Source of the DNA: Pelomyxa schiedti
Taxonomy: Eukaryota; Protista; Evosea
Direction of reading: 5' to 3'
Length of the DNA stretch: 64,000 nucleotides
Assembly (NCBI GenBank): GCA_020536535.1
Contig: JAHLWZ010000871.1
Coordinates: 1,089-65,088, forward strand
Below, one piece after another: positions 1 to 64,000 of this stretch. Below the pieces are notes generated by a model. It made no database searches. It had not been told where the DNA came from and was given only the letters and a program-made list of their open reading frames with translations. Both the position numbers and the translations under genes were made by a program. The stretch's first letter is position 1. Every line of letters starts with the position of its first letter.

Positions 1-1177
1 GCAGGTGCCGCGCCACACCATCGACGGCATCACCCGCTACCTCGTCGACACCAACGCCAACCACGGCGGCGTGTTCGCCACCTCTGTCGCCAGCGACGCC
101 TCGGTCCGCCGCGCGCGCCAGGCCGCGGCCGACTTCCTCAACGCGCCGTCGGCCGACGACATCGTCCTGGGGCCCAACATGACGACGCTGACCTACCGCC
201 TCGCCCGCGAGCTCGCCGCCCTCGTGTCCCCCGGCGACGCCGTCGTCGCCACGCGCCTGGACCACGACGCCAACGTCAGCCCGTGGGCGGCGCTGGCGGC
301 CGAGCGCGGCGCCCGCCTGGTCCTGGTGCCCTTCGACCCCGCCACGGGCCTGCTCGACATGGGCGAGATGCGCCGCGTGTGCCGGGCGCTGCGCCCCCGC
401 ATCGTCGCGGTCGGCTACGCCTCCAACTCGCTGGGGACCGTCAACCCCGTCGCGGAGGTCGTCGCGGCCGCGCGGGAGGCCGGCGCCGTCACGTGGGTCG
501 ACGCCGTGCAGTGGGCGCCGCACGGGCCCATCGACGTGCAGGCCCTGGGCTGCGACTTCCTCGTGTGCTCGGCGTACAAGTTCTTCGGGCCGCACGTCGG
601 CGTGCTGTGGGGCCGGCGCGAGCTGCTGGGCGGCCTGGCCATGGCGCACAAGGTCAGGCCCGCGTCCAGCGACCCGCCCGAGAAGTTCGAGACCGGGACC
701 AACAACTACGAGGGCATATCGGGCCTCGGGGGCGCCTTTGAGTACCTCAGGTGGGTGGGGCAGACCTTCGGGGCCGAGTTCGCGCCGCAGCTCACGCAGT
801 TCACTGGGGACAGGCTGCTGTTCAAGCAGGCGATGCTCGCCATCAGGAAGCACGAGACCGCGCTGTGCAGCGAAATCCTGGCCATGCTCAAGTCGGTCAA
901 GGGAGTTCGCGTGTATGGCCCGGAGGACCCAAGCTTACGCGTTCCCACATTCTCGTTCACGATGGAGGGGAAGTCATCGCTGCAGGTGGCACGGCAGCTG
1001 GCAGATAGGGGGATTTATGTGTGGTCTGGGAACTTCTATGCCCCTGGTGTTACGGAGGCACTTGGACTGGAGACTGAGGATACTGGGCTTGTTCGCGTTG
1101 GGGCTGTGCACTACAACACATTGGAGGAAGTCAGGCAACTTGGGGTTGCTCTTTCCGCTATTTCCGGTTCCTCCTAG
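1..1177 (+). CDS. Class-V PLP-dependent enzyme, cysteine-desulfurase-like (VC1184/TIGR01976-type subfamily); 5' end truncated by the window
   Basis: Intronless 390-aa ORF with GPNMT, LDHDANVSPW, VDAVQ, CSAYKFFGPH (PLP lysine), FETGT and VRVGAVHYNT motifs. The position of the SufS/IscS catalytic Cys loop reads VWSGNFYA. Confidence 0.85.
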   Translation, partial: QVPRHTIDGITRYLVDTNANHGGVFATSVASDASVRRARQAAADFLNAPSADDIVLGPNMTTLTYRLARELAALVSPGDAVVATRLDHDANVSPWAALAAERGARLVLVPFDPATGLLDMGEMRRVCRALRPRIVAVGYASNSLGTVNPVAEVVAAAREAGAVTWVDAVQWAPHGPIDVQALGCDFLVCSAYKFFGPHVGVLWGRRELLGGLAMAHKVRPASSDPPEKFETGTNNYEGISGLGGAFEYLRWVGQTFGAEFAPQLTQFTGDRLLFKQAMLAIRKHETALCSEILAMLKSVKGVRVYGPEDPSLRVPTFSFTMEGKSSLQVARQLADRGIYVWSGNFYAPGVTEALGLETEDTGLVRVGAVHYNTLEEVRQLGVALSAISGSS

Positions 1178-1455
1178 TAGTAGAATTCTTTAGGATTCCG
1201 CATAATGCCAACAGGACACGACCATACAAGTTCTTGTTTTCCTCCTTGTTTGGTTTAATTTGCTTTGTTATTGAGAACCTAAGTCAGAGCATCTCACACT
1301 TCCTGATGTATTTTGGTTGGTGTTACCGTTCGCGAAAAAAAACCGCTAAGGGAAAAAAAAAATCAAAAAATTATAAACCAGAAACAAAGGGTGGTGCGTA
1401 GCCCGCACGAAAAGGGGAAAAAAAACAACAAAATAAACACGCGACCCCGGATCGA

Positions 1456-2528
1456 ATGAGCACACCACCAGCCGAAGATCTGGTGCGTAACATAACAATA
1501 AACAAACACGTACCCATGCACTACTTGCGTGGGCAACACACCGCTTTTTCTTTTTGCGTTTCGTCGTTTTTGAGTTCGTAGTTGTGTGGGTATTGTGTGT
1601 TGGGCTTTTTTTTTCCCCCCCGTCTAGTACTAACAAACAACCCCCATTCATTAGATCGTGAAAGGCTGGCTTGTAAAACTAGGCGCTATCCACAAAACGT
1701 GGAAAAAAAGGTGGTTCACCAACACGGCCTCTGAGCCATACATACTAGCCTACTACACAGATGAAACTTGTCGAGTGAAGAAGGTTACACAAATTACTTT
1801 CGTAATTGGCTCTTTGCCAACGTTCTCTTTGGCAGGGCCAAGTATCACTTCGAGAGGTTTATTCATTTAGAATTACTGTGGAGAACAAGGACAAGGGCGA
1901 TAAGCAACGAACGCAAATCTCTCTATCCACTCACGATAGGGATTGGAAAATGCGTGCTGACGGGGATAAGGCTGGGGAGCTCTGGACGGCTGGGTAAGAC
2001 AATATCATACAGAATTTTGTGCAGTTTATAATTTTGCATTCCAGAATCAATAAGTTGATGCAACAGGTGGTAAAAGAACGCAAAAAACCAGATGACCCCA
2101 AGCCGGCTGGTGCAACCACTACCACTCCTGCTACCACAACTTCTACACCTTCAACAACATCAACAACTCCAGCCACAACTACACCCACACCAGCACCGCC
2201 AACAGAGTTATATGCTACTGCTATAGCCTCGTACACATCCACAAATTCTGTATGTAATTTATGTGTTTACTGTTTGTTTATCACTTCCTCTCTTTTTTTT
2301 GTCCTATGTGTTATTTTTTTCCCTTCGACGCTAACCAGACGCAGAATGAATTGTCTTTCCAGCGTGGTGACAGGCTCAAAATTATTGATAAAGAGGACCA
2401 AGACGGTTGGTGGGCTGCAGAATTCAATGGCCAAAGAGGGTACGCTCTTAAAAACGTTATTTTCTCCGTCGAATTTACAACAAAATAGGTGGGTTTCCTC
2501 TTTTTATGTCACATTGGATACCAAGTAG
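1456..2528 (+). CDS. PH-domain plus SH3-domain adaptor protein with a Thr/Pro linker (multi-exon)
   Basis: Spliced MSTPPAEDL|IVKGWLVKLGAIHKTWKKRWF...LAYY (PH); ATAIASY...NELSFQRGD...DGWWAAEFNGQRG|WVSSFYV (SH3); GT-AG introns; TAG at 2526-2528. Confidence 0.85.
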
Positions 2529-2642
2529 TGGGTTGGGTTGTATAACATTGAAAAACAAAAACAAGTAAATATTTTTGTTCCTTGTCCAAACACAAATTTG
2601 TCTTTCCAAAACGTGTCTATTTTAAATTTCTGGGTAAGTGAC

Positions 2643-3588
2643 TCACGGGTTATTTTGTGCTGTATGCGCACAATCCGCAAATGCACGGACGGTCCAGGGT
2701 GCGGTCGAGGAATCACGCCAAAAATGAGACACCGCACAGTATCCCGGAGTATCTTCAACAGGCTTCCCTGCAAGTTTCTCTGAAATGGACTGGAATCCAT
2801 ATCTTGGTTGAAGTGAGTACAAGAGGCCAGGGGTACAAAAAGTTACCCATGGGTGACAAGTATCAGGCAGGGAGCCGGCGGCTTGGATAATAGTGCATCA
2901 ACTGTGTCCTTGAATCGCTGCCAGAACACCGGTCTGGCTTCAGGGTAGGTAGGAAAGTCATGTACAGACACATATGTGGTATCCACAAGCCGTGTAGGGT
3001 CAGCCGGAAGTGCCGGCAAACCACATTCGGAAATTACACTTGACATGATTGCAGGAACCTGCACCACTGGAAGCATTCTAGGTTGACAGGTGAATTCATA
3101 TCCCTCACGCAAGCCCTCCGCCAATCCATTCTCTATACGTATAGGAATTCCCAGTTTAGCCGCGATTGGTGATGCAGTCTTGAGAGAATAAGTAATACGA
3201 AGCAACCATGGCCGCAAACATTCACATATTAATTTCACGCTTTATTCCACTGGCAGTCCCACCCTCCCACAATCCAGGTAGGTACCTGTATCGTGCGGAG
3301 AAAAGGGGAGCACAAAATAGCGGCGGCGGCAGGGGTCGCGTCCGCCCCCCCTTCGGGGTATCCTACGGCTATGCCCAGGCCCCCAGTGATCGACTGGGAG
3401 GCTATGCGGGCGCCAGTGGCGTGGGCCAGAAGCATGCCTGAGTACGTGAGAGGGGGGTCGTGCCTCGTGTCTGCGTGGGTGTCGGGCCACGTCGGGTCCA
3501 CGTAGTCCTGCCTCTCTCCGTGCCTAACTACCCACACCTCGTGGACCTCGCATCCCGTTCCTGTTTGTGCTGGAGTGTGTGACTTCAT
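2643..3588 (-). CDS. Histidine phosphatase / phosphoglycerate-mutase family protein (3 exons)
   Basis: VVRHGERQD, DPPLT, CSPFLRTIQ|TA, IENGLAE and ILVTHG motifs; last exon ends ...AHTAQNNP with TGA at 2645-2643. Confidence 0.85.
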
Positions 3589-4056
3589 TTTACTGTTCGT
3601 TGTTGTGTTGTGTCGCGGGGTACTGGACTTTGGACCTCTGGAGGCTTAAAGGGCAGGGGAAACGGTTCCCAGAAACCTGCAACTTTTTCTTTTTCCGTCA
3701 TCCCCTGTACACAGTGTACTACTTGGACAATTTCTCTTCTGCACATAAAAGCTCAGGGCACTGTCCCTCACAAGTATTACCAAAGAGCAACGCCTCAGCT
3801 TGCTTTGGAAAGTCTCCGTTTGGTTTTTCATGTCAGGTGATAGACCTCGCCATCGTTTTGTGGGCTCACAGCCAAAAGTTTGGAACCAAACGGGAAACGC
3901 CTCTCTGGGAAACAATTTTGTTTGTTGTGACTATGTTTTCCAAGTGGCGGGTGTTGACAGCCACCACATCACAACAAACAAAATTTTTTTTTGTCAAAGC
4001 AACGGTGGAAGGTGGGTGTTTGGTGTTTAGACAGCCTTGACAGACACTCAAATCAT

Positions 4057-4839
4057 TTACTTCAGAGGGATAAACCGAGAGCTGTGGGTGGCTATTGGAA
4101 CGAATCAGTAAATCAAAATACATAACACAAAAAGAGGGGTAATACGGACCTCCAATTCCAGGTCGGCCGTGGCGGACGGGCTTGTATGTGATGGAGAACT
4201 CACCAAGGTAGTGGCCAATCATCTCAGGCTTGATTTCGACCTGGTTGAAGGTTTTGCCGTTGTGAACGCCAACAACGCTGCCAATCATTCCTGGCAGAAT
4301 GACCTTATCGCGGCAATGTGTGTTGATGCATTTGGGCTTCTCGCCTACTGCCAAATGCAGTTTCTAAGATTTGTAAGGAAGAACTTAGAGAATATATTAG
4401 GGAGGCACTATTAAGGACATATATAAATAATAAAAGTCTGGTAATACTTACAGAATTGTGAAGTTTCTTGCTGAGTTGAATGTGTTTGTGCTTAACACCG
4501 CGGGTGCGGGAGCGGCGTTGTCGTGCATTGAGAAGTTGGTAAACAGCGGATTCTTTCATTTCCAAGAGGTGCTCAAGGTCCACCCCTCTGAATTCGAATT
4601 TCTTGAAGGACCTCTTCTTGAGCTCACGCGCTTCGCGTGACTAACCACATGGAAAAAGGTCAGATAACTAGCAACGTAAAAACAGGAAAATCGAACGTAA
4701 CAAAAAAAAAAAAAAACGCGTAAATACGAGGGGAAAAGAAAAAAAAAAGAGAGAGATGTACTTCGGCTTCGGTCATAGGGACAGCTGCGGCGGTTTCGGT
4801 GGCGGCAGGCGCCTCAGATGCAGGTGTCGTGTCTGTCAT
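4057..4839 (-). CDS. RPS15: 40S ribosomal protein S15 (uS19), 4 exons
   Basis: [19 protein letters not shown]...[51 protein letters not shown]|[11 protein letters not shown]. Confidence 0.97.
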
Positions 4840-5247
4840 TTTCCTATCGTGCGAAAATAGGCGAGGTGCTGTGGGCACGCGACGGAAAAATACGCTACGA
4901 GGGCTGGCGGAAATTTAAACAGGAAGAGATCCAAAGGGGAGAAAAAAAAAGGGTAGAACTCTGACGCAATTTCACACTTGTTCTTCGTTTTAGCCCTTTA
5001 GACTTAGACGTTTCGATTAGAACTGTTGAAGTTCAAGTGGGGGTTCTGCTAAGTGCAAGTGTGAACTTTCCAACAGAGCGTGTAAGTCTTGTTCGGTTAA
5101 TATCTTTCTGTTTGGGCAGCTGAACAATGGATTTTCGGTTTTCCCGTTGATCAGCGGTGGCATGTTTCGCCATCAGAAACGTAACCATTTCAAATGGTTC
5201 AGACGAGTTCCTTTCCGTTAGAAACCAAAATTACAAACAAAATACCC

Positions 5248-6222
5248 ATGTCTACTGGTCAGTGCCTCCACCAACATCGCAGGAACACGGGTACCCAACA
5301 AGAACAAGGAGAATGCGAACTGAGCTTGGAAATGCTTGTTCCTGCTGGATTCTACGAGAATTTCTGGTGGAGCCAAGAGGACAACATGTGGATACCAAGG
5401 AAAAGGAACGCCCCCGACAGAATTATGGAGGGTCTTTTTCTTGGAGATGAGGAGGACGCTTTCGACCATGAAGTATGCCCATTGTAGCTCACTTTTCTTT
5501 TTATAACTGTAGGAAAAGGTTTTGGATGAATTGGACATAACACACGTGCTTTCAGTCATGGAAATCGATGATATGGATACCCACCTTTCCCATTTTGATC
5601 CGTCTGTAATTGTCAAAGCAATATCGTGTGTATATCCTCCCATATTCAATACAGAGAAAAACAAGTTATCCTTCTTGAATAACTCGAGGTTGTAAACAGA
5701 ATTCCGGATATGCCTACAGCAGACTTGTCACAGTATTTTGACAAGGCCATTACCTTTATAGGACAGGCGATACGCGGAGGTGGGAATGTGCTAGTTCACT
5801 GTGTATGGGGAATGAGCCGAAGTGCTACCGTTGTGATTGCCTACATAATGTATACTCTCGGGGTTGGATTCCACACCGCTCTGAGGTGTGTTCAGCTATG
5901 CCGGCCAATTGTATTCCCGAACCTGGGGTTTGCCAAGCAATTGGTGAAGTTTGGAAACCGGAGGAGAGTAACAAACCTCCGAATTTCAACAGAAACTATC
6001 ACAACGATTGCGGCACCAGAGGAACCCATAAGTTTGTACTATTCCGGAGTAGCTCTGCCCCACTACGACAACCAGACTCAGTTCACTCTCACAAAGCAGG
6101 ATTGCACCAACAATCATCCCACAATCTCCAACCAACACATCGCGGCGGCATCGTCCTCTGCACCAGAGGCCTCGAACCGCCAACAAAATTCTCCTCCAAC
6201 CAACGACTCTGTGCACTGCTGA
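5248..6222 (+). CDS. Dual-specificity protein phosphatase (atypical DUSP type)
   Basis: IMEGLFLG, ITHVLSV, IPDMPTADL (general-acid Asp) and VLVHCVWGMSRSATVVIAYIM (HCX5R), then PNLGFAKQL. Start could be 5194 or 5248. Confidence 0.9.
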
Positions 6223-6366
6223 GACAGGTATTTTGTACTAGTTAATTTTGTCAATTTTGAGCTTCAAAATGATAAATTATGTTTTCGTTTCGTTCCTTTT
6301 TCCGGTAAAACCCACCGTTTCAACAGCCAGTGTACAAAAAAACCGAGTCTTTTTTTTTTCCTTCTC

Positions 6367-7862
6367 CTAACTTTTGTTGGTTGGGCTTCGGCGCTGTTCT
6401 GTTGGCGTTGGTGGCGAATCTACACGGCGGAGGGACGACGCCAGCGTCGGGGCAGCTCTCGTGGCCGCGGTCGTAGTTGCTACGAGGCTCGCTGCCGTTG
6501 TTGGGGCGGCTCTCGTGTCGGTTGTCGTTGTTGACGACAACGGAGTTGGCGGCGCAGGCGTCGGCGACGGAGTCGGCGTTGTGGTGTTGATGGCGGAGGT
6601 CGTTGACGCGGCGACGATTTCGTTGAATCTGGGAAGAACCGGCGGCTGGGATGCGGATTGTGGGATGGTGGTGGGCGTGGTGGTTGTGTAGAAGTCACGC
6701 CGAGTGTACAAAGTACTGGGCGTTTGAAATCGCTGAATTTGTTGCGGTGGTTGTTGTTGTTGTTGTTGCTGGAGCAGCTTGAGTTGGAAGTGTTCTTCAT
6801 CCATCAAGTTGTTGTATTCTACTTCTTCATCTTGTTCTTCCTCTGCTTCGTTGGGGAGTTGGTGTGGTGGGGGATGATAAAGCGGCGGAGGGGGTGTGAA
6901 GAGAACCGGCTGTGGTGGGGGAAACAGTAGGGAGCTAGGGGGTGTGGACAGTATTACCGGCAGTGGAACTTTCACTTGATGCGGGGAAAGCGGGGGTGGA
7001 GCCAAAATTCCAGTGGTTTCCGGTGAGGGTTGTTGTGGCTCGGAACTGGGCTTCGGCCGCTTTTGTGCCTTGTGGTGGCTTGTGGACTTGGAGGAAATTA
7101 GCCGGTGCTGACTATAAACTGTTGTAAAGGTAAGTGTGATTTCCAATTAACCTTTGTTACTCACATTTTGTCTTATGCATGCGGGATAGTAAGTCGAAAG
7201 TTGAAGACCTTGGAGGGGGATTACAGAGTCCAGTGACTACCAGTGTGATGCTGGAATTTATGTGATCTCTAAGTGGAGTTAGTATTATGTCCACATACTA
7301 GTAAAAATCTAGCAATACCTGGATGAACTGCAATTTGATCGACAACTATCAAATGTAAACATCTCAGAGTCATCATCCATGACTTGTGGAACGAGATCAC
7401 TGGAAGTTGACACTGTTATCAGAGGAACTTTGAATGTAGAACATCGCGAACACGTAAGTGGCTCTTTTTCCATGTTAAGATTTCAGAAGCTACATCCTGC
7501 AAACCGTTTGAGTCGGGCGGACAGCATATGGAATTTATTCCAGCATTGTAAACCATTTCGTCAGTAATACGATTAGCTGCCCTCCAACCAGCAAGGAAGA
7601 TTACAGACACCTAAGGTTTAAAAAAAAAAAACCAAAAAATGAATTAGACAACACTGTATCCAACCAGAAAATCAAAATAACACACCGAGAAAGGCTGGTT
7701 TCGAAATATCTTGTATGCTGACAATACCACAACTACAGGCTGCTGTACCGTTGGTGTACCCGGCACACTCCCGTTTCTTGGTCTGTTGATATCCCCGGTC
7801 GTATTACGACTGTTGCCACTACTCCTGCCAGTCCCTTTTGCCCTTCCTGCTGACGGCCGCAT
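6367..7862 (-). CDS. Putative CudA-like amoebozoan DNA-binding protein with a Pro/Gln/Thr-rich C-terminal region
   Basis: Spliced N-terminal domain contains FRNQPFS|VSV and FTFDSCRSNCSSS|RDHINSSITLVV, which I recall from CudA-family proteins. It is followed by poly-Q and P/T-rich segments typical of transactivation regions. The family call is from motif memory. Confidence 0.55.
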
Positions 7863-8561
7863 GTAGAAACACAGCGCAAAAGAGGTTTATTTATTTGTTT
7901 GTTGCTATGTGGTTTTTTGTGTGTGCTTTTGTGGTTGTGTCTATTGGCCTTCGTGCTGCGCCGGAATGTACTTTCACTTGCGGTGCTTGATTATGTCACA
8001 GGGTTTTTTCCCATTCACCTAAAGGAGGAGCTTCCTAAAGGGCTCTAGATACTGCCTGTTTAGTTGTAAGTTCGTGATGAGTCCACGTAACCAAGCAGGA
8101 AGACGATCTTGACTGTTTTGGGATGTTGCCTGATCTAGTACTAGATCCCATTACGATTTTCCTGTAATGCCAAATCACAATTGTGCGGCGCCAAAACACG
8201 CAACTGTGGCTATCGATTTTCACTTGCAGGACATCTTCTTCTTGCCTTTTATCTCAACCCCCATGTCCTCTACTTTCTGTGGGATTGATGACACACGGGA
8301 AAAGCCCCGCAGTTTTACGCGGGGTGAAAGCTGTGCAATTTTCGAAGCAGACCTTAACTAGACTCCTCTTTTGGACAGGTATTTGCTCGGGGAAGAGAAT
8401 AGAATGAGACGCCACTCCCATGCAAGACCATTAACTAGTAATAAAAAAACTTTTGGTTCGTTTTTGGAAAAACGGTATCTTATTGTGGCAAAAGGAGGAA
8501 GCAGCTGCAATAATCAAAGTGCCTTTCACACTCAACTTTGAATGGCAGGGCTTTGTTACTG

Positions 8562-9940
8562 TTATGAACTGTTGCCAGTGTTGAGGTGGTCAAACATCCC
8601 GTTGGCCGAAAAATCACTGTCATCAACGGGGTCCGGCTCAACAGGTGGGGGTAGTGGCTTCAGAACAACTTCAAGGAACTTTCTCAGCACTTGGAGGCCA
8701 TATATGACAGCCGCGACCATTTCGTACAGGAAGAGTGGCCGGTGGGCAGAGTCCAAGCCTAAGAGGTGTTGGGGAGTACAAAGAACTTTTGGAATGTATA
8801 CCGTGGTACGCTACAACAACATATAGAAGGAGCCCTACATGTAAGAATGATGTAAGAAGCGCTGTTGCTGTCAATATCCACTCATGGCCTGCATTGGTTG
8901 AAGAATCAATAAAACGGGATTAATACAAAGGGTCACACTCTCAAATCGTGATGCCTTGTGTGTACCAGGTGAACCGGAGGGCTGTTTGGGTTTTGGTTTT
9001 CCAACTGCAGCAAAGCAGCACACTAAAGTTTGCCACAGTATCTGAAGGGTATACATGAAAAGTAAGAGAGCAATCACGTGAGAGGCCATGGAGTCCGCAA
9101 ATCCGAGAAAATGAGACGGAAGTAAGACAATGATGGAACTGCTTGTCATAAGCACATCCCACAATATATTTGTGCGGCGTAGTTCCAGGAATCTCTCGAT
9201 TTTCATGGGGTCCCCATTGATATGGAGTACGAGGCCATTTATCACAGCTACGACAGACGCAAGTAAAACCCAAGCCACGAAATAGGTTATGATCTCAGCA
9301 ACTTCCTGAATCAAGTTAACTTTGCAAAAACTGTCAGGGCTCATACTAAGAGACTTTGGGTTTGTGCAGAAAGTACAAGGTTTTTCGCTCGTGTCCGCGT
9401 CCTATCTATCCATACCATAAGCCCCAGAAGACAAGTACCAATTACTTCAACGCGGTAAGTACAGTGAAAGCGTGTAAAGCATGTAACACACAGGCAGCTG
9501 AAAGCATAACAGTTGTAGAACTTGACATTTGGTAAAGCTGCACAAGGGTGGATGGAATTCCAGAATAGCCGTAGAAAGAATACACGATGTGCATTTTGTC
9601 CTCGTGGGCTGCTAGAAGCAACACTACCACTGTTACAAACGCCGCAGCAGAAATACCCAAGTGAATTGAAGCTCTGCGCTTTTCGTAGTAGTACTTGCGG
9701 CGTCGCCACTCCACGCATCGTTCCTTTTTAGAGTTTATTATTACATAATAATAAGAAAGTGCTTAAAAAGCAAGCATCAAACTCCAAAAGCCCAGCACCG
9801 AAATAGGAACCAAAACACGAATGAAAAGTACTCACTGCAACGGGAGAAACTCTCAACTCGTTTTCCAACTTGGCGAGCTCCACAGCGGCTTGCTGTTGAG
9901 CCATAGCCTCACATTCCTTCATACTTAGCTTCCTTCGCAT
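8562..9940 (-). CDS. Hypothetical multi-pass membrane protein (about 7 hydrophobic segments)
   Basis: Consecutive minus-strand ORF pieces join with GT-AG introns from MRRKLSMKECEAM (ATG 9940). The 3' end is uncertain and further exons toward ~8350 are possible. Confidence 0.65.
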
Positions 9941-10232
9941 TTGTGTCGCTTTCCCGGTCCTAGGTACCGCACGGCGATGTCTCCTTTTTTTTGTTGTTTC
10001 TTTTTCTTCCTTGCCTTGTTGTTTCAGCTTGGTTTTCCTTGTTTTTCGGAGTCCAGAGATCACCTCCCTAACCACGTACTCTCAGTCTCAATCATTGAGC
10101 TCTGATGGTACTAGACTACTCTCTCTCCCATATCCCACATTTCCAGTCCTGTAGAAGGAGGTCCTTGCTTCCTGAAGGGAGGAACTTCCGGGAGGATCTG
10201 ATGGTCCTTTTTTTATTGTTTCGCTTTTTTTT

Positions 10233-13200
10233 ATGCTACGGCTAGGGTTCCACCAGCAGATTCTTCGACACTTGTTACCAACAAATGTGTGCGTAGTAGA
10301 CACCATTCCCAGATCTCCCACATCTGCCGCCTCTGGCGATAATGACGACGACTGCGTTGTCGTAGATCCGCACCCACACTCCAGCACCGACACCACCTCC
10401 ACTTCTACGATGTGTTGCGATTCCGGCGACTTTGGCACTCGCAATGCCTCTACCACCTCGTCCTCGGCATATTCACTCCAAACCGATGTTGAAGGAGAAG
10501 GGGAAGATGACTGGGGAAATTGCTTGCTGGTTGTTGGCAGAGGATTGAGGTGCGATAGGGTAGTGGCTTCCTTTTTGCGAATTTGTGCTGATCAGCACTC
10601 TGCTATTCATCGGCGCCCTAGTGTGAGTATGACCAGTGCATCCGGCGCAAGCTCAAGCCCCATCATTCCTGCGGACGTGGTTGTGGGACAAACGACGCCA
10701 CCAACTGCCAGTGCTTTGGCGACACCCCAACAAAATGCGACGTCGTCGTCCCCTGTTTTGGGTGATTCACCTCTGCTTCCAATTGCAGATAGCATGACAG
10801 GACGCGGCCTTGTGTTCGTGCTGGGTGTCAAGAAGTATGAACAGCTTTTCCTGGTGGAGGATTGTGCTAGAGCGGCGGCGTACCCTCTACCTGGTGTCTT
10901 GGATTACTTGCCAAATGAGAGAAGCGGAAAAACACTCCTTCCCGTAATTGTTGACTCAGAGACTTCTCCTGCTGAGAGGTATTTCCTTTTGTTTGGTGAT
11001 TTCTGTGAATGATTCCCAAGTCTGGTGAAGAGCTACCATGTACTCCCATGGAGGGGTATTTATAGTTTCTAATCGAATTCTCATTGTGGATTTGCTGAGT
11101 AAAAAATTACCCACCAATTGGGTTACTGGTTTTGTTGTACTCAATGCTGAGAGGTTATTTCTTTAACAGCCTCAACCATCATATAATGCTCCTAAGGATC
11201 GCCACCGACTCTAGTGAAGCATTCATCTTGAGATACTACAGACAACACAACAAAGTTGGCTTCATAAGCGCATTTTCTGAAGCGGCCAACACATTGAGAG
11301 GTGGGTTTGCCAAAGTGGAAAAACTGATGAGGTTATTATTTGTGAAGAAGCTCTACCTCTGGCCAAGGTGTTAGAATTTGTGTACCTGGAACCTCTCACA
11401 AAGCATAATCTCAGGTTTCGAGTTGAAGTGCAATCAGATTTAGATAGTCACACACCTCAAGTGTTTAACATAAATATCCCTCTTACTGAGTCTATGAAGA
11501 AGATACAAACATCGTTACTTGGAGTCATTAAAGCTTGTATTAAGGAGTTGGCCCAAAGTCATCATGTAACAATAAGCATACTTTTGAGGCAGTTAAATAC
11601 CTTTGCTTCAGCTTGATGATGAAACGAATGTTGAAAATACTCTATTTGCTGGATTTACACAGCATCTCCATGCTCAACTTGACACTATGTGGGGAAAACT
11701 TAGCTCAAAAGCGAAGCAGCTTCTTGGCGACTTGATAGCACTCCATAAACTCCTTACTCACCACCTTCTGCATTCAAATTGCGTCGACTTCTTGGACTAC
11801 CTTGAAACACTAAGGACAACACAATTCTCTGCCGAGTCAGGCTGGGTATTCCTTGAGCAGGCCAATACACTATTTGCAGTAAGTAATCTGCCAAACGGAT
11901 TGTTTCAATTCCCACTCTCGATAGGAAGCAAGAAAACGTGTCTACTTAAAGAACTCTGCAGCAGAAGTAGTAGAAGTTCTGGAAGAAAATCCAAAATGGG
12001 AGATCCTGAAACAAGTATTAACTGAGATTATTCAGACCAGTACCGGAACACAGAGTAAATTCTTTAATTTACTAAGTTGCTAAGTTGCCTTGTGATGATT
12101 GTTGTAAAGTCATTGGTTTAAGTATGAGTGATCTTAATGGTCACAATGACAAAAACCCTTACTCATCTGAAGGCGAATATCAAATCTGATAATTTTTTTC
12201 CAAAGCACTTATATATTAAGATACTAGTCAACAAGGATGCATTCTGGTTCTAGTGAACGACGAGCGTACCTGTTACAGTCTCCAGAAATGCCTGCACTTA
12301 GGTGCCAAAGGTTACCTACAGGAAGCTTACAAGCACTACCTTCATAATAAAGAAAATCGAAGCTCTCTCGTAAAAAGTACCTTTGGCGTGTAATGTAAGA
12401 TTGGATACTCAACTATTCTTATTGCACAGCTCCCAACCTCCAATACCAAGATAAGTGGTATAAGCACAAGCCAAAGCCTGCAAAGACTGTAAAAACTGCA
12501 AAACAGAATTCAAAGGAACTTTCCAGTGGGTCTGCTAAAAAGACCCCAAGCAAAAGGCCTCCTGCCAGTAAGGTTAAAAAAACACCAGCATCCAAAAAAC
12601 CGGCAGGAAAGAGAAGGAGAAAATCTGATCCCCTCACCATACCTCCTCAAACTGGTAGAGCCATTGAAGTCATCACCTCAACATCGACCAATACTACTGC
12701 CACCACATCAATGAGTACTCATAGTTCACCCCTTGCAACCCACATTCCTGCAGACACCTCTACATCAACAAGCCCAACAGCCCAGACCTCACTTAAAGCA
12801 CTTAAATCAGACTCTGCTCCAGTCGGCAATGATTTGGACTATGTATGGAACTTTAGTTCTGAATTTGGCATCGTGACACCCCCATATGTACTTATACACC
12901 CAATGTGGGAGTGTGGCCGCTTATTGGATGAACTCAAACCCAACTACATTGTTCTCTATGACCCTGATGTCTCTCTGGTCAGGCAAATTGAGGTTTTTTT
13001 GAATTTACACCCGATTTTTCACTAAGTTTTCTGCACAAGATCTTTAAGGCTGAGAATGTTGGGACTCCTGTAAGTGTTTATTTCATGTGTTATGAGGTAC
13101 TTGCGGGTACACACTTTTCCTGCATTCTAAGAGAGGGTAGGACTCGGTTGAGAAGCAAAAGTATATGACTTCACTGAAAAAAGAGGCCGAATCATTTGAA

Positions 13201-14384
13201 GCACTCATCAAAGAGAAAGCAGTACACAACAAACTTTTAGTATTTTCCTTGTGATATTGGTTTTAGACTATGATCATACCGGCAGACCGAGATGGTTGCT
13301 CTACAATAGCGGTGGACGATCCCGCCATTGCTAGAATCGTACAGCCACCACAGTACAACCAAAGGCATGGAGGAAAACTTCTTATTACCCCATCGTCAGA
13401 CCGGAAGGTGAAACTTCAAGCTCCCTTGAGATTGCAAACATTTTTGTTCTAGGTTATTGTAGATCTACGGGAGTTTCGGAGTAGTTTGCCATCTATGCTT
13501 CATGCAAGAGGAATGACGGTAATACCAGGTAGTTTGTTATTACGAGTCGAAAAACGTCTAATTTTCCCCAGCCCACCTGGAGGTTGGGGACTACATTCTT
13601 TCTCCAAGTCTTTGTGTTGAGCGAAAGAGTCTCTCTGACTTGATTGGTTCCTTTAAATCTGGCCGATTGTAAACCATATGTCTGTCCTACTGTAAACTAA
13701 TTGTTTTGGGAAGATACACTCAGGTTGAGTCAATGTGCCGAATGTATACCAATCCCCTCCTTCTTATTGAGTGGAGCACTTCGGAGGAATTTCGGTTGCA
13801 GGTAGTTATAACAAATTGAATAACTTTGAGACCGGTTTTCAGGCAGAAGACAAATCTGATACTGTACAACCAACAAGCGTAACAAGCAAGGTATCTCTCC
13901 CTGCCTTTTTTTTTGTATACTATGATGACATTTTCAAAGTTGACAGTTCTTACTATGCATTTCCCTAAATTGAGGCTTATATGGTCACAGAATCCACAAA
14001 TTTCCGCAGAAATATTTGATTCCATGAAGGTGACGCTGACTGTTCACTTATCCCTTAATTCTTTAATGTACTTGAAATTAGGATGGGCAACCAGAACCCG
14101 ATCTTGCTGGTATAAAAACCTCGGAAAGTGCTGAAGTGGAAGGCGGGGTCACATTTGAAGCAAGAGAATTCTTGTCTAGACTACCATTTGTAAGGGAAAA
14201 GAACGTGCAGGTACTACTTGCCCCGGCAACCGGAAATACAGACAACACCACACCCACCTCAACAAATAATGACCTCTCACTCCTCAAAATATGCAACATG
14301 TCACCACAAGAACTTGAGCAACTCCTCCTCATTGGGCCGACTGCAGCCTCCCAGCTTCACGAATTTATCCATCACTCCCTCTGA
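10233..14384 (+). CDS. ERCC4: DNA repair endonuclease XPF (ERCC4/Rad1/Mei-9), multi-exon
   Basis: [49 protein letters not shown]|[23 protein letters not shown]...[41 protein letters not shown] (nuclease), C-terminal HhH-like region. Confidence 0.95.
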
Positions 14385-14455
14385 TAACAAACACTTCAAC
14401 ACACAGAACCCAAACGCAATGAATCGCAAAAAGAACATTCATTGAATCATTCTTT

Positions 14456-17400
14456 CTACACTTTATTCAACAACAAACATACACCCTGGAGTATCCAAAT
14501 ACTGGGGTGTGTTGAGGTAGGCAGGTTTGCTTCAAACACCAGGCCCTCACCAGACTTGTTTCTTCTGGATTGATTTACATAGACTGGGGTCTGTAGAGTT
14601 CCGCGGGTGTGTCTGTGGCGTTTTTGTGTTGGAATGATGTGAATTACAGGCATGTCAGTCACTGGGTTGCCTTTCCTGGAGAGTTGGTTTGGTTGGGATG
14701 TGTTTAGTTTGTTTAGAAGGTTACTGTTGGAATGCAAGGCAGCAGTGGACCAGGTCCCAGGATGCACCTTCAAGACAGAGGCCGTGGATGTAACAGCCTA
14801 CTGTGGGGGGGTCGCGGATTGATGCAGGGTCCACAATGTTGGTTACCTTTGGAAGTAGTTAGAATAGCTGGGAAATGAGGGAGGGTGCGAGAACCTGGCA
14901 TTCAAGGTAGGTTTGATCTAGAGGCCAGGACATTTGCCTTGCGGTAGTTTGGAGTACAGATGTTAGATAGGCCTCGGGTACATGCAGACCTGCCAGCCAC
15001 ATGACTTTCGGTTCAGCCTGTATCCAGGATAGATACTGCTTATGCCGCCGTTTGAAATGAACCTGGGGATTTGTCATTCCGGGTGGCCGAAGCGGTTATG
15101 TCCACTTACCAACCAATCAGGTAAACTGCTTAATGTAGATGGAGCCAGTGCTTGCCAGATTGATGGAACAGAGCCAATGAAGAGGCTGAAGAACATTGCT
15201 TCCAATTCTCTATCCATTTGCTGATCTCCTGCAAGCGCTCTTTCCAATTTTTCAAGTGACTACGAATTCTTAGAGCAAAACAGTATTGTAGGATTATACT
15301 TTCTTCATGCATGTTATGAGACAATTCCAGTACTCCAACTCTTGCAAAAGTACTACTTGAGCTGGAGAGAGGATTCCTTGCTCAGTGGGCGTTCCCAAAC
15401 GTAGTGCCTTTTCTATCGAAGCAATATCGAAAGGTTTGGGTACTTCTGCAGCTATCTCCTTTAATAGACTTTTAACCACAGTCTCTTGTGTATCGCTATT
15501 GTGTGTTGCTCCTCCGAGACGGGGTTGCATTTCCAGCAGACTGGACCACATCTAATAGAGGAAAAGTTTGAATTTTGTACTGGAACGAATGTTATACTTG
15601 TTTCACAGCGTTTTTGTGATATGCCAGATCGGCATTTTGATGCAGTCCAACAACAGAAGGGCTGGTAACGAGGGAGAGAGAACTGATCGACTCCATGAGG
15701 GCAGAAAAATCGCCGGTTGGTAAGCTGTATGCTTCGCCTCCAGTAGAAAAGAAGTGGAAAGGCTGGAAGGAATCGAAAAGGAAATCGCCCATATACTCTT
15801 CGAGGTAAGTCTTTAGTACTCGACGATCATAACTGTCAGTTACGCGACCCCCATACACAACGTCACCAATAAGATAGTGCAAGGCCTCCCATGGAACACT
15901 TTTTTTCCGTGCCTGATGTATTGTTGGGTATCGATTAGCTTAACAAAAACATTCAATAAATTGCACACCAGGTGGACTTGCGAAAGTTGGGAGGACATTA
16001 CGGAACAAGATACATTGAAATCAGACTCATTAAAATCATAGTGTAAATTCCAGCCAATGGAGCCATATTTCTGACGCTCTTGTACAACGGAATGGAAAAA
16101 TGCCAGCACATACACTAGCTGGAGATACTGTGGATGTGGACACAACTTAGCCTCTGGAGTCAATTTGTAAAATAGGTTCCGCATGTTCAATGAGAGTCCA
16201 CTAGGAGGCTCTGTTACAACCTGCGGGGAAAAAACACAGTCAATATGTGGCATGTAGGGAAAGCCAACCTTCAGTGATCGCTGTAGAATTCCAATAGGAA
16301 ATGACGGAGTGGGTTCAGTTGTAAGCCACAGCCGGAAGTTTTCGTGTGGGTGCTCAAGCTTAGCCAAAATTTTATTGAGCACAGGAAGCCAACTGGGTAA
16401 AAGGTGGCAGTTTTGTAATACAACCCAATTGCCTTGACTTATTGCAATTTCTAAAAGCTTGGCCGCGGGATTTCCTTGATCTTGGCCCAGTGCAAATGGC
16501 TGTAGCGAAAAATAAGATGACGAAGAATGATTGAGAACTACTTTGACTTTCGAACTTAAACCCAAACTTTCCCCAAGCTTGAAAATGTCACTCAGTGGGT
16601 CAGATCCAGGGCTCAGTACACATATCACAGGAGTGGTGGGTGAACTTTGGGTAAAGATAAATTGGAATGATGTAGCAGGGGGCTGTAACAAATGGTCAAA
16701 GAGGACAAAAATTAATGGGTTTTGCCTGAACAAACTTCTCTCCAAGTTCTGTGACAATAAAGTTTCTCATAACAAACCAGACCCTATCAATACGGAAAGT
16801 TCTAACCAGAAGCAGCATGTAAAATTGATATTTGTGAGGGATATCTTCAAGAGATAACGTGCCAATAGAGAACGGAGGGCAGCTGTCCTCTGGTCTCTCC
16901 AGGCCAAGCCACAATTTCCATCCTGACTCATCTTTTTGTATTTGCTGAACAATATCACGGAAGTCATTTGATAATGTTGATAAGTAAAAAAGATCACGAT
17001 AAATCTGATCAGAGAGCCAAATGAAAGGCTTCCCAGCACCACTTCCAAGATTTGGATTTCCCCGAAGGAAAAAATCCAGCAATGGCTGCTCAATCAAGCC
17101 CTCCCCCTAAGGGTTGTTACATTAGATCAGAATTGTTCCTTGTCATGGTTTTTTTGTGGGGTCACCTTCAGAATCCCAATGCAAATTTGAAAGGCAAAGG
17201 TGAGTTTATCCTTTTCGAAAAGACTCATGCAAGTCCAAGTATAGACCTGCCCGGTAAGTGTACTTACTATCCCTTCCAAGCGCTGTTGGAGGTTGGTTTC
17301 CTTCTCAATTGCTGCCACTCCTGAAGGAGGCAACAACTTACCACTTTGATTCAAACTTGATTTATAGATCTTTGAAAAATGAGTGGCAAATTAGAATGTC

Positions 17401-20400
17401 TGTAGTACCTCAAGAAAGGCTCTCAAGGAATATTCATACATTGGATTTACAAAGGACAGAGTGGAGACAACAAAGAAGAGAACTGACCCACGTTTGGCTA
17501 CTGGTAGATACCTAAAAAGGATGAGAGAAAAGTTGCCAAGTTTTCTCCATTACTGTTCTCTGCTATTTTCCAGCTTTTCAGAGGTTTCCTGTGCAGACAC
17601 AAGTTTTTCAGATATATCCTGTGCTTTTCGTTTCGTCCGCTCAAGTGTTTGTATCAAATCTTCGTTGTCCAGAATCAGCCCTTCAGAAGAACTTAGTTCA
17701 GATAGCAATGTGTCTTCACATTGCTTGAGGTGGATTTCACTCTCGTGCTTGAGCCTGCACGAGCATGAGGAATCTTGGCCGAGAAATTAAACAAAACCTC
17801 ATCAAATTTGCCCTCTCAGTTTCCAAAGTAGGGTGTTCGTGGGAGACAACTAGACTCAGTAACTGATCTTGCAGACCTTGTTGGGTGACATTGAAGTTGA
17901 TGACCAGCAGTTTTACAAATATGTTTGGACTGAATTTTGGGTTGGTAAGCTTTGATGTCATGTACAATCTAATCAGGAAGTTGAGTATGTTCCTGTATCA
18001 CAGTATCTGGATACCTGAACTTATCATTCCACTGAATCTCTTTGCCACAGAGGTTGATCACTTTATGAGTCCCAGTACTCTTGATATTTTTGCTCAGTAC
18101 GGGATTTAAAATTGGATCTATTGTCTCATCAATGTCTTCAATTAACATGGGCAACCCAAGGGAAATAGCAAGTTCAAGTTGTCTTGTGAAATCGGTATCA
18201 TCAAATGTTCTAACAATCAATTTTTCTTTGGCCTTTTTTTGCGTTAGTGGAAAAGGAGCATCACTTGCATGCCTCTTTCTTTTTAATCCATTGGTTTGCT
18301 TGCATTTGTGGGTCGATACAAAGGGGGACATGGTAGCTGGAGACTGTAAAAATGGCATTTTGAATGGACAAGTCATCTGGGGGAAGATCTTGCGTTAACC
18401 ACTCGTGGACTTGCACCTTTCCATCTTAGTGTTTTCTATGTACAATGAAAATACCTCATTAGATAAAACGGTTTCCAACTTAAAAGGAGAACTAATTGGA
18501 ATGTGGCGATTGAGCAAGTCAGATTTCCAGACTGTAAAGATCATTTTCATTCGATACTCAAAACTGTTTGTATGAGTTCAAGTTGAAGAGTATGAAACGC
18601 ACTTAAATGGAGCTGTATAACTCAAAAATGATGCAGCAAGAAGGCAATCTCCAGCAACTAAGGGTCTTTTTTGGGATAGAAGAGATAAATCTGTGGTCCA
18701 CCTTGATTGTTCACTTCGAAAACCTTTCGTTTCTCAGGGAAAGAAGTGAGCACATTGGGAGAACCTGATATAAGCTGTTTTGCTGCAGAGAGTCGTCTCT
18801 CCATTACCTCGGCTTGCTCTTTGAGACTCTTTTGTTCCGCTGTTTTCTGCTGGTAATCTTTGTCGAGAGCTTCAAGCTATTTTTTTATTTTTATTACTCT
18901 CAGTGAGAAAAAAATTGTTGCATACTTGAGATACAAGACTCTTCATTTTAAAGACAATCTCTTCAAGATCTTGCTTATTTTGCTGTTGCAAGTCTTGGGC
19001 TTTCCTGACTGCAATTTGTTTAGGTTTTACTTTTTTTGCAACATTTGTGTAGTGCAGTATTGCTTCCACCCAAGTTAATAAACCAACAGCAGCAGATGAA
19101 ATTGACTTAAAGTTTTATAAAAATATCAGTCAGTACACTGCATAAATTACCTGCATCATTTTCACAGACAAATCAGATTTTCTAAGTATATCACTGACAC
19201 CTTTCACTTGCTTGTCAGTAAGAGTATCCGCATTAATAGCAATCAGATCATGAAGAAAATTTGGACTGGCCATGAGAGCTCTGGCTGACTTCCAAGACAC
19301 TTTCACACCTTTCAACCAACTAAATAGCTTTCAGTCTAGTTTTGGAGGAAAGTTGAGGAGACCAGATGCACTCGCAAAGTGATTGAACAGGCATTGGTGG
19401 GGTGGGGAAAGATCTAATCTCGGTAATTTCTTCCCTCCTCAAATTCCGCAGGTATGTATGTGCTTGGTCTAATTCTGGTTGAACCACTTGTAATTCCTGG
19501 GTTGCCTCATCCTAAAATTTGTAGTCAGCTTGATTTCGATATAACTCCAGTGGTAATGAACCATTTTTACTGATATTTGTTGTGCAAGATCTTGTAACTC
19601 AATTTCTTTTTGCTTAGATAGTTCCTGCGCCTCCTTCACACTTGTTTTTTTCTCAGCTATATGTATCAGCAACTTGTTGCAGACCTTAGGAGAAATGAAT
19701 TCGTTTTACACGAAATAACCTTGTGTTAAAAACCTCTGTTTGAGTGTCGATTTGCGTTTTTTGTAGTTCCAGTTGAGAGTTTAGAATTTCAACTTGGCTC
19801 CCAGCTTCTGTGAGTTTTTTTAGACCAGTTTCAAGTCTTTTAGTTTGGTCATCAATGTATTTGTATGTTTCCTTTACTTTATCTGAAAACGAGTTACAAA
19901 AAATATGAAAATGTTGTGAGAGTAACCTTTATAGATATTTAAGAAATCAATAAAATTATTGGGCGTTATGTAAATGGGCCTTCTCATTTGGTGTTCATAT
20001 TGCTCTGAATGCTTTAAAGCATCCAAATGCACAAACACCATGTGATCCACGATCGAATGCTGAAGTTCTGCATTAAATCCCAGGTCAGTGTTAGCCAGTG
20101 CCACACTCCTCAAAGCCTCATTTGGCCATGGGTGAAACCAATTAATGCAAGTATTACTTATTAGCCCAGGGAAACTTTGACAGTGCATGTGCAAAGATTC
20201 ACTTGCAGGAGACATGCACAATATAACATGTAGATTATCACGGCACCTAAATACCAATTGGTGAAAACGCCATGCAGTATAAAACCACCTCTCGGTGAAT
20301 AGGGTCCAGCAGTTTTCTCGATTACTGAGCACCTTATTGCGTGCCACCTCCTCTCTCATTTCTTGTGCAATGTGCTCCTTTTCGTCATCAGCAAACAAAG

Positions 20401-23400
20401 ACGGGACGAGTCCACAAGTGAGGATGTTGTTTATTGCTTCCAAGAAGCTTTCTTTTATCAAGTGCTCGTCAGTGAAGAGAAACACTGTTGGTTTATTCTC
20501 TAGACCCAGCTGCCGATACAAATCTTTTAGAGTTTCGTGAAACTGATCATCTTTTGCACAGTAAGTTTCCTGTGAATAAAAAAATCTCTACCTCCATAGT
20601 TTCTCGTTAATGTGGGCTCAAAAACAGCGAATCCAGTTGAAAAAGCTGCTATTCTGTTGCATTTAGTGGCTGAGTGGATTATATTAGACAACCTTGCTAA
20701 AGTGCGCTTTCCACTGCCTGGTAATCCAATTAGAAAAGCATGGCTCCGAGGTCGTTGAATGATGCGTAATATTCTTGCAATGTGCTCAATTGTGTAGTGA
20801 TTAAGTACTAAGTTCACGTTGCTTCTGCCTGTATGACAACATTGCTCCCTGTAGAAGGTGATAGTCTCCTCCAGTTGCTCCTTTACAGAAGGTGAGACTT
20901 GAGAAGTTCCTTGTTGTACGAACCTTGGCAGAAGCGAAAGTTCCAATATCTTCATAATTAAGAGTATCGATTTGAAATGTAGTTCGATAAGAAAAGTCTC
21001 CAAATAAACTTGGCTCTGCAATGGCATATGAAAGGTGCTGAGGAAAGAACTGCTGCAACAACTCATGTATCTTCAAAAGCACCAAATTGGTATCAGTAGA
21101 AGAGACCATTCTATCACAAAACACCCTCAAGCATTCGTTTCTCCATAACCGGATCATCTGGCCAACTGTATCAACCTGGACTGTGTTAGTGGGATGTTGG
21201 TGTATTGGAGTTTCAGTTAGGCCTCAACTTTATCACACTTTGACAAGCACAAGCCTTCAAACAGGCGACTTAAGTCCCGAAGGTTGAAAGTGTAGTGGAA
21301 CTTCGATGGAGTTGGGGGAAGGGATTGGCATATATAATTAAACAGGGTCAGTGTGATATCGGTCAGCGTTCCACTGGCCTGAAAAAGAAATTAGAGATCG
21401 ATGTAATGGGAAAAAATAACTTCTTTAATACTGGGACTGAAAGATGCCAAGTGCTCTCTCAATATAGACCAGTAGATCAACTTTAAATTTGTTCGTGATG
21501 GTGAAGACACATAAAACACATTGAACAGAGATAGAAGCCTTGAGTCAATGGACACTCTACCCCCACCAGGCATTCCCATAGTAGCTACAAATTGAACCTT
21601 CCGAAATTTCTTCCAGGCTAAGTCCTATCCCACAGTAAGGCAGAAGAGAAAATAAAGAACTTTGTACCCCTGTCCAATCATAGAGCCCCCCTCGCTCGAG
21701 TAGTAGTCTCAATAAAGCCATAGGTTGTTGTGTTCCATACTGATCCACTGAAGGCATATTTAAGTCTTCCAAACATATGATAAGTGTTCTTCCAGCTGGT
21801 GGTTGATACAGTCCAGCACCACACCTTTCAGTATTATCCTCCAGGGCTTGCTGTAAAGTGAAACTTGAAGAACTTGAGTAGGCAGCTCACAAGGAATAAA
21901 TACCTGCTGGTTTTACTGGACATATTCAAGTAGAGAGTTGTGTATTCCTCTGTATTCAGTTTTTCTAGAAAGGCTTGTACGATAGCTGTTTTGGCAGTTC
22001 CAGATACCCCAACGAATAAAATCGGTTTCTTGATTACCTCTATGCACGATTTAAGAATCCAAGTGTACCGCACTGTGTCACTTGTTGGGACAAGAACTTG
22101 GTGGAACTGTGAAGTGGAATAAGAAACTAGCCAAGATTAAAACTATTTGCCTTTGTAGAAGGTGCCACACTTAAGGGGGCCACCTTAGTGGCCCAAGGAA
22201 CCCACTGTCTCTCTCTTTCAGAAAATGAATACTCGAAGAGAGTGGGAAGGGCCCCAGGAAGGGATCCCACACCACTATCTCCAGTTGAAATTACCTACAT
22301 GGAGCATTGGTCTCTTTACAACATGAAAAGGTAATTACAGGTAACCCTGACAAAGTCTTTAAGAATTTATCAAATGATTCTCTGCTCCCTTCAAGCAAAG
22401 TGCTGCCAAAAGACCACGTCATACAAAAAATAAATTGGGTTTCCAAAACTCCAAGATCTATCAAGTCTTCTGATATGTCTCTCTTACAGCTTTTTAATAG
22501 TGGTTGTAACATGTGATTTGTCTAATACCTGACACAAAACGGTATCAAGCTGTGCACACAACTGTTTCACAAAATAAAGAGGACACACAGAAATACAGAA
22601 CTGTAATCTTTGGGAGGGAGTGCCATCTCCCTGGTCTCCGTCAAATATAAAGTTCATCATTCTGGGGACATATTTCTCAAACAATACAGTGAGTCCTTTT
22701 TGCTCGTGGGAGCTCTTCTCTTTTATCCACCTATTCACTTTCAAAATTAAGTTAGAAAAATAGGTATCTACTTAAAGAAGAATGGTCTGAATCCTAGATT
22801 TTGAGCAGAGACATAAACCATTCCGCATCGACTAACGGTTGCTGGTGAGGCAAATTCCAGATTTGTAACTTCGAAAATGAGAGCACAATGAGGTTGCATT
22901 CTGTTTACAAGTTTTGGAAATGGGGGGATAAAAAGCTCAGTACCTAATGCACTCTCCATTGGGGAGGGTTAACTGCTTGGAGTCATCCATTACTGAGTTC
23001 ATATCTTCAACCCATTTGGGGTCTACATCTCCATCAAGTACAATGTACTTGAGTGTTTTCTTTTCCTTCTTTTGGGGTGCGTTTGCTTTTCGAAAAAGTG
23101 AAGAAAGTATTCCATTGTTCCACTGCAAAAAATAAGGTCCATGATGGGGAGGATGCTCACCTGACGGGTGTTTGGATCCATCCAACCATATAGCTCTTTT
23201 ACACTTTGCGCTTTTGGATTGAGGACAAATAACTTGGTTGGGGATCCGATCTGAATAAAGATATTACTGTGACGCAAACTTGAACTACAGCATACGGCCG
23301 CTAGAGCACTTTGAAGTGTTTCAATGATTACCGTCTTGCCACTGAGTGTGGGGCCCACAACCATAACACAGTGTCTTGCCATCAATGTTTCATAGAGTTG

Positions 23401-26400
23401 CACTACTTTATTAACTTGCTCTGGGACTACTTGGTAGTTCTTTTCTTTTAGAACATCTTCAACATGTTCTCGAAAAGTTTTTTGCAACTCTACAACTTGT
23501 GTGACACCAGGAAATATGTCATTCAAGATTCCCTATACGTTGGTAAGAAGTTGTGTACCTGTGTTTTACACAAACCTGAAAGATGGAAATGTCAGAGAAC
23601 ACAAACTTTGGGAGGTTCATGCCTCTTATGGCTTTTATCATCACTACATCTTCCTCTTGGGAAGGACACCTGCCAGTGGAAAACTGATGAGTCAAAATCT
23701 CTTTAGAAGAGGAGAAAGAAAAGGTAGCCACCCCCTCTTCAGATTTCCTGCCATCATTAGAGCAGATTTGAGTGCACGCAATCCCCAGTCATAATGTTTT
23801 TGTTTTGTCAATTGCTGTTTGGCTAACTCATAAAGTGCACAAATTTTTTTAGCAAGAGTCCTGGCACTAGAAAACCCGAAGCTGAATAACATAACCTCAG
23901 CAATAAGTTCCATATCAGGAACGGCCATAACAACAGGTCTAAACAATGCCTGTGCTTGTTATAACTTAGCAACCTAGTCATGTTCACACCTTTAGGTTAT
24001 CTGGCAACTCAGTCCGGCCTGAATATGTTGGATTCGAGGTGACAAAGATCTAATTGGTTGGTGGGAACTCATAGATGCCACAAAACATACTCCACATTTG
24101 CTATCTAGATTGAGCTCTTTGCCAAAAAATTGAAATTTTGTTTGAGAAGCTCTCAAGGCTTGTTGAATAGTGCTGACTTGAATTGATATCACAGAGAGTA
24201 CCTATTGGTGCATTACAAGTGAGCTGCTTCAGGAATATTACTACCTCCGGTTTTATGCGATTGAATTCGTCAAAGCAGGCCCACCCACCACACTGTACCA
24301 GACCAGAAAGTAGACGGGCAGTAGTGGAGTAATCAACCCCTTCACCACAGTTGTAAACCTTGCACAAAAGACCCAATGACTTAGCCAAATCCTTCACAGT
24401 TTCCTTTAATAAAGTGGTGAGGCCATGGTCAAATCAGGGTGTGCACACAGTCTTGCCAGTTCCAGCAGGCCCAGCAGGAGCACCTCCAAGTTTATGGGTG
24501 TGCGCTTGTGTCAAAGTCAAAATACACCTCTCTGTGAGTGGGGTAATAACCAATCTACCACTCAACCCAAGATACTCATATCCATAATGGAATACACCAG
24601 AACACTGTTGGATTACAACATCTTCGACAGAAGTATCCCTGTATGGAAATTAAACTGGTGGTGATGGAAGAATTAAACCAGTAAAATCGCAGCTGGCTTT
24701 CCCACTCGAACTGACTAAGTGAGAAGATGCTACCTCGAACCAAGGATTCCACGACATCCTCTTGGTGAACGCCAATGATAATCAATGAATTTATAATGCT
24801 TCTTGTTATGGGGGGAAGATCCTGGCGGACCAAACCAACAAGAAACTGGAGGTGATCATGCATTCTATTACTGAGCTTTTTGAATGCGTTCTTATCAGAG
24901 CTGAGCTAAATTTGATCTGTTAGTAATTTTCACAGCTTGAACAAAGAACTTGGTGAAAAGTATCTTCAGTATTCCACGTCCACCATATTTGGGCAGCAAC
25001 GAGGATGGACATAGCGGGGAAAGACCCGATCCAGGAAGAAAAAGGCATAGTAGCATGGTAGAATACTGTTTCTTTTGTTAAAGCACGCAGAGTCTACTAA
25101 TTGTGAAATAGGTTGAGAGTTCCATGTTAACATGTTACATATTTCATTTCTGATTCCACAGATTGCATCCACACTTCAACTGGACCCCCTAACGGGAATT
25201 GTCTACGAAATTTTACTTGTTCACACTCTGAAGATATCATGCCTGCTACAATTTTTGATTGCTGTGTACTGTTAACCCTAATATGTGAAATAAGTACAGA
25301 CAAAAAAAGGGTTAATATTTACACAAGAGTTTGTATATTCCCAAATAATTGAATCATATGTGTCTGTAGTGCACTTAGATCAGAGCTTCCCAGGATTGCC
25401 AGTAGTTCATCATCACTAATGAAATAAAATCTTGAAAAAGCTTGACGCTTTGTCTCAAGGTATTCAGACAGTGCACACTGGCAAGTTTGGAGGGAAACAT
25501 GCAAATTTTTCAGTAGCTCAGCACGCCCTGAGTCTTGGCATGCCTGAGGTCATAATGAGTGTTTTCTGAAAATGAAAAGCCTGTGTACCTGAAGAACGAG
25601 AGTGTTAGAACCAATTTCAGACATCATTGTTTTAAATGTCTTGTCGATGTAGCTGAATTGCTCTGACTCCACTGGAAGCCTTTCCCGAATATCCTCATTT
25701 GAAAGGAATATATTTTCCAGGTACAGCCATTTCTTTTGCACAATCATCCACTCTTGGGTAACCTTGGATTGCATTGGCATCAGCAAATTTTGGAGAATGA
25801 AATAACCTCTTCCACCAGTGCTAATTGCTTTTCCCATTTTTGGATTTTTTCTAAAAAGGAAGAAGCATAGCGAGAAACAGCCATTGCTTGTAATGTCATC
25901 TGGTTATCTTCAATCAGGGACTGAATGTCATCAATTCCCTTTAATAGCAGATTTGTCTTCTCTCCATTGGTGAGCTTTATAAGTTCAAACTGCATTGTCT
26001 TCCACGAAGTGGAAATTGACTGAAGAGTCTTTCCAAATGAGTCTTCATGATTGGCAGTCTCAACCACATCAGAGATTCTTTCTGTAAACTGTTCCAAGTC
26101 CAACGATAGAACCGTACCAAGTGTAAACTCATCATTGGTATGCAAGAAGAGGTAACCAGTGATCTTTTATGTACACATCAAGTTAATACGGGGACAAAAT
26201 GGGGATGACAGGCCTCTTTAATTTTGTCCCAATGCCTTGGTTGTAGGGAGTCACTTTTCAACCATTTCAAAAGTGAAACCGATTCCCTAAAAGTATTAAT
26301 TCGTTGTACCAGCAGTTTTGACGGGTATATGGACTGCAGGGGCTTGGGGAGTCTATTGGTTTTGTTGATGAACCCATCAATTCCACCAACAAGGACATCA

Positions 26401-29400
26401 ATATCTACTTTACTCCACGGAATTGACAACCAATTTGCACGACAATCCTAATGAGGAAATCAGCACACTGGTTTTTGTGATCAAACATACCTTAAAAGAA
26501 GTGTACAGTTGGAACACTGTATCCAGGCTCGATAGAGAATCTTGTAAGGCTATTAAGTCAGGGTAAATGGTGATTGGGAGGTTCAGAAGTTTTTCTGCTT
26601 GGATCAAGTTATCCCGAATTGCACAGTACCTAGTTTGCATTAGCAAGTGCATATCAATGGCAAGCAATTCACACTTTTTTGCTATCTGCTTAAATTTATT
26701 CAAGCACGTAACAGCAGAGTCGAGTGTAAGTTCTACATTTGTGGGCCCAGATTTTTGGTATTTGAGGGTCAAGTGTTGAAGTTTGACTTGGAACTGCTCA
26801 ATCTTTGGTGTATTTTACTTAAACCAAGGAGAAAAGTTGAAACTGCCTGCCTGCTTGTGGGTAATGTCAACAAACTGGCCTTTTACAGGAGTAATACCAG
26901 CTTCAATTTTCTTGAGGTCATGCAATATATTGGACCATCTTTTTTTTTGGTTTGTTTTCCTCCCTCCATGTTCACCACTGAGTGTTTACCTTATAAAAAC
27001 TTGCTTTACAAGAGAAGACTCTTCTTCAGGTACGGGTATGTGATATTGAGTGAGGATTTTGTACTGATGCAAAATTGTATTGTATCTTGACTCAATAGAA
27101 ATTGTTTGACCACGGATCTACTTGGAGTCAGATATATCAATATTTGTGGTAGTCAATGCACACATTTTCCAAGACAGAGAGGACCCCCTTGAGTTCTTCT
27201 AGAGATGTTGCGGGAGACCTTGGTATTTGTTGTTCCATGCTAGTCATGGTATCAGAGAAGGCATGTAGGTCATCTGTAGCTGCCTGATGTGAAGTATTTC
27301 CTTCAGCTGAAGTCAGAAACTTCAGTTAATATCAAAAGTCAAACCATATGCAAGTATCCAGGATGTAACTTCTGCTTTGATGCATGTGGACAGTGGTTCC
27401 ACGGCGATACTTACAAAACCAATTTCAATCACCAATGGAAGCTGACTGATCTCTTCAAGGAGTGTTCTATAGGTATCAAGCTGATTGTCCAACTCAGGTA
27501 AGGAACCATGTGTTGTAAAAAAGTTCTGGACAGTAGTTTTCTAAAAAAATAAATAAAGTGATAATATAGAGTAAATGATTTACTCTATCTGTTGTCCAAA
27601 GAGGCTGGTATTTCGACCAGGATGAGATCTCCTGACTAATATCTGTCAGTGTTTGTTGCACACTGGCCTTCAGTCCTAAGAGGGTTCCTGCAATCTTTTG
27701 GCTTTCGTGTCATTGAATATTGTCGAGAAATTTGATAAGTACTTGGGGAGAATTAGTTATTTCTGCAAAAAAAGTCACCGGAGGTGCACTGGAGATAGCT
27801 TGGGGTGAACAACCAGAATTCCATCTAACCTCGCCATTAGGAAAAGATCGAAAGATTCCTCCTCATACCTAACAAAGTGCTTGGGGCATCCAATCACATC
27901 ATTGATGGTAGCTGTGAGATATTGGGCCATCACCTCCATGGATGGATTTGTAATAATATCAGGTGGATTTAAGGAAAGGTCTGTGTGGAAAAGAGGAGGA
28001 AAAGCTTCTGTAGAGTGATGCTGCTTGCAAGTCTGAGAACGGAATAGGAAATTATGCAATATGTGAAGGTTTTCCAGAACGAGCTTTCAAAGTTCGATTA
28101 GGAATTTTTCTTCACAAAAAAGCCACACCTTAGTTAAACTGTTGTACAGTCTTGCTTCCCACAAGTCGTAATACTTTCCAATGTGAGGACAGTGCAATGT
28201 TGGTGTAGGGATTTGTGGTGACATAATATGCTCAATATTCACAAGAATATTAGTCATTGAGTTATATTTGTGCACCAATTCCTGAACTACTTGCTTGTAA
28301 AATTGTTGCTGCTGGTTGTAAAAATCCTAGATGTTGATTTTTAGGAGTTACATTGGTGATCAAAGGTGTACCTGTACTCTATAAGACACTGCAGTGGGAG
28401 TCTTCACCACCACTGCTGTGGCAATTTGCTCCACGATATCTTGAAGAGTTCCTGCCGCATTTCTCACTAACTTGAGAGTCTCTTCAAATTTAAACAGGTT
28501 CTTTGTCTAGTTACTGAATAGTGTAACGCCAAATAATACATACTGCAGAAAAGTTCCTGAGAAAAGTATTTACACCCAAAGAATTCCAATTAAGGGATTC
28601 AAAGCCAGGTTGGAGGAGCAAAGAAAGGTTGTTGAGGGATTGTGATAACACCAATTGTTCATCACTGGTTATTTGTGAAACCACTTGTCTATAATGACAC
28701 AGAGTATAATTTAGTTCTGATGACAACTTGTAGTAGCCATCCTCCTGTAGCTGCTGAGACAGTTTTTGAAATGAATGATGAGCAAATACATTAATGGCAA
28801 TATTTACAGCAGAAGTAGGTATCTCAAAGCCAAGTGTTTGAAATACTTTTGCGTCATGTATGAGTGACGCTATCTCAGTGTTGAAGTGTACATAAGGGTG
28901 TTTGTCATTCATCGCCAAAATTGGATGTCCATTGAAAGTAACCCTGTACAATTCATCCACACGGGAAACCCATTTTTTAAACAACTAAAACTAAATAAGG
29001 GGACCAGTTTTAGCAATAGGAAATAAGAGTAAAACATTTTGTTCATATGCTCTCATCTCTTTTCCCAGTGTGAGATAGATGTTCATTGTCTGCGCTCCAG
29101 TCTCAGAGCACAACAGGCCTAGAGAGTATTTACCATAAAAAGATTATCACCTCAGCCTCTTACTATTATTCTCTGCTGTTTGCATCTTAAGTACAGTTTT
29201 TTTCAAGGGCTCGAAAAGTGCTTGTGACCAAATTACAGAACCAGACGATGGTGTTTGATTTCTTCCAATTGGAGGGTTGTTCTTATGCTGGTAAAAAGTA
29301 TGCCGAACCTAGTGCACATTCAAAATGGTGAATATCCAGAAAATAATACTTTTTCCACTTCAGCTTTAAAGCACTCTAAAGCATTTGGATACTTGGTCAG

Positions 29401-31783
29401 TAACTGCTGGTGTATAGATGGCCTGAGAGATTAAGTAAGATCGAAGTGTTTTATAAGGAGTTGCACCTTGTGGAAATAGTTTTATATGTCTGCAGCAAGT
29501 CAAAGGCAACTTCAGCCCTATGAAGATTTCGGAAGCTACAATCAATTATATTTGCTATAGCCTCATCAATCTAGAACATGATAGAAGTTGAAAAGTCATC
29601 ATGGGGAATAAGTACTTGGCTACAGATAGCGAAGAAATGAGAAAGGTCATTCTGCCAGGTGTTGCAAAACTCCTTATCAAAGACATCATAAGTGACACTT
29701 CCCAACTTAGCAAGCAGGGTATTCAGATGTCTCTTGATCCTATCAATAGGTTGAGTTTCTCCCATAATTCCTACACTCATGTGAGACAGCAAAGCAGTGG
29801 CGTAATACCTTTCAAGGGATATAGGTTGCCATATTCCTCAGTGATTTTAACAATCTTACTGAGGTCACAACATCGTTCATATATATAGTCCATCTGCATG
29901 TGTAAGAGAAATTTTGATATTAAGTATGATCTACGTGTTCAAACATATCCATTGGAGCAACTAGCCAGGCAGTCAATGATGTTTGTGTTTCCTGAACAAT
30001 TTTAGGTTCAAAACATCCCAAGAGATGTCATACATGTCTCCATTTTTCAAGAATACTTTTTGCTTTTGAAGTTTTATTCCAAGCTTCTGTATCTTGAAAT
30101 AGGGCAGGGAGCATCAGACTGTTCTTCACATGTTCCTCTATATCCCAGCAAACCTTCCGTATCAGGGCAAGAATATTTTCTTCTTTGTGATAATAGCTTT
30201 GTGCTTTCAAAAAAATAGCTTTTTTGAGGAAACAACTACTACCTTGACATGGTCCAGGTAACCTTCAGTGTGGCAAGAACACCTTGAAGAACTTCTGGGG
30301 TCATAAATCCAAGCTCCAAAGAAAAATAGCGTTGGAATGGAGAAAGAAGGGTAACATTATCCTAGTAAAAAATTAGAATAAAGTAAAATATAAAGATAAC
30401 ATAGGTACATGAGCCAATTTAGACTGCAAGGAAAGATTGTCAAGCTGTGTGTAAAATGAAGAATACAATGGGGAGCCAGCTTCCTTCACTACCTTGATAA
30501 TGGTTTGGACCTAAAACTATTAGCTATTAATCACTGAACAGGGGTACTTACAGCTTCTGAATTCAATTGAGTCGAGGCACTCTTTAGGTCTCTGCATCTT
30601 CTTCGCCAAAAGTTGATTTCAAAGGTAGTTCCCTGAGATAGTATTTTAATAGATACATTTTCCCAATATATACCTGGCCTGCTGAGTGCGTTTCATCGCA
30701 TTCTAACAGTTGGTGCATGGTAGAAAGCCATTGTGTCATACAATTTTCAATTTTCGGAATCACCTTTTTTTGGTGTGTATTCAATTTTAGAGTCGAAGGT
30801 ACCTCAGTCTTATTGGCAGTAGGTTGTGTGTTACTGATAGAAACAGTAGGAAATGAAAAGTTACTTTTCACCCCAGAAGTAAGAGACAGTTCAGTGGGTG
30901 GATGGTGATTTCTTTGTTGGGAACCTATTATAGGATCTTGAGTTGTAACAGCAATGTTATGTTGATCTACTCAACATATTTGGGGACTTGAAAGTAGTGG
31001 TCCATATGTTCTTCCAACAATTGTCAGCAGTGATGGAAGGAGATATCTTGCCACTGAACCGTAACCAAAGTGTTCTGACATTGTAGAATTCATCCCTGAA
31101 TTGTCTGAGCCACCATCACATGGTTGTTTGTTGTAATTTTCATGGATTTTGCCTTCAAAATCCGCCATTTTTTTTTTTTAAATATTGTGGGGAAGTCTGA
31201 TATCATACACACTTTCACTGCCAGGCAAAAAGTTCTTCAGCTCAGAAACAATGCCACAATCAGTGAGTTTCACCAAATAGGCAGCCACACAAGCCAAAGA
31301 GCAGGCCCCAGTCCCTCCCATAAGTCCCTCATCTGGTTGGCAGCTGCTACTGTCCCATAATCCCCCCTGTGGCCCGTTCCAACTCACCAATTTCACAATT
31401 ATATCGTCGTGAGCCTCACCCTCAGCCCTGCGGGGGGCCAACTGCCTCCTCCCACAATCGTCTTTCCAGTACACCACCACAAAGTCTCCCCTCCTTGAGC
31501 ACGGCGAGGTCCCAACCTGGGTCCCGGCACAGCCTCGCCCCCTCGACGATGCCGTCGTCGTGTCCGGCGAACCCATAATCATGCCACGCAGGTACGCGGC
31601 CAACCTGGGGTCGTTCCTGACTACGTCCTCGCGGCGGTCCACTGCTGTGGTTTTGTTGTTGGTGCTGTTGCTGGCATTAGGCTCCGCCGTCTGGCCCCCA
31701 AAGAGGCACAACGTCAATTGGGCCGTGGCCCATCGGATGGCCGCTGTCTCCAGTGCCACCTCGTCGCGTTTGCTGGGCCTCAT
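14456..31783 (-). CDS. DNAH10: Axonemal dynein heavy chain, DNAH10 / inner-arm I1(f)-alpha-like, dozens of exons
   Basis: DHC_N1 and N2 tail; AAA1 GPAGTGKT and [10 protein letters not shown]; AAA2 GPTLSGKT and DGDVD; AAA3 GVSGTAKT; AAA4 GLPGSGKR; stalk/MTBD; AAA5; AAA6 LSPGSDP. The C-terminus [34 protein letters not shown] matches my recollection of the DNAH10 end. Sampled junctions were in frame; not every junction was checked. Confidence 0.88.
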
Positions 31784-32419
31784 CGTATTTCGGTTTCCGG
31801 AAAATGCTTTCTTCCCTTACGAGAAAAATGCTGATCAAAAAAAACGAGAGTGTTAAGAACTCGCAGAGGCGTAACCCAAAACACCAAACGTATTGGGGTT
31901 TTTTTTTCCACTTGGAAGAGAGTTCAGTGCTTTGGGGGATATGTTGTGGGGTGTGTGGGTGTTCCTTGGCCGCAGCTTTTTCGATCGAAAGCTGTTGCTG
32001 ATTGGGCTGGGAACGGCAACTTGCAAAACCCCCAGCCACCTCCACATCCCCCAATTCATTCATTGATTTGGCTGCTTTCTTTGCTTGCTTGCTTGCTTGC
32101 TGGCTTTGCGTTGATGTTGGGGTGTGGGGGTGTTTAATGGCCGCGGCCTGCTTTTTTTTTTGTTTTTCGTTTCATCAGTTTCTGCTAGAAAGAAGTGTGT
32201 TTTGTGTTTGGCGGGGTGCACCAACTTGGGAAGTGCTCCAGGACCTGTTGTTTACAAAAACGTGTGAGGCTTGAAAATCAACTTCTCGAGTGGTAAATTG
32301 GCTATTGTCACCCGCACCGAACTCCCGCTCTTAAGTATACTATACCCACAATTTACTCAAGCCTTGCCACTATTCACAATAGATACTACACACTCGGCCA
32401 AGCCGCTTGGGCTGGCTCT

Positions 32420-33620
32420 GGGGCATTCAAGATTTTACTTTGTGAAATGAAGTGGTGGACACCAATGTTGTAGGTGCTAACCAAAACTTCCTGGTGGAGA
32501 CGTCACTATTTGACGAACCCATGTGCCGGAATTGGACCTTGCTCAGACCACTTTTCCAAGGGTTATTATTGTCCAAGAGGACACAGGGCAAATGCGCACA
32601 CTACAGCAACTTCATCACAACCTAATTTGTGCTGGTTATCACCACTCAACCGGTCACAGTCTCTGGTTTGCTAGAAGACACATACGACGTGCGATGTGAT
32701 CTACATAAATGACACAACAAAACCAGTGAGGACAGGGAGATTCCTTCCGGGTTGCACATCTTCAAACGCCTTTGTGGAAGGTGGCCTCCTGTTCCAAATG
32801 AGCGCCTACAACAAGAAAATGCATGTGACTGAGGAGTCCTGGCGCCCACATCCTCACTTTGAAGGATTGGGAAAGGAGTTGATTTTGTGCAATAGATTAA
32901 GGAGACTGTCACAAGAAAACATTCATTTGGTGGTTTTTTGGGTTGTTGCCTGCTGTGTTGGGTGGTGATGCTGAAAATGGAGAATTCCAGGGATAATTCC
33001 CTCCGAATTCCTGCACGCAATATTGAATCGCCTCCCGAAATTCCTTGTATATACAACATACTCTACAGCATGCACAAGCTTATGGGATGGTGTGGGGTGC
33101 CGTTTGGGGTTGCTTCCAACGAGGACTGGTTGGTGGAATGTTCTGATACAGAATTGTTCATATGGAAAGTTGCGGAAACAGAAGGTGGTGGAGGCAAAAG
33201 GGTGTTGGCTCCGGCATCTGTGTGCCATGTTGATACCGACGGGGATTCGCCATCACAAGGGCTTTTCCTCCATTCTTCCTGCAAAACCATCAAAGAGTTA
33301 CACAATTCCTTATGTGGAGTACAGTTGTGTCTGGGAGTTGTTTGTGCTGGCCACTTCACACTGCTTTAGGCTGGGAACAACTCACAGCACTCACACTGTG
33401 CTTCACAACAGGCTCCTCCTCTCCATCTCCGCGGGTTTGTGTTCATTGAGGTCATATGTCCACTCCCTCAGTTACCAAGGATATTGTCCCTAGGTGGATT
33501 CAACTTTATGTAGTACAGAATCACATTACTGAACAATGTGTACTATGTTACCAAGTTCCTGGAGCCTCATAGTGAAGGTTCCAATTGCTGTTTCTTGTGC
33601 TTCCACACAGGACAAAGAAT
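32420..33620 (+). pseudogene. Decayed intronless gene, probably from a lineage-specific expanded family
   Basis: Protein-like fragments in shifting frames (VVGANQNFLVETS...; IYINDTTKPVRTG...FVEGGLLFQMS; GVASNEDWLVECSDTELFIWKV) broken by stops, with no coherent intron structure. Confidence 0.35.
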
Positions 33621-34032
33621 GAAGTCATAACCCATTGGCACTAATTGAGTTTAATGGCATCTGTATCCCAAAAAAACAATTGGCCAAGCTTCTTGCTCCA
33701 ATTCAATTGAAAACCGCATTTTTTTTTTTCACAAGTGACATGTGAAGGTTGCGAGTAGATAGTGACAGGCGCCAACTTGGGTGCGCAGCGTGCTGGTTGG
33801 TTGGTTGGTTGGGGTTGGTGAGGAATTGCAATAACGCAAGTGGATGGGGTCCCAACGCCTCGCTTCCCAACCAAGAAACACTTCAGGAAATGTCTCTACA
33901 ACCTGGCAAAAAAATTTTCGTAACCGCCAGGAAAAAAAGAAAAACACAAAGATCTGCACAAGCTACGAAACAAACGTCGGCTCGACGCAAGCACAGCAGG
34001 AGATCTCGGAGAATACTAGACAAACAAAGAAA

Positions 34033-35162
34033 ATGCCCAAGCCAGTAGTGGTGAAGACGAAACTCGCTGACGACGTCCGACGCTTTTCTTTGGAAAGCGG
34101 AGACTTTCCCAGTTAATTTCCGCCAGTACCTCATTTGAATGCACAACAACAGTTCGCTAACTGTGGGTTTTGTTTTTTTTTTTCCCCTTTTTTTCTCCCG
34201 CACCAGATTTGGTTGGGACGTTGCAGAAATTGTACCCAAATGTGAATATATGTATGCAGTATACTGACGACGAAGGAGACCTGGTTACCATCACCTCATC
34301 AGAGGAGTTCAACGAGGCATTGAATATAGCTGCAAGGGCGGAGCCAAGAATCCTTAGGCTCAATCTTGTTGTTGTTGAACCTGGACAGTTTGTGAACATG
34401 CTCTCCTAACCTTGTGTTGTTCTTGTAACTGACTTGCAAGTAGGAAACCAACAATCTTCTCCAAGCCCTCTGAGCCAGCGCTTCCCACTGCCGCTGCTCC
34501 GGCAATTTCTGCCCCGGTTGTCCCCCGTGTTGCCTCGCTGGATGCCATTCAGGAAAAGATTGTTGAAAAGCTGACTGAACTACACACTATTCCTGGTGCG
34601 CTTCTTTTTTAATAGAGACACCCTAATTCCAAAAGAGCCTGATACCAAGATTATTCCGACTACTGCCGCATATTCAAAGGAAATAGCCCAGCGATGTGCC
34701 TTGGTTTCACAAGAATTACCACGCTACACCGAAAATGTTTCCTTACTTTTCCTTACCCACAGTTAACTTTGTTACCTCAGCTCTCAAACGAAATTGCAGC
34801 CCAGTGCAAACGACTTTGCGCGGAGCTTGTGAACTCTCACACGTCTAGTTTAACAAAGCTTGTGGATGAAACCAACACTCTTTCTCATGATATTAGCAGT
34901 TCCTGTGCCGCTACATCCTCAATGGTTTGAATCCCTTGTATCAGCATTTGTACTCACCTTCCCACAGACAACTGAATCTACGAGGCTTTCTGGTACTACC
35001 ACACAGGAGACAACTTCAACAGTGGAATCGGCGCAGTTGGCTGCCCAGATGAACCTGCATGCTGCGCAAATCGAAGCCAAGTGCAAGCAGCTTGCCGCTG
35101 ATACCAATACCGCATGTGAGGACATTTCCCACGACATTGCAAAGATGATCATGAACCTGTAA
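34033..35162 (+). CDS. PB1-domain protein with a C-terminal helical repeat region
   Basis: MPKPVVVKTKLADDVRRFSL (basic Lys/Arg) plus YTDDEGDLVTITSSEEFNEAL (OPCA motif); later exons repeat S-x-(E/D)-I-x-x-x-C. Confidence 0.85.
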
Positions 35163-35555
35163 TTTTATGGTAACCCCACACCTACTGGGCTCTTTATTCT
35201 TTAATGGCGCAATGAAGTTATTTCGTGTTTGCTTTCTCTTGAATTCGTCTTCTGCAAGCCACCAACGAACAACACAATAAAGAAGTCGAGCACTTTGTTG
35301 GACTTGGATGTGCTTTGGTTTTCATTAATCTCCCCTGGTTGTATCCATGCGAGAACCAGCTGTGCCACGCACACAGACGAACCTTTGACTCAGGGCCTTC
35401 CTGTCAAACAACAAACAATCCAAGTTCTGAACCCAGGCAACTCTTTTCGCCAAAATGGCCCAGAGGTTGGCCTTGTTGATTCGCAGTTCCACCGTTTCGA
35501 ATGGCACCTCTGAGATCAATTTCGTTTTTTTTTCCTCAGCTTGGTGGTGTGGGTG

Positions 35556-37590
35556 ATGGGGAAGAAAACGACGACACGGAGCGGGAAGGCGCTCAACCCT
35601 ACGGATGCATATAGGAAGGAACAGCGTAAGAAGGAGATCAAGAAGGTTCATCTTTGCAACTGGTGTTTTTTTTTTTTTTTCCCCTCGCGTCTGTGCGTTG
35701 TTCCCGTTTTATGGCTTAACTTTTTCCCCCTCGCATTTTTTAGAATAAGAAAGAGAGGCAACGTGTTAGAACTGAGGCTGTGTTGAAAAAAGACCCCAAT
35801 TCCGTGCTCCAACAAATTAAAAAGTTGGAAGACTTGGAGAAGGTGGGCAAACTGGACAAACGCAAGAAATTGAAGAAAAAGGCTTTGTCTGACATGTACA
35901 ACAAAGTTGTAGATGTTACCAAGGTTTTTTCCTTATGTTAAATATGTTTCTCACTTTTTTTTTGGTTTCAGGTTGCTCCTGATGCTACAGAGACTCCAGA
36001 CCCGTATGTGCAATCTGTTCTTGTAATACAAATTAGTCACTTTTTTTAAAAAAGGGAATCCCAACATCCTGAACTGCAAATGTTATACCCAAACCCTGCC
36101 TCATCCATTTATTATCACCCTACCTATAATCCATATGGAGCACCCCCACCAGGGGCTCCAGAGATCAAATGTAGGTATTCACACCTACTGTAACCTCTCT
36201 AATAAATCGAAGTGCCTATGGTTCTTCCAGTAGGTGTCCTTCCAGTACTGCCTGTTGCACCAAATCAAATTGAAAACAGTAACTCGTTCCATGATAAAAA
36301 ATACCTCACCTTTTAGCACCAGGCAACTCTGATGAAGTTGAAACTCCATCCAGCACAGTCTCCACTGCATCGACAACATGCACGACAACAACTAGTACAT
36401 CAAGCACATCAACTCTCTCTAGTACATCAACTAACTCCAGCACATCACAGAAAGAAAGTCCCCAAACTAAGTATAATTTTATGGAAAGTATTTATCATTG
36501 ACCTTTAAACAGGCCCTCAGGCTTACTTCCAACACCAAACACCCCATCATCCCCAAGCACCAGTTCCAGTAGTACTAACAGTAACGCCAACAAGGAAGTC
36601 ACTCCTGTACTCAGCCCTCCTGGCCCTCCTCCAGGTCCACCACCTGGCCCACCCTTGATCTTACTCCCACAACCCGTCATTCCTTCTCCAACCTCGCGGG
36701 TTCCAGGAATGCCTCCCGGAATAGGTCTTCTTCCACCTGTTCTTGTTCCACCACCTTCATCTCAACCACTGTACTTTCCACCTGGAGCGCTACCAGGATT
36801 CAAAGCACCTCCACCACCACCTCCAGGCCTGCCACCCGCACTTGCAGCGCGACTGCAAGCTGAACAGTCAGGTACTCTTTCAATTGTCTTGGTACCAACA
36901 AGTAACAAACAATTAGGGTTTCCTACAAACCAGCTTCCTCCACGTTTCCCACCAGGATTCCCACTAAATCAACCCCCACCAGGTCACCTCATGTTTCGAG
37001 CACAACTCCCACCCCCAGTTGCACACCCTCTTCCTCCAGCTGTTGCAAATGGCCTTATTAACCCTGCTACTGCCGCTGCAGCCATTGCCACAGCTGCAGC
37101 TATCACAAACTCAATCTCATCTGGTGAGTTGCCCTTCAAGGTTTTCCCCTGTATATTAACTTGCCCTAGGAAACGTACCACCCCCGCGAACACCCATAAC
37201 TCCCACTGTGCAGTTACCCCAACGCCAAGGTAAGAACCCTTTATTCCCCCATTCCTACTTGACAGTTGATAAGGTCCTACAATGGGCCCCAAGCCATCCC
37301 CCCAAACTGTCTATAAACACGCCGCTTCAAGTAACTTCCCAGCACTCCACCTTATTTCCCAACTAATGTGCCAACAACAAACAACAGCCGACGAAGAACC
37401 CATTGCAGAGCACCTAATTCCGCCGGCGCTTCGCCTCAAAAGAGCCAAGCCACCGATCGCCTCAGGGGGGCCAACCAAGACCCCCCGCATCAAAACGGCC
37501 GCCACAACGGCCAACACAGCCGCCAACATGACCGCCGACGCCGCCTACGAGTCTTTCATGGCCGACATGCGCTCCCTTGGTGCTGTATAG
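35556..37590 (+). CDS. WBP11: WW-domain-binding protein 11 (WBP11/Saf1) homologue, splicing factor
   Basis: MGKKTTTRSGKALNPTDAYRKEQRKKEIKK|NKKERQRVR, SPFYYHPTYNPYGAPPPG, a Pro-rich middle, LIPPALRLKR, and DAAYESFMADMRSLGAV at the C-terminus. Confidence 0.88.
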
Positions 37591-37886
37591 CTACAGCCAT
37601 CACTAACAAGCTGAAAACAAGCAAATTCCCTCACTCGTGCATCAACCTTATTCTTCGAAAACAATCAAGGACCAAGTTGTTTGTGCACCTGACGAAGGAC
37701 CGCAGGCACTGACATGGGAGAATAAAATGAACACCAAGAACTTGGGCCTGTTCATCGAGTGGGTGACACAGAGTTATGTGTCGTCCCAATTGTTCTGGGA
37801 GTGACTACGCGCAAAACGCAAAATAGTGACCAAGACATGAAAAACAACAGTCAGCATTACAAAAACCATAATACTGAACGAGAATC

Positions 37887-39323
37887 ATGTCTGCAACCCC
37901 TATGGTAGCTGCAACGTACTGCGCACGTGACTTCGCATCGGCAGCGGCGCGCCTCCTCTGTGCAGTTGCAACAGTGACGTGGCCCCGATCTGGCTCTGGA
38001 AACTTCGCGATGTCGCCGGCGGGCGTCCTCCAGGTCCTCGCCGTCCTTCTCAACGCGGCCTCGCCCGGCTCCACGACCGAGCGCGAGCTCGCCTCCTTGC
38101 TCGGCAGCGTGGGCGCGTCGCGGCGCGACGTCACCAAGTTGGTCTCATCGCTGCTGGCGGGCGACGAGTCTCGGGCCCTGGTTTTCACGAGCGCAGTTGC
38201 AATGTGGTCATCCGGTGGAGTTTCTGGAGATCTGGCCGGGATTCTTGGGCGAGAGTTCCACGCGGAGGTGGTTGGGCATATGGCGAGCTCGGCGGCCGAA
38301 GTGAACGAGTGGGCGTCGAGGGCCACTTGTGGGAAGATATCCGCCGTGATTTCGCAGCTTCCTGCGTCGTGCGACGAGCCGGGAGCGGTTCTGGTGGCTG
38401 GCGCGGTGCATTTCAAGGGCAGCTTCACTGCTCCGTTCGATGCCGGGCTCACTCAAGAGGCTGACTTTTGCATTGTGGGAGGAGGAGGAGGAGGGGGAGA
38501 GTCTGAGTCTGCTGTGGAGGTGGAAATGATGGCGAAGCGGGCTGCTTTCTTCTACACGTGAGACATTGCCTACTACTGGCTTTTTCCTGTGTGGCTAACT
38601 TCTTGGTTGTTTTTTTTTTAGCAAGCAAGACCTGTATGAAGCTGTTCAATTGCAATATGGACACGATGGCCGCTTTGTGAGGTACTTGTCAGCCTGTTTT
38701 TCAATGTGCACTTATGTGTTTAAAAGCTACGTCATTCTACCTTCGAAGTCTTCTGATGTTCGTGCAATAACTGGAGCTGTTTTCACAAATTGGGAAGAGT
38801 TTCTTGGCCGTTTTGGGTGAGTTGCTTTCTTCTAGTCACATTCTGTATGAGTAACAAATAATCAGAGCATCACCCACACCTGGAACCTTGAAGATGCCAA
38901 AATTTACTGTAGAACAGTCCCTGCCTCTGCGTGATGTACTTTCACATTTCGGAGCACCCACACCCTTCACCCACAATGCCGAGTTTGGAGGTATTACACC
39001 CCTTTTTCTCATCTCATACCCCTAAACTCCACCCTAACGCTGAGTATGCAGAGTTGAACCATGGAAGGCCTGCTTGGGTCACTGAGATGCAACAGAAAAC
39101 ATTCCTCAAAGTGGACGAGCAAGGAGCCGAGGCAGCAGCCGTTACAGTTGCAGTGGTGACGTCAATCGCCCTTCTGCCTCATGACGGGGAGTTCTACATG
39201 GAAGTGAACAGGCCGTTCTTGTTTGTCATTGGATTCCGCCACCGCTCTGAAGTCACTGGTGACGTGGAGGCCGTTATTCCCATTTTCGTTTCTGCAATCA
39301 ACAACCCGGCAACAACACCCTGA
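37887..39323 (+). CDS. Serpin (intracellular, probably inhibitory), 5 exons
   Basis: GNFAMSPAGV, VNEWASRATCGKI, AVHFKGSF...FDAGLT, VEMM, LKMPKFTVE, KTFLKVDEQGAEAAAVT (hinge), VNRPFLFVI. Exons join in frame. Confidence 0.92.
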
Positions 39324-39406
39324 CTATTAGAAGAACAAAAAAAAAAGTTTTTAAACAAAGACTGTCTGTTATTTACTTTTTGAGCCAAAAGGCCCTTGTT
39401 TTGGTT

Positions 39407-41300
39407 TCAGTCTTCCTTGTCATCTTCCTTGTCATCAACATCTTCCATAGAGGCCACTTCTTTGTCAAACTGCCGTATGGAACTGAAGGGTAAAACCATA
39501 ATACACAGGGAAAGGAGCATTATGCCAAGTACCACGAAAATGGCACACAGACCACGCCCAGGTCCCATTCCTATCAGCCGCGGGAGCACACTTCCAGGCT
39601 TTAGGATACCACAAAAGATTGAGCCACCACTGCATTCGCCAGAGAAAGCAGGCTCAAACACATATTCAGCCAGAGGTCCGGCAGTTGCGTATGCGAGAGG
39701 AAGGGATGCAGTAGACAAACACATGCTGACAGACATAACTTTCCCTTGAATATCATTCTCGACTTTGGCCCTTAGAACTCGATTGACGCAAGCTCCTATG
39801 AGAGGATCAAGTAGGAAGTACAACTAGTATTTGGTTAAAATGAAATTGACTTAGAAATGATTTACAAAGCCAATAGAGCCAATTAATACTGGCCGTACGT
39901 CAAATACGGCACTTAGCATAGTGAAGCCTTGAAGAGCAAGGGCTAGAAGACACACCCACACTGCATGTCTGGGAGTTCCAAGTACAGCTACAGCAATGCC
40001 ACCAACTAGTACACCACTTCCAGCAAAGCTGCTAGTATAACCAAGAATATCAGTTGTAGTGACTGTCAAGAGCAGGGGTGGCATTAGCTCAGAAATGTAG
40101 CCTGAGAAAGATTACACAGGATAGCATTGGAATTCCTTCGTACCACAAACAAAGTTGTCAAATGCAAAAACGAATGTCATGACCAGGAGAGCGGGGTGCT
40201 GCCATAAGTATTTAAAGCCAAACATCATCTCCTGTATTGCACCACCACTCTTAGCTTCCTTTCCTGCTTTAGTCTCCTTAACTGGTGGGAAGGAAACAAG
40301 AAATAAAGGAAAAACACCAAATGACCAACTTATAATAGCACAACAATACAAATCACATATAAACAACATGGAAGAGAAACAATCTAAAGCCAAAGACGAA
40401 CCCATAACCATAGTAGAAAGAATTAGATGGATTTGGGAAAAAGTTGGGAGCTACTCACGTTAGAACATCGAGCCAGAGCATCCAATGCAATGGTACATCA
40501 AAGCTCATGAGAAATCCAGCAAGAGCAGGTGCGAGTAACTGCGTAACTCCACTTGCTATCTGTTCTATGCCCAAGGCACGATCGCGATATTGCTTTGGCA
40601 CAAGTTGGTCAAAAGATGCAGATGCAGCTGGTTACAATTAGTTCCCCTCGCTCCCTCTATTACTCTTACCAGGATATTGAAATTCTCCACATATCTATAG
40701 AAATTTAGAGGAGTGGAACTCAACCATCCTCCCAGGATACTTACGGCAGCCCACAGAGCTGCCACATAGATGTGGCGAAGTCGTAGATGTGAGAAAGTGG
40801 CTATGATGGCTATACTTAAGGAACTAAACATTGATAAGGTATCTGATGTTGCCATAATAACCCTGTTTGAGTGATTAGTTCAATTTCCTACAAAACAAAG
40901 TGAATGGAAAAACCGTCTATCAAATCGGTCTGCCACCACCTACAGGATTCGTTTTTGGAGGGAAAAAAAGGGACAAAATACCCCAGCGATCGGGCTAAGT
41001 ATTAGACCAGGGAGCACCATCAAAAGACTTGTCACTGGTAACAATCAAAAAAAATGTACCCAAACCAAAATGAAAAAACATACTAGAATAGAGTGTTATG
41101 GAGTTGGTCATCTGTAGGATTTTCACAGCCAGCACGAACTCGCACGTCATACTGCCGAACCAGGACACAAGCTGACCCGACGTAACAGCAATATACGGCC
41201 CGCACGTAGACACAAACAACTTAGATCTCCCAATCCACGTTGTGTCTGCTTCTGGCTTCTCCATTACCGTCTTCTCACGACACGCAGCCGCCGTTGACAT
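39407..41300 (-). CDS. MFS transporter, bacterial macrolide-efflux/MFS_3-like, multi-exon
   Basis: GQLVSWFGS, PIAG|VVADRFDR, QYRDRALG, EMMFGFKYLW, IQGKVMS...PLAYATAGPLAEYVFEP...GPGRGL; about 12 hydrophobic segments. Confidence 0.85.
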
Positions 41301-41585
41301 TCCCCTAAAAAGATCTTTCCGGAAATGATGAGTTGGAGCAGTGTAAAGAGCTTTGGAGTGTTTTGTAGGCTTGTGAGGGCACAATGGGGCCTGAGCATCC
41401 CATTATCGTGGACTTTTACCTTTTTCCAACTCTCCGTGGGTTGCGACTGAATTTAGGATGAAAGTTCAAGGCCAAGGGTGCCTTTTTTGCATTTTTTCTA
41501 GAAACACATCCTGATTCACGTCTTCTCGTAACACAAACCAGGAAAAACCCTCAATAAACGAAACAATCCAACAAAAAAAAAAAAA

Positions 41586-43797
41586 ATGCAAAGTGATGCA
41601 GTGACTACGTCGTCACCGTTGAAAGCCAGCAGTGCGGTGTCCCGCAAGATCAAAGACAAGGACAAGGAAAAAGACGATGGTGCACTGCAGGGTCCCGTGG
41701 TTGACATGTCGAACCAACAGCTCGGTGTCATTCCCCCTGCTACTTGGTTGCACACTTCTTGCACAAAATTGGACAGTTTGTACTTTTTTTTTTTTTTGAA
41801 CAAAAAAATTAAGAACCAAAAATCCTGTTTTGGTTGACTTTGGTACTAGTTTCTGGCAACGCTTTGAAAGTTCTGTCCTACGATATAAGAAACTTATCCA
41901 ACCTTGTTGAATTGAACTGTGAGTCTTATTGTTCCGTCTTCTCTTAAGTACTAAATATATTACAGGTTCACATAATAGCTTGACATCAATTCCTGTCGTT
42001 GTATGTCACCACTCAAAACTAACTCACCTGGACTGTATGCTGCTTATCTTCCCACATTCTCATCTCACGTATTGCAGGCAGCAGCAACTTGTTGACTGCA
42101 ATTCCATTTCTGATAAGAAATCTCAATTCTTTGACATCCCTTGATTGTATGGATAAACGCAATGTTTTTGCGGGCTTTAATTGTTGCAGTATCATGCAAT
42201 TGCATTACTACATTGCCGGATGAAATTGGATGTCTCTCCACTTTGAACACTCTTTCTTGTACTTGTCTGTGGGGTGTGGAAATGTCTAACTGCTTAAACA
42301 GTGGCTAAGAATAAGTTAACGATTATCCCCTCCGCTATTGGCAGCCTATCTCAGCTGAAACTTCTGAACTGTGGGAAATTTCCATTTTGTTTCTCTTTCT
42401 AATATGAATATAGTGAGCTGGAATAAGTTGACTGGGTTCCCACCCGACCTTTGCAAACTCAGCAACCTGCGGGATTTATTACGTGAGCCACTTCCGCTCC
42501 CTAATTTATCCTGACATAAAAAAGTTTCGGATAACCAGTTAAACTCAATTCCACGAGAATTGCACAATTTGACCCAAACAAAAGTTCACAGTATGCTCTT
42601 TCCCCGAGTTATTATGTTAAACAAGGAAATAATATGGGCACAGTCTCCCATGATTTCTCTGGTACCACACCCCCAGAAATTTTCGAATATCCAAGGTGGA
42701 TAACCTTAGGCCGTATGCACCTCTTGCCTTTGGTTTTTTTTTTACAAATGCACAAAGAGGGTGACAGTCAGTTTCAAACTCCACTGGGCGGAACATCAAC
42801 ACAGAAACTAGGCGGTCCCCCACTAATTGTGAGTTTATGACACATTGAATTCCAAATTCCCTAACCAAATCGCAAGAAACGGAATCCTAAGCAGCTGTCT
42901 CTCGTTCTCATCAAACCTGATGCCGTTGAGCGTGAGCTGATTGGGGAAATCCTTATGAGGCTTGAGCGAAAAGGCCTCACGATCCGTGCAATGAAAATGG
43001 TCTTCTGCACAGCAGAACAAGCACGAGAGCACTACGCCCAGCACACCGAGAGGCCGTTCTTCCCAAGCCTCCTCAAGTTCGTCACCAGCGCTCCACTCGT
43101 GGCGATGGTCCTGGAAGGCAACAACGCTATATCTATGATCCGCACCCTCGTTGGTGCCACGGACTGCTGTGCCGCAGCACCAGGAACAATACGAGGGGAC
43201 TTTGGATCATCAAAAGGAGCCAACCTCATTCACGCCTCCGACAGCCTGGAAGCGGCGCAACGGGAGATACCAATCTGGTTCCCTGAAGGAATTCTGGACT
43301 GGAGGCGTGCCGATCAGGACTGGCTGGAGACTGACCTGTTGCGTCGTTCTTCTGTCAACCTGGCATCATTCTTGGTGAGGCCCAAATCACCCACAGAGAC
43401 TGATCCGCCAGCTCCCCGGCCATCATCTTTGGCTGAAACCCCACCCATAATCACCGAAGAGGAAAAAGCAGAAGCCCCACCTGGAGAGGAAACAAAAGCT
43501 GAAGAGGAACCAAAGGAGTCTATTGTGGAGCAGAATCAGGAAGGTACAGATACCACAATCACAACCACACCTACACCTACACAACCAGAAAATGCGGCCA
43601 ACACACAGGATGAGGGAGAATCAAACTCAACATCATCAACAATAGACGCATCATCCCCCATAACAGAACAAGAAACACCACCAATCACCAGCTGTACAGT
43701 ATCCACAACACCTGACACAACACCAACAGAGGAAGACAATGGAGGGTGCCAATCACCACCCCCACAACCACTTGAAGTCACCACAACTGCATTTTAA
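41586..43797 (+). CDS. LRR - nucleoside diphosphate kinase fusion protein with an acidic Thr/Pro-rich tail
   Basis: Seven single-repeat LRR exons (e.g. 41850-41918, 69 nt) join through a linker to a last exon 42877-43797 encoding LVLIKPDAVER...HYAQHTERPFF...APGTIRGDFG...NLIHASDS (catalytic His). Confidence 0.8.
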
Positions 43798-44295
43798 TGC
43801 ACAATGTGAAAAAGAAAAACTTTTGGTGGGATTTTATGGGTGCATGTGGCAAAACGTGTAGGATGGGATAGGTTTTGGGATTTGCTCTTCAGCAGAAGAG
43901 CAGAGACTGACTTGCTATTCTTTTTCTTCCTCTGATGGTGTCTGTGAAGATGTTCCTGAAGAGATATCTGTGTGAGCAAGTCATTTCTGTTTGGTACTGG
44001 TTGGGGGATCCACCCCTTCATCCCTACGGGATCAATCCGAGATTGGAAGAAACCATGGTGGGCGCACCCTCTAGACTGAGGACCCATCCTGGCACAGACC
44101 GCCGACTACTACGCCAGGAACTGCTTCCTGGAGCCTTTGCAGCTGAGACAGTCTGTCTTTGCCACGGTAGGACATCCAGGTGATTGAGCTCACCATGTAT
44201 GAGAAAAGAACGCGGAGAAAGAGATCGTGTTCAGGAGACACAAAGAAAAACCAGATAGCAGATCAAAAATACAATAAAAAAAAAAAACGAAGGTG

Positions 44296-44405
44296 ATGGC
44301 AGGCGTGCCGCCGGAAGAAACAGCTCCTACCGCAACTCCCCAACAAGAACCACAGGGAGAGACCACACCGACTACTGCTGCGCAGGCAGCCCAATTCGTG
44401 ACGTA

Positions 44406-44436
<31 letters not shown>

Positions 44437-44982
44437 CTGCCTTTTAGTTGCGTGAACGTCGTCACATTTTTTAGGAGACAGGATGTGCTAGATATTTTTC
44501 ACCAAGTCGAGAAGGAAATCATCGATCTCCGTGGCGACTTTTCTCGCTTTGTCCAAGCTGACAGGGAGATAAGGCGCTCAGACGAGACGCAACGAAATAG
44601 AGATAGGCAGGACTGGGAAAGTGCCCTAGCTACTCTTGCTGCAGCCCAGCAGCAACGTGATACGCGCCTGGAGAACCTTTTATGCACCGTTTCGAATAGA
44701 TTGGATGCCATTGAAGCTGCTCAGAGGTCGCCCCCAGTGTGTATAGCCGCGCCGGTTCCGGTGTATGCGATACCTTCCAAAAACCACGAGCCTAACAAAA
44801 ACAACACAAAACAACCAAGTGCAGTGGCGTCTGGGACGCGATTAAGGCGAAAGCGCAAGATACTATTAGCAGTATGTGCAGTTCTAGGTGGCTTCAGCTT
44901 TTTTTGGATGATGGCAACAGACATTGCAAACTGGGTTAGCCCCCACGGCCACAACACCGTGCCCTGCTCTTCTACCTCCTGA
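44296..44982 (+). CDS. Coiled-coil protein with a C-terminal transmembrane helix (tail-anchored/type II), function unknown
   Basis: One T-rich intron near 44403-44474; heptad-rich middle; RRKRKILLAVCAVLGGFSFFWMMA near the C-terminus. Confidence 0.7.
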
Positions 44983-45530
44983 ACTTTCTGAGGGTTCCTA
45001 TTTTGTGAAAATTTGTCAAATTTTGTGGAAATTGTGCATAGTCACAAAGGAAGAATTTCCTCTTTGTGCTTACAACATCCTTTTATTGGTTGACGCGCTT
45101 GTTTGGTTGTTACAGATGGTGAAAGCCCAACGGGGGATGGTATTTCACTCAGAGAAAGGGGGAAGCTTCGAGTTTGTCCATGGCATCAGGAACACTTGGC
45201 TGGTCTGGTTCGCGAACACTTCATAATAAGGCAGGGTTGTTAAGGTAAAACACCTAGAACCGACTCTCGCTTGAAGCTGGCTCTCTAACTGTAAGACGAA
45301 CCCTTATGGGTGTCAAAAGCGAAGTCGGTAAAGCGAACAAAGATCGTTCTCTCTCATTTTCTATAACTTCTAATCCTTTAGGATAGTTCTAAACTGTGCG
45401 TGGAGATGTCACGGCGACTGCAGCTGATAGAACTAGTTCAAATATAGCCGATTTGATCCAGTTTGGGTGAGTCTGATTCAGGTCTGCTGGAGGTGGGTTC
45501 TGAAACATAACCTGTTGTTGTTCTTCACAG

Positions 45531-45650
45531 AGGAAGCAAATCGATATCGATGGGAGGGCCTGTTCTCTGGAAATTCTAGACACAGCCGGAACAGAGAACT
45601 TCACAGCAATGCGTGACCTGTACGTGAAGAACGGCCACGGCTTCGTACTA
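45531..45650 (+). pseudogene. Orphan exon of a Rap-subfamily small GTPase
   Basis: cag|[40 protein letters not shown]|gt; DTAGTE with Thr61 is characteristic of Rap. No canonical P-loop or NKxD exon was found nearby. Confidence 0.7.
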
Positions 45651-46010
45651 GTTTCGGCCACACTCTAAGGGCAGTTTTCCCAAGTCTTAAGCGACGAAAT
45701 AGTGGCCTATTTCTTCCATCGTTCAAATTTACGTCCTTACCTGCGATGAAGAGAAGTTAAGGGAGCAACGAGTAGAAGTGTTGGTTTGCCGGTGTCTGGA
45801 GAGGTATACCTCTCCTACCACAGTCAACTCAGAGCCGCTCTCCCATCAAAATCAATCAAACGATCTCCACCAAAACAACTTTTGATCTGTTAAGCGGCTG
45901 TGGTCTTCTCGGTGTAAACAAGCCGTGCACGAAATACCACAAAAACCGACACAACCAACAAAGGGAGCGAGCAGGTGCCGTTTGTTGGTGGTGAAATTTT
46001 GAGTCAGAAT

Positions 46011-49000
46011 ATGAAGGAATGCCCTCTTTTGCACGCCACAAGTGAAATCGTCACTGCTTGTGTCATAGGAGTTGATTTCTCTGGTGGGACCTTTCTTTTC
46101 ATTGTTTTCAAGTTTTTCCAGAAAAACCTACCATCAATAAAGGGAATCCAGTGGGAACTGAGGGAACTAAAAGTATAGCTGCATGCCTGAAAGAGAACAA
46201 GTCAATCCTATATCTTAAGCTCTCTGGTATTTGGGAATTGGGGTGAACAACAATTAACACGAACAAAAGAGAACTTCATCAACCCTGATGGAGCTCATTT
46301 TTTGGCACAATCTCTTGCTGTAAATAAAACTCTCAAATCACTGGACCTATCATGTATGGAAGGGAGTGGCTGGGGGAAAAAAAGTCAACATATTTCCCAC
46401 TAGGCAATCACCTACTGCCACAAGGCACAAGGGAAATCTCTGTTGCACTCGCGAGCAACACCAGTGTTAGCACAGTGTCACTTGCTAGTAAGTGGTGTAT
46501 CTATCTTTAGTGTCCCGTTAATAACACAAAGATAATGAAATTGGGAGCATGGGGGCAATGTGGATATCTGAGTGCATCAGAGGAAACTCCACAATAACTG
46601 ACCTGGATGTCTCTGGTATACTACTTATTCACACTGATGATTGCTTATGGTATGTTTTGAAAGGGAACCATTTTGGATCTCAGGGAGTCACTGATCTCTG
46701 TGAGGGTCTGAAAGTAAATTCATCTATAAGGAGGCTGAACTTAGCCAGTATATCCAAAACTTTCTCTGCAGCAATAACAGTCGTAAAGGAAATGAGATTG
46801 GAGTTGAAGGTGCTTCTCTAATTTCTGATTTACTTCAAAGAGCAGGACACATCCATGAAATTGATCTATCAGGTTCTCCCCTTTTTTTTTTTTTACTTTT
46901 TCCCTTTCTTTATCTATTAATTCCCACAAAGGAAACAACCTTGGTTCAGAAGGGATTTGCCACATATTCCAAGCCAGGAGTTTTTCTGCTGTCTCTTCCA
47001 TTGATATATCACGTATCGTAATTTAAAATCGTCCAACCCCTTGTGACAAAATACAGAGAATGATATTGGCACTGAAGGTGTAAGAGCTCTTTCATCTTAC
47101 TTGAAGGCTGGCTCCCTTGTAAACTCTCTCAATATGTCAGGTGTGGTAGTTTACTGATCAACTTCGACCAAGTGACAATATGCTAAGGGAATGAACTGAA
47201 TGTTGATAGTTTGGGATTGATAACAGAGTGTCTAAAAGAAGAGAGCTCGATAACTTCAATCAATCTAGCTAGTCAGTATTCCTTTTTGCCTGAAATCATA
47301 GTGTTTTAATAATCTCCCTAGAATGCAACATTTCAACTGGGTTTCCGCTCATAGCTGATGCTCTTAAAGTGAACACATCCCTCAGATCTTTGAATTTATC
47401 AGGTCTCTTTGTTCCATCCCTGTAACCTTTTGTACTGACGATTGTCTCAGCAAATAGAATTGGTGCTGAAGGAGCCCTTGTCCTTAGTGGTTGCCTCCAA
47501 TTTAACTCTACTTTGACTTCTCTTAACATTGCAGGTTTTTTTTCCGTTTTGCATTATTGAACCTAAATCTTCTCTTAACTCTAGAGTCACAGTTGGCTGC
47601 GAAAGGCACTTTATTCTTCTCACATTACCTTCGGAAAAATTCTTCATTGTTATATTTGGATCTAACAGGTATTTAAAAACAGTCTCTGCTTTGAATCAAC
47701 CCATTTTCCAACTCAAGATAACGGGATCGATGACGATGCTGCACCTTTTTTGGCAGACGCCTTGAAGGTGAACTCCACTTTGTCAAGCCTTGATCTTTCA
47801 GGTATGAATGAGTCCAGAATGAAATGACGACACTAACATTTGTAGGAAACATCCTTAAAATAGAAGGTGCAAGAACACTTTCTATTGCTCTTAAAGAAAA
47901 TCGAGGCGTGACCTATCTTTCCTTAAAAAGTGAGTAAAATAACCGATATTTGCCATTGCTAAGCTGAAACAACCAAGGGAATAAAATCGGGCCACTTGGT
48001 GCCCAGTGCATATCCGAGTGTTTGAAGGTCAATAACAGTTTGGAAACTCTTATTCTCGCAGGTTACCTGCCAAAAAAAAAATGAAGTTTGTTTACCTTTA
48101 CCCTAGGAAATAAAATAAACTCAGCTGGCACACTAAGTCTGTGTGAAGGATTGAGCCTGAACACATCCCTAACTTTTCTTGATTTAACTCGTATCATCAC
48201 CCAATAATTCAATAGCACCTAATAAGTCACAATATTCCAAAGGGAATGGGATTGGGGATGAAGGTCTTGTTGCCTTTAGCACTTACGTCAAATCCACCAA
48301 GTCCCTGGTTTCATTCAATTTATCTGGAAATGGCTTAAATTACAAAGCTATTCATGAAATTAGCAGTGCACTACAGTGTAATCAGTCAATAGTATCCACC
48401 ACCTTCTCAGGTAACCAGAAACCATTTGCCGTGATGAGAAAGCTTACTTACTCTAACAGAAACACATTTTCCAAGAGAGGCAATAATTTTTATGATTAAC
48501 ACTCTGCACATGAACAAGCTTCTTTCCAAGATAGATTTGTCATGTTGTTCCACCAATGGTTATTTGACTAACCCTGTTCTGACCAGGGAATGAATTTGGA
48601 AGTGAGGAAACTGGGACCATTTTCTCTGCCCTTTCTCAATCCCCAGGGATCCCAATTGCTTTAACTACTTTCACCAACAAGTTTGACACACTGGGGAATA
48701 TTGTACATTCCCTTGAGGAGTCCAAGTTCGTTACACTGGCACCTGGAGTATGTCACCTTTTCATTACCATTGCATGTCAATATCTGCGTGTATCTTCGAA
48801 GAACAATTCTACAGCAGCAGCTCATTTCCTCTGTGAAGGTATCTTAATGGCTGTTGAGGCGCGACACCTCGACTTGGCCTTCCATACCTTTCGACATTGC
48901 TTTATTGGACAAATTGAAAACGGTGAACCTATCTCATCATCGGTGGCGGCAATGTTAGAACCAATCATATTAGAGGCATCTCAGTTTCCAGAGAACCAAC

Positions 49001-52000
49001 CAGACGTCATTCTATCTATTCTTTTCAACACTTTAGATTTGAGTGTGAAAAGGATAAAAGGGACATTCTTTCAACAACTCATTGTCACTCTATCCAAGGC
49101 GAGCTTGTTTATTGCAGTGCAAGCCTTGTTGAGGTGTTTACTGCGCATAAACCACCATGACATTCCTGAACTACTGTGCCTCGTCGCCATGAAAAATATA
49201 TTCACAGGACGGAATTTAGACCTTTCAAGATTACAAGTTGGATCCTAATACTAGTAAACATTTAAAAGAAAAAAAAAAACAAAAAAACAAACGCCGGAAA
49301 CAATACATATGAAAACCCTTCAGTGTTTCCCTTGTAACATTTCTCTAGCTTTCCAGGATACCAGAGGAACTGTGCCAACTAGAGTGTTCTTGTCTTGATC
49401 TTCGGTTCAACTTTCTTGAGGAACTGCCACAGGCACTCAGCAACATCAATGATGTTCTTCTGGAGGGCAACCCACTGACCAAAATACTGGATACAATACA
49501 ACACCTTCCCTGGAGTGAATTTCGCCTCTATGTCAAGTACAATGAACTCCCCATTCACTGGAAATATAGGAAAGTCCTCGTTGTTGGAGAACCTGAGGCA
49601 GGAAAAACGACTCTCTTGGAATGTTTGGAATCCAAAAAATCCACTGTGGATGTCAGCAAGTCTAGAATGGCCACAGATGGTGTGGCAATGCACAGGCCGT
49701 TTTCTTTACGCAAAAAGTCACAGCTGAAGTGGACTGCCTGGGATTTGGGTGGTCAAGATGTTTTGCATTCCTCTCATCAGTTTTTCCTGTGTAAGACATA
49801 CTTTTTCCCTCCTTTATCCTGACTGGTCACTTTTTATGCAGGCAGCAATTCCATTTTTATGATTGTTTTTGACATTGCCAAGGCTGGTCGTGATGATGCC
49901 ACTTTCAGTGTTTCTTATCAAACCATCAAATACTGGATATCCACTATTATGGTGTTGAAGCCATCGCAAGAACCACCCACCATCATCCTTATTGGCACGC
50001 ACTATGACCTTTGCTTGCATGTAGAAGCAGTAGTGCAGGCTCTTTTATCGCAATTCAACAGGCAAACATTCCACAGCATCTTTGTGGTGAGTTTAAAAAC
50101 TGGGAAGGGACTCTTTTACAAGAACAGAGAGTGGCACCTTAGTCGCAAAAAGACTGTATCGGACTTGATTGCAGAGTTAGAGGTTGTAGGCACAAGCAAC
50201 TCCTTTGGGAGTGTACCTCTAAGCTGGGCAAAACTGGCTGACTCACTGGAGGAAGCTAGAGTGAGAACTAAGATCATGCAGCAACGTGAATACCTGGAGA
50301 TGTCATCAAGCTCCGGAGTATCTCCTGAACACTTACCACTATGCACTCGCTTCCTTTGTGACTCTGGAGTTATTCTATTCTTTGGTGAAGTGAACACACT
50401 GAAAGAAAAGGCAATTCACTTTGCCTCATTGCCTTCCACTACACCAACAGAGACAAGCAGAGTAGACTTGCACGAACTGTTTGTACTGGACCCCTCTTGG
50501 CTATCTACTGTATTACAGACCTTGATCACGATTTCCAATAGGGACAAATTTGTAAGAGAAGGCATGCTGAATGCGAGTGATATACCCCACGTACTTGCAG
50601 GTTTTGCCAGGGAAATGCATGCTGCCATCTTAGAGTTACTTCAGCGCTTTGAGATTGCCCATGTTCTGGAGGACAATCGTATTCTTGTTCCCTGTTTACT
50701 TCCTTTAGCACCACAACCAATGGCTTTCGCATTGCAACCCGGAAAACCAGCATTAGAACATGGTAGAAGATACCAGTTCGCCTTCCTACCTGTAGGGTTT
50801 TTCTCTCGTCTCATGGCTCGCATGCTAAGTATTCCTTCTGTAAATATAGTGTCAATTTCCAAATTCCGTCTGGTGATCTCACAGCAAACGAAAGATGGGA
50901 TAATTCAAGAAGCCTTTGCAACCTATGAAGAAAAAGCCTCCCGCTTGGACTTTCGCGTCAAGATCTTTGAGGGGGTTGATCACTCTCACCCTCTTTTAGC
51001 CAACAATTTGTTGCTTCTCATTTTGCTTGACATAGTAGCAGCTCTCCTTAAAACTTTTTACCACAGGCAGATGGGAGACCAGCAAGTTACTCAGTTTGTT
51101 CCATGTGTTCATTGTCTCATGACAAGTCCTCAAACACCAGAGAATGAAGTATACTACTTTCCTCTTGACGACTGCATACTATCGATGAAATCCGGTACCC
51201 ATGTTATGTACTGTCGGCAGCTTGCATTGCCAAGTAAATGTATTCGTGTGTTGCATCTTGCCCCAGACATCGCCATGGTGGGTCTCACATCAATTCCTGC
51301 CAATGAAATTTCTTTTGGTCATACAAAAAGTCACAGTGATTCCCCTCACACAGAGTCTTCACCCAGTATCTCTGAACATGATAATGTTGGAGTAGGAGTT
51401 TCTGGCAGTGTCCGGATGGGAATCCTGAACAATATTCCTGTTGCAGTGAAGGAGCCACATAGTTATAACTCGAGTAGTTTGGGTGAATTTCTGTACGAAG
51501 CTCACATTATGACAACAATACCCCCACACCCAAATATTGTGCGGTTCTTTGGAGTCTGCAGTGTTCCTCCATGTATTCTTCTCATTATGGAGTTCATATT
51601 CCCTGCAACCCTTTCTCCCTCAATGTGGGGCCATTTTGATGGGAACCTCAAATCATCCGATCTTGATCACTTCTTACAAGCAGTGTGGGGTAGTCAGAAA
51701 CGCAATACAGATACTGATGTTGTATCTCTCCTTCTGCCCTGTGAACTGCGGCAACGAATTCTTTATGATGTGGCTGCAGGAATGAATCACCTCCATTCTC
51801 TTGTGCCACCGCTTCTCCACCGCGATTTGCATGCCGGAAATATTATGATATGTTCTCTGGACTGGAAAGCGCCCTCTCCTGTTGCTAAGGTAAACTATGA
51901 ATCCTTTGTTGCCTTCTCTAAAGTGTTGTATTCAGGTGACCGATTTTGGTCTATCAGAACGATTGTTTGTTGCCAAAACAGCCGGGATGCAGGAACGGCT

Positions 52001-55000
52001 CGAGGTTTTTCCACCTGAACTTCATGCTGGAAAGCCTTACGGCCTTCCTGCAGACGTATGGAGTTTTGGAACAGCTTGTTTTTTGCTCTTCAGTCCTCCT
52101 CTGGCAACTCCTTACGACTTTCTGCTAGCTAATCCTAAATTTGCAACAATCCCCAGAGGGACTGAACTTGCATCTTTGAAACGCTCTGAAGTTCGGCAAG
52201 GGCTTATTTCAGGGGAGGTTTTACCAAGGCCACCTGAGCAGTGCCCAAATTGGGCCTCTCAATTAATGTCCATATGTTGGAGTCATGAGCCGGAGCAAAG
52301 GCCCACCTTCTCTTGGTTGACTTCCAACGATAGCAGCCCTCTTCTTGCTGGGTTAAAAGAGGCCTGTCCCTTCCTGGGTTCTACACACAACGGACCCTAT
52401 TTTGCGGAGTACTCTAATTCTATGCCAGAAACAATACCATCTTCACCAAAACCACTTTACTTCGTAAGTGGCGAAAATAACTTAAATCGAGCCTCAGCAT
52501 ACCGCTGCACGCAACAGGCAAATCTCCGAGCTGTTGGAGGGGACTCATTAGTTATTGTGAATTGCCGGAAGATAATTTCCTGTGCTTCTCAGTGGTGGTG
52601 TGGTTGCAATAATGGAAATATCGTAGTTCTTCAACCTGAATCTCTTCCAGAAGTAGCATCAAGCTCCACTGCCGATACAGAATTTAGAATCATCAGAAGG
52701 CGTTGGCGGGCTCACATTGGACAGCAATCAGAAGTTACAGCTTTGTTATATCTACCACAATCCGAGTGTGTACTCAGTGGCTCTTCCGGTGGGGAAGTTA
52801 AATTCTGGAATTCGATCACTTTTGAGCATCAAGGCAGCATTTTGGCCTCCCATGAGCAAGCAAGCATTTTGGTGTTGGCTATTGCACCCCAGACACAACA
52901 GATATGGGTTGGGGACTCACGTGGTGTGGCAAGTGTGTGGAATCTCTCCGAAACTTCCCTTGGGATGTCTATGTCAATGGTTTGGTCCACAAGGATTAGC
53001 CACAATTTTCACCACCACAGCTCCCCTCTATCACCCCATTCATCGTCTAGTATCACCCCAGCATCTTCTTCAGCCGTTTTCAGTAAAACCCTACCATTTC
53101 ACAGATCCCGCTACAGTCCCATAGTGGACATATCCCCTCTTCACGACCGTGTTGTAATCGCTACTGCTGAAGTTATTACTGTGTATACAATGGACAAATT
53201 TTCACCAATGGCGCATTTGGAGGGAACCGATCTGGCACATCAATCATTAACTTGTTTAACATGTGTAAGTTCAAATGGGCCAGCTGCATCACAGCAAAGT
53301 ATTTGGGCAGGAACTTCACGTGGAGTCATCATTGCATGGGATGGCAACTTCAATATGAAAAATTCTGTCCAAGTTCACGACCGAACTGTAAATGGTATTA
53401 TAACTGACCCGACTTTCAATTTGGTGTGGAGTTGTTCTTTTGACGGGAAGGCAGTTGCTTTTGACTACACGACCTTTGCACCTATTCACGAGGTCGTGGT
53501 ATCAAAAGAAGAGGTACATGCAATCGCTGTCACACAATACTGCTTTCCTGAGCAGCGGATTTCTAGTAAATCCTGGCTTGCAACCATTTCCCATGATGAC
53601 CTTGTTAAATTCTGGCAACGCACTGATAACCAATCCCGCTTTCCAAGTACCCCTGGTATAAACAATCCTCTTTACAAAACCATTCACCATTTTTTGCAGA
53701 CAAGCAACTGGCTGCTTCTGTCTTCCGTCGAGCTGTTCGGTCGAGAGTATTCCAACATAACAGAAGAAAGTTTCAAGCTGACCCAAACGAATTGCTCTTG
53801 TTATTGAGGCTTCAAGGGAACCCTTTAGTTTACGGGCAAGACTTCGAGTTTGTTGGAAGAATAGAAAACGTAGTTTACCTCTTCCTCTTACATCACTAAA
53901 TTTCATATCAGACCTATGACAGTCCTCTCTTTTTAGCGTCATTCACATTCCCCTCTGATACCAATTCGCCAGAAGAGAGACAGGTAATGTTTTCAATAGC
54001 TGTAGTTCCTGAAGATCATCTATTCTCTGCACATGATTTGGACGTCATTGAGAAAAAACTTTTCAGAGGTTACTTCACCTTCTTTTCCCGGCCCTTCTCA
54101 TTTCCCATATAGTAGTGGAAAGAGCAAAAAATGAAAATGGTTCAGTACCACAACAATACCAATAAAAAATTTACGTGTAACAGATGTTCTTCACAACATC
54201 GACCGTCATCCCTCTATCTTCCCTCTGTTTACCTCTTTCTTTGTTAAACTTCCTGCTTCAGTAAGTGCAACCCACAGTTCCTTTACCATTTTCTTCCTTT
54301 GAAACCACTCATAACAGATATTCCATGACAGTGAATCTCTGTACCGCAAACAAGCAGCCCAAGGATTGCACTTCCATTTGTGTGTATACCCAAGCTATGA
54401 CTGCACACTCGCGACTGTGATATCTGCATGCACCAAGACAAAAGCTGGCCTTCCTTTTTCCTCTGGATGTGCAGTTGTCCCTGCCGTCTCAGTGAATCTT
54501 GTCAACCGGATAGTGAGCAGTTTGGTGTCAGCACTAAATCACATGCAGACTCACTTTCTAGTGCACGCTGACATACAACCTAGCAACGTTCTACTTTCTG
54601 AAAACGGTTCCTTTCTTTTCTTGGCCAAATCACACTAACAAGTACCTTCAAAGGAACGCGGGTTCTACTCACTGGATTTGGGCATTCCCGATTCATGAGA
54701 GGGAACGGTACAACCGTTGGCCCATGGTGCGGCTCTGCTTTTTGGTGCCCACAAAATTCCATCATTCCGCCAGAGGTAGGAAACTGTTTATGCCTCGTGA
54801 GTAAACTTATGACCCCAATTAAGGTAAAGGAGCAGCTCCGAACCCTTACAGATCCTCATAGAAGTTTGGTGAACTTCAGTAAAGCAGACGAATTCTCCGT
54901 AGGAGTTACAGTTCTGCACCTCATGACAGCCATGGTAATGAACCTCGGTTTATTTCTAATTCTAAATATCTACTATTCCAAAAAAAAAAGGTTCTTCCAC

Positions 55001-55194
55001 CCCAAGAGTCTGAAGAAGTAATGCAGAGCGCTACAGGAAGCTACAATTTTGATACAATAGGAAATAAGCTACTACCTGCCCAAATATTCTCCCGCGACCT
55101 CACTGAAATTGTTCTTCTAATGGCAAGCATAAACCCCATGGAACGGCCGCATATAAGCAGCAGTCTGATTGACATAGTAGAGGGTCTCACGTGA
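46011..55194 (+). CDS. Roco protein: ~20 RI-type LRRs - helical linker - LRR - Roc - COR - protein kinase - WD40 - C-terminal pseudokinase
   Basis: LRR exons 46143-48543; Roc KVLVVGEPEAGKTT, ATDGV, WDLGGQ, IGTHYD; COR LDPSWL, FLPVGFFSRL; kinase GVGVSG/VAVK/HRDLHAGN/DFG/PPE; WD40 WRAH, VLSGSSGGEVKFW, VWSCSFDG; second kinase-like domain VHADIQPSNVLL...KADEFSVG...RP; TGA at 55192-55194. Confidence 0.88.
46143..48543 (+). repeat. Array of 28-aa RI-like LRRs, one repeat per 84-nt exon
   Basis: 17 single-repeat exons (mostly 84 nt, two of 81 nt; e.g. 46143-46226, 46270-46353) plus one 168-nt double exon. Every flanking intron is phase 1 at the same repeat position. Confidence 0.9.
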
Positions 55195-55438
55195 TTATTA
55201 CAACATACGGGACAACAAGCACAACCGAAACCGCAATCACATAACACTATAACACCAATTCTGCTGCACCACTCCAGCAGCTTAAGTGCTGTTTGTTGGT
55301 GTGGTTTGTAGTTTCCATTAAGACATTACCCTTCACTTTGGTGGCCATTTGTACTTTTTTTTTTCGGTTTTTCTAGCTTCTAAATGTTTGTGAAGATTAA
55401 ACAGCGTCCATAACTTTTTATTAATTGCTCACAAACAT

Positions 55439-56361
55439 TTAGCTATAGTAATCCAAATAAGCCTTGGCTTGCTCGAGTTGTTGCACAAATTCATAGAACT
55501 GACGGAGGTCCATCTCTATGGAGAAGTAAGGAGTCACACTTACGCATACATAGGAAAGTATACCCATATGAACATTCTCTTTTACATCATTTCCCTTGTC
55601 AAGTACAAGTTTCACTTGCATGAACGTTGACCCAACTTTGTCTCTTTGTGAATTGGCAGTGGTTACTGAGGAGAGAAGTTTAGGGGGAAAACCGGGGTGT
55701 AATGTTAAGGGTAGCGATTCTAACCTCCAAACCGCCACTTCAGATCAACCAAGTTATTGATGGTGAGGGTTTGACCATAAATTGATCGAGACATGGACAC
55801 AAAGTTGGATTTCCACTTCTGAATAGCAATGTCAGCAATCTCCTCAGGAACACCTAAGTTGAAGGTAAGGTGAAATGTTGTTCTCAGCTCTTTTGGAATG
55901 AACTGGGGGAATCAAACCAAAATTTAGTAAGTCTTCCTTCAAGTGAGCAGGAGGTAGATTGACACGCAGTGCCTCCTTAAAAAAATACAAACTGCCACTC
56001 ACAATTCCCCTCACAAGTACTGGACTCAAGCCACTGCTTCCAGCAAATCGTGCAATATCCTCGTTCATATCTGCAGACTTTTTGTTTTGTATTGGTTCAT
56101 TGACTGCTTATTATAACAACATTCTTTTCCCACTTATAAATGACATTCGTGAATAATGTTGGCAACAAGCCGTGACGAAGAACATTGGGGGAAAACAAAA
56201 TGAGAAAAAAAAGAAAAAAAAAACCGCACTTGTTGTGCCAAAATGCCCATTATGAGATCAAAACAAGCACCGGCTTGGTCGACGGTCAACTGTTTCAAGT
56301 TCTCGATGTCTGTGCTCAGCTGTTCATCCGGTGCTCGTGGGCTGAAATGAAAGTGCGACAT
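55439..56361 (-). CDS. COMMD7: COMM domain-containing protein 7
   Basis: EQLSTDIENLKQL, LRVNLPPAHLKEDLLNFG, IMGQTLTINNLVDLKWRFG|VTTANSQRDKVGSTFMQVKLVLDKG...EMDLRQFYEFVQQLEQAKAYLDY. Confidence 0.9.
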
Positions 56362-56626
56362 TGTTTTTTGTTTTTGTTTTCAGGATCTTAAGACCCGAAC
56401 CGTCAATCACAGGCACCTCTGAGGGAGATCTCCTCAGTTCTGACCTCCGAAAGGACACCTTGTTGTCGAGGAGGTTTGAGTCTCAGGTGTGATGGGTATG
56501 ATGATCTGAGAGTGACGGAAAGTGCGATGATGCACATCAAATCCAGGAAAGTGACAAGTTCCGTTTCCAAAGAAAAGTCTTGGGCTGATCACGGAAGCAG
56601 ATCGTATTGGGGTGCTGGGGGGGAGG

Positions 56627-59510
56627 ATGGTGATAGCCGTTGGTCTATTGAATCTTGCTTTTCCTGAGTTACTAAACCATTGCCAGGTCTTGCAGTATTG
56701 TCTTTGCTGTGTGGCTCCATTGCCCTCAAGGGTGACGACTTATTACTTCAGGCAAGTGTCTCCACCCTTTGGTTTTTTGCCTCTCGTTTTTGCCAAATTC
56801 TGCTTCTGCCTTTTTTAAAACAAAAACAGGCACTTGACGCTGCCTATGTCGAATTGAGAGCTGAGGGACTGTGGCACGAATATGGAGATCAATATTCACA
56901 GGCACGCATTGCCTTCTGTGCAATTTCCTTTTTCATGATGCCCTTTTTGCTAAATTGAGGCTCACAATGTAAAACTGTAGGACTGTGAGGCTATTCCTTC
57001 CTCATTCCCATACCCTGATCCTTCTGATGACGGTCCTGCAATTTTGTGGGACAATGTAACCAACACTTATGTCGAGAAGCTGGGAACCTTTGGCACTATT
57101 TTAAAGGAAGGTGTTGCGCATGTCGGCACCTTCGAAACTGTTTATATCGTTCCGGCATTGATTGAAAGGCACCCAGCCATTGAGATAAATGAAAGCTAAT
57201 CAGATCGCCAGAATTGCTCAACATTATAACACAACAATATCCATTGTACAAGTAGATGGGGACCCGTTTGATTTACTGGACAATGGGTCCATTGATTGTA
57301 CTTTATCCCCACTTCTTCGACATCCTCACAGTGCACAGTGACTGACGGCAATATTGCTGTTGCTGGTATGCATGGTGATTCTCGTCGCTCTAAAAACTGG
57401 CAAGCTGGGTGTGATATATACGTTTCGTACTTCTACTTGATGTCCAGCAAGGTGGGACCGCAGTTCGCGGATTATAAGTCTTTTGTCACTTATCTGCATG
57501 AACAATTGATGATGTGCGAACCAATTGTGGTTTGTAGTGACCTCTCTCTCAAGGGTCAGAAGTGATCCGACTGTTTTTACAGGGGTGCGCCCAACTTCCA
57601 ATTCTTGCTCAAGTTCTTACTGTTACGTTTCCTGGAATTGGGATTCGAGAATTCTCACCCTCCTGCTTTGACTACATGAATTCAACTGATGAGTTTGTCA
57701 TTGCATTTGGTGATCTTGGGACTGCGGTATGTCCTCACACCTGATTGTGTCAGGATAAGTCACCACTCGTTTGAAGGCGGTATGGTCTGGTACATATGCC
57801 TACAAATCTGATATGGTAGCTCCTGGCTCTTATTTCCTTCGCAGAGAGGTACCACAGGAGAGGAAGGTGAATGTGTCCTATATTCCTCAAGATTGGGAGA
57901 TTGGGAACGAGCAACTGGCTCAGTTATTCGAAGCTGGGCTGATGGATGTTGTTTTGTCTGGTTATAGATCTGCTGTGTTTGCCTACTGGAAAATTCCTTG
58001 GTTTTCTTTTACTGTATGACACCCCTCAACCGAAATATTGCTTATCACTCTACCTCGCAGGATTGCCTTCCACAAGCTGGGTTTGACATTAATCCTCTTC
58101 AAGGTACATATTATTTCTTGTTGCTGTAAGGTCTTACCTTATTTTGAAGAGTACACGGGAGTTGCAAAGAGGGTTCTCGATTCGTCTAAGATTCGTGTCG
58201 GGGTTTTACAGTGGGATGCACTTCCAATGATAAATACAACTGACCCTAGAAGTGCTCGTGGAGTAATTCCAGCAATAGAGAAATACATATTTAGTTGGTA
58301 TATATTATGTTCCTTCACTTTTGCGGATGAAATTTAGTTGTCTCGAAGGTTATCAAATCAGTTTACACTTCCTGGGATTAACATTGAATATGCAACATTT
58401 TCCTCCTCTGATCTTGCATTCCAAGCTCTAGAAAGAGGCGAAATAGATTGTACATCACCCTATCCTCCCCATCCTTCACATAACTTCATGGACAGGCACA
58501 TCAATGTACTTCACCAGTGGCTCCAGTGTCACACTTTCAGATGGAAAACAGTATATCGTCAACAAAGGTGCAATTCCCATCTTCTTTCAAGAACAAAATC
58601 CCAACAACCAAACAAGCTTTTAGGGCTTCTTGCTCTACCCTTGGAATAGTCCTTGACTTTGTTGTCGATTCTAAAAGTGGGATTTCAAGTGTGGACGAGC
58701 TGGTTGATCATCTCACAGCTGCACCTAATAAAAAGGTTTTTGGTTGGTCACACGTGGGCCATTAACTCTAATTGCCAGATTGGGTTACAATCAGCCGAAT
58801 TGTTGGATTTGGTTACGAGTTGGACTTTGAAAAATGTCTTGTTCACCCCGGTCTATGGAACTGTGTCCGAGTTATTTGACCAGCTCTTTTCTCCTACGGC
58901 TAATGTAGCAGCATTGCTACTGACTCTCCCCTATGATGTATGTATCCAACCCTCAACAAACTGCCCTCCTTCCCTTCCCAAAACGTGAACAGGTTCCTGA
59001 GACTTACATCGGTCAGTACACCAATTTTGATAGCGCGTTGTTGGTACCCAACAGTGCCTTCTTTAGATTTGACAAATCGTATTGTATTGTTTCTGGTGGT
59101 CCCTACACTCTTCTCACACGCCACAATAGCATGTGGAGATCACGAGTGGGAACCACAGCTTGGTGAGGAATGTGAGGTTGAAGTGGAGGGCTGCCAGGAA
59201 TGCGTATGCATGACTGATTACAAACAAGCAGTTGACAGTCCCGTATGTGCGAGCGATGGTACTTCCCCATTTTACCTTCTTTCAATAACACACTGTGTCA
59301 GCCCCCCTTTTGTCTACAACAGCGCTTCTTGGGCTAGTTTTGGGTGGATTTTTCCTTATCCTGATCGTCGCTGGGGTTGCTGTTTTTATCCTGGTTTTCC
59401 CCCAGTGCCGTAAGAAATGGATGAGGGAAGGGGTACTCAGAGCCAGGCGCTCAACCATGTACACAAGGCGAAGTGCAGGAGTCTCCATGGCTCCATTGGT
59501 AAACAGTTGA
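56627..59510 (+). CDS. Type-I membrane protein: signal peptide, two type-2 periplasmic-binding-protein-like domains, Cys-rich module, TM helix, short tail
   Basis: FPYP...GTILKEGVAHVG...IARIAQHYNTTISIV...LLDNGSID; LPYF...KRVLDSSKIRVG...FQALERGEIDCT; CGDHEWEPQLGEECE...CQECVC; LLGLVLGGFFLILIVAGVAVFILVF. Some exon joins are ambiguous. Confidence 0.6.
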
Positions 59511-59649
59511 ACTCCCCTCTCTGCACCCAGGAACCAAAGCCCTCGGCCTACAATCCTCACAAATTTTTGTTTGTTAATTACGACATGGAATTTTATGCAT
59601 TTTTTTTCCTTTTTGATTCTAAAACGGAGTGCTAGAACACCACCGAGAT

Positions 59650-60420
59650 ACTACACACGAACCACAACAATCACTACATTGTGTAGTGGGGGAGAGGAAA
59701 GGAGTGGGAGAACGAGGGAGGAGGGGTGTGCTGATGATGGCGGGATAGCATGCACAAACTGTGATTGCTGTGATTGCCGGTATTGTTGTGATCCTGCATG
59801 TTGCTGCTGTAGGTGTGGAGCTGTGTGCCTTGGTGGCGGTGCTGAGTGATGCAACGGCGACGGTTGTGGTGGTGATACAACCCGGTGGGATTGACCCCGT
59901 TGTTGCATCAGGGGAACAGCTGGCTGTATGGTGTGTGTATTGCGGAACCCAAGAGATACTTGTTGAGGTGATGGTGGTGGTGGTTCCTGGCGTGGTCTTA
60001 GTTGTTGCACTTATGTGTGCACAACAGGGTGATGAGGTGGTGAAGAGGTTCCCCTTGGTGCTGTCGGGTAGCTGTTTGGGAGAGATTGCGTCGGCTTATG
60101 ATACTGCTGTTGCTGGCGGTTCTGGCACATCCCTTGATAAAGTTGTTGCAGCAACTGTGATTGAACCTGGGGTGCATCAGCAGCTCCCTGCTGCTGTACC
60201 ACATGTGTGTAAGTGCAAGGTAGTAGTGGTGATGACAGTGGGCCGTGCTGCTATCCTTGGAACTGGCAAAGTGTTGAGGGCCTGTGTTTGTGCTCGTGGC
60301 TGTTGTTGTTGGGGTTGGGGTTGCTGGGTCCGCTGCTGGTGTTGTTGTGGTTGCTGTTGCTGTTGCTGCTGACGGCTGTGTCTATGGTGGTTGTGGTGGA
60401 GGTTCCAACTGTGGTCTTCT
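59650..60420. repeat. Low-complexity CAA/CAG/CAC-rich tract (Gln/His/Pro-rich on the minus strand) next to the transposase
   Basis: Runs such as tgttgttgtggttgctgttgctgttgctgct at ~60340-60370; broken ORFs in several frames. Confidence 0.6.
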
Positions 60421-61630
60421 TGACCATGCTGTTCAGGCTGAGAGTCAGCAGTGTAAGACGCAACCATACACTGGTGTTGTCTTCTTGCTTGTTTCTGAAG
60501 TCTGGGACTATATTCGGTTCCTTGCTCCTCCTCCATGCTTTGCTCTGCTGTCCTTTTGGAGTAGCTGAGCTTGATCTGATGAGTGTTGCTTCTGGTGCCA
60601 ACCACCTTGGTTATAATGTGTCCTGGGCATGACTCAGCCGAAGTTGTTTTCAAGATTATCTGGGAGCTGCCTGGATTGGACAGGAAACAGTGGTGGTCAG
60701 TGATTCCAGAGAACTTCAGAAAAGAAACGCTTTTTGGGGTTTCAGGGACTTCCAAGTGAGCAGGGTACCTTGAGATATGAAGAAGAGGAAGAGTAAGTAA
60801 AAATCGGGCTTATTTTTCTTTGAGGGGGTGAATTGAACAAACAACATACTTCAAGATAAAGGCATTTTTCATCAAGTGATCCTTCTCAATGGCAGACTGC
60901 ATTTCCGGAATGAACTGCTCCATTATGTCAATTCTAGTTTTCTTTGTCTGCTCATTGTAAAATCGGGACAGCAGCCCAAAGTGCCCATCAACTTCAGACT
61001 TTCCATGCTTTGCTGCCCACAAATGCCAGGAAAGGCAGCAGTTCAACTTCTGAGGGAGATGGCAAAGGAATAGGTCTGCCACCTCATAGTTGTCAAAGTG
61101 CGGGCCTTTGTCTGTGAAGAGCTTGATGTCAGAGATCCCCTGAAACTCGTCAAGGTGGTCTTGTATCACAGATGTCACACGTATCTGTTTGTCTTTCACT
61201 GTGTTTTAAACATGATACCTCACATTTACAAAGTGTTGTGACTGAGAGGTGTTGCTGCCCTCTTGTGGTGGCAGTGTTGTTGTTGGACATACCTTTCTGT
61301 TTCTCAATAAACTCCCTCACAAGGGATATCTTGGAGTCATCCAAGATTCTTGCTGTTTCGGTTTGTTTAGAACCATCAGGGTGATGCATCACATGATGGT
61401 GATCATCCCGATGGGCAACCGTTCTATTCCCTGCCTCTTGAGAGTGGGAATTCAGGAATTCAATAAGCAGTGGTCTTGTCTGAGAAACCAAAGGTGTTTC
61501 TCTTTTTGGACATCCAGGGTTTGCAACCTCTGTGTTGTTTTCTCTTCTCTGAAAAGAATGGCTGCTGATGCAGAGATTGTGTCATTTCAAAGTCCTCCGT
61601 GGGATGTGACCAACAATGCGCACTAGTGTG
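60177..61630 (-). mobile_element. Degenerate, internally deleted Sola-like DDD transposase
   Basis: TDTCDIC; IKLFTDKGPHFDN; WHLWAAKHGKSEVDGHFG; GITDHHCF. A frame break lies directly after the Cys motif, and no TIRs were found. Confidence 0.65.
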
Positions 61631-62262
61631 CAAGCCACTTGGTGGTCATGTCTGGCTTTGGCACTGGTGTGCTCCTCAGCGATGTTCTTGAACATCAATT
61701 GAAGCTGTCCCATGCCAATCCCATCAGAAGGAGATGTGGGGAATTTGATTGTTGACATCAAGGCATTTTGTCCTTGAATGTCTCCCCCTGGAGGAAGAAG
61801 AAGAAATCAATGTTAAAACTATGATGAAATAATCCAACCACACACAGGGCCGATTTGAATGTGTGTATATATGTACGTTGTATGTTTTGGGTAGACATAG
61901 TAGTAACCTAAATACAACACACGACACACAACAGTGGGGCCATCATTATAGAATACCCAACAAATAAACAACACTGTTTAGTGTCTGCAACGTCTTCCGA
62001 CGTTGAAGACCCTGCTGCAGCAAAAAAGATTGCATTCCTTGTGGTTGATGTTTTGTGCGAGACACTCCTTCACTTGTGCGTGAAAACGTTCCATGTCCGC
62101 GCTGTTGTTACGTCCGCAATCGATTCGATCACCTCTTATTCTTTGAATTTGATGTGCACCGAGCTAATCGAATCTGTTGTTGATTAGCAGGAAAACCTAA
62201 ACGATGGTTTTTTCGCAAAAATCACACAGGCACAGAAAACCCCCAAAGCTTCTTCCTCAGTC

Positions 62263-63154
62263 ATGCAAAACACCCGTAGCAACACAGAATTCTGGCTGGA
62301 GACATGCACCAGCACAATGGACGTAGCCAAAAGCCGAATCGACGACGGCACACTGACAGGCCCTTGTGCGCTCATCTGCTCCCGAGAGCAGACCCAGGGC
62401 CGGGGCACATCCGGGCGTACATGGTCCTCCGTGTCTGGAAACTTACACCTCACAGTTGCAATCAGTAGAGAAAGCATCCTCCGGCCGGCACCAAACCAAC
62501 CAGCGAGGGAATTCCAGCTGCCACTTGTGACAGCTGTGGCTATGCACAGAGTGATATGCATGTGCCCTTTGGTGGAGGTCACGCCAGGAGGGGGTGGCTG
62601 CGATTCTGCTGCCACTGAGGGTGGTGCTGCAGTGTTTGTGAAATGGCCAAATGACATTTTGATAGGCGGGGAGAAGGTTGCTGGGGTGCTGATTGAATCG
62701 CACAAGGGTTACTATCTAGTTGGAATTGGGGTAAATGTTGAAACTGCTCCACCTGTGAAAGATGGGGGCAGAAAGAGCACTTGCCTGAGAGCTCATGCCA
62801 GAACCGATACTGGTGGTATTATAACTGCTGAGCGACTGGCTCGCTCTTTATATGATCACTTGGTGGCCGCAATTATTGAATCCCCGTTTGACCAAGACCA
62901 GATTTTGAAGGACTACTCTGGGTACCTTACACACCCGATCTTCATTGAAAGTGATTATATAACGTGTTAACAACTACTCAATTTACAAACCACTCACTTC
63001 TTCGAGGTTAATTGACTGGACCCAACCAGTTGTCAGAAGGGACCGACCAGGAGAGATCCTGAAACCTGTAGGCCTTTCACAATGGGGAGGATTGATCGTT
63101 ATGGATCCCGTTAGTCATGTACAGGAGACTTTATCTTCAGAATATTTGTGGTAA
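62263..63154 (+). CDS. Biotin--protein ligase (BirA/BPL catalytic domain, no HTH), 2 exons
   Basis: CTSTMD, EQTQGRGTSGRTW, GNL, VKWPNDILIGGEKVAGVLIE, VGIGVNV; intron ~62922-63007, then ...WGGLIV...LSSEYLW*. Confidence 0.9.
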
Positions 63155-63400
63155 AGGAATGACTTCATTTCCTCACGTCAACGAAACGCGTTGTTCCTAT
63201 TTTCATAGCCACCATCTGGTCAGTCCTGAGGTTTCAGTTCCCCCTTTGTACAGCGCCTTCAATGAAGTAGGAGATTAAAATGATGGAATGGAACTGCCAG
63301 GGCAGCGGTTTTTTTTTTTGCCGCGACGGAACCGGAGGACGCTAAGGCGGAGTTCTACAAAAACGGCAAGTGGGTACTAAGGCCATGCGGAAGCGCCACG

Positions 63401-64000
63401 ATGTGCCGCTGCGAGTGCCCAGGGGCCCAGTACCAGGGCACGGCGCTGCCGTCTGCGCGAGGCTCGCGAGGGTGGCCTGCGGGGAGGCGATACTGTCCGC
63501 CTGCGGCAGCGCAGCTGGCGCGGCTCGTCGGTTACGAGGCTTCGGGGAGCCTCCCTCGCGAGACTGCCCTTGAGGTGGCACTCAAGTCGGGCCATTTGGA
63601 GTTTCCGACCATGCTGACGAGCCCAAAGTGGGGAAGGGATGTTGTGGAAGCCCTGGACCGGATTGCAAGGCACATGGAAGATGATAACCCGGCGTGTCAG
63701 CGACGAGCATCGCGCCCAGGTCGTTGCTTATGGCGGTCCTGAGAGGCATTCTCTCGATACTGCCTTTGATGTGGCACTTGGGTCTGGGCATTTGGAGTTC
63801 GCGAAGATGTTGACAAACCCAAAGTGGGGAAGGGATGTCGTGGAAGCTCTGGACATTAGGTCGCCTATAGCAAGGCACAGGAGAATCGGCGACCCGGCGG
63901 TGTTCAACTTCTTGTGTGAAGTGTTCACCCAGGGATTGCAGGATGCGTTTGTTGATGGGCGGGATGAATACAAGGAGGTGATAATGAACCACCCAGCATT
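63401..64000 (+). pseudogene. Frameshifted ankyrin-like gene fragment with a tandem duplicated segment; runs off the window
   Basis: ETALEVALKSGHLEFPTMLTSPKWGRDVVEALD (~63560-63658) and DTAFDVALGSGHLEFAKMLTNPKWGRDVVEALD (~63756-63854) lie in different frames. Confidence 0.55.

What the first reader, a model, noticed from the sequence alone, without database searches (positions are those of the whole stretch)
46011..55194. Roco receptor whose ~20 RI-type LRRs are each a symmetric cassette exon: candidate modular or variable recognition system
Seen: 17 single-repeat exons (84 or 81 nt) and one double exon, all bounded by phase-1 introns at the same repeat position, so any subset could be skipped, duplicated or swapped without a frameshift. 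The repeats are highly divergent from one another, and the array precedes an intact Roc-COR-kinase-WD40 module. Established: one-LRR-per-exon Roco genes with exon shuffling were proposed as pathogen receptors in the brown alga Ectocarpus, and 84-nt RI-LRR exons occur in animal NLRs such as NOD2 and NLRC3. Inference: this may be an amoebozoan NLR-like sensor with a GTPase/kinase output and a diversifiable ligand-binding surface, relevant to a phagotroph that handles bacteria or endosymbionts.
Basis: partly seen in the sequence, partly recalled or inferred. Interest (0 to 1): 0.78.

Follow-up and report, generated by a model that had tools for sequence, protein, structure and literature searches.

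The report
Old one-repeat-per-exon amoeba Roco kinase
An intact amoeba signalling gene joins a GTPase and kinase to about 20 leucine-rich repeats, nearly all on their own small exon, but the repeats show no sign of recent copying or swapping, so the layout is likely a relic of old duplications and not a working receptor-diversifying system.

Summary
Its 3' half equals a protein named Pelomyxa schiedti LRR kinase. The diversification reading is not supported: silent sites between exons are at chance level (141 of 490 against 0.30 expected), the 41-59-nt introns are unrelated and hold no spare cassettes, no second exon copy appears in two DNA runs, the concave face is no more variable than the convex, and the one close paralogue pair tested keeps repeat order (7 of 8). 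Exon skipping stays untested: RNA covers 1 of 19 LRR introns. The gene is the deepest branch of a Pelomyxa Roco expansion (17 other members found). The design is known from NOD/NLRC genes, brown algae and Tetrahymena, and the scan noted similar arrays in other genomes before. Interest 0.27.

The parts
46011..46083 (+). Exon 1 (73 nt): first ATG and a partial capping repeat; true 5' end uncertain
   Evidence: alternative upstream acceptor at 45963
46143..48190 (+). Exons 2-17: sixteen single RI/NLRC3-type repeat exons (14 x 84 nt, 2 x 81 nt) with phase-1 introns of 41-59 nt
   Evidence: no RNA cover
48243..48410 (+). Exon 18: 168-nt double repeat exon
   Evidence: X1 contig 48252-48402 covers it; Pfam LRR_6 E 5.7e-4; RI-type LRR chains in PDB
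48411..48459 (+). Intron 18, the only LRR intron seen spliced in RNA
   Evidence: one X1 contig, depth 3
48460..48543 (+). Exon 19: last single repeat exon (84 nt)
48544..48586 (+). Intron 19 (43 nt, weak GTTGTT donor); one RNA contig reads into it up to 48579; retention would stop the protein at aa 571
48587..49236 (+). Exon 20: one more partial repeat and a predicted all-helical linker (about 10 helices, pLDDT 61, generic helical-solenoid matches only)
49237..49348 (+). Intron 20 (112 nt, phase 0, A-rich) joining the LRR half to the Roco core; inferred from homology
   Evidence: 18 of 32 hits align across the join; no RNA cover
49349..49790 (+). Exon 21: short shorter-type LRRs and Roc N-half (GEPEAGKTT, ATDG, WDLGGQ)
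49842..51889 (+). Exon 22: Roc C-half, COR-A, COR-B, kinase N-part (GVGVSGSV, VAVKE, HRDLHAGN)
51936..53655 (+). Exon 23: kinase C-part (DFG) and WD40 propeller
53700..55194 (+). Exons 24-31: second kinase-like domain with HAD and GFG in place of HRD and DFG; predicted pseudokinase

Best explanation
This is an intact LRRK-type Roco kinase gene whose NLRC3-like repeat domain likely arose by old tandem duplication of one exon-plus-intron unit and likely now works as a fixed binding surface, with the family diversifying by slow gene duplication instead of cassette shuffling. Shown: the exon layout, the open frame, the domain order, transcription of the 3' half and of exons 18-19, saturation between repeats, and the Pelomyxa expansion. 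Inferred from Roco biology (PMC4104024, passages): a partner bound on the LRR horseshoe would shift the Roc GTP/GDP cycle and COR-mediated dimer state, which would gate the first kinase; WD40 would scaffold; the second kinase domain, lacking the DFG aspartate, would be a non-catalytic regulator. The cell process is not shown; by analogy with Dictyostelium Rocos and human LRRK2 it is most likely cytoskeleton or phagosome control.
For: Silent sites: 141 of 490 four-fold third positions match against 0.297 expected from composition; exon nt identity mean 0.44, maximum 0.63 over 190 pairs; LRR intron pairs score 6.01 against 5.86 shuffled and 6.33 for non-LRR introns. Introns of 41-59 nt cannot hold an 81-84-nt cassette, and a six-frame profile scan of the window found 13 repeats, all + strand inside the array. 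At 80% likeness no other contig of DNA runs X3 or X4 lies on any LRR exon, and the array lies in one contig without variants in each. Among 77 repeats from 12 Pelomyxa proteins the best cross-gene identity is 0.57 (best within-gene 0.61), and nearest neighbours fall in the same gene 21 of 77 times against 7.9 by permutation (0 of 5000). Sister paralogues P0036/P0081 (44% in Roc-COR) match repeat for repeat in 7 of 8. Concave positions differ no more than convex ones (0.82 against 0.85), like vertebrate NLRC3 (0.83/0.83 in mouse) and unlike two young NACHT-LRR arrays (0.70/0.48, 0.61/0.29). Best paralogue is 32% identical in Roc-COR. Modular exons without shuffling are described for Ectocarpus LRR-kinases (PMC3341825 section 15).
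Against: 18 of 19 possible repeat-boundary introns inside the array are kept although the rest of the gene has 11 introns in 6,017 nt, which selection for modular splicing could explain. Repeat number differs widely between paralogues (0-10 detected against 17 here; their gene models may be incomplete) and order is not conserved in deep pairs (2 of 45 pairs at p<0.05; 0 of 9 with this gene), which fits saturation or old reshuffling equally. At saturation the concave/convex test has little power, and paralogue P0026 does show a concave excess (0.90/0.76). One RNA contig reads into intron 19. X3 and X4 are one sample and may be the window's source; contigs drop rare variants.
Confidence: 0.66

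Rival explanations
1. The order of exons is fixed in DNA, but the cell uses the symmetric exons for alternative splicing, making shorter LRR surfaces or an LRR-only product that tunes signalling, as human NLRP3 does by skipping exon 5.
For: Every single skip keeps the frame; donors are heterogeneous and often weak; one X1 contig has intron 18 removed and runs into intron 19, whose retention gives a 570-aa LRR-only product; precedent in PMC6642158 (abstract, section 6, passages) and PMC11378527 (passages).
Against: Exon skipping across 41-59-nt introns is uncommon in organisms with short introns (recalled, not tested here); 8 of 190 forward joins make stops; non-LRR introns have similarly varied donors; the retention rests on one 151-nt contig and may be pre-mRNA.
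Confidence: 0.16
2. The gene is one of a family of fixed microbial sensors: the Pelomyxa Roco expansion gives a germline repertoire of different LRR surfaces for prey or endosymbiont signals, each gene invariant.
For: 17 other Pelomyxa-named Rocos among 30 proteins looked up, 16 of 17 Pelomyxa rows in one clade (SH-aLRT 99), 11 of 17 with two or more RI-type repeats; the organism carries endosymbionts (PMC8887013, passages); Roco expansions in phagotrophs and LRRK2 in phagosome control are discussed in PMC4104024 and PMC7003747 (passages).
Against: Members are 25-57% identical in Roc-COR to their best match and lie on contigs of different lengths, with no recent duplicate of this gene; RI-type repeats also serve axonemal and actin proteins, which are the best PDB matches; studied Dictyostelium Rocos act in chemotaxis, cytokinesis and development (PMC4104024). 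This reading overlaps the best explanation in gene history and differs only in ligand.
Confidence: 0.12
3. The array is an active DNA-level shuffling system like the brown-algal ROCO or young Tetrahymena LRR exons, rearranged between loci, isolates or nuclei.
For: The layout allows it; repeat number varies across the family.
Against: All hallmarks tested are missing: no spare or inverted cassettes, no near-identical exons or introns, no second copies or variant contigs, no cross-gene repeat above 57%, collinear sister pair.
Confidence: 0.04
4. The LRR array and the Roc-COR-kinase part are two separate genes, and the 112-nt A-rich stretch at 49237-49348 is intergenic.
For: Intron 20 is twice the usual length, has an in-frame stop and no RNA cover; the public model P0001 starts at aa 1212.
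Against: The join completes an LRR motif and 18 of 32 hits align across it; 8 of 16 Pelomyxa paralogues scanned carry LRR_6 and COR in one chain; the public start lies inside COR.
Confidence: 0.02

Closest known systems
Brown-algal LRR-ROCO genes with type I LRR exons (Zambounis et al. 2012, PMC3341825, section 15 and passages; Teng et al. 2024, PMC11378527, passages)
   Same: Roc-COR protein with one LRR per symmetric exon; expanded family.
   Different: There: 72-nt, phase-2, 24-aa repeats, LRR-Roc-COR only, spare and inverted intronic exons, recombined recent duplicates, positive selection, splice variants. Here: 84-nt, phase-1, 28-aa RI-type repeats, kinase, WD40 and second kinase domain, 41-59-nt introns, none of the dynamic signs found. 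It resembles the modular but unshuffled Ectocarpus LRR-kinase loci more.
Animal NOD/NLRC genes, especially NLRC3 (Hoss et al. 2019, PMC6642158, section 6)
   Same: One 28-aa RI-type LRR per exon with the border at a fixed place in the beta-sheet; array 32-33% identical to mouse and ray NLRC3.
   Different: No NACHT or CARD; output is Roc-COR-kinase; repeats are more divergent from each other (0.29 against 0.43-0.49). Whether the intron sits at the very same codon as in NLRC3 was not tested.
LRRK1/LRRK2 and Dictyostelium Roco kinases (PMC4104024 and PMC7003747, passages)
   Same: LRR-Roc-COR-kinase-WD40 order with intact G-box and kinase motifs.
   Different: Long RI-type array plus helical linker, HRDLH catalytic loop shared with several paralogues, and an extra C-terminal degenerate kinase (also in P0005).
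[quoted passage not shown] 2019, PMC6564038, passages)
   Same: Tandem arrays of equal-length exons with one intron phase from clonal duplication; its older group has lost repeat-level nucleotide masking.
   Different: 90 nt, phase 2, thousands of genes with young expansions; here one old array in a family of at least 18.

Membership tests
Roco kinases (LRRK-like) | Roc GTPase followed by COR | tested here: met
   Pfam Roc E 1.7e-8, COR-A 4.5e-20, COR-B 1.1e-8; G-box motifs
Roco kinases (LRRK-like) | Kinase domain after COR with catalytic motifs | tested here: met
   PK_Tyr_Ser-Thr; GVGVSG, VAVK, HRD, DFG
Roco kinases (LRRK-like) | N-terminal LRRs in the same chain | tested here: met
   open frame and homology across intron 20; no transcript spans the join
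Roco kinases (LRRK-like) | GTPase, dimerisation and kinase activity | not testable with these tools
   needs biochemistry
Brown-algal shuffling LRR-ROCO | One LRR per symmetric exon | tested here: met
Brown-algal shuffling LRR-ROCO | 72-nt, phase-2, type I repeat | tested here: not met
   84/81 nt, phase 1, RI-type
Brown-algal shuffling LRR-ROCO | Spare or inverted LRR exons in introns | tested here: not met
   introns 41-59 nt; no repeat outside the array or on the - strand
Brown-algal shuffling LRR-ROCO | Recent duplicates with recombined LRR domains | tested here: not met
   no close copy of this gene or its exons; sister pair collinear 7 of 8; close duplicates of other members would be hidden by 50% clustering
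Brown-algal shuffling LRR-ROCO | Positive selection on concave-face residues | tested here: inconclusive
   no concave excess but silent sites are saturated, so dN/dS cannot be estimated
Brown-algal shuffling LRR-ROCO | Splice variants of the LRR domain | tested here: inconclusive
   RNA covers 1 of 19 LRR introns
NLR (NOD/NLRC) | NACHT or NB-ARC ATPase | tested here: not met
   the only P-loop domain is Roc; no NACHT hit in the non-repeat exons scanned
NLR (NOD/NLRC) | 28-aa RI-type repeats, one per exon | tested here: met
   PMC6642158 section 6
PINK1-like kinase (second kinase domain) | Closer to PINK1 than to other kinases | tested here: inconclusive
   PINK1 chains give the longest alignments (E 3e-4) but TSSK6, NEK7 and MKK7 score as well or better; the likeness was first recalled, not found by a call

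The most novel reading that the evidence does not exclude
An endosymbiont-bearing anaerobic amoeba has its own expanded family of Roco kinases with NLRC3-type cassette exons, and uses exon skipping or retention of the last LRR intron to make variable sensor surfaces and LRR-only decoys that set how it treats prey and symbionts: an NLR-like splicing repertoire wired to a GTPase and double-kinase output in Amoebozoa.
Probability: 0.1. Interest if true: 0.7.

Novelty: new member of a known kind. Interest (0 to 1): 0.27.

Why it matters
As it stands it extends the one-RI-repeat-per-84-nt-exon design, known from animal NOD/NLRC genes, to an amoebozoan Roco kinase, corrects a public gene model that lacks the first 1,211 residues, and points to a Pelomyxa Roco expansion with a two-kinase variant that searches did not find described. 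It also serves as a negative control: exon symmetry alone does not show a diversifying receptor. If splicing variation were shown, it would make recognition of prey and symbionts in a free-living amoeba testable at a defined locus.

Tried and rejected
No whole genome is held, so exon-against-genome BLAST and the exon structure of paralogues could not be read; laying two DNA runs at 80% likeness stood in and only excludes close copies. Metagenome scan with a Roc alignment: 80 loci kept of 359 confirmed, none with an RI-type repeat at 12 bits or more, so no relative's exon layout was obtained. Searches for a protein covering the N-terminal half found none (the last lists the best 120 of 436). 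Inserts at the repeat boundary in paralogue models (P0027 20 aa, P0026 12 aa; P0005) look like retained phase-1 introns, a weak hint that paralogues share the layout; not counted as evidence. First repeat extraction was off by one position and was redone. A permutation script timed out; the rerun gives best matches only for the sister pair, whose repeat borders I set by hand. The tree is the quick search without bootstrap, with 6 of 39 intended rows dropped for want of a detected P-loop, among them P0012. The linker model (pLDDT 61, no alignment) matched only generic helical repeats, best Z 10.4 at rmsd 4.2 to a designed protein, below the level that means anything for helical folds. No RNA cover over exons 1-17 is not evidence about expression. 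Paper searches gave nothing useful on 84-nt exons in protists. No signal-peptide or membrane predictor was run. Supplements of the cited papers were not opened; the exon tables of PMC3341825 and PMC6642158 could bear on phase comparison.

Full report
Observation. I rebuilt the gene from the sequence. Thirty-one exons with 30 GT..AG introns give one open frame of 2,559 aa from 46011 to 55194. Exons 2-17 and 19 each carry one repeat (15 of 84 nt, 2 of 81 nt), exon 18 carries two (168 nt), and introns 1-19 are all phase 1, 41-59 nt, at the same place in the repeat. The chance of one shared register is about 1e-41, while the 11 later introns have mixed phases. Every single-exon skip keeps the frame; 8 of 190 forward joins create a stop.

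Independent support. RNA contigs (X1, X2; one sample) show 8 splice joints in the gene, one in the array (intron 18). A public protein, P0001, named leucine-rich repeat kinase of Pelomyxa schiedti, is identical to aa 1212-2559 of the model, which agrees with my 3' exon borders and shows that the public model lacks the LRR and Roc parts. The 112-nt intron 20 has no RNA cover, but 18 of 32 hits align across the join. The species is intron-rich, 7.43 introns per gene (PMC8887013, passages).

Domains. Pfam finds Roc, COR-A, COR-B, a tyrosine-kinase-like kinase and a beta-propeller, with G-box and kinase motifs in place. The repeats are RI-type: 32-33% identical to mouse and ray NLRC3, and the double exon matches axonemal LRR proteins, CARMIL and NLRs in the PDB. 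Between array and Roc lies a predicted helical linker of low confidence. After WD40 comes a second kinase-like domain with HAD and GFG in place of HRD and DFG, so predicted inactive; paralogue P0005 has it too (27.5% over 240 aa, E 3e-10); its family is unresolved.

Is the array dynamic? The Ectocarpus system is defined by spare and inverted intronic exons, recombined recent duplicates and positive selection (PMC3341825 section 15; PMC11378527 passages). Here: exon pairs average 44% nt identity (maximum 63%, 190 pairs); four-fold sites match in 141 of 490 cases against 0.297 expected; LRR introns are no more alike than shuffled ones. No repeat lies outside the array or on the other strand of the window (the profile recovered 13 of the array's repeats at its threshold). 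At 80% likeness no other contig from DNA runs X3 or X4 lies on an LRR exon and each run holds the array in one contig without variants; these runs are one sample, may be the window's source, and contigs drop rare forms. Concave-face positions, assigned from the LRR consensus, differ no more than convex ones (0.82/0.85), as in NLRC3, whereas two young NACHT-LRR arrays show a clear concave excess; the test is weak at saturation and paralogue P0026 shows an excess.

Family. Of 152 proteins then in hand I looked up 30; 18 are named P. schiedti, 17 besides P0001. In a quick Roc-COR tree of 33 rows, 16 of 17 Pelomyxa rows form one clade (SH-aLRT 99) with this gene as deepest branch; its best paralogue is 32% identical. 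Eleven of the 17 carry two or more RI-type repeats. RI-LRR Roco kinases also occur in Planoprotostelium, Vermistella, Dracoamoeba and Clastostelium, so the protein architecture is not unique. Among 77 repeats the best cross-gene identity is 0.57, and nearest neighbours are in the same gene 21 of 77 times against 7.9 expected: repeats multiplied within genes and were not recently traded. The sister pair P0036/P0081 keeps repeat order in 7 of 8. Deeper pairs show no order signal (2 of 45 at p<0.05), which cannot separate saturation from old reshuffling. Close duplicates of other members would be hidden by the 50% clustering of the library.

Mechanism. Best reading (0.66): an LRRK-type switch whose LRR horseshoe binds fixed partners, whose Roc-COR cycle and dimer state gate the first kinase (Roco model in PMC4104024, passages), with WD40 and a pseudokinase as scaffold and regulator; the cassette layout is the footprint of old exon-plus-intron duplication. 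The gene structure and age signals are shown; the switch, ligand and cell role are inferred. Rivals: alternative splicing as in NLRP3 (PMC6642158) (0.16), left open because RNA covers 1 of 19 LRR introns, with one contig reading into intron 19 as a faint hint; a fixed germline repertoire of microbial sensors (0.12), in line with Roco expansions in phagotrophs and LRRK2's phagosome role; active DNA shuffling (0.04); two genes (0.02).

Comparison and novelty. It is a member of the Roco kinases by domain order, not an NLR, and not a member of the brown-algal shuffling type, although it shares the layout. Equal-length single-phase LRR exon arrays are also known from Tetrahymena (PMC6564038, passages). 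A search for Roco with Mastigamoeba and expansion and one on Dictyostelium Rocos showed no description of this Pelomyxa family in their listings; the library lacks most subscription papers. Earlier scan notes list many such arrays in other genomes, including an old static 84-nt phase-1 array in another protist; these are unchecked and not counted as support. Verdict: real, intact, well-known design in a new host, with no evidence of present diversification. New member of a known kind; interest 0.27.

Noticed in passing
window 53700-55194 (+): The protein ends in a second, degenerate kinase domain (HAD, GFG), also present in paralogue P0005; PINK1 chains give the longest but not the best PDB alignments.
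   Followed up: partly
window 45531-45650 (+): An isolated exon-like Ras/Rap fragment (Pfam Ras E 1e-9) about 360 nt upstream of the ATG, with no rest of the gene seen nearby; other contigs match only this stretch. Could be a captured gene piece or an unrecognised 5' exon.
   Followed up: partly
window 45290-45506: Multi-copy repeat: raised depth and many variant contigs with loose ends in X3 and X4; possibly a mobile-element end.
   Followed up: no
window 48544-48586 (+): One 151-nt RNA contig has intron 18 removed but reads into intron 19; retention would end the protein at aa 571 as LRR only.
   Followed up: partly
window 48344: A>G difference in one low-depth X1 contig within exon 18, not seen in X3 or X4; may be an error or a strain difference.
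   Followed up: no
proteins P0006, P0013, P0040 (N-termini): These Pelomyxa paralogues have no canonical RI repeats detected and start with a different shared-looking region that by eye recalls a degenerate small-GTPase fold; not tested.
   Followed up: no
proteins P0026 aa 243-254, P0027 aa 75-94: Inserts at the repeat boundary that look like retained phase-1 introns, hinting that paralogues share the exon layout.
   Followed up: partly
window 15400-31000 (-): Intron-rich gene that by eye reads as a dynein heavy chain (name recalled, not searched).
   Followed up: no
window 37878-39323 (+): ORFs that by eye read as a serpin (name recalled, not searched).
   Followed up: no
window 60810-61205 (-): ORF that by eye resembles a DNA-transposon transposase fragment (recalled, not searched).
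   Followed up: no
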